A stretch of DNA of 64,000 nt, taken from positions 3,648,001-3,712,000 of the forward strand of contig OY968796.1 in assembly GCA_963695545.1 (NCBI GenBank). The letters are read 5' to 3'. The number at the start of each line of letters is the position of its first letter. The stretch's first letter is position 1. The notes under the pieces were generated by a model. That model saw only the letters and a program-made list of their open reading frames with translations, was not told the DNA's origin and searched no databases. This document shows positions 1 to 64,000 of the stretch, in pieces. Source of the stretch: Terriglobia bacterium (GTDB taxonomy: Bacteria > Acidobacteriota > Terriglobia > Acidiferrales > UBA7541). The position numbers and the translations under genes are program-made.

Positions 1-1
1 G

Positions 2-772
2 CAGAAGCGCGTTCCGCTCACGCGCGATAAGCAGCAGGTGATCGACGCGCTCGATACGCTCCAAGCCGGCGGCTCAACCGATATCAACGACGCGATCTAC
101 GACGCCGCCGAATATCTCCGCGCGCAATCGCACGGCATGCGCCGCGTGATCGTGCTCGTCAGCGACAATGTTGGCACGCGCGCCGGTTCGGTCACGCCCG
201 ACGGCGTACTCCAAGCCGTGCTCGAGGCCGATACGCCGGTCTACAGCCTGAAGGTGATCGGCGAGCAGGGCGGCGGATATCACCGCGGTGGTGGCGGCGG
301 TCCGGGCGGCGGAGGACGCGGCGGCGGCGGTGGTTGGCCTGGCGGAGGCGGTGGCGGCTGGCCCGGCGGCGGAGGTGGCTGGCCCGGTGGCGGCGGGGGT
401 GGCTACCCCGGTGGTGGAGGACGCGGCGGCGGTGGCTACCCGGGTGGCGGCCGCGGCGGTGGTTCGCAGCAGGCCAATTCGAAGGACATCGTAAACGTTC
501 AGAAAATCGCCGACGCATCCGGCGGCCAGGTTTTCGACGTGAAGACGGAAGGCTCGCTCGATAAAGCGTTCCAGGATTGTATGGATCGCCTCAAGTTACG
601 CTACACGCTCGGCTACTACTCGAGCAGCAAATCGACCGCCGGCGGCTATCGCAAGCTGGACGTAAGCCTGATATCGAATTTCGGCAAGCCGGGAAAAGAC
701 TATACGGTCGCGGCGAAACAGGGTTACTACGCCGCGGTGAGCACGGCGTCCGCTTCGGCGGGCAATCCCTGA
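2..772 (+). CDS. VWA domain-containing protein, 5'-partial, with Gly-rich insertion
   Basis: Frame is open from base 2. VWA-like motifs T-DINDAIY, RRVIVLVSD, ASGG and YTLGYYS; internal GGGG(W/Y)P repeats. Confidence 0.8.
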   Translation, partial: QKRVPLTRDKQQVIDALDTLQAGGSTDINDAIYDAAEYLRAQSHGMRRVIVLVSDNVGTRAGSVTPDGVLQAVLEADTPVYSLKVIGEQGGGYHRGGGGGPGGGGRGGGGGWPGGGGGGWPGGGGGWPGGGGGGYPGGGGRGGGGYPGGGRGGGSQQANSKDIVNVQKIADASGGQVFDVKTEGSLDKAFQDCMDRLKLRYTLGYYSSSKSTAGGYRKLDVSLISNFGKPGKDYTVAAKQGYYAAVSTASASAGNP

Positions 773-811
773 GAAACATTTTGATGCATTGTGAAAACGG
801 GTGCGCGGATT

Positions 812-3046
812 TTACTGCGCGCCCGCGATCTGCCAGAGCCTGACCGTTCCATCCTTGCTCGAGGAAACCAGCAGCTTCCCGTCGTGACTCATCGACAGGC
901 TCACCACGGCGTCGGTGTGCCCCGTGAGCGTGTTGAGCAGTTCTCCGCTCGATGCATTCCACACGCCGATGTTCTTATCATCGCTCGCCGAAATCAGGTA
1001 ATTGCCGTCCGGCGTGAACGCGAGATCGTTGATGGCCTGCTGATCGCTCGCGACGAGCATCTTGATCGGCGCGGGAGATCCGCCGCCAACATTCCATAGA
1101 TAAATCACTCCCTTGTTGTCGGCAGTGGCCAAGTGGGTTCCGTCCGCGCTGAACGCCACGGAGTGAATCGCGCCCGTGTGGCTCTTGAGGTCCGCGAATT
1201 GGCTTTGATCTGCAACGGTCCAAAGATAGACCTCGCCGTCATTGCCGCCTTCGGCCAAAAGCCGGCCGTCGGGACTAAAGCGAATCTCGCTGATGTCCGG
1301 CGCGGGGGTTTGAATCGTAGCGATAAATTTTCCGGATGGAATGGCCCACAGCGAAATCGCCTGTCCGCTTCCCGCCGCGGCGATCATCGTGCCGTCGGGG
1401 CTGTACGCCACAGTCCACAGCGGAAAGTCTCCGGGAAAGCTCATCACCGGCGAAGCGTCGGAGGTGTTCCATGTGAATAGCGATTTGTCGCCGGAGGCGC
1501 TGGCCACCTGCTGGCCATCCGGCGTGAAAGCCACGCCGAAAATCGGTCCATTCTGCCGCGACATCGTTTGCACGTTGTTGGTCGCAAGGTTCCAAAGCTT
1601 CAGAGTGTTGTCGTTGTCTCCCGTAGCCAGCGTGTTTCCGTCCGGACTGAGCGCCGTGTTCCACACTTCTCCAGCTTGCGGCGTGAGCACCTGCTTTTCC
1701 ACGTACGCCGGCCCGGTCGAAGTCGTGCCCGCAGTCGGATTGCTGTAAACATTGCTGCTGGAATTCGAGTCCGAAGTCGTGGTCGTGGTGTTGTTGTCTA
1801 CCGTCGAATGCGCGCGCTGATACATGAAACCGATTCCGATCAAAATCGCGACCAAGAGAAATATCCCGCCCACTACGCCGAGCGCCACATAAAGCCACGG
1901 CGAACGCCGCTTCTTCTCCGGCTGCACGTATACCGGCGGCACCGGCGCCTGCGGCTGCGGCTGCCACGGCTGAGCAGGCGGCGGTGTAGGCCACGCTTGC
2001 TGCGATGGAGGAGGCGGCTGCGTCGGCGGTACGCCAGATCCCGCCGGCGCCCCCGCGAAAGTGCCCGGCGCCGGCTGCGGCGCGGTCGCATTCCTGGCCG
2101 CCGTCTGATCCTTGATTTGATCGAGCCAACCGCCCTGAGCCGGCGCGGAAGTTTGCATAGGCGGAGGTGGGGGCGTCGGCGCAGGTGCGTAGGGTGGCGG
2201 CGGTGCGGACTGACTCGTCACTCCGATCACTGCGATTTCGCCGGGGTGCTCGAGCGCCGCGCCAAACGCCTCACAGGTTTGAAAGCGCTCGTCGGGCTTT
2301 TTCGCCAAAGCTTCGAGCGTGGCTCGCTCGATGCCGGCCGGAATGTACGGGTAGTGTCGCGTGGGCAAAGGCGGCGGAGTATTCACGTGCGCGGTCATCA
2401 ACTGATAATCGCTCTGGTCCTCGAACGGCAAGTGCGCCGTCAGAAGTTGGAACAGCGTCACGCCAAGACTGTAAATGTCCGAGCGGATGTCCACCGGCTG
2501 ATTCAAAATTTGTTCCGGCGACATGTAGGCCATGGTTCCCATGCGCGTGCCGGTGCGCGTCATGCTTTTATCGCCGATCACTTTGGCGATTCCGAAATCC
2601 ATGACCTTTACGATTCCGGATTTCGTCACCATGATATTGCTGGGCTTGATGTCGCGGTGAATGATGCCCATGCGATGCGCGTACCCAATGCCCATGAGCG
2701 CTTGCCGGAACAGCGGCACGGCTTCGTCGGAAGGAATCGGTCCGCGTCGCATGATCATTTGCTCGAAACTTTCGCCGTCCAGATATTCCATCACGATCAG
2801 TTGGCGATCGCCGAATCGCTCGAAGGCGTGCAGCGTGGCGATGTTCGTGTGCGATAGCCGCGCTTGGGCCTTGGCTTCGATGCGGAAGCGTTCCATCAGC
2901 TCGCGATTCGCGGAAAGCTCCTCGGCGAGAACTTTGATGGCCACAAAGCGATCAAGCGACGTATCCATCGCCTTGTAAACCGTGCCCATGCCGCCGCTGC
3001 CGAGCTCTTCAAGGAGTTGGTAGTGTCCTATGAATACTTCGTCCAT
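812..3046 (-). CDS. Hanks-type Ser/Thr protein kinase with Pro-rich linker, one TM helix and C-terminal WD40 propeller
   Basis: LGSGGMGTVY, VAIK, HRDIKPSN, DFG and YMSPEQ motifs; TM WLYVALGVVGGIFLLVAILIGIGF; about 7 WD40 repeats (e.g. GHTDAV...VRLW). Confidence 0.95.
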   Translation of the reverse strand: MDEVFIGHYQLLEELGSGGMGTVYKAMDTSLDRFVAIKVLAEELSANRELMERFRIEAKAQARLSHTNIATLHAFERFGDRQLIVMEYLDGESFEQMIMRRGPIPSDEAVPLFRQALMGIGYAHRMGIIHRDIKPSNIMVTKSGIVKVMDFGIAKVIGDKSMTRTGTRMGTMAYMSPEQILNQPVDIRSDIYSLGVTLFQLLTAHLPFEDQSDYQLMTAHVNTPPPLPTRHYPYIPAGIERATLEALAKKPDERFQTCEAFGAALEHPGEIAVIGVTSQSAPPPPYAPAPTPPPPPMQTSAPAQGGWLDQIKDQTAARNATAPQPAPGTFAGAPAGSGVPPTQPPPPSQQAWPTPPPAQPWQPQPQAPVPPVYVQPEKKRRSPWLYVALGVVGGIFLLVAILIGIGFMYQRAHSTVDNNTTTTTSDSNSSSNVYSNPTAGTTSTGPAYVEKQVLTPQAGEVWNTALSPDGNTLATGDNDNTLKLWNLATNNVQTMSRQNGPIFGVAFTPDGQQVASASGDKSLFTWNTSDASPVMSFPGDFPLWTVAYSPDGTMIAAAGSGQAISLWAIPSGKFIATIQTPAPDISEIRFSPDGRLLAEGGNDGEVYLWTVADQSQFADLKSHTGAIHSVAFSADGTHLATADNKGVIYLWNVGGGSPAPIKMLVASDQQAINDLAFTPDGNYLISASDDKNIGVWNASSGELLNTLTGHTDAVVSLSMSHDGKLLVSSSKDGTVRLWQIAGAQ

Positions 3047-3204
3047 GGTTGGGCCGGTTGGCGACTCCTCGAGAAAACGCGATTCGCAAATTCTAGCATG
3101 ATTGCCCGTGCCGCTGAATGCGGTTCCCCGCCCGGTTGCGGCGTTCGGAACCCAGGCGAGCCGGGGCGTAGTTTTCGAGCTAACGCCTCCCGTAGAATTG
3201 CGTC

Positions 3205-5208
3205 ATGCCGCGATGGACGCCCGCATCGATCCGCCTGCGCATCAACGCTCGTGCGCGCGCGCCGCGCAAGCCGGGCGCGGATCAAGATGCCCGCGACATT
3301 TTAATTCTCCTTCTGCTGGCTGTGCTGCCATATGTGAACACGTTGTTCTCGAATTTCGTATACGACGACAACTTGCAAGTTCTGGCCAATCCTTTCGTTC
3401 ACAGCTTTCGTCATCTGCGCGAAGTGTTCACCACCACGGTCTGGTCGTTTCAAGGCGCGCAGGGCGTCACGAATTATTACCGGCCGCTGATGACCTTCAG
3501 TTACTTGCTCTGCTACAAACTTTTCGGCCCGGTGCCGTTCGGCTTCCACCTGATCAACATCGCGTGGAACGCGTGGGTGGTTTGCCTGGTGTACTGGGTG
3601 GCGCGAAAAATGTTTGGCGATCGCACCGCTGCTTTGATCGCCGCCGGACTTTTTGCGCTGCACCCGATCCACACGGAATCGGTGGCTTGGATCGCGGGCG
3701 TCACCGATCTCGAACTGACCGCGTTCTTTCTGGTTACGTTCTCGTTGTATCTCGGCCTCTCCGCCGGGGATGGCGCCGCGCAGGGAGAAGGAGCGCGCTC
3801 GCCGCAACTCGGACGCAGGCTGGCGATTGGCGGAGTTTTCGTGCTCGCGCTTCTCTCGAAAGAGCAAGCGATCACTCTTCCCGCGCTGCTCACGGTCTAT
3901 GAGCATTTTTTCCGCGACGACCGCGCCCTCACTTCGTTTCGCGAAAAACTTTCGCGCTATCTGCCGCTGTGGGGCCTCGCGGGAATTTACGTTTTCATTC
4001 GACTTTTTTATCTCGGAGGCATGGCGGCGGTGCGCACGCGGCCCGGGCTCAGCGACAAAGAGATCGTTCTTTCCGCGATCGCCATGGTGGGCCAATATCT
4101 TGGAAAGCTGATTTGGCCGAAACATCTCTCGGCGTTCTACGTTTTCTACAAGAGCAGCGAGTGGACCGATCCTCGCGTTTTATTCGGACTCGCCGGACTT
4201 TTGATCTGCGGCGCCGCGTTCTTGTGGCTCTGGAAAAACGCGCGGACCGCGGCGTTTTCGTTTTTGTGGATGGGCGCGACGCTGGCTCCGGTTCTGAACG
4301 CGCGGTGGATGCCTGCGAGTGTTTTCGCCGAGCGCTACCTCTACTTGCCGTCGGTCGGATTCTGTTGGCTCGTTGGCTGGGGCGTTGCGCGCATTCTGGA
4401 AAATGTGCGCATACCCTCCTTTGCGCGCGCGACCGTAGCGGTCGCAGTCGGTGTCGCTGCGCTCGTCGGAGGAATCGCAACCGTGCGGCGCAATCGCGAT
4501 TGGCGCGACCAGGAAACACTTTTTCTTGAAACGCTCGCGACGAATCCGGATTCCGGCTTGATCCGTTCCAATCTCGGCAGCGTTTACTTCAATCAAGGCG
4601 ACCTCGTTGGCGCGGAACGCGAATGGGATCAGGCGCTCGCGGCGGGACCTCGCAGCGTTTTCACGCTGATCAATTTCGGCTTGCTGCGCCAAAGGCAAGA
4701 TCGCTATTTCGAGTCGCAGCAATTTTTCGAGCGCGCCATCCGCGCGCGCCCGGATTATATGGACGCGCATCTTTATTACGCGGAAATGCTCGAATCCATC
4801 GACCGCGATGCCGAAGCCGACTGGCAATATCGCCTCGCGGTGACGCTCGATCCGTACGATTCGGGCGCGCACTTCGCTTACGGGCAATTCCTGCAAACAC
4901 TCGGCCGGCTCGACGAGGCTAAGGCGCAATACGAGGCATCCGTGGCCGAGGACGTCGTGCCCGGCGCGTACGACGGATTGGGCGACATCTACCAAGCGTG
5001 GCACGAGACGCCGCTCGCCGAGCGCGCGTTCAGAATCGCCGTACAAAACGACGCGCTCGACAGCCATGCGCATTTCGCTCTCGGCGCGATCGAAGCGGCG
5101 GACGGACGTAACGCCGACGCGATTCGCGATTACCGCGCGGGACTCGAAATGGATCCGACGAACGCCGATGCGCTTGCGGCGCTGCGACGATTGGCGGCTT
5201 CGCCATGA
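3205..5208 (+). CDS. Polytopic membrane protein with C-terminal TPRs (TMTC-like / GT-C glycosyltransferase-like)
   Basis: FVYDD, YYRPL, LFALHPIHTESVAWI, SKE and ERYLYLPS motifs, followed by TPR repeats. Confidence 0.8.
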   Translation: MPRWTPASIRLRINARARAPRKPGADQDARDILILLLLAVLPYVNTLFSNFVYDDNLQVLANPFVHSFRHLREVFTTTVWSFQGAQGVTNYYRPLMTFSYLLCYKLFGPVPFGFHLINIAWNAWVVCLVYWVARKMFGDRTAALIAAGLFALHPIHTESVAWIAGVTDLELTAFFLVTFSLYLGLSAGDGAAQGEGARSPQLGRRLAIGGVFVLALLSKEQAITLPALLTVYEHFFRDDRALTSFREKLSRYLPLWGLAGIYVFIRLFYLGGMAAVRTRPGLSDKEIVLSAIAMVGQYLGKLIWPKHLSAFYVFYKSSEWTDPRVLFGLAGLLICGAAFLWLWKNARTAAFSFLWMGATLAPVLNARWMPASVFAERYLYLPSVGFCWLVGWGVARILENVRIPSFARATVAVAVGVAALVGGIATVRRNRDWRDQETLFLETLATNPDSGLIRSNLGSVYFNQGDLVGAEREWDQALAAGPRSVFTLINFGLLRQRQDRYFESQQFFERAIRARPDYMDAHLYYAEMLESIDRDAEADWQYRLAVTLDPYDSGAHFAYGQFLQTLGRLDEAKAQYEASVAEDVVPGAYDGLGDIYQAWHETPLAERAFRIAVQNDALDSHAHFALGAIEAADGRNADAIRDYRAGLEMDPTNADALAALRRLAASP

Positions 5209-5540
5209 GCAACGCGACACGCGACGCGGCGAATGGCGCGGCCGAACGATTGCTTCTCCGCGCGTTGTGCCGCACGGAAACTTCCGGCACGCTGCGCGGC
5301 ACGATGCTTGGCGCGCTCGCGGCGCACCAATTCGTCGAGCCGGAGCACGAAGTGGTGTTCGGCGCGCTGCGCGATTTGCAGAGCGTCGGGCGCGTCGCGA
5401 CGCAAGCGCGCATGGAAGAGATGCTGCTGCGCCGCGGATTTCCCGATCTCGATCTCGCCGGCTACTTCGCCCCGACGGGGCGGGCGATCACGCTCACGGA
5501 AATTTCGGATGCGCTCCGCGCGATCGGGCATAGCAACTGA
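5205..5540 (+). CDS. Small hypothetical protein, possibly DnaB N-terminal-domain-like
   Basis: ATGA overlap with the upstream stop; AERLLLRAL...FVEPEHEVVFGALRDL resembles DnaB_N. Confidence 0.5.
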   Translation: MSNATRDAANGAAERLLLRALCRTETSGTLRGTMLGALAAHQFVEPEHEVVFGALRDLQSVGRVATQARMEEMLLRRGFPDLDLAGYFAPTGRAITLTEISDALRAIGHSN

Positions 5541-5559
5541 GCGCGGCGCGAACAAAACC

Positions 5560-5585
5560 GGGCGGAGGCAAGCTCCGCCCCTACA
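5560..5585 (-). repeat. GTAG-type REP hairpin
   Basis: GGGCGGAG-gcaag-CTCCGCCC-CTACA; near-identical copy at 10761-10786. Confidence 0.75.
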
Positions 5586-5590
5586 AAAAC

Positions 5591-6721
5591 TCAAAGATTC
5601 CATGCGTCGTAGCGCTTCGCCGTCGAGCGTGGCACGTCGGACGCGCGCGTGGCGGCGGGCGCGGCGTTAGCGCGCGGATTTGTCCAGCGGCCGGGGATGG
5701 CGGTGCCGCAATCGGGGCAACGGCCATCGCGGATGCGGTTTTGCAATACGTCGTGCCAGGCGCGATGCACGAGCACGCGGCGGCAGCCGGGGCAGATGGT
5801 GTCGCCGGCATCGGTTTTGATGTTGCCTTCGTAGACGTAGTGCAGTCCAGCGTCGAGCGCGATGCGGCGCGCGCGATCCAGAGTTTCGGGCGGAGTGCGC
5901 GGCTTATCGCGCATTTTGAAATCGGGATGAAACGCGGTGAAGTGCAACGGAATATCGGGGCCCAGATGCTCCAGGATCCAGTCGGCGAGCTCGCGCGTTT
6001 CGTCGGGATCGTCATTGAGTCCGGGGATCATGAGATTGGTGATCTCGAACCAAACTTGCGTTTCGTTCTTTAGCCACATGAGCGTGTCGAGGACGGGCTG
6101 CAAGTGCGTGAGCGTGGTGCGTCCGTAGAAACCTTCGGTGAAGGCTTTGAGATCGACGTTCGCGGCGTCAACGTGATCGTAAATATCGTGGAAGGCTTCG
6201 CGAGTGATGTAGCCGTTGGTGACCATCACGGTGGAAAGACCGGCGGCGTGCGCGGCGTCGCAGATGTCGACAACATACTCGCCCCAAATTGTCGGCTCGT
6301 TGTACGTGAACGCAATCGAGGGGCAGCCATTTTCGATGGCCAGCGCAACGACATCCTCGGGCGGGACGAATGTGGAATGCACTTGATCGTGCTTCGATTT
6401 CGAGATGTCCCAATTCTGGCAGAAGAAGCAGCCCATGTTGCAGCCCGCAGTGCCCATCGAAAAAACGCGCGTGCCGGGAAGAAAATGATTGAGAGGTTTT
6501 TTCTCAATGGGATCGATTTGAAGGGCGGCCGGAGAGGCGTAGCCGAGGCTGTAGAGTTTGCCGCCTTGATTCACGCGGATGAAACAGAAGCCGCTTTGTC
6601 CTTCGCCGATGTGGCAGTGGCGCGGGCAGAGGTAGCAATGAACGCGACCGGCGGGCTCGGGATTCCACCAGCGCGCTTCATGGAGCGATTCGGTCTTCTG
6701 GAAAATGCGTAGTTCTTCCAT
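5591..6721 (-). CDS. amrS: AmmeMemoRadiSam system radical SAM enzyme
   Basis: N-terminal CYLCPRHC, DPIEKKPL, radical SAM CNMGCFFC, FTYNEP, C-terminal CPGC/CPDC. Confidence 0.9.
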   Translation of the reverse strand: MEELRIFQKTESLHEARWWNPEPAGRVHCYLCPRHCHIGEGQSGFCFIRVNQGGKLYSLGYASPAALQIDPIEKKPLNHFLPGTRVFSMGTAGCNMGCFFCQNWDISKSKHDQVHSTFVPPEDVVALAIENGCPSIAFTYNEPTIWGEYVVDICDAAHAAGLSTVMVTNGYITREAFHDIYDHVDAANVDLKAFTEGFYGRTTLTHLQPVLDTLMWLKNETQVWFEITNLMIPGLNDDPDETRELADWILEHLGPDIPLHFTAFHPDFKMRDKPRTPPETLDRARRIALDAGLHYVYEGNIKTDAGDTICPGCRRVLVHRAWHDVLQNRIRDGRCPDCGTAIPGRWTNPRANAAPAATRASDVPRSTAKRYDAWNL

Positions 6722-6745
6722 GCGGATGGCCTCAAGACGTGTGCA

Positions 6746-6952
6746 TCAACCGCGATGCTCTTCGGCCCAATCGAGAAATCGTTCGAGGCGCTCGCGTTCG
6801 CGCCAGACGATGGCGAAAAATTGCTTTGCGCCTAGAACGTGCATGTCGCCGCCGAGCAAGGTTTCAAGGCGCCAGCGAATGTACGGGCTGGCCCAGGGGC
6901 GCACGCGATAGCCCTTGGCCGCGGTCCAGTACATGCTGAGAGCGCGCAGCAT
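6746..6952 (-). CDS. Small hypothetical protein (68 aa)
   Basis: Co-oriented and tightly packed between two minus-strand genes; protein-like composition. Confidence 0.6.
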   Translation of the reverse strand: MLRALSMYWTAAKGYRVRPWASPYIRWRLETLLGGDMHVLGAKQFFAIVWRERERLERFLDWAEEHRG

Positions 6953-6967
6953 CGCGAGGCGCGCCGA

Positions 6968-7510
6968 TTAATTCCAACCTTTGCGCTTGCGCAGCGCGGT
7001 GACGTGGGCGACGTGGTGACGGCCGTGCCAGGAATAAATCGCCACGTTTCCATCGAGCGTGACCTGGCCCATTTCCGGATGGCGAATGGTGCGCGCGAAA
7101 TCTTCGGGCTTCATGGCGCGCAGAAGATCGACCCAGCGTTGGTGCAGCGCGATCAGCAAGGACATGGATATTTCGATGGGCAACTTGGAATCGTGCAGCT
7201 CGGCCCACAATTCCTGGTGGTAGGGCTTGATGGTGGGATCCTGCTCGGTGAGCGCGAGCTTGAAACGGACGAAAGCGTTCATGTGGCTATCGGCCACGTG
7301 ATGCACCAACTGGCGGACGGTCCAGCCGCCCTCGCGGTAGGGAGTGTCGAGTTGCGCTTGCGTGAGACCGGCCACGGCGTCGCTCAGGAGCGCGGGAGTT
7401 TCCGCGATTTGCTCGATGGCGTTGCGGCGCTCGTCGGGCGAGAGCGCGGATTTTCTTTCGAGCTTGCCGATTGGGTAACGCAGGTCGGGTGCAGCGGCTT
7501 CGGTTGGCAT
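6968..7510 (-). CDS. YfiT/BstA-family (DinB superfamily) thiol transferase
   Basis: DLRYPIG, LDTPYREGGWTVRQLVHHVADSH and YSWHGRHH motifs. Confidence 0.9.
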   Translation of the reverse strand: MPTEAAAPDLRYPIGKLERKSALSPDERRNAIEQIAETPALLSDAVAGLTQAQLDTPYREGGWTVRQLVHHVADSHMNAFVRFKLALTEQDPTIKPYHQELWAELHDSKLPIEISMSLLIALHQRWVDLLRAMKPEDFARTIRHPEMGQVTLDGNVAIYSWHGRHHVAHVTALRKRKGWN

Positions 7511-7579
7511 TTCAACCTCCTAGTTCAACAGGATACCGCAATTCCCTTCCGCGGTGTCGGCCGCGAGGATTTGGAGACC

Positions 7580-7950
7580 GAGGGGGTATATATACCCCCA
7601 TACCAAATACGTAAAGTGATGAAAGCACAGGGGTTGCAGGGAAAGAGTGCGGATGAGTGTGAAAATACGTGTGTTGATATCTTGTATTTTCAGCGAGATG
7701 CGAACTCATTTGCAATCGATTGAAGACAAAGGGGTTGGAAGGGCGATTTCTCGCATGAAAGTGCAATTTGATCACGGCGAGTCGATGAAATTTCGCGGGG
7801 CGGGCAAAGCTGGCGCGGTCAGTTGCCGACGGGCTCAAGCGCGAACGTGTGCGTTTGCAAATCACCGGGCAAGGTTAGCACAATGCTAACACACTTGTCA
7901 ATATTATTGGTCGTGCATTCGAATAGGAGGGTGTGGAAATTCATTCGAAC
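7580..7950 (-). repeat. Non-coding promoter + motif-array + G-tract element, copy A
   Basis: Read on minus: GTTCGAA, CTATTCGAAT, TTGACA-18-TAACCT, motifs AACCCCTTTGTCTTCAATCGATTGC and AACCCCTGTGCTTTCATCACTTTAC, CGCATCTCGCTGA, terminal GGGGGTATATATACCCCC. Collinear with 37900-38320. Confidence 0.7.
7872..7901 (-). promoter_or_regulatory. Sigma70-type promoter (TTGACA-18 bp-TGcTAACCT)
   Basis: Perfect -35 at 7901-7896 and extended -10 at 7880-7872 on the minus strand. Confidence 0.6.
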
Positions 7951-8024
7951 AGTGGGAAACGAAGGACGCGACATTAAGGGATGAGGCGACACGCTCATGC
8001 CCAGCGGCGGGAAGTGACGGCTAA

Positions 8025-8066
8025 CAAAAATAGGGAGGCCCGGCCCAGAGGTGCAGGGCCGGGCCA
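8025..8066 (-). terminator. Intrinsic terminator of 8085..8618
   Basis: GGCCCGGCCC/GGGCCGGGCC stem followed on the minus strand by TATTTTTG. Confidence 0.6.
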
Positions 8067-8084
8067 ATCGGATTTGGGAATCGA

Positions 8085-8618
8085 TCAGCTTGCGGGCTTC
8101 ATTGCGGGCGCCATGGGCTTCATGGGGGCCTTGGAGACCGAGTAGGTGCCTTTGACGTCGGAGACGACGGAGCCGTCGGCTGAGCCGGTGCCGCCGTAGG
8201 TGCCGCCGCCGCTGAGGCCCTTGAGTTTTCCGGTGCCACCGACGAAGGTCCAGCTTCCGTGGAAGGTCGAGGTTCCGTCCTGGGCCATGGTTATGGTGCC
8301 GGAGTACTTCGCGGTGTAGGTGTCGCCGTTGTCCATGGTGCCGACGTCGTAGCCGTGCTCGGTGACTTTGCCACCCCAGGCTTCATCGCTGTTGACGTCA
8401 ACGGAGCTGACCGGTTTCAGGCCGGCCAACTCGAAAGGCGTGGGCCAGGTGCAGTTGCCCTTCTGAATCATCAACGCGTGGCCCGGCATATCGGTGACGT
8501 CGACGGACTGTTGCACATCGGGCTTCGGGCAGGCTTCTTTGCCCGACAGTTTCATCTGCGCGGATGCGGGCACGGCGATGGCGCAGGACATCAGCAGGAG
8601 AAGGCTCAACTTCCTCAT
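8085..8618 (-). CDS. Secreted hypothetical beta-rich protein
   Basis: Signal peptide MRKLSLLLLMSCAIAVPASA; GGAGG RBS; GSWTFVGGTGKLKGLSGGG motif. Confidence 0.75.
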   Translation of the reverse strand: MRKLSLLLLMSCAIAVPASAQMKLSGKEACPKPDVQQSVDVTDMPGHALMIQKGNCTWPTPFELAGLKPVSSVDVNSDEAWGGKVTEHGYDVGTMDNGDTYTAKYSGTITMAQDGTSTFHGSWTFVGGTGKLKGLSGGGTYGGTGSADGSVVSDVKGTYSVSKAPMKPMAPAMKPAS

Positions 8619-8737
8619 GTTTTACCTCCGAAGAGTATTGGAGTGACTTCCGACTTGGGACTTTTACCCGCGCATGCTAATCCTTTTAGTGGGTTCGGCA
8701 CAACGAAATTGTTACGGGCATCGCGGCGACGAAAGGC

Positions 8738-8807
8738 TGCCGGCCTGAAGGCCGGCACTACACGGGCCGAAAGTCAAAAGCACACAGGCAGGAGTGCCTG
8801 TGCTACA
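8738..8807 (-). repeat. Two tandem GTAG-type REP hairpins
   Basis: TGCCGGCC-tgaa-GGCCGGCA-CTACA and CACAGGCA-ggag-TGCCTGTG-CTACA. Confidence 0.7.
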
Positions 8808-8815
8808 AGGACGGA

Positions 8816-9919
8816 TTACTTCGCGACGTGCGCGGCGGCCGCCAGAGATTGAGGGAAATCTTCGGGGGCCGTGGCGTGGAATTCGGCGCGAGTCTTGGGG
8901 AGCGCGCCGGGGTGCCTCTCTTGCAGGAACTGGATTAATTTTTCGCGGACGTAGCAGCGGAGATCCCAGGCGGTGCCGGAATCGCGGGCGTCGACGAGGG
9001 CGCGGAGCTGGAGAGTTTTTTCCGTGGCGTCGCTGACTTGCAGGCTGCAGACTTCGCCCTTCCACAGATTCGTGGATTTCACGATGCGGTCGAGCTCCTC
9101 GCGCACTTCTTCGACGGGCACGGAATAATCCACGTACAACATCACCGAGCCGAGCAGATCGGCGTTGCGGCGCGTCCAATTCTCGAACGGGTGCTCGATG
9201 AAGTAGGAGAGCGGCAGGATCAGCCGGCGCAAATCCCAGATGCGAACCACTACGTAGGTGGAGCCGATTTCCTCGATCCAGCCCCATTCGCCCTCGACGA
9301 CTACGGCATCGGCGATGCGGATCGGCTGCGTGAAAGCGACCTGCATTCCGGCGATCAAGTTGGATAGCGTGCTCTTCATCGCGAGGCCGACGACGAGTCC
9401 GGCGAGGCCGGCGGAGGCGAGCAGGCTCATGCCGATGTGCTTGATATCGGGGAAGGTCATGAGCATGACGGAGACGGTGGTGATGACCACGACGACGATC
9501 ACGATTCGGTGCAGCACTACGATCTGCGTGTGGACGCCGCGCGCGCGGAGATTGTCCGCGACGTCCATGCGATAGCGCGCAGCGACAATGTCGGAGACGA
9601 CGAGGACGGACAAGATTACGAGCCAGGCGACCGCGGCGATCAGCGCGAGGCCTGCGGCGCGCTGCATCGGAGTGAGGACGTCTTCGGGAAGTCGCGCGCC
9701 GGGGAGCACGAAGAGTATCGCGAGGAGCGGGAGAATCCAGAGCGTGGGCCACTGGCCGTGGCGGACGAGCGAACTGACGAAAACATCGCCTTTGCGACGA
9801 GCGAGGCGCTTCAGAATGAAAAACAAAACAGCGTGGACGGCCAGCGCGACGACCACGGCAGCGGCCAGAACGGCGCTGGGCCAGATCCAGGCGGACCAAT
9901 CGTGGAGGAAGCGATCCAT
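8816..9919 (-). CDS. Small-conductance mechanosensitive channel (MscS family)
   Basis: LLASAGLAGLVVGLA, NLIAG, QPIRIAD.V.VEGEWG.IEEI and WDLRRLILP motifs. Confidence 0.9.
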   Translation of the reverse strand: MDRFLHDWSAWIWPSAVLAAAVVVALAVHAVLFFILKRLARRKGDVFVSSLVRHGQWPTLWILPLLAILFVLPGARLPEDVLTPMQRAAGLALIAAVAWLVILSVLVVSDIVAARYRMDVADNLRARGVHTQIVVLHRIVIVVVVITTVSVMLMTFPDIKHIGMSLLASAGLAGLVVGLAMKSTLSNLIAGMQVAFTQPIRIADAVVVEGEWGWIEEIGSTYVVVRIWDLRRLILPLSYFIEHPFENWTRRNADLLGSVMLYVDYSVPVEEVREELDRIVKSTNLWKGEVCSLQVSDATEKTLQLRALVDARDSGTAWDLRCYVREKLIQFLQERHPGALPKTRAEFHATAPEDFPQSLAAAAHVAK

Positions 9920-10013
9920 CTGGAAATGTTAAATAAATTGGAGCGCGGGGAAAATACGACGAATACCCTATATCGGCGGGAGCGGTAAATTCGTTCCTAG
10001 TCGAGCAATAACC

Positions 10014-10700
10014 TCAGTGGGCGTGCTTGGCGCGGCTGCGGGCGGGGCGGACCCAGATGCGGCTGGTGGCGGGCTTGCCGAGATGCACGCGGCGGCCTTC
10101 GATTTCGAGGGTCATGGTTTCGTCGTATTCGCGGCGGCGAATGCGGATGCGCGCGCCGGGGCGGAGACGCAGGCCATCGAGAAATTCGAGGAAGCGCGCG
10201 TCTTTTTCGTAGACCGAGAGAACTTCAACCGTGCGGGGGACGGCGACTTCGCCGAGCGGCATGGCGCCGCTCCGGCGCAGGCGATCGAGTCCGCCGGCCA
10301 TGGGGACGCCGTGCGGGCAGGAACCGGATGTGCCGAGGCGGCGCGCGAGGAGGCGCTCGACTTCGGGGGAGATGCCGTGCTCGAGGCGCTCGGCTTCGAC
10401 GTGTGCGCGCGTCCAATCGAGGCCGATGACGTCGGTGAGGAGCTTTTCGGCGAGCTGATGGCGCAGAGCGAGGCGCGCGGCTTCGGCGCGTCCGCGCGGG
10501 GTGAGCACGATCACGCCGCCGCGCTCGATGCGCAGGAGGCCGTCGCGCGTGAGGCGTTTGAGCGCGGCGGTGACGGCGGGCGGCGTGACGCCGAGTTCAT
10601 CGGCGAGGCGCGCGCTGATCGGGGCGCGGCGCTCCTGAACCATTTCCCAAATGGCTTTGAGATAATCTTCGCGAGAGACGCTGGTTTTTTCGCGCGGCAA
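10014..10700 (-). CDS. DtxR/MntR-family metal-dependent repressor with FeoA-like C-terminus
   Basis: SREDYLKAI, HTH, H..AE.LL, EAERLEH, CPHG.P. Start placed at TTG 10700 after AGAGGA; the longer ORF runs into a REP. Confidence 0.85.
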   Translation of the reverse strand: MPREKTSVSREDYLKAIWEMVQERRAPISARLADELGVTPPAVTAALKRLTRDGLLRIERGGVIVLTPRGRAEAARLALRHQLAEKLLTDVIGLDWTRAHVEAERLEHGISPEVERLLARRLGTSGSCPHGVPMAGGLDRLRRSGAMPLGEVAVPRTVEVLSVYEKDARFLEFLDGLRLRPGARIRIRRREYDETMTLEIEGRRVHLGKPATSRIWVRPARSRAKHAH

Positions 10701-10760
10701 TTTTATTTGTCCTCTGCGCTTCTCTATTCGATTACGAAAAATCGGCTGCCGGAGAAAAGC

Positions 10761-10888
10761 GGGCGGAGACAAGCTCCGCCCCTACAAAACCTATGTCCAT
10801 CGATCGCGCGATCGCAGTGCGGCGCCAACAGTGCGGTACGCGGCGCGTGCCGTCGAGCGAAGATGGAGGCCTGAAGGCCTCCGCTACA
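10761..10888 (-). repeat. Two GTAG-type REP hairpins (10761-10786 and 10865-10888)
   Basis: GGGCGGAG-acaag-CTCCGCCC-CTACA and GGAGGCC-tgaa-GGCCTCC-gCTACA. Confidence 0.7.
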
Positions 10889-10936
10889 TAACCCATTCGG
10901 GCGGCCATCAGGCGGCGGCACGCCGTGCAAATCCTC

Positions 10937-11398
10937 TCACCGAGGGAGCGCGCGATCGAGGCGCAGCGCTAAATCTCTTAGGCGCCGCTCGATGTCATCA
11001 CAGATTTCGCGGTAAACGTCAAGGTCGGAGCCGTAGGGATCGGCCACGGGCCAATCTTCGACGCGCGGGCCGCCATCTTTCGACATCCATGCGCTGGGGC
11101 GGCCGCTCATATTGATGATCAGGTCGGCGGCGCGGCGCGTTTGCTCGGTGAGCGGCTTCGAGGAGAGGCGGGCGGCGGGAACGCCGCGTTCGGCGAGGAC
11201 GGCGGTGGTGGGCGACGCGATTGTGCCGAGGGCGATGAGGCCGGCGCTCGAGGCTTCGATCAGATCGGGATAGCGGTGGCGCGCGATGGCTTCGGCCATC
11301 GGGCTGCGGCAGGAATTGCCGAGGCAGATGAAAAGCACCTTGGTTTTTTTTGGCGCAGCGTCAGGAGTTGCGTTTGAAATTGTTTTAGGAATGGGCAC
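10937..11398 (-). CDS. Low-molecular-weight protein tyrosine phosphatase / ArsC-like protein
   Basis: P-loop VLFICLGNSCRSPMAE; DW.VADPY. Confidence 0.85.
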   Translation of the reverse strand: MPIPKTISNATPDAAPKKTKVLFICLGNSCRSPMAEAIARHRYPDLIEASSAGLIALGTIASPTTAVLAERGVPAARLSSKPLTEQTRRAADLIINMSGRPSAWMSKDGGPRVEDWPVADPYGSDLDVYREICDDIERRLRDLALRLDRALPR

Positions 11399-11413
11399 GG
11401 GTGCCTGCGCGGT

Positions 11414-12040
11414 TCAGGAGTTGGTCTTCCCTGCTGCGGACGCGGAGGATTCCGCCGCGGCGGTGGCGGAGGCCATGCGCACGAAAAGTTCGTGGACGGC
11501 GGTGTCGGCGGTCAATTCGGGATGAAACGTCGCGGCGAGGATGGCGCCCTGGCGGACGAGCACCGGTTGACCCGCGCTGCGCGCGAGAATTTCGACATCG
11601 GGGCCGACGCTTTCGATGATGGGCGCGCGAATGAAAACCATTTCGAGCGGCTCGGCTTCGAGCGAAGAGGGCTCGCGGCGAATTTCGCTCGAGAGTTGAC
11701 GGCCGTAGGCGTTGCGCAGGACGACGGCGTCGAGCAGATTGAGCGAGCGCTGCGGGGGATTTTTGACTTCGCGCGCGAGGAGGATGGTGCCGGCGCAGGT
11801 GCCGAAAATGGCGCGGCCGTCGGCGGCGAAATCCACGAGCGCTTTATCGAGGCCTTCTTCGCCGAGAAATTTCAGCATGGTGGTGCTTTCGCCGCCGGGA
11901 AGGATTACGCCGTCGAGTTCTTCGAGATCGCGCGGCCAGCGGACGAGCGTGTGGGCGACGCCGAGGCGTTCGAGCGCGGCGGCGTGCGCGGCGTAATCGC
12001 CTTGGATTGCGAGGATGCCGATTTTGGGCGTTCGAGTCAT
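11414..12040 (-). CDS. pdxT: PLP synthase glutaminase subunit
   Basis: GILAIQGD, PGGEST, FGTCAG, RNAYGRQ, FIRAP and FHPE motifs. Confidence 0.95.
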   Translation of the reverse strand: MTRTPKIGILAIQGDYAAHAAALERLGVAHTLVRWPRDLEELDGVILPGGESTTMLKFLGEEGLDKALVDFAADGRAIFGTCAGTILLAREVKNPPQRSLNLLDAVVLRNAYGRQLSSEIRREPSSLEAEPLEMVFIRAPIIESVGPDVEILARSAGQPVLVRQGAILAATFHPELTADTAVHELFVRMASATAAAESSASAAGKTNS

Positions 12041-12089
12041 CGTGCGATCGTTTCCGAAACAAGATTTGCGCCGCGCGTACGGGAAAATG

Positions 12090-13034
<945 letters not shown>

Positions 13035-13099
13035 GGAGATTCTCCTCAATGCAATCTTACTCAAACCTGGTTCAAGAAAACATCTGCGTAGAAATACGA

Positions 13100-14644
13100 C
13101 TACACAAGCGCGACGCGGGCCGGTTCGACGCGGCGCGAAACGCGCTGACGCTTGCGCATCTCGGATTTCAGCACCTCGGCGAGCGTGGCGATGGCGCGGC
13201 GAATTTGAGGTTCTTCGACGCCGGAAAAACCCAGGCGCAGCGTGTTGGGCTGCGGATTCTGGCAGTAGAAATATCGGCCGGGCGCGAAATCCACGCCGCG
13301 CTCGCGGACGTGAATCAGCAATTCGCTGGCGTCGAAGCCGGCGGGCAATTCAACCCACACGCACATGCCGCCCTGCGGCCAAGTCCAACGCGCGGCGGAG
13401 GGCATGTGGCGTTGGAGCGTTTGCTGCACGACGGCCAGGCGATCGGAATAAACGCGGCGCATGCGCGCGATGTGCCGCGCGAGCATGCCGCGGCGCGTGA
13501 ATTCGGCGAGCGCGGCCTGCGCGAGTTGATCGGAGTGCAGGTCGGTGGCCTGCTTCACGGAGCGCAAACGCTCAATCACGCTGGGCGGACCGACGATCCA
13601 GCCGATGCGCAGGCCGGGAAAGGCCACCTTCGAGAAGCTATCGATCTGAATCACGAGATTCGATCGATCGAGTTGGCGGAGCGAAGGCAGCTGTCGATCG
13701 TTTGCGTGCAATCGGGCGTAGATGTGGTCTTCGACGATGGGCGCTTGATGGCGCGCGGCGATTTCGAGAAGGCGGCGTCGCGATTCGAGCGGCATGGTGG
13801 TGCCGGTCGGATTGTGAAAATCGGGCGTCAGGATAATGAGCTTGACGCGATTGGCGGAAAGCGTGGCTTCGAGCGCGTCGACGTCGAGTCCGGGCGTTTC
13901 ATTTTCCGCGATGCCGCTGCGCACGGGGACGCCGAGGCAGCGCGTGCGGCCGCTATTGAAAACCGAAATCGCGCCGGTGTAGCCGGGATTTTCGAGGACT
14001 ACTGCGTCGCCGGGGCGCAGAAACGCTTTGGCCAGAAGATCGAGCGATTGCTGGCCGCCATCGGTGATGAGGAGATTTTCCGGCGCGGCGGGCGCGCCTT
14101 CCTGGCGCAGCAGCTCGAGCAGGGCTTCGCGAAGCGGCGGATAGCCGTCGGAAGGACCCATTTGCAAAATGCGCGCGCCTTCGCGCGAGAGGACCGCGTT
14201 GACGCAGGTGTGAAATTCGTCGAGCGGGAACAATTTGTGATCGGGGCGCGCCATGACGAAGGACACGGCGTCGGGCGGCCCGCCGCGGGTGAGGCGCTGG
14301 AGATTGCCGTCGGCGCGCTCGTCGGCGAAAAGAGATTCCCAGCGCAGGCTGCCGCCATTTTCGGGGACGGGCGGCGCGGGCGGGGCGAATTTCTTGGCGC
14401 CATTCGCGGTACGGATGAAAGTGCCGCGGCCGACGTGGCCCTGGATCAGGCCTTCGGATTCAAGTTCGGCGTAAGCGTTTGCAACGGTGGTGCGATGCAC
14501 GCCGAGCTGCGAGGCGAGTTCGCGGCTGGCGGGAATGCGGTCGCCGGGGCGCAGCTCGCCTCCATGAACCAGGGCGCGGAGCTGATCGCGCAGCTGGACG
14601 TAGAGCGGAACGTGGCTTTCGGGTTGCAATTGGAGAGGCAGCAT
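13100..14644 (-). CDS. MocR/GabR-family regulator (GntR HTH + aminotransferase-like domain), PdxR-like
   Basis: [44 protein letters not shown]; lies directly upstream of pdxST. Confidence 0.9.
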
Positions 14645-14667
14645 TGGTTCTCCAGACCGGGCCAATC

Positions 14668-14689
14668 TACAGGATTATTATATCCTGTA
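14668..14689. promoter_or_regulatory. Inverted-repeat operator overlapping a -10 box
   Basis: TACAGGAT-tattat-ATCCTGTA; TATAAT on the minus strand at 14682-14677. Confidence 0.55.
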
Positions 14690-14791
14690 AAGAGCCATAT
14701 TGTCTCCCCACGAGAGGGCGCGTGGCGCGCCCGGCGAAGCGTAAACTAGCGAGGCGTTATTGCTTCAAGAGCCGCGAGGCCTCTACGAACG

Positions 14792-15421
14792 ATGACAGAT
14801 AGAGCAGCGCTCGGATATTGGTTGGTGGCGTTCGTGGCGACGGCGATCGCGGTCGTGGCGTGCGTCGCGTACGTCGATCGGCCTGTGGCGGAATTTTTCG
14901 ACCTGCATGTTCGCCACACTATGGCGTGGGTTTGGATTGAGCGGGGGTTGGCTCCGCTCAATTGGATTGTGGTGCTGGAGCTGGTGCTCCTCTTTGCTTG
15001 CGGGATATGGGTTGGGTCGGGCGGCGCGCTTGGTTCGTGGACTCGGGCGCCGCTTCTCTGCTTGTGGGCGACGATGTGGGCCATCGCGGCGGAAATCATT
15101 TTCAAACGCATCTTTGGCCGCGGTTGGCCCGATCCGACGTATGTGCGGGACGGCCTGTTCGGATTCCATTGGCTACATGGCGGCCCGCACTGGGAAGCGT
15201 TTCCGTCAGGAACGGCGTCGACTTGCGCTGCGATCGCGACGGTTCTTTGGATGGTCGCTCCGCGCTGGCGGACGGCCGGCCCGCTGATCGCTGCCCTGCT
15301 GAGTGTCGCGGTGGTGGTCACGAACGACCACTGGGTGGGAGACGTGATCGCGGGGGCGTTTCTGGGCGCGACGATCGGATGGATGACGGTTCGACTGGCA
15401 GCGGCCGCTCCGCGCAACTAA
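14792..15421 (+). CDS. PAP2-family membrane phosphatase
   Basis: K.IFGR..P, FPSG and H..GDV.AG motifs; several TM helices. Confidence 0.8.
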   Translation: MTDRAALGYWLVAFVATAIAVVACVAYVDRPVAEFFDLHVRHTMAWVWIERGLAPLNWIVVLELVLLFACGIWVGSGGALGSWTRAPLLCLWATMWAIAAEIIFKRIFGRGWPDPTYVRDGLFGFHWLHGGPHWEAFPSGTASTCAAIATVLWMVAPRWRTAGPLIAALLSVAVVVTNDHWVGDVIAGAFLGATIGWMTVRLAAAAPRN

Positions 15422-15717
15422 CGAAGCAATGCGCTCCGCGCAGTCCGGTCGGCCCTGATTTCGGCAGTCGCAAACGTCTTGACGAGGCAAAGGGCCCAGA
15501 CGCGAAATCGGGGCTTGTGAGACGTGCAAGAACAAGCCGTAGGGACTCCGCCGATGTCACCGGAGCCTGCTCTGCCGCGAAATTCTTTGGGGACGGGACA
15601 GGGGAGGAGTACGATGCGCCAGAAATTGAGCCAAATCGGAAATCCCGATTTAATGGCGTCGCGCGGTAAAGTCAATCGACCGTTTCTGAGGGTTCTCGGC
15701 TGTGCGAGCGAGGTTCG

Positions 15718-16521
15718 ATGACCAGTGAAACTCGCTCAGACGGTCTCGCTATCGAGTTGCGCAACGTGGCCTATCGCGTCGAGAACGGCCGCGCGCTGGT
15801 GACTGACCTCAGCCTGTCCATCGCGCGCGGCGAAACGCTCGTGCTGCTCGGGCGGAGCGGCTCGGGCAAGACGACCTCGCTTAAGCTGATCAACCGTTTG
15901 CTTGTGCCGAGCGACGGGGAAATTCTGATTGAGGGGCGCCCGCAATCGGAATGGGATGCGATTCGCCTGCGCCGCAGCATCGGCTACGTGATTCAGGACG
16001 TGGGGCTCTTTCCGCACTGGAACGTAGAGCGAAATGTGGCGCTCGTGCCGCGTCTGGAGAACTGGCCGCAGGCGCGTGTGCAAGAACGCGTCCGCGACAT
16101 GCTGGCGCTTGTTGGCCTGGACGCAAACGAGTTCGCGCAACGCTTTCCTCACGAGCTTTCCGGCGGACAGCGCCAGCGGGTGGGCGTGGCGCGCGCTCTT
16201 GCAGCCGACCCGCCGATCCTGCTGATGGACGAGCCGTTCGGCGCCCTTGATCCGGTGACGCGCGCGGGATTGCAGCGCGAATTTCGCGGGCTGGCGGCGC
16301 GCTTGGGAAAGACCATCGCGTTTGTCACGCACGACCTGCGCGAGGCCTTGCTGCTCGGCTCGCGCATCGCCCTTCTGGCGGCGGGCCGCCTGGTGGGTGT
16401 CTACCGGCCCGAAGAATTTCTTCGCGCTTCCGAACCGGAGGCGCGCGCGTTCGTGGATTCGCTCGATGCCGGCGCGCCGCCGGCCGCTGCGTCCGGCGCC
16501 GAACCGGGAGGCGAGCCGTGA
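15718..16521 (+). CDS. Osmoprotectant ABC transporter ATP-binding protein
   Basis: GRSGSGKTT, LRRSIGYVIQ..GLFPH, LSGGQRQR, LLMDEPFGALD. Confidence 0.92.
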   Translation: MTSETRSDGLAIELRNVAYRVENGRALVTDLSLSIARGETLVLLGRSGSGKTTSLKLINRLLVPSDGEILIEGRPQSEWDAIRLRRSIGYVIQDVGLFPHWNVERNVALVPRLENWPQARVQERVRDMLALVGLDANEFAQRFPHELSGGQRQRVGVARALAADPPILLMDEPFGALDPVTRAGLQREFRGLAARLGKTIAFVTHDLREALLLGSRIALLAAGRLVGVYRPEEFLRASEPEARAFVDSLDAGAPPAAASGAEPGGEP

Positions 16522-17165
16522 ACGTACTGAACTTCTTCGTGCAGCAACGCGCCGAAATTCTGGAGCGGACCATCGAGCATTTGTGGCTGGTATCCGCAGC
16601 CATGACGATCGCGGTGCTTATCGGCATGCCGCTGGGAATCGCGCTGGTGCGGCGGCGCGTGCTGCGGCGTTGGGTGCTCGGCGCGGCCAACGTGATGCAG
16701 ACGGTTCCGAGCCTGGCGCTGTTCGGATTCCTGCTTCCGGTGCCGGTGATCGGCGGCATCGGCGCCAGCACCGCGATCGTCGCGCTTACTCTCTACGCGC
16801 TGCTGCCGATTCTCCGCAACACGTACACGGGCATCGCCGGCGTGGACCCGGCGGTGGTCGAATCCGCGCGGGCCATGGGCATGACGCCGCGCCAGACGCT
16901 GTGGCAGGTCGAGTTGCCGCTCTCGATGGGCGTGATCCTCGCGGGCGTGCGCGTGTCCACGGTGATTTGTATCGGCGTCGCGACGATTGCGGCGGCTATC
17001 GGCGCGGGCGGGCTGGGCGTGTTTATTTTTCGCGGTGTGGCCATGGCCAGCAATCCGGTGATCCTGGCCGGCGCGATTCCCGCAGCCCTTCTCGCCGTCG
17101 CGGCGGACTTGCTCCTGGGTTTGCTCGAACGGCGGCTCACGCCGCGCCAGGCGACACGTGAATGA
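16518..17165 (+). CDS. Osmoprotectant ABC transporter permease
   Basis: QTVPSLALFG, LYALLPILRNT, EAA-like loop, GAGGLG. Confidence 0.92.
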   Translation: MNVLNFFVQQRAEILERTIEHLWLVSAAMTIAVLIGMPLGIALVRRRVLRRWVLGAANVMQTVPSLALFGFLLPVPVIGGIGASTAIVALTLYALLPILRNTYTGIAGVDPAVVESARAMGMTPRQTLWQVELPLSMGVILAGVRVSTVICIGVATIAAAIGAGGLGVFIFRGVAMASNPVILAGAIPAALLAVAADLLLGLLERRLTPRQATRE

Positions 17166-18061
17166 GCCCAATTCTTCTCCATCGGCGTGACGTTCTGCGG
17201 CTTGCGGGCGGAGCCACGCTGGCGCTCGCGGGCTGCCGCAGCGCGCGTGCGGACACGCTCATCGTCGGATCGAAAAATTTCACCGAGCAAATCGTGCTCG
17301 GCGAGTTGCTGGCGCAGCAGATCGAAGCGCACACCGCGCTCCGCGCCGACCGCCGCTTCGATCTCGGCGGCACGCTTCTCTGCCATCAGGCGCTTCTCGC
17401 CGGTCAACTGGACCTCTACCCCGAGTACACCGGCACCGCGCTCACCGTCATTCTCAAGGAACCTCCGGCGAGCGACCCGGCCGCCGTGTACCAAACCGTC
17501 CGCGACGCTTACAAGAGCCGGTTCGGCCTGGAGGTCGGGCCGCCCCTGGGTTTCAACAACACTTTCGCCATCGTCGTGCGCGGCGATGATGCCGCGCGCC
17601 TGCACCTCCGCGCAATCTCGGATCTCATCCCCATCGCGCCCAAATGGCGAGCGGGTTTTGGCTACGAGTTCATGGAGCGGCCCGATGGCTACGCCGGTCT
17701 GGTCAAGGCTTATGGCCTGTCCTTTGGATCCCAGCCGCGCATTATGGACCTGGGCCTGCTCTATCGCGCCCTTCAGGAAAAGCAGGTGGACGTCGTCGCC
17801 GGAAACTCCACCGACGGCCTGATCGCCGCGCTCGGCTTGGTCGTTCTCGAAGACGATCGCCACTATTTCCCGCCCTATCAGGCCGTGAGCGTGGTGCGCG
17901 AAGGGGCGCTCGAACAACACGCCGGGTTGCGCGAAGTGCTCGACGCACTCGGCGGAAGGATTTCGGAGGACGATATGCGCCGGATGAACTACGCCCTGGA
18001 CGGCGAACACCGCGACGTCACTTCCGTGGTCCGCGATTTCCGCGCGGTTCACCATCTGTGA
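17162..18061 (+). CDS. Glycine betaine/osmoprotectant ABC substrate-binding lipoprotein
   Basis: Twin-Arg signal with LAGC lipobox; VGSKNFTEQ, YPEYTGT, LEDDRHYFPPY. Confidence 0.92.
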   Translation: MSPILLHRRDVLRLAGGATLALAGCRSARADTLIVGSKNFTEQIVLGELLAQQIEAHTALRADRRFDLGGTLLCHQALLAGQLDLYPEYTGTALTVILKEPPASDPAAVYQTVRDAYKSRFGLEVGPPLGFNNTFAIVVRGDDAARLHLRAISDLIPIAPKWRAGFGYEFMERPDGYAGLVKAYGLSFGSQPRIMDLGLLYRALQEKQVDVVAGNSTDGLIAALGLVVLEDDRHYFPPYQAVSVVREGALEQHAGLREVLDALGGRISEDDMRRMNYALDGEHRDVTSVVRDFRAVHHL

Positions 18062-18202
18062 CATATTCGGCGGCGCGACACGCCGTTGCCGCGCACAAAA
18101 TATCTCTGATAAGAACTCTTGCCAACGGGCTGGTCATTTGCATGGATCTCACAAGATGTACAGAGACGGGACGTCTAGAGGCGCGCCGTCAGTTGAAGCC
18201 GC

Positions 18203-18763
18203 TTATTTGCTGGCGCCGGTTTGGCCTAGTTTACGGAGGCGCTCTTGGAGTTTGCGGCGGAGGGTGGCGGGCGTGTTTGGATTGAACGCGACGAGGTACC
18301 AGAGCGGTTGGCTGCGGTCGCGAGAAAGATTGGTGAGCGTGGTTGGATCGGCGTTGGGATGGCGCGCGACGTTTTCGCGGATGGCGGCGTAGGGGTGCTT
18401 GGCCAGGCGCGCGAGCGTCTTCGAAGAGACGCGGGGATGCTCGCTGATCAGGCGCAGGAGATAGAAATCGGAATCGGGGGCTTCTTTGGCCAATTTTTCG
18501 AGCAGCTCGGGCTTGGATTCGGAGCTCAAGACCCAGCCGACTTTTTCGTCCCAACCGGAATTGATGTTGTTGAGTTCCTTGGTGCGCTCGTGGATCAGCT
18601 CTTCGAGCGTGGCGCGCTCATGGGCCAGGCGGCCGGCGGCCAGCGTGGTGTTTTCGAGCGAATCGAGAACGCGCAAGAGATGCTGCCGCTCGCCGAAAAC
18701 GATTTGCGTGGTGCGCGCCCCGGTGGCCTTCGCGGGCGACGCGACCAAATCCGAACGTCTCAT
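18203..18763 (-). CDS. Hypothetical protein with leucine-rich-repeat-variant (LRV/HEAT-like) repeats
   Basis: Repeated VA.HPNA/NPNTP..L..L units. Confidence 0.65.
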   Translation of the reverse strand: MRRSDLVASPAKATGARTTQIVFGERQHLLRVLDSLENTTLAAGRLAHERATLEELIHERTKELNNINSGWDEKVGWVLSSESKPELLEKLAKEAPDSDFYLLRLISEHPRVSSKTLARLAKHPYAAIRENVARHPNADPTTLTNLSRDRSQPLWYLVAFNPNTPATLRRKLQERLRKLGQTGASK

Positions 18764-18785
18764 TTCGTCCTCACTTTATTATGCT

Positions 18786-19148
18786 TTATGAAAAACCCAG
18801 CTCGCCGGCCAATCGCTTGAGCTCGTCGTCGCGGATGAGCAGATGCGCCGAATCGAGCGGTGCGCCGGCCTCGCATTGGCGTTTGAGCCATAATCCCGTG
18901 ACATCGATCTTTTCCTCGCGCGAGAGGCGGTGCGGCCGGGGGCGCTCAAAGCGCCGCAAGGCATCGCCAGAAATCGCGACGACGACTTCCGTCATCCCAC
19001 CGACCACTTCGTCGCCGCCAGCCCGAAAGAAGAAAAGTTCGGGCTTATCCCCCATCGTGAGAAAGCCGGACTTCAGAAACTCGACCTCGCATGTCGAACC
19101 GGTGGGGCCGACAGCGGTGAACCGTTCATAGAGCGGTTCGTAATTCAC
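18786..19148 (-). CDS. Hypothetical protein
   Basis: Protein-like ORF co-oriented with 18203..18763. Confidence 0.6.
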   Translation of the reverse strand: MNYEPLYERFTAVGPTGSTCEVEFLKSGFLTMGDKPELFFFRAGGDEVVGGMTEVVVAISGDALRRFERPRPHRLSREEKIDVTGLWLKRQCEAGAPLDSAHLLIRDDELKRLAGELGFS

Positions 19149-19245
19149 AATGAATTATGGGTGTGGAGTAGGGGGTAGTAAAGTTAGTGGTGAGACGTGC
19201 GGTTCCATCCGCGCAACACGCGCGAGGGCGTAAAAGGAGCTTTCG

Positions 19246-19521
19246 ATGTCGGCGTTCGACGAACTGAAGGACGAACTGGAGCACTTTGAAACGATGATGG
19301 GGCGGCAACGGGGGCGGTTGGCGGTGACGCTCGACCGGCTGACGAACGCCATGGTGCTGATCGGGCAGCACAATGTTTATTGCCATTCGGCGCGCGATCC
19401 GCGGGTCCCGATGATGGACGTGCAGATGATTACGGGCGAATTGCGCACGGCGAAGGAACTGATTCAGAGCGTGATGGAGGAGATGCGCGCGGAGCGGGAG
19501 GCGAAGGAGCGGGAGGCGTAG
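19246..19521 (+). CDS. Small helical hypothetical protein
   Basis: AAGGAG RBS before the ATG; helical composition. Confidence 0.7.
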   Translation: MSAFDELKDELEHFETMMGRQRGRLAVTLDRLTNAMVLIGQHNVYCHSARDPRVPMMDVQMITGELRTAKELIQSVMEEMRAEREAKEREA

Positions 19522-19530
19522 GGGAGGGCG

Positions 19531-20253
19531 TCAGCGCAGGAAGGGATTCGATTCGCGCTCCGCGGCGATGGTGGTTGCGGGGCCGTGGCCGGGGAGGACG
19601 ATGGTGCGATCGGGCAGAACCAGAAGCTTTTCGCGGATGGAATCGATGATTTGAGGGTAGGAACCGCCCCATAGATCGGTTCGGCCGATGCTGCCGGCGA
19701 AGAGAGTGTCGCCGGCGAAAAGGAGCGGGGCGTTGCGATCCGATCCCGCCGCGGGCTTGCCTTGGGATTGCGGCGCAGAGTCGGGTGAAATTTCCGCTGG
19801 CATATAAAGCGTGATGCTGCCGGGGCTGTGGCCGGGCGTGTGAAAGATCTGAGCGGAGTAGCGGCCCCAGCGCACGGAGTCGCCTTCCTTCAGAAGCGAA
19901 TCCACTTTGGTGGTTTGCGGCGTGGGCAAGCCGAGCAGAGCGGCCTGAATCTCGAGATTTTCATAGAGCGGGAGATCGGCGGCGTGCATGAGGACGGGCC
20001 CGCCGGTTGCGCGGGCGAGACGCGCGAGGCCGCCGACGTGGTCAATGTGAGCGTGGGTGCTGACGATCGCGCGGACTTTCAGGTGATAGCGCGCGAGAAT
20101 TTCTTCGATGCGATCGACTTCGTCGCCCGGGTCGATCACCAGCGCCTCGCCGGTTTCGGCGTCGCCCACGACATGGCAATTGCATTGGAGCATGCCGACG
20201 GGCAGGATTTCGTGAATTAATCGTGCAGCCACGTGGGAAACTATAGCATCCAA
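19531..20253 (-). CDS. MBL-fold metallo-hydrolase (glyoxalase II-like)
   Basis: THAHIDH, TPGHSPG, GDTLF, PGHG. Confidence 0.92.
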   Translation of the reverse strand: MDAIVSHVAARLIHEILPVGMLQCNCHVVGDAETGEALVIDPGDEVDRIEEILARYHLKVRAIVSTHAHIDHVGGLARLARATGGPVLMHAADLPLYENLEIQAALLGLPTPQTTKVDSLLKEGDSVRWGRYSAQIFHTPGHSPGSITLYMPAEISPDSAPQSQGKPAAGSDRNAPLLFAGDTLFAGSIGRTDLWGGSYPQIIDSIREKLLVLPDRTIVLPGHGPATTIAAERESNPFLR

Positions 20254-20313
20254 TTTCCAGGGGAAGTTCAGGTCTGCGCCACATCATTCTGTTAGGATTT
20301 AAGGGGACGCATT

Positions 20314-21408
20314 TTGCTTACTGAAAGGATTTCGGGACCGATGGAGTTGGAAGGCGCTCTACTCGAAGTGCATCGCGCGGAAGGCGCGACGCTCGGAACG
20401 TTTTTTGGCTGCACGCTGCCGGCGCGATTTGGTTCGGTGGAAGCGGAATACCGCGCGGCGCGTGAAACCGCCGCGCTCGCGGATACGAATTACCACGCGG
20501 TGTTTCGCTTCGAGGGGCCGGATCGCGCGCGGTATTTGAACGCGGTGCTGACGAGCAATGTGCGCGACCTCGTGCCGGGGCAAGGCACGGTGGGCCTGTT
20601 GCTGAACGCGCAAGGACACATCCTGGCGGAGATCGAGACGCTGGCGCTGCCGGACGCGATTCTGGCGATTACCTACGCGAGCGTGGGCGCGGCGACATTC
20701 GCGCACCTTGAGAAATTCATCATCATGGACGACGTGGCGCTGACGGACGTGACGGCGTCGATGGGGTCGGTCGCGGTGTCTGGGCCGAACGTGGCGGATC
20801 TGGTGTTCGCGCTGACCGGCGTGAATTTGAGGGTGCTCGCGGTCCATGCGCACGTGGAGGCCACGCTGGGGACGATTCCCTGCCGGATTGTGCGGCGCGT
20901 ATTCCCCGGGGTCGAAATTTTTGTGGCGCGCGAAAAACTGACGGAGATTTGGACTTTGCTGCGCGCGTCGGTTGCGGCGCTCGGAGGGAGCAGAATCGGA
21001 TACGACGCGATCAACGTGCTGCGCCTGGAGGCTGGCGTGCCGTGGTTCGGCGTGGATTTCGACGAGAAGCAGATTCCGCATGAGGCGGCGCTCGAGGAAT
21101 CGCACATTAGTTACACGAAGGGCTGCTACACGGGGCAGGAAATTGTGGAGCGCGTGAGATCGCGCGGGCAAGTGAACCGGCGGCGCGTAGGACTGCGGTT
21201 CGATGGCGACGCGGCGCCGGAAGCGGGAACGAAGCTGCTCGCGGGCGGCGCCGAGGTCGGCAACGTAACGAGCGCGGCGTATTCTTTTGCGGCGAAGAGC
21301 GCGATCGGGATGGGTTATCTGCGGCGCGAGCACACTACGCCGGGCCGGTTGCTGCAATGGAGCGGCGGGACAGCGGAAGTGATCGAACTACCGCTGGCGA
21401 AGAAATAA
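20314..21408 (+). CDS. YgfZ/GcvT-family folate-binding protein
   Basis: KGCYTGQE signature; GcvT-like N-terminus. Start may be 20341. Confidence 0.88.
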   Translation: MLTERISGPMELEGALLEVHRAEGATLGTFFGCTLPARFGSVEAEYRAARETAALADTNYHAVFRFEGPDRARYLNAVLTSNVRDLVPGQGTVGLLLNAQGHILAEIETLALPDAILAITYASVGAATFAHLEKFIIMDDVALTDVTASMGSVAVSGPNVADLVFALTGVNLRVLAVHAHVEATLGTIPCRIVRRVFPGVEIFVAREKLTEIWTLLRASVAALGGSRIGYDAINVLRLEAGVPWFGVDFDEKQIPHEAALEESHISYTKGCYTGQEIVERVRSRGQVNRRRVGLRFDGDAAPEAGTKLLAGGAEVGNVTSAAYSFAAKSAIGMGYLRREHTTPGRLLQWSGGTAEVIELPLAKK

Positions 21409-21432
21409 CTCGGGAAAATTCCAGAGAGATAG

Positions 21433-21831
21433 TTACTTTGGGAGCGGCTGCTGCGCGGCGAGGGAATCTTTTTCGCCGACGGCTTCGGTGTGACCGCGTT
21501 CAGCGGGAGCGGCGCGATGAGCTTTTGCGAGCAAGAAAGAACGCTCCAGGAGCCGGATCGCGCGATCTACATCTTCCTCCGCACGCAGATAGAGGCTAAT
21601 CCAACCGGAACTCGGAAGGATGTGATGGGGCTCGGCTTCGCGCGCGGCGACGATTTCGTCACGCACGCGCTTGGGAAACGGAATGTCCACGAGGCTATCG
21701 CCGTGGATGTGGCCGATTTCGCGTCTGCCGAGACGAAATTCGACCCCACCGAACCGATGCGGCGCCATTTGGACGCCGTCCCAGCGGCTCGCGGCTGCGC
21801 AGATCCGGCGATTGGCTCCTGAGACTGGAAT
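21433..21831 (-). CDS. DUF5519/luciferase-like family protein; probable ATT start
   Basis: PHRFGGVEF..REIGHIHG..VDIPF..HHILP.SGW. The frame extends past ATG 21768 to ATT 21831, which has GAGGAG 6 nt upstream. Confidence 0.7.
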   Translation of the reverse strand: MPVSGANRRICAAASRWDGVQMAPHRFGGVEFRLGRREIGHIHGDSLVDIPFPKRVRDEIVAAREAEPHHILPSSGWISLYLRAEEDVDRAIRLLERSFLLAKAHRAAPAERGHTEAVGEKDSLAAQQPLPK

Positions 21832-21920
21832 GCGATGCTCCTCGTCAGCGGAAATCCTGCTCTAGCGATTATAGGCCCGCGAGTGGAGTCCGGTTGCGCT
21901 GAAATAGATACGGAAGAAAT

Positions 21921-22460
<540 letters not shown>

Positions 22461-22572
22461 GATTCCTTTTGCCTGACTCAATTCTCTCACACTGGACGAA
22501 CGGCGACAATCGCGGCTCGTGGGTTAGGAGTCGGGCACGGCGGCTGCGTGCGGCGTTGAGGCGGCGCGCGCG

Positions 22573-23421
22573 GTGTGGCAAATTCCTTCTGTGATTCTCG
22601 CCGCTGCGCTCCTGCTGGGACTCGTGATCGGCAGCTTTTTGAATGTTTGCATCGTGCGGATTCCGCATGGCGAATCGATCGTGCGGCCGGCGTCGCATTG
22701 CACGGGCTGCGGACGCGCGATTCGTCCTTATGACAATATTCCTGTGGTGAGCTGGCTTGTGCTGCGCGGGCGCTGCCGCACGTGCAAGAAGCCCATCTCA
22801 TGGATGTATCCGGTGGTGGAGGCCGCGACGGGGCTTCTGTTTCTTGCGTGCGCGGCGGCGTTTGGTCCGACGATCGCGGGCGCGAAGTGGGCGCTGCTTT
22901 CGGCGCTGATCGTGGTGCTGGTGGGCACCGACATTCGCGAGCGCATCCTGCCCGACAAAGTGAATTTCACGGGCCTCGCGCTGGGACTGGTGATCAGCGG
23001 ATTTCTGCCGCCGGTGGACAGCGTGGCCGCGTGGCTTTCGGGCAAGATGTTCGATTTTCCGCCGCCGGTGCCGGTTTTGTCGGTGGCCGATTCCCTGCTG
23101 GGCGTACTTGTGGGGGGCGGGTTGCTGTGGATCGTGGCGGAAGGATATTTTCGATTGCGCGGGCGCGAAGGAATGGGGCTGGGCGACGTGAAGATGATGG
23201 CCATGGTGGGAGCGTTCGAGGGGCTAGAAGGCGCGCTGCTGGCGATCCTGATCGGATCGCTGCTCGGCAGCATCATCGGCGTAGTCTTCATCAAGCTTGC
23301 CGGCAAAGATTCCGATTACGAGTTGCCGTTCGGGGCGTTCCTCGGAGCGGGATCGCTGATCGTAGTCTTTTTCGGCACGCGCATGCTCGAGTGGTATCAA
23401 ACCGTTGCAGGGGTGCGGTAA
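22573..23421 (+). CDS. pilD: Type IV prepilin peptidase
   Basis: GSFLNV, two CxxC motifs, GMGLGDVK, PFG.FL. Confidence 0.92.
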   Translation: MWQIPSVILAAALLLGLVIGSFLNVCIVRIPHGESIVRPASHCTGCGRAIRPYDNIPVVSWLVLRGRCRTCKKPISWMYPVVEAATGLLFLACAAAFGPTIAGAKWALLSALIVVLVGTDIRERILPDKVNFTGLALGLVISGFLPPVDSVAAWLSGKMFDFPPPVPVLSVADSLLGVLVGGGLLWIVAEGYFRLRGREGMGLGDVKMMAMVGAFEGLEGALLAILIGSLLGSIIGVVFIKLAGKDSDYELPFGAFLGAGSLIVVFFGTRMLEWYQTVAGVR

Positions 23422-23461
23422 GTTAGTTCCGTAAGTTCGTGCAATAAGTCAGTGTGGCAGA

Positions 23462-24859
23462 TTGTATCGAGGCGCAATGTTTTCGCCGGCTACCAATCCG
23501 AACATGATGCCGATGTGGATTTTCACGACAGCGCTGCTCGTCGTGGTGGTCGTGGGGTTCGTCTATCTCTTCTCGGTCGTGGTGCGGCGCCGCGTGTCTG
23601 GAACGCAAACTCGTGACGACGTGCTCGGCGATCGTCCGCGCAGCGAGAATCCGACGGCGTTCATGGCCGCTTCGCTGCAGGCCGTGATCAAGAAATTGCG
23701 CGAGCAGGAAAAAGAACTGGCGCAACTGAATCGCAGCGAACGCGAGCGCGCGCAGCAAACCGAAAAGTTGAGCGAAGCCGTCACGCGCAACATGCCGGCT
23801 GGAATGCTGCTGGTGAGCGCCGCGGGCCTGGTGACCAGCGCGAATCCGGCGGCCGAGAACGCTCTCGGCGTGCACGGCCTCGCGTATCGCCGCTACACCG
23901 AGCTATTCGGCGCGGATTCGCGGCTCGCGCACCTGATCGGCACTTGCCTCGAAGACGGCCGCACCTACCGGCGCGAAAAAGTGGAATACGCGACTCCGGG
24001 GAACGAGCAGCGCCAACTGGGCGTCTCCATCTCGCCGATTCTGCGCGGACCGAATCAGGTGACCGGCGCGATCTGCCTGTTTTCGGATTTGACCGAGCTG
24101 ACCGCGCTGCAGAAGCAGATGCAGATGAAGGAAAATCTCGCGGCGCTTGGCGAGCTTTCAGCCGGCCTGGCGCACGAATTCAAAAACGCCCTGGCCACGA
24201 TTTCCGGCTACGCGCAAATGATTCGCATGGAAACGCGCGACGGCGAACTTGGCGAATATTCGCAAAAGATATTGGACCAGACGCGCGCGCTCACGCACGT
24301 GGTCACTGAATTTCTGAAATTTGCGAAGCCGCTCGATCTGGCGTACGAGCCTGTGTCGCTCGGGCCGGTAGTGGGGCGCGTGCTGGCGGAGGTCGGCGCG
24401 GCGCTGCCTTCCTATGCGGCGCTTTCGGCGGAGGGCGAATTCGGCGAAGTGCCCGGCGACGAGCCGCTGATCCGCCAGGCGCTGCTGAACCTGGTGCGCA
24501 ACGCCGCCGAAGCCGCCGGAGCGCGCGCGGCGGCCGATGAAGACATTTTCCCGCGCGTGGTGGTCCAGGGCTCGATCGAGCATAGTGGAGGACAAACCGG
24601 CCAGCGGATATGCGTTACGGACAACGGCGCCGGAATTGCCGAGCCCGATCTGCCGAAGCTCTTCGTTCCCTTCTACACCACGAAAACCGAGGGCACCGGC
24701 CTTGGACTGGCCGTGGTGCAGAAGATCATCGTGCAGCACGGCGGTACGATCGAGGCCCGAAACCGCCCCGAGGGCGGGGCCGAGTTTATCCTTTGGCTAC
24801 CTTTCGCCCGCCTGTCCTTCGGGGAGATTGATTCCGCCGCCGCGCGCGTCCTAGACTAG
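23462..24859 (+). CDS. PAS-domain sensor histidine kinase (NtrB/PilS-like)
   Basis: N-terminal TM, PAS, LAHEFKN, NLVRNA, DNGAG, PFYTTK..GTGLGL. Confidence 0.92.
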   Translation: MYRGAMFSPATNPNMMPMWIFTTALLVVVVVGFVYLFSVVVRRRVSGTQTRDDVLGDRPRSENPTAFMAASLQAVIKKLREQEKELAQLNRSERERAQQTEKLSEAVTRNMPAGMLLVSAAGLVTSANPAAENALGVHGLAYRRYTELFGADSRLAHLIGTCLEDGRTYRREKVEYATPGNEQRQLGVSISPILRGPNQVTGAICLFSDLTELTALQKQMQMKENLAALGELSAGLAHEFKNALATISGYAQMIRMETRDGELGEYSQKILDQTRALTHVVTEFLKFAKPLDLAYEPVSLGPVVGRVLAEVGAALPSYAALSAEGEFGEVPGDEPLIRQALLNLVRNAAEAAGARAAADEDIFPRVVVQGSIEHSGGQTGQRICVTDNGAGIAEPDLPKLFVPFYTTKTEGTGLGLAVVQKIIVQHGGTIEARNRPEGGAEFILWLPFARLSFGEIDSAAARVLD

Positions 24860-24925
24860 TACCAGTGTGCGAACGGCACTAGCTGGCCGGAGCGCTCGTT
24901 TGCCCGGGAAGGCGGTCCTTAGGCC

Positions 24926-25684
24926 ATGATCAAACGTCCAATTATCCTTTTCTGCGCGGCCCTAACCGTATTCGGAGGCGCGCGTTTGGCCGTGGCGCAG
25001 GATTCCTCTTCATCTTCGACCGATACCCTGGCCGAAGCGGCGCGCAAAGCGCAGGCGGAAAAGAAGACCGAACCCAAACCCACTAAGGTCTACACCGACG
25101 ACAATATCGGCGCGGTGCAAGGCGACATCAGCGTGGTCGGCCAGGGGGCCGATACAACCGGCGCGTCGAAAGGCGATCAGAGCGCCTCGAAGGACAAGGA
25201 TTCGGGCGAGAAGAAGGACGAGGCCTACTATCGCAAGAAGTTCTCCGACCTGCGCGCCAAGCTCGCGGACGATCAGAAGAAACTCGACGATCTTCAAAAA
25301 GATTTCGGTGTGAAGCAGCAGCAATATTACGCCGATCCGAATACCGCGATGAAGGAAGGCTACACGCGCAAGGATCTGGACGACACGCAAGCCGAGATCG
25401 ATAAGAAGAAGCAGGACGTCGCCGACGACCAGCAAGCCATCAGCGACGCCGAAGACGATCTGCGGCGCAATGGCGGCGATCCCGGTTGGGAGCGCGAAGA
25501 TTCATCGCCGGCAGCGACATCCGCGGCGCCGGCTTCGTCCGAATCACAAACCACTCCGGAATCCGGAGAAGAAGTATCGCCCTCCGAGACATCCACGCCA
25601 CCGCCGGCGCCGGCACCGGAGCCATCGACCACCGCGGAGCCAGATACACCAGCGCCAGCGTCGTCGACTCCACCTTCGTTATAA
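24926..25684 (+). CDS. Secreted coiled-coil hypothetical protein with Pro/Ser-rich tail
   Basis: Signal peptide, SLAEAARK..KVYTDD motif, coiled coil. Confidence 0.75.
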   Translation: MIKRPIILFCAALTVFGGARLAVAQDSSSSSTDTLAEAARKAQAEKKTEPKPTKVYTDDNIGAVQGDISVVGQGADTTGASKGDQSASKDKDSGEKKDEAYYRKKFSDLRAKLADDQKKLDDLQKDFGVKQQQYYADPNTAMKEGYTRKDLDDTQAEIDKKKQDVADDQQAISDAEDDLRRNGGDPGWEREDSSPAATSAAPASSESQTTPESGEEVSPSETSTPPPAPAPEPSTTAEPDTPAPASSTPPSL

Positions 25685-25781
25685 CCGGCACGATCGCTTG
25701 GCTACACACCTGCTGGCAGGCAACGCACACGATCGCGTTACCTCGGACGTTCGCTCCGGGATTCGTGATAAAAAGAGTGCG

Positions 25782-27170
25782 ATGGAACCGATCCTTCTCG
25801 TCGAAGACAAACCCGAGTTGCGCGCCATGCTGCGCAAAGCGCTCGAGCGCGCCGGATATGAAGTCGACGATGCCGCCGACGGTTCGAGCGCCGTGCAGAA
25901 AATCCGCGCGCGCCGCTATCTGGTGATTCTGACCGACCTCAAGCTTCCGGGAAAATCCGGACTCGACGTGCTGCGCGAATCGAAGCAAGCCGACCCGACC
26001 GTGCCCGTGATGCTGATCACTGCATTCGGCTCGATCGAAGAAGCCGTGACGGCGATGAAAGAGGGCGCGTTCGATTTCATCCAGAAGCCGGTGGATCTGG
26101 AACATCTGAAGCTGCTGGTGGAACGCGCGGCGCGGCAGCAGGAAATGCTGCGCGAAAATTTATTGCTGCGCGAGGAATACGCCGCGCGCTACGGGTTTCC
26201 GCGCATCGTCGGCGAATCCGCCGCCATGCGCGACGCCACGCAACAGGCGCAGCGCGTGGCCGCCACCGACTCCACGGTGCTGCTGCTGGGAAATAGCGGC
26301 ACGGGCAAGGAGCTTTTCGCGCGGGCCATCCATCACCTTTCGGCGCGCCGCGACCTTCCCTTCGTGGCGCTGAATTGCGCGGCGATTCCCGAAGGTCTGG
26401 TGGAAAACGAACTTTTCGGACACGAACGCGGCGCTTACACCGGAGCGGGCGCGCGCAAAATCGGCAAAATGGAGATGGCGCACCGCGGCACAATTTTTCT
26501 GGATGAAATCGCCGAACTGCCGATGGCCACGCAATCGAAGTTGTTGCGCGTGCTCGAAGAAAAACAGTTCGACCGCGTGGGCGGAACGCAGGCCATCGAC
26601 GTTGACGTGCGCATTCTGGCCGCGACCAACAAGGACCTGCGCGGCGCCATCGCGGACAAAACCTTTCGCGAAGATCTTTATTTCCGCATCGCCGCTGTGC
26701 CCATCACGATTCCGCCGCTCGCGGAACGCGGCGACGACGTGCTTTTGCTCGCCGACCATTTCCTGGACCGCTTCCGGCGCGAATTTAAGAAACCCGGCCT
26801 GGCGCTCTCGGAACAAGCGCGCGCGGCGCTCGCGGCCTACGCCTGGCCCGGCAACGTGCGCGAACTGCAAAACACCATCGAGCGCGCCGCGATTCTCTCC
26901 GACACGGATTTGATCGGGCCGAGCGCCTTGCAATTGCCCGTGGCGCGGCCAGCCTCGGGCGAAATTCCCGGCGCGATGCTCGACGAAAATTTCGATTGGG
27001 GCGGCCCGCTCGATGAAGTGGCGTCGCGCGCCGTGGCGCATGTGGAACGATTCAAGATCGAAGCCGCGCTGCGCTCGACGAAATGGAACAAATCGCGCGC
27101 CGCGGAACAATTGGGCGTTTCGTACAAGACGCTCCTTAATAAGATCCGCTCGCTGGGCCTCGAGAACTAG
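25782..27170 (+). CDS. Sigma54-dependent response regulator (NtrC/AtoC family)
   Basis: REC domain, SGTGKE, GAYTGA, WPGNVREL, Fis HTH. Start placed at MEPILL. Confidence 0.95.
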   Translation: MEPILLVEDKPELRAMLRKALERAGYEVDDAADGSSAVQKIRARRYLVILTDLKLPGKSGLDVLRESKQADPTVPVMLITAFGSIEEAVTAMKEGAFDFIQKPVDLEHLKLLVERAARQQEMLRENLLLREEYAARYGFPRIVGESAAMRDATQQAQRVAATDSTVLLLGNSGTGKELFARAIHHLSARRDLPFVALNCAAIPEGLVENELFGHERGAYTGAGARKIGKMEMAHRGTIFLDEIAELPMATQSKLLRVLEEKQFDRVGGTQAIDVDVRILAATNKDLRGAIADKTFREDLYFRIAAVPITIPPLAERGDDVLLLADHFLDRFRREFKKPGLALSEQARAALAAYAWPGNVRELQNTIERAAILSDTDLIGPSALQLPVARPASGEIPGAMLDENFDWGGPLDEVASRAVAHVERFKIEAALRSTKWNKSRAAEQLGVSYKTLLNKIRSLGLEN

Positions 27171-27255
27171 CGTTCACGGCCGGCGCCGCCCGCACCGCTT
27201 TCCACTTTCCGGGAACCAACGCTCTGGAGTTAAATGGAAGGAACCGTCGCGCGAA

Positions 27256-27669
27256 CTAGTGTCCGCCGGACGCGGCTTCGCGGGCCTTGCGCTCTTCGTC
27301 CACGCGCTTCATGAAGTCGTCGAATTTCGGCTGCTGATCGGGAGTCAGCAGCTGACGAATTTGCGCGCGCCCGTCCTGCCGCGCCTGATCGTATTCCGGC
27401 GCGACGGTCTGATGGATCGCCTCGTAGCGCGCCTGCACGCTGGTCAAAATGCCGTCGATTTGCTTCTGCTGAGCGTCCGTCAAATCGAGCTCACGATCCA
27501 AACGGTCGATATACTGCGCGCGCTGAGCGGCCGGACTGTGATCGTCGCCGCTGCGAGCGAACACGCGCGTCGTCACCACGTAAGTTCCCAGCATGCCCAA
27601 AGCCAGGCCCAGCGCAAACACCACCAGCAACCACGCGATCGCTTTTCGATTGGCCTGTTTAATATCCAT
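27256..27669 (-). CDS. Spy/CpxP-like helical envelope protein
   Basis: TM anchor; LDLTDAQ and LTPDQ motifs. Confidence 0.7.
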   Translation of the reverse strand: MDIKQANRKAIAWLLVVFALGLALGMLGTYVVTTRVFARSGDDHSPAAQRAQYIDRLDRELDLTDAQQKQIDGILTSVQARYEAIHQTVAPEYDQARQDGRAQIRQLLTPDQQPKFDDFMKRVDEERKAREAASGGH

Positions 27670-28168
27670 CGTGCGCCCCGGAAAGCGAGGCCAGAACCTC
27701 GTTCTTGTCCGTTGGCTGCGAAGGCGGCTGCGGGAATTCGCCCGTCGCTTCGACGCGCGCGCGCTGCTGCCCGGTGATCTGACGCGGCGTGGATTTGTAG
27801 ACGTACAGCGAAAGCAGCAGCAACACCATGCCCGCGCCCAGCGCCAATCGCGAGGCCAGCAATTGCACGGGAACCCATACGGCGCCCGCCGTGCTGCGAA
27901 CTTCCTGCTCGTTGCGGATGCGTGCCATCACGCGCGCGACGAAAATGCCGTTCGCTTCGGCCGGAGCCTGTTGGGTCGCGCGAAGCCAATTGCCGGCCAG
28001 CCGCGCGCGATCGAGAGCGGCCGTGCATCCCGCGCACTGGCTCAGGTGCTGCGCCAATTCAGGATCGGCCGCGCCCTCCGGCGCGTCGTCGAGCAAACCT
28101 TCAAGGCGCGCCTCATAGCGGCGGCAAGCCTCGCCCGTTGTCACCAAATCTTTCGTGTCGTCGTTCAC
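27659..28168 (-). CDS. zf-HC2 anti-sigma factor
   Basis: C...HLSQCAGC zinc motif and a TM helix; lies downstream of an ECF sigma factor. Confidence 0.8.
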   Translation of the reverse strand: MNDDTKDLVTTGEACRRYEARLEGLLDDAPEGAADPELAQHLSQCAGCTAALDRARLAGNWLRATQQAPAEANGIFVARVMARIRNEQEVRSTAGAVWVPVQLLASRLALGAGMVLLLLSLYVYKSTPRQITGQQRARVEATGEFPQPPSQPTDKNEVLASLSGAHDGY

Positions 28169-28201
28169 TGCGCCACCCTCCCCAAGAAGAACCCGCGCAT
28201 T

Positions 28202-28981
28202 TCAGCGCCCCTGCGAACCCGGCCCGGGCCGGTTGAAACCGCGCCGGCGATGCAGCTCGACCAACCGCCCGCGCGCCCGAAACAATCGCACTTTCACCGT
28301 GTTCACGTTGAGTCCCAGGACCTCGCCGATCTCCTCCACGGAAAAACCTTCCACTTCCTTCATCACCAGCATCAGCCTGTCCTTCTCGTCCAACTGCCCG
28401 AGCAGGCGCTCGACCAACTGACGATGCTCAACTTGCCGCTCGGCATCTTCGCGCGGCCGGCCCGTACTTCCCGCGGCGTCCGTCGAGCTTTCCACCTGGC
28501 GAACCTGCTCTTCGCTCAGATCCGACTCATAGACCAGGCGCCGGACCTTTTTCTTGCGCAGGTGATCCCAGCACTCGTTTACGGCGATCTTGTAAAGCCA
28601 TGTGCCGAACGCCGAACGTTGATCGAATCGCCGCAGTGAAAAATAGGCCTTAGCCAGCGCCTGCTGCGCCACGTCTTCGGCGTCTTCCCGCCTGTGCAAT
28701 ATGCCGCTGACCACCGCCATAACCCGCGGCTGGTGGATGCGCACCAACTCCTCGTAGGCGGCCATTTCGCCCGCCTGCGCCCGCCGGACCAACTGGCGCT
28801 CGGCCTCTCCGGATCGCCGCGTGCGCTCGGCCCTCTCGCGCGCCGCAGCGGTCGCGGCGGCGGCCGCGCCTCGGTCCGCGCCCAAACCGGTCCCGCGGGC
28901 GTCCCCTTGACCATTTCCCCGATCGATATCGGGTGGGACCTCCGCCGTCTTTTCCGGCTCTGTCTTTGGGACGTGTCCCAT
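28202..28981 (-). CDS. ECF RNA polymerase sigma factor
   Basis: DAEDVAQ, FGTWLYKIAVN, GFSVEEI..TVKVRLFRAR. True start may be downstream. Confidence 0.92.
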   Translation of the reverse strand: MGHVPKTEPEKTAEVPPDIDRGNGQGDARGTGLGADRGAAAAATAAARERAERTRRSGEAERQLVRRAQAGEMAAYEELVRIHQPRVMAVVSGILHRREDAEDVAQQALAKAYFSLRRFDQRSAFGTWLYKIAVNECWDHLRKKKVRRLVYESDLSEEQVRQVESSTDAAGSTGRPREDAERQVEHRQLVERLLGQLDEKDRLMLVMKEVEGFSVEEIGEVLGLNVNTVKVRLFRARGRLVELHRRRGFNRPGPGSQGR

Positions 28982-29064
28982 GGAAATTCGGTTACACCCT
29001 TTTCTTTGCGATTGCCATCACTTTTCGCTTGCGCCGCAACATAGCCTTATGTAACAATGTACGC

Positions 29065-29436
29065 ATGATTATCGGAGACCGTCTTCGCGCGCTGCGCGAA
29101 GAAAAGAAACTTTCCCAAGGGGACATTGAAAAGCGCACGGGCCTTCTGCGTTGCTATATCTCCCGCGTTGAAAATGGCCACACCGTACCGGCCATCGAGA
29201 CGCTGGAAAAACTGGCGCGCGCGTTTGAAGTTCCCCTTTATCAATTATTCTACGACGGCGAGGAACCGCCGGAGCTGCCCAATCTCCCGAAGCGCAAGAC
29301 TGCTTCCGAGATTGCATGGGGCACTTCCGGTAAGCAAGCCCTTTTTCTGAACCGGCTCCGCAGAGTGCTCGGCACGCTCGATGAGGGCGACCGAAAACTT
29401 CTGCTGTTCATGGCTCAGAAAATGGCTGGCCGTTAG
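29065..29436 (+). CDS. XRE-family HTH transcriptional regulator
   Basis: IGDRLRALRE..LSQ..YISRVENG..P..ETL.KLA. Confidence 0.9.
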   Translation: MIIGDRLRALREEKKLSQGDIEKRTGLLRCYISRVENGHTVPAIETLEKLARAFEVPLYQLFYDGEEPPELPNLPKRKTASEIAWGTSGKQALFLNRLRRVLGTLDEGDRKLLLFMAQKMAGR

Positions 29437-29631
29437 GCCCCCGCCGGGTTTCCTGCTCTTGAGCCATCCGGCTTGAGGGCTCAACTTAACTCACCCCCAA
29501 CTTGACAGGTAGGCCTGGAGCGCCTTGCCCGCCCGAGGCGCTCCGCGAGCAGGCCGGGGATGCTTTCCCCCGGCCACTTTTTTTCGCACTGGCTCGATAC
29601 GCCGTCACGGCGTGCCGCTCACTGCACCAGT

Positions 29632-31173
29632 TCATTCCCATTCGATCGTGCTCGGCGGCTTCGAGCTGATGTCGTAAACCACGCGATTCACTCCCGCCAC
29701 TTCGTTCACAATGCGCGTGGAGATTTTTTCAAGCACGTCCGCGGGCAAGCGCGTCCAATCGGCGGTCATCGCGTCCTCGGATTGCACCACGCGCACGGCC
29801 ACCGCGAAACCGTAGCTGCGGCCGTCTCCCATCACGCCCACACTGCGCACGGGGAGCAACACGGCGAAGGCCTGCCAGGTTTTTTCGTAGAGCCCGGCGC
29901 GGCGAATTTCCTCCACCACGATCGCATCGGCTTCGCGCAAAATCGCCAGCTTTTCGCGCGACACCGCGCCCAGCAATCGCACCGCGAGGCCCGGGCCGGG
30001 GAACGGCTGCTTTTGCAGCATCTCCTGCGGCAGGCCGAGCTCGGCGCCGATGCGCCGCACCTCGTCTTTAAAAAGCTCGCGCAGCGGCTCGATCAAATCG
30101 AACGGCAGATCGGGCGGCAACCCGCCGACGTTGTGATGCGATTTGATCGTCGCTGAAGGACCGCGCACGGAAACCGATTCGATCACGTCGGGATATAACG
30201 TGCCTTGCACCAGAAATTTCACCGTGCCGCCCAGGCGGCGCGCTTCTTCGGCGAAAACTTTGATGAATTCCGCGCCGATGATCTTGCGTTTTTGTTCCGG
30301 ATCTTCCACGCCGTCGAGAAGCGCGAGAAACCGATCCGAGGCGTCGACGCCGGTAACCGAAAGGCCCAGCCGGTCGCGCAGAAGCGAAAGCGTCTCGGCG
30401 AATTCGTTTTTGCGTAAAAGGCCGGTGTCCACGAAAACGTTCGTCAGCCGATCGCCAATCGCCCGATGCACCAGCGCCGCGGCCACGGCCGAATCCACGC
30501 CCCCGCTTAAAGCGCAAAGCGCGCGCCCCGTGCCCACCTGTCGCCGAATCGATTCGACTGTATCGGCGATGAAAGCCGTGCCGCTCCATTTCGGCTCGGC
30601 GCCGCAGATCGCAAATATGAAGTTGCGCAGAATTTCGCGGCCGCCATCGGTGTGATTCACTTCGGGATGAAATTGCACGGCGTAAATGCGTCGCGCGGGA
30701 TCTTCGGCGGCCGCGACGGCATTGCCGGTTTCGCCCGTCGCGTGGAATCCAGCCGGCAGAGCGAGCACATTGTCACCGTGGCTATTCCACACGCGAAGCT
30801 CGCGCGGCAATCCAGTGAACAGCAGCGAGCCGTTGCGCAGCACTGCATGCGCCCGGCCGTATTCGCGCCGATCGCCGGGTTCCACGCGGCCGCCCAGCGT
30901 GTGCGCGATCCACTGCAGGCCGTAGCAAATTCCGAGCACAGGAACGCCAAGCGCGAGCACTTGCGGATCGCACTTGGGCGCTTCGGGATCGTAGACCGAA
31001 CTCGGGCCGCCCGAGAGCACCACGCCGGCGGGATCGAGCGCGCGAATCTGCTCGAGCGTCGCGTTGCAGGGCAGAATCGCCGAGAACACGGATTGCTCGC
31101 GGATGCGCCGCGCGATCAATTGCGTGTATTGCCCGCCGAAATCGAGCACTACGATTCCGCCGCGCTCGCTCAT
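29632..31173 (-). CDS. guaA: GMP synthase (glutamine-hydrolysing)
   Basis: [47 protein letters not shown]. Confidence 0.98.
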
Positions 31174-31201
31174 GGTTTCCTCTTGCGCATGCGTTCGTGG
31201 C

Positions 31202-33727
31202 CTAGCCGAGGACGAAATTCACCAGTTTTTCCCGCACCGCGATGGTTTTCACAATTTTCTGTCCGGCGAGCAATTGTGCAATGCGCGGATCGGCCAGCAC
31301 GCGGTCGATCAGCTCGTCTTCGCTCAACCCCGGCTCGCTCAAGATCTTGCCGCGCACGCGCCCGTTGATCTGCGCGATGATTTCCACTTGCTCTTCGGCC
31401 GCCAGTTGCGCCACATATTCGGGCCACGCGGCGTGGGTCAAACCCTCGGCGTGGCCGAGCATTTCCCAAAGCTCCTCGGCCAGATGCGGCGCCATCGGCG
31501 CGATCATCTGCGTCAACAGTTCGAGCGTTTCGCGCACCACTTCCGGCCGCGCACCTTCTTCCAGCGGCTCGAGCGAGTGCACCAGATTCACCAGCTCCAT
31601 GATCAGCGCGATCGACGAATTGAAATGCCAGCGCGCTTCAAAATCGTTGGTCACGCGGCGCAGCGTCTGATGCGCTTTGCGCCGCAGCGCTTTCTCTTTT
31701 TCCGAAGTGCTGGCCAGCGAGCCCGACTTTGCTCCAACCTCCACCGACGCAGCGGGCTTCGCGGGCCCCAGCGCAGGCGCGTGACGCGCGATCAATCGAT
31801 AGAGCCGGCTCAAAAATCGCGCGCAGCCCTCGATTCCCTGCTCGCTCCATTCGAGATCGCGCTCCGGCGGCGCTGCGAACAGCGTGTACAACCGCGCCGT
31901 ATCGCAGCCGTATTTTTCCGCCATATCCAGCGCGCCAACCAGATTGCCTTTCGATTTCGACATCTTCTCGCCGTTCATCAACACCAGCCCCTGCGAAAAC
32001 AGCCGGCTGATCGGCTCCGTGTGATCCACCATCTTCAAATCGTGCATCACCTTGCAGAAAAATCGCGAATAGATCAGGTGCAAAATCGCGTGCTCGATGC
32101 CGCCGATGTACTGGTCGATCGGAAACCAATAGGCCACCGGCGCATTGTCGAACGGCGCCTTGTCGTTGTGCGGATCGGTGTAACGGTAGAAGTACCACGA
32201 TGAGTCGACGAACGTGTCCATCGTGTCCGTCTCGCGCCGCGCCGGCCCGCCGCATTTCGGACACGTGGTGTTCACGAATTCCGGCACGCCCGCCAGCGGC
32301 GATTGCCCCTGCCCCGTCAGTGTGACGCTCTCCGGCAACCGCACCGGCAATTCGGAATCGGGCACAGGCACCATGCCGTCGGTCTCGCAATAAACCACCG
32401 GAATCGGCGTGCCCCAATAACGCTGCCGCGAAATTCCCCAGTCCTTCAGCCGATACACGGTTTCGCCCGAACCGTATCCGCCCTTTTCGGCAGCGGCGAT
32501 CATGCGCTCCATGGCTTTCTCGGAAGGCAGTCCGGAATATGGACCCGAATCCGTCAGCACTCCGTATCCGGTGAACGCTTCATCGAGCGTGGCGGGAGCG
32601 AGCAGCTTGCCCGACGCCGGCTGCACCACGATTTTTTTATCCAGCCGATATTTTGTGGCGAACTCGAAATCGCGTTCATCGTGCGCCGGAACGCACATCA
32701 CCGCGCCCGTGCCGTATTCCATCAGCACAAAATTTCCCACCCAGATCGGCACCGGCGATCCGCTGAACGGATTGATCGCGAAGCGCCCCAGAAAAAATCC
32801 TTCTTTCTCGGCCGTGGCCAGGTCGGCGCCGCGCACGCTGCGTTTGCGCAGCCGCTCGAGTTGCTGCTCCACCGACGTGCGCCCCGCCACGCCGGCCATG
32901 AGTTTTTCAACCAGCGGATGCTCCGGCGCAAGAATCAGCGCCGACACGCCAAAAATCGTGTCGATGCGCGTGGTAAAAACTTCAAGTCCCGCGCCCGCGA
33001 GGCCCGGCGCGTCCATAATTCCAAATCGCACGCGCGCCCCGCGCGATTTTCCAATCCAGTTGCGCTGCATCGCCAGCACGCGCTCGGGCCATCCGCCTGC
33101 GAGATCCGTCAAGCCATCGAGCAGCGCGTCGGCATAGTGCGTCGTCGCCAGAAACCATTGCTCGATTTCTTTGGCTTCCACCAGCGTCGTGTCGTGCTGC
33201 CAGCAACACCCGTCCACCACCTGCTCGTTCGCCAGCACCGTTTGACACAGCGGACACCAATTCACGCGGCTGCGCTTGCGATAAGCCAATCCGCGTTCGA
33301 GCATGCGCAAGAAGAACCACTGATTCCAGCGGTAATATTCCGGCTCGCAGGTGGAAATTTCGCGCCGCCAATCGTAGCTGAAGCCGAAGCGCTGGCAAAC
33401 CGATTTCATCTGCGCGATGTTCGCATTGGTCCAATCGCGTGGCGGAATCCCGCGCTTGATCGCGGCGTTTTCCGCCGGCAAACCGAACGCGTCCCAGCCG
33501 ATCGGATGCAGCACGTTGAATCCGCGCATGCGTTTGTAACGCGCCACGGCGTCGCCGATGGTGTAATTGCGCATGTGGCCCATGTGCAGCGTGCCGGAGG
33601 GGTAAGGCAACATCTCGAGGACGTAATACTTCAGCTTGCCGGGTTCGGCGTCGGACTCGAACGCGCCTTCGCGCTCCCAGCGTTCGCGCCATTTTTCTTC
33701 GATCGCCCGAGGGGCGTAATCCGCCAC
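31202..33727 (-). CDS. leuS: Leucine-tRNA ligase
   Basis: [33 protein letters not shown]. Confidence 0.98.
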
Positions 33728-33772
33728 TGTTTCCCTTTCACAGAACTCGCGTCCCGCGAAATCGCGGCGGGA

Positions 33773-34933
33773 TCAGCGCTGCGCGGAGCTTCTTTTCGGC
33801 TTGGGCCGCCGCCGCCCCGCCACGCGCTTGCGTTTCGATTTCGATCTCGACTTCGCCGCCACCGGCTTCGCGCTCACTCGCGCGGATTTCTTCCGCGCGC
33901 CGCCCGCGCGCCGCAGCATCGAAAAACCATTTTCGGCCTTCGGCGCTTGCTCCGCGCCAAATCCCACCACTTCCCACAACGCGCGCACGTTGCGCCGATC
34001 GTCGCCGGGCTTATCGATCGGCGTTTCAAGAATCAACGCGCGCGACGGAATGCCCTGCGGCCCCGTCCGCGCCAGGCGCGGATGCAGCAAGATGCGCCCG
34101 AACGCCACGCGCCCGATCGCGCCGCGCCCGATGTGCTGGTGACGATCCACGCGCGAGCCCAGCGGCGTCTTTGAATCGTTCACGTGCACCACGAAAACGC
34201 GATCGAGCCCCACCGTCAGCTCGATCTCATCCAGCGTGCGATCCAAACCATCCGCCGTGCGAATCTCGTAGCCCGCCGCGAGCGTGTGCGCCGTATCCAG
34301 GCAAACGCCGAGCGGCAATTCCGGCGCGGCGTCCAGAATCGCGCGCAATTCCGCGAAGCGCGAACCCACCGTCGCGCCCGTGCCCGCGGTATTTTCGATC
34401 AGGATGCGCAAATTCCCCGGCCGCAGTCCGCGCATCGCCAGGCGCAATCCTTGGCCAACTCGCGCAATGGCCTCCGCCAGCGTCGTCCCGCGCGCCGAAC
34501 CCGGATGCAGCACCAGAAAATCGGCGCCCAGCGCGAGCGCGCGCACAATTTCATCGTGAAATGCCTGAATCGCACGCGCCTGCTGCACCGGTTCGGGCGT
34601 CGCCAAATTGATCAAATAATTCGCGTGGATCACCAGCGGACCCAGGCCCAGCGCCTCGCGCCGCGCGCGGAATCGCGCCGCGTCCGCTTCCGGAATGCGC
34701 GCGCCGCCGCGCGGCCACATCCGCGGGCTGGCCGAGAAAATCTGCAGCGCGTTGCAACCCAGCTTGCGCGCCGATTCCAGCGCGTTCACCAGATCGCCCG
34801 CTATCGAACTGTGAATCCCCACTCGCACGCTGCCGTCCTGCCACGCGGGCGGTAGCGGTTCGGATTCAAGCTCCAGGCGGTATTCGTCCGAGATGTCGTA
34901 CGGCAGTTCGGAGGTGTGGGAGGATTCCGGCAT
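33773..34933 (-). CDS. nfo: Endonuclease IV with basic C-terminal tail
   Basis: GIHSSIAG, HANYLINL, ENTAG, CLDTAH, HVNDS, DRH.HIG, LETP. Confidence 0.93.
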   Translation of the reverse strand: MPESSHTSELPYDISDEYRLELESEPLPPAWQDGSVRVGIHSSIAGDLVNALESARKLGCNALQIFSASPRMWPRGGARIPEADAARFRARREALGLGPLVIHANYLINLATPEPVQQARAIQAFHDEIVRALALGADFLVLHPGSARGTTLAEAIARVGQGLRLAMRGLRPGNLRILIENTAGTGATVGSRFAELRAILDAAPELPLGVCLDTAHTLAAGYEIRTADGLDRTLDEIELTVGLDRVFVVHVNDSKTPLGSRVDRHQHIGRGAIGRVAFGRILLHPRLARTGPQGIPSRALILETPIDKPGDDRRNVRALWEVVGFGAEQAPKAENGFSMLRRAGGARKKSARVSAKPVAAKSRSKSKRKRVAGRRRPKPKRSSAQR

Positions 34934-35087
34934 TCCCTATTTTTTCTAGCCCTCTGTCATGAGATTCACGCAGGCGAGCAAATCTATTGTAGCCGATGCT
35001 CCGGCGATCCGGCAACGCATTTATGGGCCTAAATCGAGCCTTTTCAGCCGCTCGGCCGCGCCGAATCGCCGCGAAAGTCGCGCAATT

Positions 35088-36782
35088 TCAGCGCTTTCCG
35101 GCCTTTTTCGTCTCGCGCGAACCCGATTCCGCCCGGCTGGCTATCGCGCTCTTGGCCTGCGCCGCTTTGCGTTCCGCGTAGATCACGTAATCCGCATATG
35201 GACCCTTGAAGTCGTCGATGTGCCCGCCCTCGAAATGCCAAATGCGCGTCGCGACTTCGTCGATCACGTCGTAGTCGTGCGTCACCAGCAGCACCGTGCC
35301 CGGATACTTCTGCAGCGAAATGTTCAGCGCGTTGATCGACTCCAAATCCAAATGGTTCGTCGGCTCGTCGAGCACCAAAACATTCGGCTTCTGCAGCATC
35401 AGTCGGCAGAAAATCACTCGCGCCGATTCTCCGCCGGAAAGCGCGCTGGTCGGCTTAAGCGCGTCCTCGCCGCTGAACAGCATGCGTCCCAGCAGCCCGC
35501 GCAGTTCCTCCTGCGTCGCGCGCGGATCGAATTGCTGCAGCCAGTCGATCACCGTCGTGCCCTTCACGATCGATTCGGTGTGATCCTGCGCGAAGTAGCC
35601 CACGGACACCTCGTGCCCCCAGGTCACCGTGCCGCCATTGGTCGTAAACAGTTTGTCCGAATCCTCCACAAACCCCGTCGCATTCCGCAGCAACGATTTC
35701 AGCAGCGTGGTTTTCCCCGCGCCGTTGCGCCCCACCAGCGCGATTTTTTCTCCGCGCATCACATTCGCGCTGAATGGCGCGAACACTTTCAATTCGCCGT
35801 ACGATTTCGTCAGGCTCTTGATCTCGATCGGATGCTTGCCCGAGGGCCGCGTCATGTCGAATCGCATGTAAGGCCGCTGGATGTTCGATCGCGCCAGCTC
35901 GGCCGTCTGCATGCGCTCCACTTCCTTCTTCCGCGACATCACCTGCGACGACCGCGTGCCCGCCGAAAATCGCGCGATAAACTCATTCAATTGCGCGATT
36001 TTCTTTTCGCGCACCGCGTTCTGCGCCTCGATGCGCGAACGAATCTGCATCTTGGCCACCACCATGTCGTCGTATCCGCCGACGTACATGATCACCGTCT
36101 CGTAATCGATGTCCGCGATGTAGGTGCACACGCTGTTCAGAAAATGTCGGTCGTGCGAAATCACGATCAGCACGCCTTCGTATTTGCACAAATAATCCTG
36201 CAGCCAGTGCACCGAATCCAAATCCAGGTGGTTGGTCGGCTCGTCCAGCAGCAGCGCCGGCGGAGAGCCAAATAGCGCCTGCGCCAGCAGCACGCGCACT
36301 TTATCGCCGCCCTGCAATTCCCCCATCTTGCGCTCATGCAGCGCGTCTTCCACCCCCAGCCCATCGAGCAGGATCGCCGCATCCGCTTCCGCCGTGTACC
36401 CGCCCTCTTCCCCGACGATCCCCTCAAGCTCGCCCAGCCGCATCCCGTCTTTGTCCGTCAGTTGATCGTGCGGCTTCGCGTACAGCGCGTCGCGCTCCTC
36501 GAGTGCTTTCCACAGCGCCGCGTTCCCCATGATCACCGTGTCGATCACGCGAAATTGGTCGAACGCGAACTGATCCTGCCGCAAAATCCCCAGCTTCTTT
36601 GGCCGCGTCACCGACCCCGCCGAAGGCTCGAATTCCCCCGCCAAAATCTTCATCAGCGTGGACTTACCGGCCCCATTCGGCCCCGTGATGGCGTACCTCC
36701 GCCCCTCCATAAACGAGCAGGTGACGTCTTCAAACAGACGCCTCTCGCCGAACCGCATAGAGATGTTGTTAACGGAAAGCAA
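35088..36782 (-). CDS. ABC-F family ATPase (YbiT-like)
   Basis: Two ABC domains (GPNGAGKST, GRNGAGKTT, LDEPTNHLD twice), no TM helices. Confidence 0.93.
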   Translation of the reverse strand: MLSVNNISMRFGERRLFEDVTCSFMEGRRYAITGPNGAGKSTLMKILAGEFEPSAGSVTRPKKLGILRQDQFAFDQFRVIDTVIMGNAALWKALEERDALYAKPHDQLTDKDGMRLGELEGIVGEEGGYTAEADAAILLDGLGVEDALHERKMGELQGGDKVRVLLAQALFGSPPALLLDEPTNHLDLDSVHWLQDYLCKYEGVLIVISHDRHFLNSVCTYIADIDYETVIMYVGGYDDMVVAKMQIRSRIEAQNAVREKKIAQLNEFIARFSAGTRSSQVMSRKKEVERMQTAELARSNIQRPYMRFDMTRPSGKHPIEIKSLTKSYGELKVFAPFSANVMRGEKIALVGRNGAGKTTLLKSLLRNATGFVEDSDKLFTTNGGTVTWGHEVSVGYFAQDHTESIVKGTTVIDWLQQFDPRATQEELRGLLGRMLFSGEDALKPTSALSGGESARVIFCRLMLQKPNVLVLDEPTNHLDLESINALNISLQKYPGTVLLVTHDYDVIDEVATRIWHFEGGHIDDFKGPYADYVIYAERKAAQAKSAIASRAESGSRETKKAGKR

Positions 36783-36897
36783 TGTTATGAGCGGTGACCA
36801 ACGACAGCAGCGGTGATCAACGGAAAAATAATTATACCGTGCCCCGCAACAAGCCGCAATCGCCGCTAACGCCCTCGTTGACCGCGGTCTACAGAAC

Positions 36898-37002
36898 CGT
36901 CATTCTGACCGAAGAGGCGACTCGTTTTTTCAGCCGTCCGCGTCCGCGGACGGGTCGCCTCGCAGTCGCCTGCCCGCCGGAGGCGGGAAGAATCCCTCTT
37001 CG
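36898..37002 (+). repeat. CGTC-type REP-like palindromic repeat with nested hairpins
   Basis: CGTCATTCTGA...GAAGAATCCCTCTT frame, with inner GAGGCGAC/GTCGCCTC and CCCGCC-gga-GGCGGG stems. Confidence 0.55.
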
Positions 37003-37224
37003 CGTTCTCGTCTCACTCTAGCGGTTGCCCCACACTCCGATCGCGCATGCGACCTTTCTGGCTCCTCACACGCCGCTAACGCCCCGATCAACGCTGCCCG
37101 ACGGTCGTCCCCAATCGGGAAGACGCACGACCCACAATGAAACGCTCCTGCGATCTACCTCATCGCCATTTCGCCAAAGGCCACCATCCTGGCGCGTTCC
37201 CACGCTGAACCGACTCTTCGGACT

Positions 37225-37240
37225 CGGCACCCAAATTGCA
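37225..37240 (+). promoter_or_regulatory. Putative sigma54 promoter
   Basis: CGGCACCCAAATTGCA (GG-N10-GC), about 100 bp upstream of 37342. Confidence 0.5.
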
Positions 37241-37341
37241 TCCAGAACGGGCGCAGCTTGGTCCCGGAAACGCGCGACGCTCCCGAATGCTCCATCGCGC
37301 GAATCACCTGGCGCTCAGATTATCAAAGTGGAGACACCACC

Positions 37342-37818
37342 ATGCGCATCCCGCCAATCCTAATCATGGTCCTGGCCTGCGCCGCCGCCCTGCCCACTCT
37401 CGCCGCGCAGCAAGATCAATCCACGCCGCAAAGCTCCGCACCACAAGCGCCCTCCGAAAAAACCCGCATCTTCGTCACCCAAAGCGATTCCTGGGAAGTC
37501 CATGGCGAATGGCTCCTCGCCGACGGCAGCGGCGCCGGCCTCCAGCGCGGCGGCTCAAGCCCGCAAACCGTTGAGATCATCAAAACTTTCAACCAACGCT
37601 GCCCTGACGTAATCGTCACCACTCACAAAGACAAAGCCGACTACGTGATCGTCCTCGACCACGAAGGCGATAAAGAATTCCTGCTCCATCGCAACAAAAT
37701 CGCCGTTTTCAATCGCGACGGCGACGCCATCTTCACCGATTCCACTCTCGCCCTCGGCACCTCCGTTTCGAATGCCTGCGCCTCTATCCACAAAGATCTG
37801 GCCTACCTGCACCACTAA
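37342..37818 (+). CDS. Secreted hypothetical protein
   Basis: GGAG RBS; signal peptide MRIPPILIMVLACAAALPTLA. Confidence 0.75.
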   Translation: MRIPPILIMVLACAAALPTLAAQQDQSTPQSSAPQAPSEKTRIFVTQSDSWEVHGEWLLADGSGAGLQRGGSSPQTVEIIKTFNQRCPDVIVTTHKDKADYVIVLDHEGDKEFLLHRNKIAVFNRDGDAIFTDSTLALGTSVSNACASIHKDLAYLHH

Positions 37819-37899
37819 CCCCCGCACGGCACTGTCCAAAAATGACCTACCGGTTCCGCGATCTTGCGGATCCGGGACCGTGTCCTTCGCAATCGGCTG

Positions 37900-38320
37900 C
37901 GTTCGAACAGCTCACTTTCTATTCGAATAACCCATGACTAATATTATATCTATTGACATCACGTCGCCACCCATGCGATGATCTCTTGTGTCCCCGATAC
38001 TCACGCCCGCACCGCAATACGTATCGGCCACTCCCGCCGCCCGGCCCGGCCGCCCGCGTACAGTTTTCGCGTCTCGCCCAATTCCCTCGCGCGCAAATTC
38101 GATTGCTCAAATTCAGCCATTCGCGCACTTCTCGCGCTCCAACTCTTCCAGAATCAACACTTCTGAGCATTTCTCACTTTCCCGTATCTCGCTGATTGGC
38201 AAGACTTTGAACTCTACTAGAATCAACACTTCTGCGAATAAGGACTTAAAGTCGAGCAGAATCAACACTTCTGGCGCAAAGGACTTAAAGTCGTTTAGAA
38301 TCAGCACTTCCAAAAAACAC
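37900..38320 (+). repeat. Non-coding promoter + motif-array element, copy B (G-tract continues at 40946-40964 after the IS)
   Basis: GTTCGAA, CTATTCGAAT, TTGACA (37953); AGAATCA(A/G)CACTTC at 38150, 38219, 38258 and 38297 (39-bp period for the last three); CGTATCTCGCTGA at 38183. Confidence 0.75.
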
Positions 38321-38407
38321 GGTAATTATCCCTTGTGAACAAGGAAGGATTATAATGGGTGTGCGTGACAGGCAGTCGGAATGCGTTTGTGCCCAAGCTG
38401 AATAATC

Positions 38408-38740
38408 TTGACGCCGAGAAACCTCCATGCAATCTTCGCTAGCATGACAGCGGAACACAATCTTCTGGTAAGCCTGAGCGAAGTAAAGGCCTTGGTTCTT
38501 GAGTGCGCTCAATGCAGTTCAAGAAGCTCGATTCCTCCCGACAAACTTAACGATCTCCCGAATGCTTGTCCGCAAGGGCACCGATGGTTTATCGGAGAAC
38601 CTAGTGCAATCCGAAGCGGACAATCCCCTATTTTAGAATTTGCTAAAGCGATGCGCGAGGTTAGGGCACTCGACACCCACAAGCAGGCGATAGGGTTCAG
38701 GATGCTATTGGAATTCGAGGAACCAAAGCGATCGCAATGA
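38408..38740 (+). CDS. IS passenger: small putative Zn-ribbon protein
   Basis: ECAQC...CPQGH ligand pattern; ATGA overlap with the next ORF. Start may be the ATG near 38443. Confidence 0.6.
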   Translation: MTPRNLHAIFASMTAEHNLLVSLSEVKALVLECAQCSSRSSIPPDKLNDLPNACPQGHRWFIGEPSAIRSGQSPILEFAKAMREVRALDTHKQAIGFRMLLEFEEPKRSQ

Positions 38741-38925
38741 GAAAAGTGGGGACCGTTCTCGGCGTCTATCTCTCTTTTCTCATTATCCTGCTCGCCATAT
38801 CGTTTGTTTTCCCGACCACTGGTCCGGGGATATGGCAACCGATCTGGTTCGCGTTTGTGTGGTGTGGCTCCGTGTCGTTCGGTCTTACGTTCCTTTGGTT
38901 CCAGATTAAGCCGCTTTCCAAGTGA
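38737..38925 (+). CDS. IS passenger: 62-aa two-TM membrane protein
   Basis: Two hydrophobic helices; translationally coupled to the upstream ORF. Confidence 0.5.
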   Translation: MRKVGTVLGVYLSFLIILLAISFVFPTTGPGIWQPIWFAFVWCGSVSFGLTFLWFQIKPLSK

Positions 38926-38935
38926 CAGGTGCGTT

Positions 38936-39820
38936 CTACCAATCTGGGATTGGCACGATTGAAAAGAATTCGCGCAGATAATTGCCAGTGACCATGCTGT
39001 ACTTGAGCTTGTTTAGCTTTGATGCTTCAACGAAAGCCTTGAAGTCTTTCCGCGCCTCTAGCGGTTTCCCTGTTTTCACTTTGTCGATGTAATATTTGTT
39101 CCAGTGCCATGCGACGAAATCGGCCGCATCAGTTCCGCGTGCGTCTCCTTTGTCGATTATGTTGAAAGAGCTGACCTTAATGAGCGGTCCTGTGGTTGGA
39201 TTGTTCCTCATTTGTTCTACCGATTTCGCTATGTCTCCAATGCCGGGGTCGCCGCTCTCCATAAAATAAGCAAATGATTCCGAAGGGCACGTATCTTGTC
39301 GCCAAAAACCATTAAAAACCAGGCACATTTGGACGGCGTGAGAATGCACGCTTGTCCCATACAAATCTATGTATCCGGGCGGCGCGGTTTGCAGAAACTC
39401 AGCAGGGTTGAATGAGATTGTTCGCGCCATGTACATGTGGCGTCCGATCATTAACGGTATCCGCTTGGAATCCTGAGCGAACAATCGCTCGCGTTCTGAA
39501 TTGTTGCGCTTGAATTCTTCAGCGCCATTGTAAAAGTCCGTAGCATGGAAAGCGTCCGCTCCCCACGGTTTGAGCATTCTTTTCCATGGCCTGATAAATT
39601 TCCTATAGGCTGTTGGCCTAAAAACTACGCAGCCAACAGAGACGATTTCCTCCGTCTCGTCTTTTTTCGCGCCGCGATCTAGGAAAGCCTTAAGCATTAC
39701 TAGGAATCCGTTCCGCTGCGGGAGCACATCGTCCAACAAGGGGATGATGTCTTGGGACGGGCGTTTACGATCAACCGCGAACGCGCATTGACTTTGGGCG
39801 CACATCGGCGCACACTCCAT
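38936..39820 (-). CDS. IS passenger: DUF3800-like protein
   Basis: MLKAFLD, FHATDF, YFMESGD and AADFVAW motifs. Start uncertain (39697 possible). Confidence 0.65.
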   Translation of the reverse strand: MECAPMCAQSQCAFAVDRKRPSQDIIPLLDDVLPQRNGFLVMLKAFLDRGAKKDETEEIVSVGCVVFRPTAYRKFIRPWKRMLKPWGADAFHATDFYNGAEEFKRNNSERERLFAQDSKRIPLMIGRHMYMARTISFNPAEFLQTAPPGYIDLYGTSVHSHAVQMCLVFNGFWRQDTCPSESFAYFMESGDPGIGDIAKSVEQMRNNPTTGPLIKVSSFNIIDKGDARGTDAADFVAWHWNKYYIDKVKTGKPLEARKDFKAFVEASKLNKLKYSMVTGNYLREFFSIVPIPDW

Positions 39821-39825
39821 TCCGT

Positions 39826-39978
39826 ATGGAGCGTGAACCTTCCACGCCGCGAACGCCCAAGACGCTTACTCCCTCCGCCAAGACGAAGAAGCGTATGCAG
39901 CCGTTCACGCGCGATGCGTTCCGAAGCCTGCTAAATAAGGCGATTAAGACGCCCGCTCTGAAACCCTCGACAAGATAG
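39826..39978 (+). CDS. Possible 50-aa basic peptide overlapping the transposase 3' end (antisense)
   Basis: Hand translation MEREPSTPRTPKTLTPSAKTKKRMQPFTRDAFRSLLNKAIKTPALKPSTR*; below the ORF-track cutoff. Confidence 0.4.
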   Translation: MEREPSTPRTPKTLTPSAKTKKRMQPFTRDAFRSLLNKAIKTPALKPSTR

Positions 39979-40876
39979 CACGGAACTGTTGGTTCCCCAT
40001 AAATCTGCGGTTGTATCGGAAGGTGTATTCGTTGAGGTAGGTCTGTAGGTACTCCGGCGAAACAGAGTGATAGACGCCGCCGATTCCCCGCTTGATTAGA
40101 CTCCAGAATCCTTCCACGCTGTTGGTATGGATGTCGCCGCGAACGTACACGCCATCGCTGTGCTTGATGGTCCGGTGCCGATAGTCCAAGTGCTTGCCTT
40201 GTTTGTCGCGCAAGAATCCGATGCGGTTGTAGCTGCTCAGTTCGTCGGTATAGATCATGCTTCCCGGTACGATGTGCTTTTTGACCAAGCCCATCAATCG
40301 CTGCCCGGTAACGTCTGGAATGGCTTTGGCGATCACTTGGCCGCCGCGTTGGACAATCGCCACAACCGGAGTTTTCTTTTTGTCTCCGCGCATCGGACGC
40401 CCGCGCTCATACTTTCTGCGACCGCCCATGTAAGTCTCGTCTATCTCGACCGTTGGTCCCTCCAACTGCATGTCGCCTTCTTCGCTGAGTAGGGAGCGAA
40501 TCTGTCGGAACATGCGCCACGCGGTCTTGTAGGTCACGCCAGTCTCGCGCTGAATCTGTTTCGCGGAGATTCCGCAGCGGGTTGAACCCATCAAATAGGC
40601 CGCGTAGAACCAGAGCCGCAGCGAAGTCGAAGACTTTTGGAAGATGGTTCCGGCCAGCGGATAGATGTGATTCCCGCAATGATCGCAAGCGTATGCGGTG
40701 CGGCCAGTCACGCGATGGTGCTTGCGCTCGACGTGGCACTTCGCGCACTCAGTCACGCCGCCCGGATAGCGTTGCTCTTTGATGTATTCGAGGCACGCGC
40801 TGTCAGTCGGAAACTCTTTGTTGAACTCCTTGACGGTGTAGCGCAATTCTTTCGGTATGCTCTGTTTCACTTTCAT
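39944..40876 (-). CDS. IS1595-family (ISXO2-like) DDE transposase
   Basis: Zn ribbon CAKC..CDHC, HTH, VEIDETY, IYTDE, HTNSVEGFW, YLNEYTFRYN. Confidence 0.96.
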   Translation of the reverse strand: MKVKQSIPKELRYTVKEFNKEFPTDSACLEYIKEQRYPGGVTECAKCHVERKHHRVTGRTAYACDHCGNHIYPLAGTIFQKSSTSLRLWFYAAYLMGSTRCGISAKQIQRETGVTYKTAWRMFRQIRSLLSEEGDMQLEGPTVEIDETYMGGRRKYERGRPMRGDKKKTPVVAIVQRGGQVIAKAIPDVTGQRLMGLVKKHIVPGSMIYTDELSSYNRIGFLRDKQGKHLDYRHRTIKHSDGVYVRGDIHTNSVEGFWSLIKRGIGGVYHSVSPEYLQTYLNEYTFRYNRRFMGNQQFRAILSRVSERAS

Positions 40877-41108
40877 TGGCCACCTTCCATACACAGAGCC
40901 TACCAAACGCCCTACTTGTTGTCAAGGGATAATTACCAAAAACACCCGGGGGGGGAGGGGGGGATATTGCCAACTCAGGAAGTGTCAGCATTTGGTTCCA
41001 CTGTCTGGGACGCGCCGGGCCGCGCCAATTTGCGGTGCACGCGCAACTTACTGTAATATCGGCGCTTCGCGTTTGACCGTTTGGCGCGGCTGTGCGAGCA
41101 TTGCTCCG

Positions 41109-41168
41109 CACTCGTCACTCGTCACCGGCCACGCGTCGCTCGCCACTAGCCACTCGTCACTAGCCACT
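41109..41168 (+). repeat. Degenerate 7-bp tandem repeat (CACTCGT/CACTAGC, about 8.5 units)
   Basis: cactcgt cactcgt caccggc cacgcgt cgctcgc cactagc cactcgt cactagc cact; abuts the aroF RBS. Confidence 0.8.
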
Positions 41169-41184
41169 GGAGGTAGTCAACCCA

Positions 41185-42213
41185 ATGCTCGTCGTGATGC
41201 AAACCGGTGCGCCGGAACAGCAGGTCAAAGACGTTTGCGAGCGCATCCAATCGCTCGGTTTCGAAGCGCACCCCATCTTCGGCGCGTTCAAGACCGTCAT
41301 CGGCGTCACCGGCGACACGCGCCGCCTCGATATTGGCTCGCTTGAATCGCTCCCCGGAGTCGCCGAATGCATCATCATCGGCAAGCCCTACAAGCTCGTC
41401 AGCCGTGAGTTCAGCAAGCAAGACACCATCGTGCGCGTGCCCACGCCGCTGGGCGAAGTCCTGATCGGCGGCGAGGCCGTGGCCATGATCGCCGGTCCCT
41501 GCGCGATTGAAACGCGCGAGCAAGCCTTCGCCATCGCCGCGCCGCTGGCTCTCGCCGGCGTGCACCTTTTCCGCGGCGGCGCCTATAAACCGCGCACCTC
41601 GCCGTACAGTTTTCAGGGCCTCGCCGTGCCCGGCCTCGAAATTCTCACTGCGGTTCGCGATAAATTTGGAATGGGCATCGTCACCGAAGCCGTGGACAAC
41701 GAAGGCGTCGATTTCGTCGAGCAGTACGCCGACGTGATTCAGATCGGCGCGCGCAACATGCAGAATTATTCCCTGCTCAAGCGCGCCGGCCGCGCCCACA
41801 AACCCGTAATGCTCAAGCGCGGCTTGTCCGCCACGCTCGATGAACTTCTGATGGCCGCCGAATACATCGCCTCCGAAGGCAACACCCAGATCATGCTATG
41901 CGAACGCGGCGTGCGCACTTTCGCCGACCACTCGCGCAACACGCTGGATCTCGCCGTCGTCCCCGCGGCCAAAGCGCTCAGCCACCTACCCGTCATCGTG
42001 GACCCAAGCCACGGCACCGGTCAGCGCCGCAAAGTGCTTCCGCTTGCGCGCGCCGCAGTCGCCGTCGGCGCCGATGGCCTGATGATCGAAGTCCACAACG
42101 CGCCCGATCGCGCGCTCTCGGATGGCGTGCAATCGATTCTCCCCGAAGAATTCGTGCAACTCCGCGACGAGTGCGCCCAGATCGCGCACGTCCTGCATCG
42201 CACAATGAATTAG
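41185..42213 (+). CDS. aroF: 3-deoxy-7-phosphoheptulonate synthase (type I-beta, N-terminal ACT-like domain)
   Basis: [40 protein letters not shown]. Confidence 0.95.
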
Positions 42214-42256
42214 TTTTTTGGTTTCTCGTTCTTTGACAACTTGTGAAGCCCGCGCG

Positions 42257-43057
42257 TCACGCACGGCGCCCGGTATGCAGAGCAACGATTCCGCCCGTCC
42301 AGCGCTCGAAGCGCACCGCGTCGAACCGCGCGCGTTCCATCTGCGCCGCCAACTCTTCGGGGCTCGGGAATCGCCCCACCGATCGCGGCAAGTAAGAATA
42401 CGCCGCGGCGTTCCCCGAAATCGCTCCGCCAACCGTCGGCAGTATGCGGCGAAAATAAAAGCGATACAGCGCGCCGAATAATTTCCCTTTCGGCTCGGAA
42501 AACTCCAGGATGCCGATTTCCCCGCCCGGCCGCAACACGCGACGAATTTCTTTCAACCCCTCGTCGTAATTCGCCAGGTTGCGAAATCCAAATGCCGTCG
42601 TGACGAGATCAAACGTCGCATCGCCAAACGGCAAATGCAGCGCGTCGGCCTCGACGAACTCGATCGCGCCACGCGCGGCGCTCTCGCTCCGCGCCGCGGC
42701 CTTGCGACGCGCAATCGCCAGCATCTCCGGCGAGAAATCAGCGCCGGTGATTTGCGCCGCAGAACCTTCCCGCGCGAGCGCAAACGCCAGATCGCCCGTG
42801 CCGCAGCACAAATCGAGCACGCGCGCCTCCGGCCGAGCCAGGATCGCGGCGAAGCGACGCGCGACGCGACGCCGCCAAACGTTGTCGAGGCGCCCCGAGA
42901 GAAAATGGTTCAGGAAATCGTATCGCGGCGCGATCCCGCTGAACATCTCGCGCACGCGCCGCGAAGTTTCCTGCTCGTCGGAGGCGCCCTCGAAGCGCGT
43001 GCCACTCAGTGGGGCTTCGGTATCTGGAGTTCGGTCGGGCATGATGAGCGCGGACAA
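42257..43057 (-). CDS. ubiE: UbiE/MenG quinone biosynthesis methyltransferase
   Basis: MFSGIAPRYDFLNH, LDLCCGTGD, FGFRN, ILEFS, AYSYLP.S. Confidence 0.9.
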   Translation of the reverse strand: MSALIMPDRTPDTEAPLSGTRFEGASDEQETSRRVREMFSGIAPRYDFLNHFLSGRLDNVWRRRVARRFAAILARPEARVLDLCCGTGDLAFALAREGSAAQITGADFSPEMLAIARRKAAARSESAARGAIEFVEADALHLPFGDATFDLVTTAFGFRNLANYDEGLKEIRRVLRPGGEIGILEFSEPKGKLFGALYRFYFRRILPTVGGAISGNAAAYSYLPRSVGRFPSPEELAAQMERARFDAVRFERWTGGIVALHTGRRA

Positions 43058-44152
43058 TTACCGAATGGGGTGCGCTTCGAGTGTCGACAAGATGCGTCGG
43101 ACCGCTTTCTCCGAAATGTCGTCGAAGGTTTTCGCGTGACCTATTCTCGTCGGCAAAACGAAACGCAAACGCCCGTCGCGCGATTTCTTGTCCGCGCGCA
43201 TTGTCTCGATCAGGCGGTCCGCCGTCACTTTGGGCCAAGGAGGCAAGAGGCCGAGTCTCGCGATCAAATGCGCGATGCGTTCAGAATCGCGCGATGGCAA
43301 AATGCCATATCCCGCCGCGAGCCAAATGGCGCATTGCATGCCCCAGCCGACGGCTTCGCCGTGGCGGAATCGCCGGTAGCGCGTGACGGTTTCGAGCGCA
43401 TGCCCGAACGTATGGCCAAAATTCAAAATCTCGCGCAGACCGGAATCTTTTTCGTCGCGCGCAACCACGCGCGCCTTCAGCGCCGCGCTGCGGCACAAAA
43501 CATATTCGAGCGCCGGCGGTTTGCGCGAGAGTACGGCAGCGAGATTTCGCTCGAGGTAACGGAACAATTCGGCATCGCCGATCACGCCGCACTTCACGAT
43601 CTCGTACAGGCCCGAGCGATACTCGCGCCGCGGCAAACTGCGCAGCAAATCGATGTCCGCGAGCACCAGTCGCGGCGGATAAAACGCTCCGACTTGGTTC
43701 TTCCCTTCCGGCAAATTCACGCCGGTTTTTCCGCCGATCGAACTATCGGCCATGGCCACAACCGTCGTCGGAATGTGCACCACACTGACGCCGCGCAAAT
43801 AACTTGCGGCCACGAAGCCGGCGACGTCGCCCACGACACCTCCGCCGACGGCCACGAGCAGCGCGCGCCGGTCGGCGCCGGCGCGCACGAGCGCGCGGCA
43901 CAACTTCTCCACGGTCGCGAGATTTTTCTTCGCCTCGCTGTCGTCAAAGAGAATTGGATTCTTCGCAGCCGCGCCAAGCGCTTTCGTGAGCGCGGCGCGC
44001 GCGTGCTTCCAAACGCGCGGCGAGCTCAACACAAAGATTGGCGCGGACGGACCTGCGATGCGGCGCAATTCCCGGCGCGCTTGGCGCAGAGCCCCGCGCC
44101 CTAGCACGTAGCGATACGAACCTGTCGACGATTTAATCAGGATGCTTCGCAT
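43058..44152 (-). CDS. aroB: 3-dehydroquinate synthase
   Basis: GGGVVGD.AGF, PTT...DSSIGGKTG, LNFGHTFGHALE, HGEAV. Confidence 0.96.
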   Translation of the reverse strand: MRSILIKSSTGSYRYVLGRGALRQARRELRRIAGPSAPIFVLSSPRVWKHARAALTKALGAAAKNPILFDDSEAKKNLATVEKLCRALVRAGADRRALLVAVGGGVVGDVAGFVAASYLRGVSVVHIPTTVVAMADSSIGGKTGVNLPEGKNQVGAFYPPRLVLADIDLLRSLPRREYRSGLYEIVKCGVIGDAELFRYLERNLAAVLSRKPPALEYVLCRSAALKARVVARDEKDSGLREILNFGHTFGHALETVTRYRRFRHGEAVGWGMQCAIWLAAGYGILPSRDSERIAHLIARLGLLPPWPKVTADRLIETMRADKKSRDGRLRFVLPTRIGHAKTFDDISEKAVRRILSTLEAHPIR

Positions 44153-44157
44153 GATCG

Positions 44158-45132
44158 TTACTGAAACTTTTGCTCGAGCGCGAAAAACGATTCGAGAAAA
44201 ACATGGCCGGTAATTCCGAGACTCCGCGGATCGATTTTATCAAGCGTGTCGTTCACCGTGTGCCAGATCGGCGACGCGCCCTCGAAGTCGATCACATCGC
44301 ACGCGGCCGCGCCGCGTTTGAGAAAAGGATCGTGGTCGTCGGTGATCTCCAACTTTTCGTTGACGAACACGTTGCCGTAGCCGAGTCGCGCCGCGGTGCT
44401 CCAAACCAAATCCGTGAGCCACGGCGTGGAATCGGATTCGCGTTTGATTTGCAAATTGTAGATTCCGATCATGTCCGCCAGCACCATGGCTTTGAGATGC
44501 GCAAGATCGCCCGAGTTGGCCATCTCGGCGGCGAGTTCGCGGCTGCCGTAAGTGTTGTCGGGATCCGCCCAATCCCAATTGAACGCCTCTTCGCCGTCGA
44601 AAAAAGCGATCCACAAAGTGAGCTGATTCTTGCGAGCGCAGAGCAACCGCGCGAGCTCCAGCATCACCGCCGTGCTCGAAGCGCCATCGTCGGCGCCAAC
44701 GAAATTCGCCAGCGTCTTTGTGTCGTAGTGCGAGGCGAACATCACGATGTTAGGGCTGGCACCGGGGATTTTCACCACGATATCTTTCATGGCCACGTCG
44801 CCGATCGGTGTCTGCGCGTGAAAGTCGTCTTCCTCGACCGGGCAGCCGTAACTTTTGAGCTGCGCGATGATGTACTGCTGCTGGCGATGATTCGCGTCGC
44901 TGCCGGCGGGGCGCGGACCGAAGGCGACGAGCTTCGCGACTTGATCGTAAGCGTAGGCGGCGTCAAAACCATCGAGTTGCGCCGGCGGAGGCGCTTGCGG
45001 CGGCGCGGCTGCTTGCTGATTCGCCGAAGACACGGTGCCGGAGGCCGCTTGGCCTCCGCCGCACGCGGCGAGCGTTACGCCGAGCGTTACGCCGAGGGCC
45101 GCTAATGCCAGCCACATCGCCGCGCGGCGCAT
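44158..45132 (-). CDS. M28-family peptidase / glutaminyl-cyclase-like lipoprotein
   Basis: LAAC lipobox; HYDTK, GADDGAS, FDGEE, DMIG, DDH, WHT..D; TAATG overlap with the tatC stop. Confidence 0.88.
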   Translation of the reverse strand: MRRAAMWLALAALGVTLGVTLAACGGGQAASGTVSSANQQAAAPPQAPPPAQLDGFDAAYAYDQVAKLVAFGPRPAGSDANHRQQQYIIAQLKSYGCPVEEDDFHAQTPIGDVAMKDIVVKIPGASPNIVMFASHYDTKTLANFVGADDGASSTAVMLELARLLCARKNQLTLWIAFFDGEEAFNWDWADPDNTYGSRELAAEMANSGDLAHLKAMVLADMIGIYNLQIKRESDSTPWLTDLVWSTAARLGYGNVFVNEKLEITDDHDPFLKRGAAACDVIDFEGASPIWHTVNDTLDKIDPRSLGITGHVFLESFFALEQKFQ

Positions 45133-45953
45133 TAGCTCGCTCCCTGATCGGCGATGGATTTCGCGCGGCGCTTTTTCCGCACCACCATCGCGGCGACCGC
45201 GATGCCGAGGACGTAGAGAAGAAACATGGGAGCCATGAAAACCAGCATCGTGGTGGCATCCGGCGTCGGTGTGATCACGGCGGCCAGAATGGTGATGATC
45301 AGAACCGCGTAGCGAAAATTCTTCCACAGAAAAGCCGGCGTGACGATATTGAACAGGGCCAGAAAATAAATCACCACGGGCATTTCAAAAACCAGGCCGA
45401 GCCCGAGCAACACGACCAAGATCAAGCTGAAATATTCGTCGATCGAAATCAGCGGCTGAATAGGCCCTTGCGATCCGAGGCCGATCAGGAATTTCAGCAT
45501 ATACGGCAACATCACGAAATAACCGAAAGCGAGTCCGCACATGAACAGAGCAAAGGACGAAAAAAGGAACTTCACGATGGCGCTGCGCTCATGCTTATAG
45601 AGCCCCGGCGCGACAAAAAGCCAGATTTCATACAAGACCCAAGGCGACGCGATGACCAGGCCGATATAAACGCCGAGCGTGATGATCAAACTGATGTAGC
45701 CCGTGGGGCTGGTGTAAATCAGATGGTCTTCGAGATGCGCGCTGCGCAAAGCCTGCAGCATCGGACGGATAATGAATCCAATAACGTATTTCGAGACGGA
45801 GAGACCGATGACCATTCCAATCGCAATGCCGAACATCGCGTGAATGATTCGCGTGCGGAGATCGTACAGATGCTCGAGGAACGACATGCGGCCGCCGGGC
45901 TCTTCGAGAAAAGCGAAGCGAGACTTTTTTTCAGGCGTGGGAGTGTCCGTCAC
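45132..45953 (-). CDS. tatC: Twin-arginine translocase subunit C
   Basis: MSFLEHL.DLR.R, FVAPGLY.HE, FEMP, ITPTPD. Confidence 0.96.
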   Translation of the reverse strand: MTDTPTPEKKSRFAFLEEPGGRMSFLEHLYDLRTRIIHAMFGIAIGMVIGLSVSKYVIGFIIRPMLQALRSAHLEDHLIYTSPTGYISLIITLGVYIGLVIASPWVLYEIWLFVAPGLYKHERSAIVKFLFSSFALFMCGLAFGYFVMLPYMLKFLIGLGSQGPIQPLISIDEYFSLILVVLLGLGLVFEMPVVIYFLALFNIVTPAFLWKNFRYAVLIITILAAVITPTPDATTMLVFMAPMFLLYVLGIAVAAMVVRKKRRAKSIADQGAS

Positions 45954-45969
45954 TGTGCGCTGAGGACCA

Positions 45970-46518
45970 TCACTTCTCTGTCATGGCTCGATCGGAGGGC
46001 GTCTCGTGCGCGTCCGCTCCGGAAATTGGCGCGTGCTCGTCGGCGGGCGAAGGTGGCGCCTCGGGATTCGCATGCCGCGCATCCGGATCAGGAATAATCG
46101 GCGGCGACGCCGGCGCTGATTCGGGCGCGGACTCCGACGCCGTTTCCGGCGTCGGCGCCGGCGCGACGGTGTTCTCGCGATCTTCGGGCTCGGCGATCAT
46201 CGGCGCCTGTTCCGCTGCGGGCGAATCGGCGCTTGCGGCCGCGGGCAGTTCGGGCGCGGCGCTCGTAGCCGCTGGCAGAGCGGGTATGGCGGCCCTCGCG
46301 GCGGCGTCAGCCGCCTCTTTCGACAAGCGCTCTTTCTCGCGCAGGTGGCGGTCAATTTCGCGCATTTCGTCTTCGAGCGTGGTGCGAAAATCCGTGGAGA
46401 CTTTGCGGAAATCGGCCATAACTTTGCCGAGTACACGCGCAACTTCAGGCAGCTTTTCGGGTCCCAAGACCACGAGGGCTACAAGAAAAATGATGATCAG
46501 ATGAGGAACGCTAAGCAT
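45970..46518 (-). CDS. tatB: Twin-arginine translocase subunit B (TatA/B family)
   Basis: IIFLVALVVLGPEKLPEVAR; long disordered tail; upstream of tatC. Confidence 0.85.
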   Translation of the reverse strand: MLSVPHLIIIFLVALVVLGPEKLPEVARVLGKVMADFRKVSTDFRTTLEDEMREIDRHLREKERLSKEAADAAARAAIPALPAATSAAPELPAAASADSPAAEQAPMIAEPEDRENTVAPAPTPETASESAPESAPASPPIIPDPDARHANPEAPPSPADEHAPISGADAHETPSDRAMTEK

Positions 46519-46659
46519 GACGCGGGTCCACGAGGGCGAGAGATGCGCCGCCGCGGTTCTCCGTGTGAATCATAGAAGAGGGTACGAGGCGAGTCAATTC
46601 CGCGCGACGCCGCGCGCTCCGCACATTGCGATTCGCGCACCGCGCTCGATCGGGGCGCG

Positions 46660-46688
46660 TTGACGGGTGGATAGGCTTCCGGTACGAT
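46660..46688 (+). promoter_or_regulatory. Sigma70 promoter of the tRNA pair
   Basis: TTGACG-17 bp-TACGAT, 7 nt before tRNA-Val. Confidence 0.75.
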
Positions 46689-46695
46689 CAGCTTG

Positions 46696-46771
46696 GGGCG
46701 GTTAGCTCAGCGGTTAGAGCGTCCGGTTTACACCCGGAAGGTCGAGTGTTCAAATCACTCACTGCCCACCA
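46696..46771 (+). tRNA. tRNA-Val(TAC)
   Basis: GGGCGGT/ACTGCCC acceptor stem, anticodon arm TCCGG-TTTACAC-CCGGA, TTCAAAT loop, encoded CCA. Confidence 0.95.
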
Positions 46772-46795
46772 CTAGCAGCCGTCATCACAAAATGC

Positions 46796-46872
46796 GGGGC
46801 CGTAGTTCAGCCGGTTAGAACGCCTGCCTGTCACGCAGGAGGTCGCGAGTTCGAGCCTCGTCGGCCCCGCCA
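46796..46872 (+). tRNA. tRNA-Asp(GTC)
   Basis: GGGGCCG/CGGCCCC acceptor stem, CCTGC-CTGTCAC-GCAGG anticodon arm, TTCGAG, CCA. Confidence 0.96.
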
Positions 46873-47309
46873 AATACTTTTTCGCTTTCAATTCCGCGTT
46901 TATGAGGCCGCCTGCGCCCGGCCGACATGAAGGCTTGGGCACGAGGTGCTTTTCAAGCGGCGATCATCGTTCTGGCAGCCTCCACTCAATGCTAGCCCCA
47001 CGCGTGCTACCGCGTGCGCAAGCCAAAATCCCGATCTGATGTCTCTTAAGGTTCAGTTTCCAAGAGATTCCCGCCCCAGCTGTCCTTAGAGAGTAAGTTT
47101 GGATCATAAGCCCCGATTTGCAGAAGGGGCCGGCCCCGAGAACAGCCTGGAAACGCTGTCTCGCCGACATTAGTTACCCCGCACTCGCTCGGCGAACGAA
47201 TTCGCAACCAAGACAGTTCGGTTCTGAGTGCCGACTCGATTTGGATTGCGCACGTCTGGTCATAGAGATCGTCGTTGGCAAGACTTGCGTTGCCAGGATT
47301 TACTGAGGA

Positions 47310-50300
47310 GTGGTTATGCTCGTTTCCGAAGTACCGATGGTCAGTTCTTACGACTATCGGCTCGTGGTTCTATCGGTATTTATAGCGATGCTGGCGTCGT
47401 ACGCGGCGCTCGATTTGTCTGGCCGGGTTGCCTCGGCGCGCGGCCGGGCGCGGTTGCTGTGGCTGAGCGGCGGGGCCACCGCGATGGGAATCGGAATCTG
47501 GTCGATGCATTACATCGGGATGCTGGCCTTCCGCTTGCCGGTTCCGGTGCAATACGACTGGCCGACCGTGTTGCTATCGCTTCTGGCGGCTGTGCTCGCG
47601 TCTGCAGTGGCGCTGTTTGTCGTCAGCCGCGCCAAGATGGGACTTCTTCATGCCGCCGTCGGAAGTATCTTTATGGGCGGGGGCATCGCGGCCATGCACT
47701 ATATCGGAATGGCGGCGATGCGCGCTCCCGCGCTGTGCCACTATTCTCCTCCGATCGTTAATTTATCGGTCGTGCTTGCGATCGTGATTTCTTTCGTGGC
47801 TTTGTGGCTGACGTTTTACTTTAGAGGCGTCAGATCGCCGGGGGTCGGGCTGAAAATTGTCTGCGCGATGATCATGGGCGCGGCGATCCCGGTGATGCAC
47901 TACACGGGCATGGCCGCCGCCAGCTTTACGCCCGCGGTGCTGAGCCGCCAGGAGCTATTGCACTCCGTAAGTGTCTCTATACTCGGCGCGGCCGGAATCA
48001 GTGTCGTGACCTTCAACGTTCTCGGACTGGTGTTCCTGACGTCACTGGCCGACCGACGTTTTTCCGCACAGACAATGGAGCTTCGCTCGAACGAGGAACG
48101 CTACCGCCAGATTGTGGGAACCGCGCTTGATTCATTTATTGAATCAGATCCGGAAGGCATCGTCACGGACTGGAACGCGCAAGCAGAGGCCACGTTCGGA
48201 TGGTCACACGCTGAAGCCGTCGGGCAAAGCCTTTACGAGACCATTGTGCCGAGCCGCCATCACGCCGAGCGCAAGCAGATTGTTGCGGAATTGCTTGCCT
48301 CGGGAGAAGGCTCAGGGATGAGAAAGCGTGTCGAGACCACAAGATTGAGCAGAAACGGACGCGAATTTCCGATAGAACTCAGTATGTCTGTGATCCGCGC
48401 GGGCGAGGTACTCCGCTTCGGCGCATTTCTGCGCGACATCACCGAACGCAAGCGAGCGGAGGAGGCCCTCTCTGACGAGCGCAGGCTATTGCGCATATTG
48501 ATCGATAACATGCCGGACTACATTTACGTGAAGGACGCCGAGAGCCGGTTCGTGGTGGTGAACCGAGCGGTCGCCAAACTCGTGGGAGCGAAGAGCCCCG
48601 AGGACCTGCTCGGAAAAACCGATTTCGACTATTTTCCGAAAGAAATCGCGACAGCCTTCTATTCCGATGAGCAAGCCATCCTGAAATCCGGGGAGCCATT
48701 GCTGAATCGGGAGGAAGAGTCGGTGGACGCCGCAGGAAACGCAAAGTGGAACTCGACATCGAAGGTTCCCTGGCGCGACAAGCTGGGCCACTTGATCGGA
48801 ATCATGGGGATTGGGCGGGACATTACCTGGAGCAAGGCTTCTGAAGAAGCGTTGAAACACGCGAAGGAGGCTGCAGAGGCGGGGAGCCGGGCGAAAAGCG
48901 AGTTTCTAGCGAACATGAGCCATGAGATCCGCACTCCGCTTAACGGCGTTATCGGGATGACCGATCTGGCGCTGGAAACCAACCTTACGCCGGAACAACG
49001 AGAATATTTGGAGACCGTGAAACTCTCGGCGGATTCCCTGCTCACGGTAATCAACGACATTCTGGACTTCTCCAAAATCGAGGCGGGAAAAGTAGATTTG
49101 GAGCTGGAGGATTTCAACCTGCGCGACAGCCTGGAAGCAACGCTGAAGACACTCGCACTGAGGGCGGACGAGAAGGGACTGGAACTTCTGTGTGAAATCG
49201 CGCCCTTAGTTCCCGAGATCGTGCGGGGCGATTCCAACCGCTTGCGCCAGGTGGTGATTAACCTTCTGGGGAACGCCATCAAATTCACAGATCGGGGTGA
49301 GGTGGCGCTGAATGTGCAAGTCGAGGCCGAGGACGGTGACGACCGAATTCTGCACTTTGCGGTAACGGACTCGGGAATTGGAATTCACCCGGAGAAACAG
49401 AAAGTGATCTTTCAGCCTTTTGCCCAGGCGGATAACTCAACGACGCGAAAATACGGCGGAACCGGGCTGGGATTAACCATCTCGCGGAGGCTGGTGGGGT
49501 TGATGGACGGGAAAATGTGGGTGGAAAGCGAGCTCGGCCGAGGAACCAAATTTCATTTCACCGCGCGGCTTAAAACGTCGCAGAAACCGATTGAAGTCGG
49601 AACGATCGCCCCGCCGGAGACCTTGCGCGACGTCAGAGTGCTGATTGTCGACGACAATCAAACGAACCGGAGAATTCTTGAGGGAATGCTGAAACGCTGG
49701 GACATGAAATCGACGTCCGTGGAAAGCGGGGAGCAAGCGTTGACGCAACTTGTTTCAGGCCACGACCGAGGAGAGGCGTACGCGCTGATCCTGACGGACA
49801 TGCACATGCCGCAGATGGACGGCTTCGCGCTGATCGAACAAATAAGGCAAAGGTCGGAGCTATCCGCGGCGGTGATCGTGATGCTCACGTCGGCGGGCCA
49901 TCGAGGGGACGGAGCGCGCTGTCAGGAGCTGGGCGTTGCGGCGTATCTCTTGAAACCCATCCGGCAATCCGAGTTACGGCAGGCAATTGCCCAAGTGCTT
50001 GGCGCGCGATCGCAACACGGCGCAATCCCCTTGGTCACGCGATACTCCTTGCAGGATGCCCGAGACCCCGCGAGCTACTTGCGTGTGCTGGTGGCGGAGG
50101 ACAATCACGTTAACCAACTACTCGCAACTCGATTGCTCGAGAAGAGAGGGCACCGCGTGGTGATGACCGCCAACGGCCGCGAGGCGCTTGAAGCGCTCGC
50201 GAAAAACAGTTACGACCTCGTCTTGATGGATGTGCAGATGCCGGAAATGGACGGAATTCAGGCGACTACTGCGATCCGCGAAAAAGAGAAGGAGAAAGGC

Positions 50301-50498
50301 GACGGGATCCGCCAGCCGGTGATCGCAGTGACTGCGCACGTGATGAAAGGCGATCAAGAGCGCTGCCAGGCCGCAGGGATGGACGGCTATCTATCGAAGC
50401 CGATCAGACCACAACAGCTTGACGAGATTTTGGAGAAGTACATGGCTCTACGTCGAGAATCGACGAGTACCGCGGAAACAGTTGAGTCGCGTCAATGA
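47310..50498 (+). CDS. Hybrid histidine kinase: MHYT-PAS-PAS-HisKA-HATPase-REC-REC
   Basis: MHYIGM twice and MHYTGM; two PAS domains; [19 protein letters not shown]; two receiver domains. Confidence 0.95.
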
Positions 50499-50598
50499 GC
50501 AAGAGCAAGTCGACTAAACGGCTACAGCGCGAAATGTCTTGCAGATACTGCGGAGGCAGGCTGAGGCGCGATATGGCGGGAGATCCTGAGGCGCGGCG

Positions 50599-50973
50599 AT
50601 GACCGAACAAAACAATCGCGCTTCCCAGATTGCCGTGAATCTGCCGGAGCTTCTGATACGGGTTGACAACGACCGCGATTTGTTGCGGGAGTTGATTGAA
50701 ATATTCAAGGAGGAATTCCCGCGACTGTTGAAAGAGCTGAAGGATCAGGCGGCTGGCGGGGATATGAAATCGGTGGAGAACACGTGCCACGGATTGAAGG
50801 GCATGCTTTCCGGACTTTCCGCGGTGCGCGCGGCCGAAGTCGCGGCGCGTCTCGAGCAGATGGGGCGCGATGGAGATTCGACAGGACTGAACGATGAAGT
50901 GGCGCGGTTTGAGCGCGAGGTCGAGCGCGTGCTGCCGGAGTTGGACGCTTCCATCGCGAAGGCGGAGTCGTGA
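50599..50973 (+). CDS. Hpt phosphotransfer protein
   Basis: HGLKG motif in a helical bundle. Confidence 0.88.
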   Translation: MTEQNNRASQIAVNLPELLIRVDNDRDLLRELIEIFKEEFPRLLKELKDQAAGGDMKSVENTCHGLKGMLSGLSAVRAAEVAARLEQMGRDGDSTGLNDEVARFEREVERVLPELDASIAKAES

Positions 50974-51917
50974 AAATTCTTATCGCGGACGATGACAAGA
51001 TCTCCCGGCGGCTGCTCGAGAAAACGCTGGAGCGCGAGGGATATGAAGTGATCGCGGTCGACAACGGGCGGCTGGCGTTGCAGCAATTGTCGCTGCAGGA
51101 CGGGCCGCGGCTGGCGTTGCTCGACTGGATGATGCCGGAAATGGACGGGCCGGGCGTTTGCCTGGAAATTCGCAAGCAGCACGAACGGCCTTATGTGCAT
51201 ATCGTGCTGGTGACTTCGAGAGGGTCGAAGCAGGACGTGGTGGCCGGACTTGAATCGGGCGCCGACGATTACCTGACGAAGCCGTGGGATCCCGCGGAGC
51301 TGACGGCGCGGTTGCGAGTGGGGCAACGCATTCTGCAATTGGAGGACAGGCTCGTCGAGGCGCGCGAGACCATGCGCTTCAAGGCGACACACGATCATCT
51401 AACGTCGCTGTTCAATCGCGGTGTGATCGTGGATCTGCTGGCGCGCGAGTTGACGCGCACCCGACGCGAGAAAGGCTGCACGATCGTGATGCTGGCCGAC
51501 CTTGACCATTTCAAGGAAGTGAACGACGCGCACGGGCACGTGGTGGGAGATGAGGTGCTGCGGGAAGTCGCGCGGCGACTGTTGGGCTCGGTGCGCTCCT
51601 ATGATTTTGTGGGGCGCTATGGCGGAGAAGAATTCCTGATTGTGCTCAACAATTGCGCGGCCAGCCAGGGACTCGTGCGCGCTGAAGAGGTACGGAGTGG
51701 AATCGTGGACCATCCCGTGCAGACGACGCGCGGTCCGCTTCCCATCACAATAAGCTTGGGAGTTCTCGCCAGCGGAGACCGGGATTTCCAGCTGGTCGAA
51801 GAGGTTTTGAGCGAAGCGGACGCGGCGCTCTATCAGGCGAAAACGGACGGGCGCAACTGTGTGAGACTCGCAAGGCCGACATCTTTCTGTCCCCCTCCGC
51901 GACAACTGGTTAAATAG
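50970..51917 (+). CDS. Response-regulator diguanylate cyclase (REC-GGDEF)
   Basis: REC (LDWMMP); D.LT.L.NR, DLDHFK.VND..GH..GD; I-site RSYD; GGEEF. Confidence 0.95.
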   Translation: MKILIADDDKISRRLLEKTLEREGYEVIAVDNGRLALQQLSLQDGPRLALLDWMMPEMDGPGVCLEIRKQHERPYVHIVLVTSRGSKQDVVAGLESGADDYLTKPWDPAELTARLRVGQRILQLEDRLVEARETMRFKATHDHLTSLFNRGVIVDLLARELTRTRREKGCTIVMLADLDHFKEVNDAHGHVVGDEVLREVARRLLGSVRSYDFVGRYGGEEFLIVLNNCAASQGLVRAEEVRSGIVDHPVQTTRGPLPITISLGVLASGDRDFQLVEEVLSEADAALYQAKTDGRNCVRLARPTSFCPPPRQLVK

Positions 51918-52039
51918 CTTCGCAGGATTGCCGAAATATTTTTTAAAGCCAGCTTCATCGGGTCTGCACAATCTCGCAATAAATTAGGAGAACCGAAATT
52001 CGTCTCGTGCGGAAGTTCGCACAGCGGCGCGCGGCGGCG

Positions 52040-53173
52040 TTAGCGCAACACGTGGCGGATTGCGAAGGCCACGCACAACATCAGGACGGCGGACGCGGGG
52101 ATAACGAGTAAGGCTTTCTTTAGGCGGCGCGGGTCGCGGCCGGCGATCAGGCCGATGACGCGCGAACTGACGGCGAGGCCGGTCCAGCCGCAGGTGATCA
52201 CGAAACCGATCGCGGTGCCGCTCATGCGCGGGAAGGTGTCGCCGACGATGGCCAAAGTGGTGGGAAAAACCGGCGCCATGGCGAGGCCCGCGAGAAAAAC
52301 GAGGGCGCCGGCGGCGGCAGCGCCGTTCGTGCGCAACATCAAGAACGTGGTAACCGCCATGGCTGCCGATGCGATCAGCATCACAGTGATCGCGGGCACG
52401 CGGATCAGAATCGGCGAAACGCCGACGCGGCCAATCAGCAGGCCGAGCGCGAATCCGAGCGAAAGAATGTTCAGCGCGCGCGATTCGGGAATGCCCTGCG
52501 CGATCAAATGGCGCGGCAACCAGTTCCAGATGCCGACCTCGCAACCGACGTAGAGAAAAAGGAAGAGGCTGAGCAGAAATAGGAGCGGGCGCGCGAGCAC
52601 CGGAGTGGCGTCGGCGAGCGAGAAACGTTCGGCGCCGGTGGGGCCGGGCATTTTTGTGGCGGCCTCGATTGCGAGCGTGACGACGGTGAGCGACGCGATG
52701 GTGTAGCACAGCCGCACCCAGTTGCGCCCGAAAAGATTTGCGGCGATGAACGGCGTGGTGAGTCCGCCGAGTCCGAAAAAGAGATTGACCAGGTTCAGCG
52801 CGGTGGCGCGATGAGCTTCGCTGACGTCGCTGACCAGAGCGTTCGCGCCGGTGACCACGATGCCGCCGCCGACTCCGAGAAGGAAAAGCGTGAACAAAAT
52901 ACTCCGGAAGCCCGCGGATCGCGGCAGCATGAACAGCGCGATGGAAATGAACGCGAGACCAAGGATCAGGCCGATCTTTTTGCCTTCGTTATCGAGCAGC
53001 GGGCCGACGCCGACGGAAGCGATGATGAGACCGAGCGCTTGCGCGAACGCGATGGTGCCATTCTGGCGTGGAGACAAGTGGAAACGATCCGAAAGGTCAG
53101 GCAGGATTGTGCCGAGCATGGCAGCGATCATGCCGTAGACGAAAATGGCCACGATCGCGGAGAGAATCAGCAC
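52040..53173 (-). CDS. MFS transporter (FucP/TsgA-like)
   Basis: About 12 TM helices; FLYVGCE; FPT. Confidence 0.85.
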   Translation of the reverse strand: MLILSAIVAIFVYGMIAAMLGTILPDLSDRFHLSPRQNGTIAFAQALGLIIASVGVGPLLDNEGKKIGLILGLAFISIALFMLPRSAGFRSILFTLFLLGVGGGIVVTGANALVSDVSEAHRATALNLVNLFFGLGGLTTPFIAANLFGRNWVRLCYTIASLTVVTLAIEAATKMPGPTGAERFSLADATPVLARPLLFLLSLFLFLYVGCEVGIWNWLPRHLIAQGIPESRALNILSLGFALGLLIGRVGVSPILIRVPAITVMLIASAAMAVTTFLMLRTNGAAAAGALVFLAGLAMAPVFPTTLAIVGDTFPRMSGTAIGFVITCGWTGLAVSSRVIGLIAGRDPRRLKKALLVIPASAVLMLCVAFAIRHVLR

Positions 53174-53206
53174 GCGACGACTCTTCTTCGGATTGCTGAG
53201 CTTGCG

Positions 53207-54082
53207 TTAATGTGCGAGAGCCTGCTGAATGCCCAGCCGCGACGCTCTGAGTGAACCGGTGGGATCCGAGGTCGGATAATATTCCATGGCCATGAATTTG
53301 TCGTAATTTAGTTCGGCGAGTTTGCGGTAGATATTGGCGTAGTCGATTTCGCCGGTTCCCGGCTCGTGACGGCCGGGAACATCGGCAATGTGAATCAATC
53401 CCACCAAGCCGATATTGTTTTCCAACTTTTCGATCAGATTACCGTACGAGCGCTGCTCATGATAAATGTCGTACAACACTTTGAGATTTGGGCTTCCCGC
53501 CGCGCGAACGATGTCGAAACCGTCGGTGACCGTACTGAGATAGATTGTCGGATTTTCAAGAAGATCGATCGGCTCAATCACGATCTCGATGTTGTCTTTG
53601 GCGACGGAATCGGCGGCGCGCTTCAGATTGTCAATCGCGGTCAGACGCTGCACATCCGGGCTGACGCCTTCGACGCGCTTGCCGGAGAGCAGAATGATCT
53701 TGGAACACTCGAGCTTCTTCGCCCAGGTGGCTTGCGCCGCGAACTGCGTTGCGAAATCCGCTGACTGATCGGGGACGGCGAAGCCGGCTTTCACGCCGCT
53801 CATGGCGTCGAAGATCATGCCGAGCGCACGCATGCGGGCCATGATGCGGGTGGTATCCGCGTCCGACCAGTTGTAGAACTCGCCGACGAGCTCTACTCCC
53901 TGGTATCCCGCGGCGCCGACGATTTCGATGCACTGATCGAACGGAGCCTGCTTTTCGAGCGCCCAGAGCATGAACGACAGGCGCGAGCCAACCGAAGAGG
54001 GCGTGGATTGAGGAGCGCCGCGCAAAAGCGTGTGGCCTATGGCTGCGGCGATGGAGAGCTGGCTAAACTCGCGACGATTCAT
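53207..54082 (-). CDS. Tat-exported hydroxypyruvate-isomerase-like TIM-barrel protein
   Basis: NRREF signal; EP, LYDIYHEQ, HIADVPGRHEPGTGEI. Confidence 0.85.
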   Translation of the reverse strand: MNRREFSQLSIAAAIGHTLLRGAPQSTPSSVGSRLSFMLWALEKQAPFDQCIEIVGAAGYQGVELVGEFYNWSDADTTRIMARMRALGMIFDAMSGVKAGFAVPDQSADFATQFAAQATWAKKLECSKIILLSGKRVEGVSPDVQRLTAIDNLKRAADSVAKDNIEIVIEPIDLLENPTIYLSTVTDGFDIVRAAGSPNLKVLYDIYHEQRSYGNLIEKLENNIGLVGLIHIADVPGRHEPGTGEIDYANIYRKLAELNYDKFMAMEYYPTSDPTGSLRASRLGIQQALAH

Positions 54083-54096
54083 AAGGCGCCTCGCGT

Positions 54097-54981
54097 TCAG
54101 AGTTGGAGCAGGTAGTCGTAATCGACTTTGGCGGCTTCGAGCGATGTCATGTCCGGAAACGGCGGCTCCTGCTCGACGTAGTAATGCACGACGTCCGTTT
54201 TGGCCGCGGCAGCGAAGATCGGTTTGTAATCGATGTAGCCGCGGCCCAATTCTGTGCCTTGAGGACGATCAATCGTGAGCGAAGTGCTGATTTTGCTGCC
54301 CGCGACAAAATCCTTGATGTGCAGCATTTTGTATCGATGCGGATACTTTTGGAAATATTCAACGGGGTTGTGTCCCGCGGCGACCATCCATCCGCAATCG
54401 AGCTCGAAATCGACGAGGGAGGGATCGGTTTCGGCGAGCAGCGTGTCGTAGCCGAATTTGCCGTCGGCAAAAGGGCGAAATTCAAAGTTGTGGTTGTGAT
54501 ACGCGTACTGCAAGCCGGCTTGCTTGGCCCTTTGTCCGATATCGTTGAGGAGCGCGGCCAGTTTCTTAAAGTCGTCGAGCGACGGAGGAGAGCTCGCGGT
54601 CGAAGGAAAAATCGCAGAACATACGGCGAAGTGGGCGCCGACTGCGTGCGCGTCGTCGAAAACGGGGCCTAGATCGGGAGTATTCATTTGAAGATGGGCG
54701 CTATAGCAGATGAGGCCCGCGGCGTCGAGCGCGGCGCGGAATTGCTTCCCAGTGAGCCCGGCGAAACCAGCCGTTTCCACGCTTCTATATCCGATCGTGT
54801 TGAGCTGAGTTAGCGTGCCGCTGACATCTTTCTGAAGTGCGTCACCGACGGTGTAGAGTTGCAAACCGATCGGCTGTCCCAAGGGCGTGGCCGAGGCCGG
54901 CCGGGCGAGCGAAGTTGCCGCCAGAGTGGCCGCGGCTACTGTTCCTCGTTGCAAAAATTGGCGTCGGGATATTGGGCGCAT
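54097..54981 (-). CDS. Tat-exported sugar phosphate isomerase/epimerase-like TIM-barrel protein
   Basis: SRRQFL signal; GLQLYTV, YHNH..EF, ELD.GW, LHIKD, VEQE. Confidence 0.88.
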   Translation of the reverse strand: MRPISRRQFLQRGTVAAATLAATSLARPASATPLGQPIGLQLYTVGDALQKDVSGTLTQLNTIGYRSVETAGFAGLTGKQFRAALDAAGLICYSAHLQMNTPDLGPVFDDAHAVGAHFAVCSAIFPSTASSPPSLDDFKKLAALLNDIGQRAKQAGLQYAYHNHNFEFRPFADGKFGYDTLLAETDPSLVDFELDCGWMVAAGHNPVEYFQKYPHRYKMLHIKDFVAGSKISTSLTIDRPQGTELGRGYIDYKPIFAAAAKTDVVHYYVEQEPPFPDMTSLEAAKVDYDYLLQL

Positions 54982-55056
54982 CGATTCTTCCTTAGCGCGT
55001 ACCACAATACGCTCCCGCGCAGAGCGCGCATCACACGGAAGTCGGAGTGCGAGAAA

Positions 55057-55986
55057 CTACCAAGCGTCCGATGGGCTTGGCTGCGTTCCGGTGTAGGGCG
55101 AACAGCACGGCGTCTTCACCGGCAGGAATTCCATGAATTCGATGCGCGTTCCGTCGGGATCGTGCAAGGGCAATTGCAATTTTCCATCGACCCCAAGCCT
55201 CTTTGGATCCGTGTCGTCAGGGGCTTTCCAGCCGCGCTGTTCCAATTTCGCCTGGAGATCGGCGACGCTCGCGACGCCGGGCGAGGAGTGATTGGCGCTG
55301 CCGAGCTGCGCACGCGAAGGATCGGCCGGCAGATAAAGCATGTATTCGATCCAGTCGGTTCCGTCGGGCACCTGCATCATCACCCAGTCGATGTCGCCCT
55401 CCTTTGCGCCGCCTTGCCAGTACAAGTGGAAGCCGAGGAGGTCCCTATAGAAATGATCGAGCAGGGCGCGGTTACGCACCACGTAACCAGCGTGAATGAT
55501 GTGCGTGCTCAATCGCTGTGACGCGGACGCGGGCATTGGCAGCGAGTGGTCACCCAGCTGCGTAAACTCGACTTTGTTTCCCTCCGGATCGTGAACGAGA
55601 AAACTGCGGCTTCCATCTTGCTCCACTGTTACCGCATCTGGCACTGTGACGCCGTTCGCGCCAAGAAATTTTCGCAGGGACTCCGCATCGCTGGTAGAAA
55701 AGGCCACGAGATCAAAACGATCGTCCATTCCCGCTTGGGGAGGAGAAAGCAGCTCGATGTACTGCGCGTGATTCACGTAAAAACGAATGCCGGAGGGAGC
55801 CCCCGTTGGCGGCTGCGGATCCCAGCCGAGCAGCGTTGCGTAAAATTCTCGCGACTTCGCGATATCATCCGCGTAGAGCGTGACGTGCGAGATGCCAGTT
55901 ATGGCCGGGCGTGGCGCGGAAGTCTGCTGCGCGAGAGCTACGCCTGGGAGAATAAACGCGAGAGCGAGGACGATGTACTTGGACAT
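55057..55986 (-). CDS. Secreted two-domain VOC/glyoxalase-family protein
   Basis: Signal peptide; ISHV..FY..LG, DPEGNKVEF, IIHAG, DPDGTRIEF. Confidence 0.82.
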   Translation of the reverse strand: MSKYIVLALAFILPGVALAQQTSAPRPAITGISHVTLYADDIAKSREFYATLLGWDPQPPTGAPSGIRFYVNHAQYIELLSPPQAGMDDRFDLVAFSTSDAESLRKFLGANGVTVPDAVTVEQDGSRSFLVHDPEGNKVEFTQLGDHSLPMPASASQRLSTHIIHAGYVVRNRALLDHFYRDLLGFHLYWQGGAKEGDIDWVMMQVPDGTDWIEYMLYLPADPSRAQLGSANHSSPGVASVADLQAKLEQRGWKAPDDTDPKRLGVDGKLQLPLHDPDGTRIEFMEFLPVKTPCCSPYTGTQPSPSDAW

Positions 55987-56070
55987 TGGAATCGACTCCT
56001 GACTAGCCGGAGCACTTGTATCAGTTTTCCGTAAGGACGTCACGAGACCAGAGGCGAAAAACTGACGTTC

Positions 56071-57294
56071 TCATTCCACTGCGACAACCACGAGCGTGAA
56101 GTCGTCGTGGAAGTTTCCGTTGCAGAAGCTGACCACGTCTTTCTTGATTGCGGCGAGCATTTCAGCGGCGCTCAGCGCAGTGTTTCGACTTCCCAGCTCG
56201 AGCAGTCTTCGTTCTCCAAATTCCTGTTCGTCCGGATCCATCGCTTCGGTCAGGCCGTCGGTATAAAGCACAAGTCGATCTCCCCTGTTCAACTGAATTC
56301 CGGCTTCGCCGTAACTCCGGTTTGGAAAGATCCCCAGGGGCGCTCCTCCTTCTCTCAATGGAAACGCCTCACCGGATTCGTGGAACAGAATGGGCGGGCA
56401 GTGACCGGCGGTTGAGTAGGTCAACCTATTGTCGGCGGTATCGATTGTGCAGTAGCAGAAGGTGACGAACTTATCGAGAGCGATGTTATTGGATATCACT
56501 TCATTCAGCTTGCTCACGAGAGTGCCTGGCGAGACCGTTTCCGAGGCGAAGGCCCGAAAGCTGGCCTGCAGGTTGGCCATCAACAGCGCAGCGCTAATGC
56601 CTTTGCCGACCACATCACCGATGCAGACCCCAATCTTTTTCTCACTAAATTTCAGCACATCGAAATAATCCCCACCAACGACGCGCGCAGGTTGCCACGC
56701 TCCGGCAATTTCCAGTCCTCTCACCTGGGGAATCTTCTTGGGTAAGAGCCCTTCCTGAATCTCTCGCGCCTTGTCCAGCTCCTGCCCTTGCTGCAGCGAT
56801 AGCGTGTTTCCGATTTCGACGGCGCGTTGGAGCGCGAGATTCTTGCGCTCGAGGCGGCCGCGCGTTTGTTCATACAAGTGGCGGGCGCTCCCCACGATCA
56901 AAATAACCACGACGATGAGTTTGCCGCTGCTCCAAAGCTGTGCGAAGAACGCGCCAAAGTGAGCTCGATCCAACACCCCCGCGATGATCGTGACCGTCAG
57001 CACGACGCTGGCACTGGCCACCAGGAGTAACGCTATGAGGAACGCGATCCAGTCAAAGGGAAAGCGGAAGCGCGACCACAATGGAGCAAGATGATTCATG
57101 ATCGGAGTGGTCAAATTACCGATGACGAGAGTGTAGAGGAGTATGGTGACGAAGCCGGCGCCCGGGCCGCGCACGTTCGTGCCCCACAGAATCGCGAACA
57201 ACGCGCCCGCGACCACGAACAAGAAGCCCTGCCTTGAGAAAAACGCGCGCGCGCGATCGGAGCGAGATAGGAAGTGCGTGATGGAAAACGCCAT
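56071..57294 (-). CDS. Membrane-anchored SpoIIE/RsbU-type PP2C phosphatase
   Basis: Four TM helices; AREIQ..LLP, VGGDYFD, DVVGKG, YTDG..EA, DDFT. Confidence 0.9.
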   Translation of the reverse strand: MAFSITHFLSRSDRARAFFSRQGFLFVVAGALFAILWGTNVRGPGAGFVTILLYTLVIGNLTTPIMNHLAPLWSRFRFPFDWIAFLIALLLVASASVVLTVTIIAGVLDRAHFGAFFAQLWSSGKLIVVVILIVGSARHLYEQTRGRLERKNLALQRAVEIGNTLSLQQGQELDKAREIQEGLLPKKIPQVRGLEIAGAWQPARVVGGDYFDVLKFSEKKIGVCIGDVVGKGISAALLMANLQASFRAFASETVSPGTLVSKLNEVISNNIALDKFVTFCYCTIDTADNRLTYSTAGHCPPILFHESGEAFPLREGGAPLGIFPNRSYGEAGIQLNRGDRLVLYTDGLTEAMDPDEQEFGERRLLELGSRNTALSAAEMLAAIKKDVVSFCNGNFHDDFTLVVVAVE

Positions 57295-57474
57295 CAGTCT
57301 TTAGCCAGGTGCGACCGTGTGGGACCGGGATCGCGAGGCATGTTATGCGGTAGCAAAATGCAAGTCAACGCGGGAGCACCAGACGCACTTTCGATAGCAA
57401 TTCTTCGCAGGATGCGCCGCGAATCGGAGAAACCGCCACCGCGCGATGAGTTCTGAATACGAATCCGGTTCAGC

Positions 57475-57517
57475 AAAAAACAAAAGCGCGCCGAGCAGCG
57501 ATTGCTCCCCGGCGCGT
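57475..57517 (-). terminator. Intrinsic terminator of the OmpA-domain gene
   Basis: CGCGCCG..AGCA/TGCT..CGGCGCG stem followed on the minus strand by CTTTTGTTTTTT. Confidence 0.6.
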
Positions 57518-57534
57518 CTTGTGCGGAGGCGAGT

Positions 57535-59256
57535 CTACTGGTCGGCTTCAACCTTTTTTAGCGTGGGTTTCGCGATCTGCCAGATCAAGCCGGAATCGGC
57601 GGCGGCGTGCGGGAAAAACTGCGCCGATTTCTTGTCCGAGGGCAGCAGCACGATGTCCACGCGCCGATTGTTGGCGTACCAATCGCCGGTCTTGTTGTGC
57701 AGACGCGCTTTTGGCGGAGGTTGCGGGTTCGAACTCTCGAATTCCATGACGTCGGACTTCGAGAGCTGATCGTCCTTGCCGTGCGCCGCCGTGGCGATCT
57801 TGTCCGCGGAGATTCCCTGGTCGACCAAATACTGCTTGATGACCTCCACGCGGCGCTCGCTCAGCTCCTGGTTGAAGGCCTTCGAGCCACGCGCGTCGGC
57901 GTAAGCGTCGAGGGAAAGAGTCGCGGACGGATCGTATTCGAGGTACTTCTTGAATCCGGTGGCGAGGTCCGCGAGCGTGGCTTCCTGACTCTTCACCAGC
58001 CCGACTTGCGGATGCTTCTTATCCGGATAATCCGTGGGATAGAAGACGCTTTGCAGAGTGACTGTCGGAATCGGCTCGACGCTGCCCGTGATGTGAAGTG
58101 CAGCCGTCGCGGTGGCACTGCCGCCGCAGACATTAGTTGCGTTCAGAGTGTAGGTGGTGGTCTCGTCGACGGTGCGGGCCGGCTGGCCTTCGGGAACCTC
58201 GGAGGTGTCCTTCGGCTCGGGCTTCAGCGCCTGGCTGCCGCTTGGATCAACTTTGCCGATCGGGTCGATCGAGACGCTGTCCGCGTTCGAGGTCTGCCAG
58301 GTCAGCGTCGAGGAATCCTGGGTGATCACTTTGTCGCCGATTTTGCGGTAGTGCACTTCCGCCGGGTTCAGCGAAAGGCTCGCCACCACCGCCGTGTTGA
58401 CGTTTACCGTTCCGGTGCCCTTCACGATTCCGCCAGGACCATCGGCTTCGAAATTGTAGATGGTGGTCTGGTGTGGCGTGACGCTCTGGCTGCCGCTCAA
58501 CGCGACCGGGCCAATTCCACTGATGCTCGCATCGATGGCTTCGGTTGATTGCCACGTCAGCGTGGAGGACTGGCCGCAGTTGATATCGGTTGGCGCTGCC
58601 GAAAAGCTTCCGGTGACGCCCGCGACGGCGATGCGATCGCTGATCCAACCACCGGTGTAGCGGGGGATATTGCTGAGTTTGGAGAGCTGATCCTTGGCCT
58701 GGGTTGTTTGAGCGCCGTTTTTCGAGAGGTCGATCGTGACCCTCTGATTTGCGGTGACGGTGACGTCGCTGGTCCACGAATCCGTACCGTTCCGCGTAAC
58801 GTCCACGTGGTAGATTCCGGGCGGAACGAGCAAATTTCTGTGCCACCACCAGTCGTGGTTCGCCGCCCCCACGTTCGCCGTAAAATAAAAAGGCGACTTC
58901 CCGTTCAGCAGCACCGCCGAATGGCTGTCACCACCCTTGAATTCAATCTGGCCAAACGGCCCGCTGACCGGACCGCCCGAGGCATCGAGCGTGACCGCCA
59001 GATTCGTGGTCTTACCGGCATCGATATTTACATCCTGCGTCGAAGCCTTGTAGCCGTAATTCATCACGGCAACCGTGTGCTTCCCGGAGCTGAGCGGAAT
59101 GGTCTCGCTGCCTTCGCGAATGGCTTTTCCGTCGACAAAAAGGTACGAGTGTTTCGGCACCACCTTGATCTTTAGCTTTCCATCCTGCGCGAGGCCGGAC
59201 GTGGCGGTCAGCGCAAGGACCGTCACGAGGATGAAGAGATACCCAAGTCGTCGCAT
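57535..59256 (-). CDS. Secreted PEGA / Ig-like repeat protein with OmpA C-terminal domain
   Basis: Signal peptide, PEGA-like repeats, STLTW repeats, AD.RG...NQELSERR and NRRVDI. Confidence 0.85.
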   Translation of the reverse strand: MRRLGYLFILVTVLALTATSGLAQDGKLKIKVVPKHSYLFVDGKAIREGSETIPLSSGKHTVAVMNYGYKASTQDVNIDAGKTTNLAVTLDASGGPVSGPFGQIEFKGGDSHSAVLLNGKSPFYFTANVGAANHDWWWHRNLLVPPGIYHVDVTRNGTDSWTSDVTVTANQRVTIDLSKNGAQTTQAKDQLSKLSNIPRYTGGWISDRIAVAGVTGSFSAAPTDINCGQSSTLTWQSTEAIDASISGIGPVALSGSQSVTPHQTTIYNFEADGPGGIVKGTGTVNVNTAVVASLSLNPAEVHYRKIGDKVITQDSSTLTWQTSNADSVSIDPIGKVDPSGSQALKPEPKDTSEVPEGQPARTVDETTTYTLNATNVCGGSATATAALHITGSVEPIPTVTLQSVFYPTDYPDKKHPQVGLVKSQEATLADLATGFKKYLEYDPSATLSLDAYADARGSKAFNQELSERRVEVIKQYLVDQGISADKIATAAHGKDDQLSKSDVMEFESSNPQPPPKARLHNKTGDWYANNRRVDIVLLPSDKKSAQFFPHAAADSGLIWQIAKPTLKKVEADQ

Positions 59257-60074
59257 CGATGTGTCTCCTGTGAGGTGAATTCCCATTTTAGAACTTCCAG
59301 CCAAGCCAGCGCCGTACATCGGCGGTCGTTCAGGCCTTTCCAAGCATTCCAACCATAGGCTTTACCAGCGCCTAGAGTCTGTTCAGTTCGGTACAGCACC
59401 ATTTAGATGCTCGCGGCGGGGCAAGTTGCGTCCTGATAAGTGGGATTCCCGAACGTCGCCGCTTTTGGGACGAATCGAGGCTGGGGGACAGATTGTAGCG
59501 GATTGTCGGTAAATCGGAAACATGGGATGACCGTTCCCGAAAAATCGAGCCTGGGCGTTTTGAGGGAGCGACTGAGGCGGCACGATTTGCGGTAAGCAAA
59601 GAGAGCTCTTAGCAAATCCAGCCGCCGTTGGCGCGACGGAGGAACACGTTGACACAGTGGGGATAAAACGCTATATAGCCTCATCGCGCGATGAGCTTTT
59701 GGCGTGGCCCAAGCCCGGAGCAAACTAATTTTTTCATCGTGACGGGGCCGGGCGGTTCCGCCGAGTTAAGTATTTGATGCGCTTCCGACTTTCGCGTTAG
59801 GGAGTCGGGACCAGGATGGCCGCGTTGAGTTTTTCGGTGTGGATCGAGGCTGTGCGAGTCGGTAGACCGCGCGATGTCAGCTATGTGTTAGGCAGCGGAC
59901 GAATCTCGGCGCTGAGCGATTCGGCTCTTCACTGGAAAAATTCAAACTGGGAATTTCGAGACCGGCAATGCGAATTGCCGGCTGATTCGAGAAATGCGCT
60001 CCGCGCATAGCGGCGATCATCTGCGCAAAACGAACTGGCAACGGATTGGCAGTGAAGAAAAAGGAGCCGAGACG

Positions 60075-61925
60075 ATGACGACGAAACTCGAAGCGCAGGC
60101 ACCTAGGGCCACGCGGGTGCGCGCGCGCCGTTTGGCGCCTGTGGTGATGGGCGCGGTGATGGCGCTGGCCGGTGCGGCGCTATGGCTATCGCCGACGGTG
60201 AAGGCGCAACAGTCCACCCACCTAGACGGGCGGGAGATCTCGGAAATGTACGATCCGGGCGTGGTGATGATCGTCACGATCTTCAAATCGACGGTGTCCG
60301 TGCCGCAGTGGTCGCTTCCGGATCAGAGCATCGACGCGCTGCACAATTTCGCGGCGGCGCAGGCTAAGTCGGGCGTGATTTCGGGATCGGTTGAGGACGT
60401 GCTGCGAACGGAATTGCAAGAGATGGCGAACAATCCGACGCAATACCTCGTGCCGACCAGCAACATGATCTCAAAGGAACTGCCTGAGGCGTTTTCGGGC
60501 TCGGGCTTCATCCTGACTCCAGACGGTTACATCGTGACGAACGCGCACGTGGTGAGCATGGATCCGGACGATCTGAAGAAATTGTTCGCGACGGACTTGC
60601 TGACGCAGTTGATTCCCAACGATGTGCAGACGTTGCAGAACGACCTGAAAGTGCAGCTTTCCGATGAAGAGCAGAAGATGTTTCAGAGCGCCCTGCTCGG
60701 TTTTTACACCCACTACATGCAGATGACGGACCCGACGACTTCAGTGACGGCGCAGATCGGCATCGCGATACCTGGTCTTTCGACGCTGACCAAGCCGATC
60801 GTTTGCGATGCCCTAAAGGTCGGCGAGATCACGCCGGGCAAAGATGTGGCGGTGCTCAAGATCGAGCAAACGAATCTGCCGACGGTTCCGGTGGGAGACG
60901 ACACGAAGATGCAGGTGGGCGACAAGGTCTTCGTCATCGGCTATCCGGGCTCCGCGGAGCTCGGCCAATCGGCGATGGGCTCCGAGCCGACGCTGACATC
61001 GGGTGAAGTGAGCGCCCGACAGACCATGCCCGGCGGCTGGCAAGCGATTCAGACCGATGCCGCGATCAATCACGGCAATAGCGGCGGGCCGGCCTTCAAC
61101 GATCAGGGCCAGGTAATCGGCATCGCGACGTTCGGCGCGGACAACGCACAGAACATCAATTTCCTTGTGCCGATGAGCATCGCGAACGAGTTTCTGAATG
61201 GCCTGAACATCAAGCCTCAGGAAAGCCAGCTGTCGAGCCAATATATTCAGGCAATCAACGACTTTGAGGCCAAAGATTGCAGCAAGGCGCTGGGCGAGTT
61301 CGAGCAGATCAAGAACTTGAATCCCGGATTTCCGTACGTTCAGGACTACATCAGCCAAGCCACGAGTTGCAAGCAAGCGCAGCCGCTAATTCCGATGGAC
61401 TATTTGATCGTGGGCGGAGTGGTGCTCGCGATTGCGATCGCCATCGGAGTGTGGGCGATGGTCAGGAAAAAACCGGCGCCGGCCGTGGCGAGTGCGACCG
61501 TTAACATAGGCACGGTGGCCCTACCGGCGGGCGCCCCGCCGCCTCAGGGCTTGCCCGCGGGCGCTTATGGCGCGCCTGCCGCTGGAGGTTACGCGGCGCC
61601 GTCGGGTCCAGCGCGCAGCTATGGCAGCTTGCAAGGGGTCTCGGGCGCGACGGCTGGCAAGCGATACGAAATTACCAAGCAAGGCCTGCTGATCGGACGC
61701 GATTCGGCGAAGTGCCAGATCGTGTTGCCGGAAGACGCGGTGTCCAAGGAGCATGCTTGGGTGGTGCCTGTGGATGAAGGCGTGGTGTTGATCGACCGCG
61801 GCTCAACCAACGGCGTATTTCTGAATTCGCTCGATTCGCCGAAGGTCAGCAAGGTCGTGCTGCACCACGGCGACAAGATTTATATCGGCAAGGGCGCGGC
61901 CTGCTTCACGTATCTGAGCAGCTAA
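60075..61925 (+). CDS. Trypsin-like serine protease-TM-FHA fusion protein
   Basis: Catalytic triad TNAHVV / DVAVLK / GNSGG; TM LIVGGVVLAIAIAIGVWAMV; FHA IGRD..VSKEHA..STNG. Confidence 0.88.
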   Translation: MTTKLEAQAPRATRVRARRLAPVVMGAVMALAGAALWLSPTVKAQQSTHLDGREISEMYDPGVVMIVTIFKSTVSVPQWSLPDQSIDALHNFAAAQAKSGVISGSVEDVLRTELQEMANNPTQYLVPTSNMISKELPEAFSGSGFILTPDGYIVTNAHVVSMDPDDLKKLFATDLLTQLIPNDVQTLQNDLKVQLSDEEQKMFQSALLGFYTHYMQMTDPTTSVTAQIGIAIPGLSTLTKPIVCDALKVGEITPGKDVAVLKIEQTNLPTVPVGDDTKMQVGDKVFVIGYPGSAELGQSAMGSEPTLTSGEVSARQTMPGGWQAIQTDAAINHGNSGGPAFNDQGQVIGIATFGADNAQNINFLVPMSIANEFLNGLNIKPQESQLSSQYIQAINDFEAKDCSKALGEFEQIKNLNPGFPYVQDYISQATSCKQAQPLIPMDYLIVGGVVLAIAIAIGVWAMVRKKPAPAVASATVNIGTVALPAGAPPPQGLPAGAYGAPAAGGYAAPSGPARSYGSLQGVSGATAGKRYEITKQGLLIGRDSAKCQIVLPEDAVSKEHAWVVPVDEGVVLIDRGSTNGVFLNSLDSPKVSKVVLHHGDKIYIGKGAACFTYLSS

Positions 61926-61979
61926 GCGCTCGCAGATTCACCAGCGGCTTGCAACATACGAAGCCACGGAGGGAATGAC

Positions 61980-62501
61980 ATGTCGAAATTCTGCGCAAAT
62001 GGACATCAGATGGAGGATTCCTGGGAAATCTGCCCGTACTGTCAGAAGACGGGCATGGATACTCCGCCGCCTGGGAAGACGCGCGTCCAGAGCGGTGACA
62101 CAGTTCTCGGCGGGCGGCCACCGGCTGCGCCCGGCGCGGGCTTTGGGGCAGGACCCGGCGGTGCGCGCAAAACCGTGGTGATCGGCGAAAAGCCGGCCGG
62201 CGCGGTGGTGGGTTGGTTCGTCGCGCTTAACGGCGGCCAGATGGGCGAGGATTTCCGCGTCCGTGACGGTCACAACGTGCTGGGCACCGGTCCCGATTGC
62301 GAAATCGTTCTGGACGACGCGACGGTTTCCGCCAAGCACGCCAGCCTGCGCCGGAAAGACGGCAAGTTCTGGCTGACCGATCTCGATTCAACCAACGGCA
62401 CCTTCGTGAACGATGGAACCGAAGCGATCGCCCGCGAAGAGATCAAGGACAACGACACGATCAAGCTGGGCAAGCTGGCGCTGAAATTCAAGTGCCTCTA
62501 G
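61980..62501 (+). CDS. Zn-ribbon + FHA domain protein
   Basis: CANGH..CPYC; VSAKHA, DLDSTNGT. Confidence 0.88.
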   Translation: MSKFCANGHQMEDSWEICPYCQKTGMDTPPPGKTRVQSGDTVLGGRPPAAPGAGFGAGPGGARKTVVIGEKPAGAVVGWFVALNGGQMGEDFRVRDGHNVLGTGPDCEIVLDDATVSAKHASLRRKDGKFWLTDLDSTNGTFVNDGTEAIAREEIKDNDTIKLGKLALKFKCL

Positions 62502-62520
62502 CTCTAGAACGCAGAGACCC

Positions 62521-63312
62521 ATGGAAATCCGGCCCGGCATCACCCTGGCGAACCTGAGCGACATCGGCTGCGTGCGGGAGAACAACGAGGATTATTACTG
62601 CTACGCCGAGCCGGAAAGCGAAGAGGAATTTTCCAAGCGCGGCCGCCTGGCCATCATCGCCGATGGAATGGGCGGATATGAAGGCGGACAGATCGCCAGC
62701 CATATGGCGGTGGAGATTGTCCGCGACGCCTACCTTAAAGATCTCGATGCCGACCCGCTCGACGCTCTTCTTGAAGGGTTTCGCTTAGCCCACCAGCAGA
62801 TTCTCGCAAAGGCCCGCGAGAGCGAATTGCTAGACGGCATGGGCACCACCTGCACGGCCGCGGTGATCCTCGGAAAAAATCTGATCTACGCGCACGTGGG
62901 CGATAGCCGGCTTTATTTGCTGCGCGGGCCGGACATTTTCCAGATCACGCGCGACCATTCCTACGTGAACAAGATGGTTGAGGCGGGCATGCTGACGCCC
63001 GAAGAAGCCGAGCATCATCCACAGAAAAATGTTCTGATGATGGCGCTCGGCGCGTCGAAAGAAATTCGCGCGGATTGCCCGGCCGAGCCGATGCCGCTCG
63101 AGCCCGGCGATACGCTATTGATGTGCACCGACGGATTGTCCGGGCTCGTTAGCAATCAGGAATTTCAGGAAGCGGTGAACGGCAAACCGCTCGACCAGGC
63201 TTGCAAGGCTCTAATCGATCTCGCAAAATCGCGCGGTGGACACGATAATATCACCGTGCAGCTTTTGCGCGTGGCGTCGGAAGGAATGCGCAAAACGCTG
63301 ATCGAGGAATAG
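62521..63312 (+). CDS. Stp1/PrpC-family PP2C Ser/Thr phosphatase
   Basis: RENNED, ADGMGG, GMGTT, HVGDSR, CTDGL, GHDNIT. Confidence 0.95.
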   Translation: MEIRPGITLANLSDIGCVRENNEDYYCYAEPESEEEFSKRGRLAIIADGMGGYEGGQIASHMAVEIVRDAYLKDLDADPLDALLEGFRLAHQQILAKARESELLDGMGTTCTAAVILGKNLIYAHVGDSRLYLLRGPDIFQITRDHSYVNKMVEAGMLTPEEAEHHPQKNVLMMALGASKEIRADCPAEPMPLEPGDTLLMCTDGLSGLVSNQEFQEAVNGKPLDQACKALIDLAKSRGGHDNITVQLLRVASEGMRKTLIEE

Positions 63313-63359
63313 GCCGAGCAGAACGCGGCGCCGCGCTTAGGTGACTTGAACAAGAAGCC

Positions 63360-64000
63360 ATGGACTTGATCGGGACCCAAATCGGCAGTTATCAGATCGT
63401 CGAGAAAATCGGCGAAGGCGGCATGGGCGTGGTCTACCGGGGCGTAGACGTCACGCTCGACCGGCCCGTGGCGATCAAAGTGCTCTCGCAGGAATTGGTG
63501 GGCACACCCGCCCTGGTGGAACGCTTTCGCGCTGAGGCGCGCGCGCAAGCCAATTTAAATCACACGAACATCGCCACGCTGTACAGTTTCATGCAGGTCA
63601 ATGGCGTTTGCGTGATGGTCATGGAGCTGCTCGACGGCGAGACCTTCGACCAAATCATTCGGCGCCGCGGAGTGATTCCCGCCGAAGAAGCTGTGCCGCT
63701 CTTTCGCCAGGCGCTTCTGGGCATCGGCTTCGCGCACCGCATGGGCATCGTTCACCGCGATATCAAGCCCAGCAACATCATGCTGACCAAATCCGGAATC
63801 GTGAAGGTGATGGATTTCGGAATTGCCAAGGTGCTGGGCGGTCAGCGCATGACGCGTACCGGAACGCGCATGGGAACCGTCGCGTACATGTCGCCCGAGC
63901 AGATTCGCAACATGCCGGTGGACATCCGCTCCGACATTTACAGCCTCGGCGCGACACTCTATGAAATGTTTACGGCTCACCTGCCCTTTGAGAGCGAAAG
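63360..64000 (+). CDS. Hanks-type Ser/Thr kinase, 3'-partial (missing from the ORF track)
   Basis: Hand translation MDLIGTQIGSYQIVEKIGEGGMGVVY..VAIK..HRDIKPSN..DFG..YMSPEQ; open to the window end. Confidence 0.93.
   Translation, partial: MDLIGTQIGSYQIVEKIGEGGMGVVYRGVDVTLDRPVAIKVLSQELVGTPALVERFRAEARAQANLNHTNIATLYSFMQVNGVCVMVMELLDGETFDQIIRRRGVIPAEEAVPLFRQALLGIGFAHRMGIVHRDIKPSNIMLTKSGIVKVMDFGIAKVLGGQRMTRTGTRMGTVAYMSPEQIRNMPVDIRSDIYSLGATLYEMFTAHLPFESE

What the first reader, a model, noticed from the sequence alone, without database searches (positions are those of the whole stretch)
37900..38320. Candidate undescribed non-coding element family (boxes, promoter, leader, motif array, G-tract) present twice in the window
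Seen in sequence: this region (+) and 7580-7950 (-) share collinear blocks despite low overall identity. In order these are GTTCGAA; CTATTCGAAT (10/10); GAC(C/T)AATA; ATTGACA, an 18-bp spacer ending TGC and a -10-like hexamer (TAACCT in A, weaker GATGAT in B); TG(A/C)TCAAATT; TCCAAC(C/T)C opening the first ~23-bp motif; CG(C/T)ATCTCGCTGA (12/13; 38183 and 7702-7690); CAAGA; further motif copies; and a terminal G-tract. The two loci lie between unrelated genes and share no ORF. Inference: block-wise conservation suggests selection on a transcribed 300-350-nt RNA or a multi-site nucleoprotein platform, possibly mobilised in trans. I do not recognise it as a named RNA family, REP, CRISPR or IS end.
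Basis: partly seen in the sequence, partly recalled or inferred. Interest (0 to 1): 0.85.

Follow-up and report, generated by a model that had tools for sequence, protein, structure and literature searches.

The report
Dispersed cassettes launching local DNA replication
A soil bacterium carries about 110 evenly spaced copies of an undescribed promoter-plus-repeat cassette, and the strand bias of silent mutations flips a few kilobases beyond almost every copy, so the cassettes likely launch short local rounds of DNA copying away from the normal origin.

Summary
Confirmed and much larger than reported. The two loci belong to 110 evenly spaced cassettes in this 4.16-Mb acidobacterial chromosome. 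Each has TTCGAA boxes, a sigma-70 promoter, a leaderless frame kept open through the array (95/100), palindromic units and a G-rich end. Copy A is split by an IS1595. It is not a structured RNA (no covariation) and not a MITE (no TIR or TSD). Silent-site GC skew flips origin-like about 4 kb downstream in 105/110 copies and fades over about 10 kb. tRNAs and other promoters do not do this, and orthologous genes follow their own genome's cassettes. The flip recurs at 9/11 cassettes in three relatives and, as predicted beforehand, at 20/20 sites of a second cassette family. The oriC axis is intact. Best reading (0.5): transcription-launched, local, oriC-independent replication. Earlier notes of this scan found the same family elsewhere in this genome and mostly read it as packaging sites; one noted the skew flips. 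My tests weaken the packaging reading: no terminase was found in 5/5 near-complete relatives that carry cassettes or the cassette gene. Ten literature searches found no description.

The parts
37901..37928 (+). Copy A: two TTCGAA palindromic boxes (GTTCGAA, CTATTCGAAT), likely operator of a cassette-specific regulator
   Evidence: 46 of 49 genomic TATTCGAATA lie in cassettes and 2 more in 5'-only copies
37953..37982 (+). Copy A: sigma-70-type promoter, TTGACA, 18-bp spacer, extended -10 TG-C-GATGAT (predicted)
37988..38338 (+). Copy A: leaderless open frame (GTG) running through leader and array; it now ends in the IS end
38138..38320 (+). Copy A: array of imperfect palindromic units (A-type; AGAATCA(A/G)CACTT at 38150, 38219, 38258, 38297; inverted unit 38183-38195), then an A-tract
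38321..40937 (-). IS1595-family element inserted into copy A (TIR GGTAATTATCCC; 8-bp duplication AAAAACAC at 38313-38320 and 40938-40945; transposase 39944-40906; unassigned passenger ORF 38936-39820). Not part of the cassette
   Evidence: (PF12762 E=1e-38, PF12760)
40946..40963 (+). Copy A: displaced 3' end, CC-G8-A-G7
7917..7950 (-). Copy B: TTCGAA boxes (7950-7944, 7926-7917) flanking ATTTCCACA (7940-7932), the word also found in this genome's dnaA promoter
7872..7901 (-). Copy B: promoter TTGACA, 18-bp spacer, TG-C-TAACCT (predicted)
7512..7865 (-). Copy B: leaderless open frame (GTG) through the array and G-tract, 117 codons
7605..7739 (-). Copy B: B-type array, three forward units and one inverted unit inside the AAGAGTGCGC...CGCACTCTT arms
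7582..7599 (-). Copy B: 3' end GGGGGTATATATACCCCC
3000..6000 (.). Skew switch zone downstream of copy B: top-strand silent-site skew -0.26 (0-3 kb), +0.10 (3-6 kb), +0.48 (6-9 kb)
42000..48000 (.). Skew switch zone downstream of copy A: -0.60 (36-39 kb), -0.14 (42-45 kb), +0.23 to +0.29 (48-54 kb)

Best explanation
The two loci are copies of a 110-member cassette (operator boxes, strong promoter consensus, open leader frame, palindrome array) beyond which the strand bias of silent mutations flips like at a replication origin, and each cassette likely launches short, two-way, oriC-independent DNA synthesis in a zone 0-10 kb downstream. Shown: the anatomy, the open frame, even spacing, and the directional skew kernel with its controls. 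Inferred steps: (1) a dedicated regulator on the TTCGAA boxes, with DnaA at the ATTTCCACA word in about 40% of copies, gates the promoter. (2) A ribosome on the leaderless frame carries RNA polymerase through the array past Rho; the peptide is irrelevant. (3) A protein on the array, most likely the CCCH zinc-finger protein encoded behind 4 of the 110 copies and acting in trans, makes the polymerase, or a machine loaded with it, run on regardless of host gene direction. (4) At a random point, mean 5-7 kb on, a stalled complex or R-loop is converted by restart proteins into two forks that run about 10 kb. (5) This DNA is recombined back into the lineage often enough to set the local mutation bias. 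Routine replication still uses oriC. The cassettes are probably phage-derived selfish elements that over-replicate themselves and their neighbours.
For: Skew: at four-fold sites on the cassette strand it is -0.33 at -6..0 kb, zero near +4 kb and +0.17 at +10 kb, the same in co- and anti-oriented genes. The jump is 0.417 against 0.018+-0.035 for 200 random intergenic anchor sets. Downstream exceeds upstream in 105/110 copies. Cassette position plus strand explains R2 0.47, against 0.01-0.06 for random positions and 0.21-0.22 for shuffled strands. Negative controls: 49 tRNA/tmRNA clusters add nothing; 8/29 non-cassette consensus promoters show the rise. Other genomes: cassette-free G165 and G078 are flat (sd 0.07 and 0.06, against 0.20 here and 0.23 in G164). 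The jump is positive at 9/11 cassettes in G151, G164 and G167 (p=0.0095). It was predicted in advance (note) and seen at 20/20 sites of a second family in G172 and G201. The skew follows the cassettes, not the genes: r=0.81 for 78 orthologs here; for the 54 whose G151 orthologs lie far from G151 cassettes, r=0.77 here and 0.21 (p=0.12) in G151. It is local: an additive kernel fits better than whole-chromosome fork collision (R2 0.42-0.44 vs 0.36-0.37), and a cassette-free 170 kb in G151 has mean skew -0.02. An exponentially spread two-way start gives R2 0.407 of a free 0.437 and beats fragment-end models. GC content at silent sites stays 0.80-0.84. Transcription through the array appears selected: the frame is open in 95/100 copies (other frames 9 and 13), in two registers of the array, and in 25/25 copies whose next gene is convergent. 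The switch lies at +3.65 kb whichever way the next gene points. Spacing CV is 0.56 against 0.97 for intergenic nulls (minimum 0.73 in 3000) and is lowest at +2 to +4 kb (p=0.034).
Against: Everything about replication is read from base composition; no fork, transcript or protein binding was observed. The fit leaves about half of the explainable variance (0.44-0.47 of a ceiling of 0.80-0.88). Five copies here and 2/11 elsewhere do not show the rise. Jumps near 490, 946, 1683 and 2240 kb have no cassette. An RNase HI-like gene with the catalytic acidic residues is present, which should remove unprotected R-loops. The G-rich strand is not T-rich, so plain deamination does not explain the bias. 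The G-tract is absent from the four second-family sites read, and those genomes have no hit to the zinc-finger profile, so steps 3-4 cannot rest on either part alone. G151 has cassettes and flips but no zinc-finger hit (83% complete). The DnaA-like word does not change jump size (p=0.18). The switch statistics use 73 of 110 copies chosen for isolation and a jump above 0.25.
Confidence: 0.5

Rival explanations
1. The cassettes are packaging start sites. The zinc-finger protein is a small-terminase mimic that brings the resident phage-like cluster's TerL to the array, and the skew comes from recombination of the transferred fragments in recipients. This is the reading of most earlier notes of this scan.
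For: A single-copy head/packaging cluster with TerL (phrog_979 E=5e-41) and a major capsid protein is at G000 3384-3418 kb, with TerL in 19/36 family genomes. The zinc-finger tail matches a small cluster ORF in both genomes compared (IWDMPGPDRE in both proteins here; IWDMPGPNPE and VWDIPGPDPD in G153). The second family occurs in three TerL-positive genomes. Spacing of about 38 kb is headful-like (inference).
Against: Zinc finger and TerL do not co-occur positively in 36 family genomes (7 both, 12 and 12 one only, 5 neither; OR 0.24, p=0.054). Five 98-100% complete genomes with cassettes or the zinc-finger gene have no Terminase_6N hit, and only 1/5 has the capsid gene. G165 has TerL but no cassettes and flat skew. 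No fragment-end model is among the six best kernel fits. The tail motif is in 60/188 fetched homologs. No Pfam or PHROG terminase hit for any of 39 members. Packaging does not explain the open frame.
Confidence: 0.2
2. The cassettes are the routine origins: the chromosome is normally copied from about 110 sites, as in eukaryotes and some archaea, and oriC polarity is a relic or serves segregation only.
For: Long gaps show a steady decline, e.g. +0.58 to -0.65 over 65 kb. Skew on the oriC axis is -0.0006. Silent-site GC content is flat. Switch points are evenly spaced. The single rRNA operon points head-on to the oriC fork.
Against: The additive local model fits better, and a 220-kb gap in G151 shows no sawtooth. 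Cassette-free relatives also lack global skew, so its absence says little. dnaA and a box-plus-trio spacer are intact. 54.4% of 2545 genes and 181/268 GGGNAGGG words follow the dnaA axis, while genes do not follow cassette polarity (48%; 39% where it is strongest).
Confidence: 0.12
3. The cassettes direct recurrent breaks or nicks a few kb downstream, and resection with repair synthesis, not replication forks, leaves the mirror-image bias.
For: The local decay of about 10 kb fits resection tracts. The G-poor strand is slightly T-rich, as G damage on 3' tails would give.
Against: There is no dip in silent-site GC content near cassettes and no sequence-context preference. No nuclease family was found for the cassette protein. 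The sign equals the usual origin sign (PMC3269012, passages).
Confidence: 0.1
4. The cassettes are host regulatory promoters or a structured RNA family, and the skew is a by-product of their transcription or of where they insert.
For: 80/110 have a co-oriented next gene. The promoter is a near-perfect consensus with a private operator.
Against: The skew is independent of gene direction and strongest upstream, where the cassette transcribes nothing. tRNA and other promoters give none. Orthologs without a cassette lack it. There is no covariation. The frame stays open in front of convergent genes.
Confidence: 0.05

Closest known systems
Constitutive stable DNA replication (cSDR, oriK) of E. coli; R-loop priming as in ColE1 (PMC4287441, passages and section 8 read)
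   Same: oriC-independent forks that start from transcription at scattered, non-fixed points
   Different: cSDR needs loss of RNase HI or RecG and has no defined sequence; here a conserved cassette marks each zone in a genome with an RNase HI-like gene, and the effect is local
Run-off replication of Bartonella with its gene transfer agent (PMC2697382, passages read)
   Same: extra, phage-derived, bidirectional local replication beside a normal oriC, in a genome with a domesticated packaging cluster
   Different: one origin with its own phage helicase over hundreds of kb there; about 110 gene-less dispersed sites with 10-kb reach here, kept also where no terminase is found
pac and pseudo-pac sites, PICI/SaPI small terminases, lateral transduction (PMC8575950, PMC8575938, PMC10996546: search listing only; details recalled)
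   Same: a directional site, a small trans-acting protein whose tail resembles a phage-cluster protein, in-situ bidirectional replication near the site
   Different: no prophage or integrase at the sites, no positive co-occurrence with TerL, and a leader frame under selection
Bacterial oriC basal unwinding system (PMC8287927, passages read)
   Same: a DnaA-box-like word identical to those in the dnaA promoter in 45/105 copies
   Different: no clear DnaA-trio enrichment, and the switch lies kilobases away from the box
MITEs, REP/BIME and other dispersed intergenic repeats (recalled)
   Same: many intergenic copies whose positions differ between species
   Different: no terminal inverted repeats or target duplications, own promoter and open frame, even spacing, 50-90% divergence

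Membership tests
Structured non-coding RNA (Rfam) | match to a curated family | tested here: not met
   only two tRNAs in the window; best hits in 5 cassette loci E=0.19 and 0.26, far below cut-off
Structured non-coding RNA (Rfam) | conserved fold with compensatory changes | tested here: not met
   no consensus fold in 81 B-type copies; 0 of 15 A-type pairs switch Watson-Crick type; z -1.45 and -0.51
IS / MITE | terminal inverted repeats and target-site duplication | tested here: not met
   longest direct and inverted flank matches 6.89 and 6.69 against 6.82 and 6.67 for shuffled pairings (105 copies); old copies may have lost a duplication
IS / MITE | cognate transposase in full-length copies | tested here: not met
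   the only gene carried (4 of 110 copies) is a 139-170-aa CCCH protein without a transposase hit
oriC (DnaA-dependent) | DnaA boxes | tested here: inconclusive
   0/105 exact, 45/105 with one mismatch (shuffles 11.6, max 21); 36 of 74 genomic ATWTCCACA lie in cassettes; the word may instead be a half-site of an 11-bp direct repeat
oriC (DnaA-dependent) | DnaA-trios within 16 bp of a box | tested here: inconclusive
   17/105 against 8.7 (max 16) in 30 shuffles; present in the dnaA-dnaN spacer
oriC (DnaA-dependent) | skew switch at the site itself | tested here: not met
   switch spread over 0-10 kb downstream, zero near +4 kb
cSDR / oriK | loss of RNase HI or RecG | tested here: inconclusive
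   an RNase HI-like ORF is present (weak Pfam hit, E=1.6e-6); RecG was not searched
cSDR / oriK | R-loop-primed initiation | not testable with these tools
   needs DRIP-seq and RNase H sensitivity
ColE1 / mitochondrial CSB II R-loop origin (CSB II features recalled) | priming at the G-tract in the direction of transcription | tested here: not met
   skew stays negative for 4 kb past the G-tract; GGGNAGGG-type runs in 17/110 copies; no G-tract in 4 second-family sites read
pac site with small terminase (phage, PICI, GTA) | TerS family or fold of the cassette protein | tested here: inconclusive
   no terminase hit; fold searches without a significant match; the tail is shared with a small cluster ORF
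pac site with small terminase (phage, PICI, GTA) | a partner TerL in the same genome | tested here: not met
   present here, but not found with two queries in 5 of 5 near-complete carriers tested
pac site with small terminase (phage, PICI, GTA) | packaging starts at the site | not testable with these tools
   needs particle DNA
Bartonella-type run-off origin | phage replication genes at the amplification peak | tested here: not met
   flanking genes are unrelated host genes; one Rep-like gene lies in the cluster (E=3e-4) and in 10/36 family genomes
LexA (SOS) regulon | operator shared with lexA and recA | tested here: not met
   lexA has an ATTCGCC direct repeat and neither gene has TTCGAA; 0/105 cassettes have exact GTTC-N7-GTTC; only the ATTCG core is shared
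CRISPR | identical direct repeats with unique spacers and cas genes | not tested
   no cas search was run; the units are degenerate, partly inverted and the linkers are conserved between copies

The most novel reading that the evidence does not exclude
These acidobacteria copy a substantial part of their chromosome from a hundred dispersed, slowly mobile, transcription-launched origins: a natural multi-origin bacterium whose origins are selfish phage-derived cassettes, of at least two sequence families, spaced by interference.
Probability: 0.2. Interest if true: 0.97.

Novelty: categorically new. Interest (0 to 1): 0.85.

Why it matters
Bacterial chromosomes are taken to start replication at one origin, and fixed oriC-independent start sites (oriK) have never been pinned down (PMC4287441, passages). 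Here a defined 400-bp sequence predicts origin-like mutation polarity at about 110 places, in several genera of an abundant soil group, and a second family does the same. That makes natural oriC-independent initiation testable with a cloned cassette, explains why these genomes lack a readable GC skew, and points to a kind of selfish element that spreads by local over-replication instead of transposition.

Tried and rejected
Expression: no RNA holder listed. Four DNA runs of one study gave contigs only; the IS-skipping joint there probably comes from other copies. ZF-TerL complex: no verdict, 0.31 against a mark of 0.32. Fold searches of the ZF model (pLDDT 73.6): nothing at E<=0.001 in viral proteins, best Z 6.8 in the PDB. 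Weak leads only: MCM10 zinc finger E=0.16, zf-TRM13_CCCH in 9/39 members, unnamed Acidobacteriota clusters. ZF was not found in viral contigs or phage records. The 14 viral matches to the 3'-end pattern were chance hits without cassettes. The model of the Rep-like protein covered its unconserved C-terminal part by my slip and was not used; its N-terminal part resembles unnamed viral clusters, with Lin1244_N at 0.87 as a lead. The search for the small cluster ORF found only G153, so tail co-variation rests on two genomes. Ideas rejected: any strong promoter as the trigger; a switch at the first convergent gene (rho 0.14, p=0.25); SOS control; mini-oriC; CSB II-like priming at the G-tract; a context-specific deaminase. 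A dif-like pattern found nothing. Ten literature searches returned no description of the family; the library lacks most subscription papers, and no supplements were read.

Full report
Observation. The pairwise likeness is modest (score 42 against 26.7+-4.2, p=0.006), but the family is unmistakable in the 4.16-Mb genome: 99 loci from the two copies alone and 110 cassettes by profile, after two IS-split halves were dropped from 112 hits. Homolog names and clusters point to Acidobacteriota, and the runs holding the DNA are soil metagenomes. The 38-kb copy is split by an IS1595-family element at 38321-40937, and its G-tract lies at 40948-40963. Two more A-type cassettes carry similar insertions.

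Anatomy. Upstream lie one to three TTCGAA boxes; 46 of 49 genomic TATTCGAATA words are in cassettes. In 45 of 105 anchored copies there is a DnaA-box-like word, mostly ATTTCCACA, the same word as in the dnaA promoter (shuffles 11.6, max 21). The promoter is TTGACA with an extended -10, and ATG or GTG follows 34-36 bases after the -35, so the message is predicted leaderless. From that codon the frame is open to the G-tract in 95 of 100 assignable copies (other frames 9 and 13; 7 stops against 214 and 247). It reads the array in two different registers, so translation, not the peptide, appears selected. It is open in 25 of 25 copies whose next gene is convergent. The array holds three to four degenerate palindromic units at a 39-bp step, in an A-type (19 copies, including the 38-kb copy) and a B-type (81, including the 7.6-kb copy). 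Four copies carry a 139-170-aa CCCH zinc-finger gene behind the G-tract. It has 2353 relatives at E<=0.001 among 50%-identity representatives and no named family. There are no terminal inverted repeats or target duplications, no Rfam match and no covariation.

Distribution. Gaps average 37.8 kb with CV 0.56, against 0.99 for uniform and 0.97 for intergenic nulls; strands are 56 to 54. The exact promoter pattern gives 77 hits here and at most one in each of 150 other phylum genomes (7 had one). The 3' end is multi-copy in 5 of 5 congeners and in 3 of 31 other family genomes. The zinc finger is in 19 of 36 family genomes and 7 of 15 of a sister family. The 7.6-kb copy sits before the same DinB gene in 2 of 5 congeners and is absent in 3, where the upstream gene differs. 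The 38-kb site is empty in 4 of 4 readable congeners. Copies are therefore old and change place slowly; how they move is not shown.

The main property. At four-fold sites, on the cassette strand, GC skew is -0.33 over the 6 kb upstream, crosses zero near +4 kb, peaks at +0.17 to +0.22 near +10 kb and fades by -25 and +30 kb, alike in genes of both directions. The jump is 0.417 against 0.018+-0.035, and 105 of 110 copies show it. Position plus strand explains R2 0.47, position alone 0.21-0.22 and random sites 0.01-0.06. Both window copies show it. tRNA clusters and 29 other consensus promoters do not. A decayed box at 757 kb lies at one otherwise unexplained jump; four other jumps have no cassette.

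Other genomes. G164, a complete genome of another genus, has the same anatomy and local skews of +-0.4. Of 11 cassettes in stretches of G151, G164 and G167, 9 show the rise (mean 0.20 against 0.02+-0.07, p=0.0095). G165 and G078, without cassette hits, are flat. Orthologs follow their own genome's cassettes. Three genomes without zinc-finger or profile hits (G166, G172, G201) still showed jumps in 80-kb samples. At one jump in each I found a second dispersed family with TCTAATCG...ATTAGAA arms. I wrote down the prediction and fetched 20 further sites, 11 of 17 matches in G201 and 9 of 9 in G172. All 20 were negative upstream and higher downstream, with the same offset; no separate null was run, and the sites come from two genomes. 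This family shares the unit GCAACTCA(C/T)TGAAAA(C/T)AAA with the B-type. It has a promoter-like sequence in three of the four sites read and no G-tract in any of the four.

What kind of process. It is local: an additive kernel beats whole-chromosome fork collision (R2 0.42-0.44 against 0.36-0.37), and a long cassette-free stretch of G151 is flat. The oriC axis is intact: dnaA with boxes and trios, 54.4% of genes and 181 of 268 GGGNAGGG words in its direction, while genes ignore cassette polarity. The best parametric fit is a two-way start spread exponentially downstream (mean 7 kb, decay 10 kb), independent of the next gene's direction. Silent-site GC content is flat and no context is preferred, which fits a change of fork direction better than added damage. 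Against: the G-rich strand is not T-rich, an RNase HI-like gene is present, about half of the explainable variance remains, and nothing was observed in cells.

Mechanism. I commit to transcription-launched local replication at 0.5. In this reading a gated strong promoter fires, and a ribosome carries the polymerase through the array. An array-bound factor lets it run on, a stalled complex or R-loop becomes two short-lived forks, and the products are recombined back. All five steps are inferred. The packaging reading (0.2) has real support: a domesticated TerL-capsid cluster and a tail shared between the zinc finger and a small cluster ORF in two genomes. But zinc finger and TerL do not co-occur positively (OR 0.24, p=0.054), no terminase was found in 5 of 5 near-complete carriers, and TerL without cassettes gives no skew. 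The two readings are compatible in origin: a phage-derived module that now acts without its motor. Routine multi-origin replication gets 0.12, break and resection 0.1, and plain regulation or a structured RNA 0.05.

Comparison with what is known. It works like cSDR (PMC4287441, passages and section 8) and like Bartonella run-off replication (PMC2697382, passages), but fails or leaves open their defining features. It is not an oriC by the criteria of PMC8287927 (passages). Multi-origin patterns have been guessed from skew for a few bacteria without defined sites (PMC3269012, passages). The lateral-transduction papers were seen as search listings only; CSB II, KOPS, Chi, MITE and REP features are recalled. 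Ten searches found no description of the family. Eight earlier AI notes describe it on other stretches of this genome, so it is not new to this scan. New here are the controls, the locality test, the ortholog test, the counter-evidence on terminase and the second family.

Verdict. A real, undescribed element class with a strong and reproducible origin-like footprint; mechanism inferred. Categorically new, interest 0.85.

Noticed in passing
G201 and G172, L193-L212 near position 8000 in motif orientation; G166 L080 region (C3:547.3-548.0 kb): Second dispersed cassette family (TCTAATCG-N11-ATTAGAA arms, shared GCAACTCAYTGAAAA unit, no G-tract in the four sites read) with the same skew flip at 20 of 20 tested sites; its trans-acting protein is unknown.
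   Followed up: partly
G000:C1 about 1601500-1601800 (-): The single rRNA operon points head-on to the fork expected from the dnaA locus; an atypical cassette at 1606846(+) lies 5 kb away, and its upstream polarity would be co-directional with the rRNA.
   Followed up: no
G000:C1 3384000-3418400 (L006-L008): Single-copy podovirus-like head and packaging cluster (TerL, capsid, lytic transglycosylase, Rep-like gene), interrupted by an IS; TerL orthologs in 19 of 36 family genomes suggest a domesticated gene transfer agent.
   Followed up: partly
window 38321-40937; G000 245.2-247.7 kb and 343.6-346.8 kb: IS1595-type elements sit inside 3 of 19 A-type arrays, a possible insertion hot spot; the window copy carries a 294-aa passenger ORF (38936-39820) without a Pfam hit.
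   Followed up: partly
G000:C1 2228200-2228540 (L149) and 2212050-2212460 (L150): The lexA promoter has an ATTCGCC-N4-ATTCGCC direct repeat and recA a degenerate version: a likely variant SOS box for this lineage.
   Followed up: no
G000 genome-wide: The most polar octamers on the dnaA axis are GAAGGGAA (136:37) and GCAGGGAA (178:69), a likely KOPS variant.
   Followed up: no
G000:C1 757177-757437, 1386901, 1205300, 1310880: Partial cassettes: upstream box only (757 kb, at a skew jump), promoter deleted (1387 kb, jump still strong), and two with the 5' module but no array.
   Followed up: partly
G000 near 490, 946, 1683 and 2240 kb: Upward skew jumps without a detectable cassette.
   Followed up: partly
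window 46696-46869: tRNA-Val and tRNA-Asp genes within the switch zone of copy A; tRNAs do not explain the skew genome-wide.
   Followed up: yes
G000 5' flanks of many cassettes, e.g. 149933(-), 2549023(+), 2900102(+): GTAG-type REP-like repeats often abut the cassette's 5' end; enrichment over other intergenic regions was not tested.
   Followed up: no
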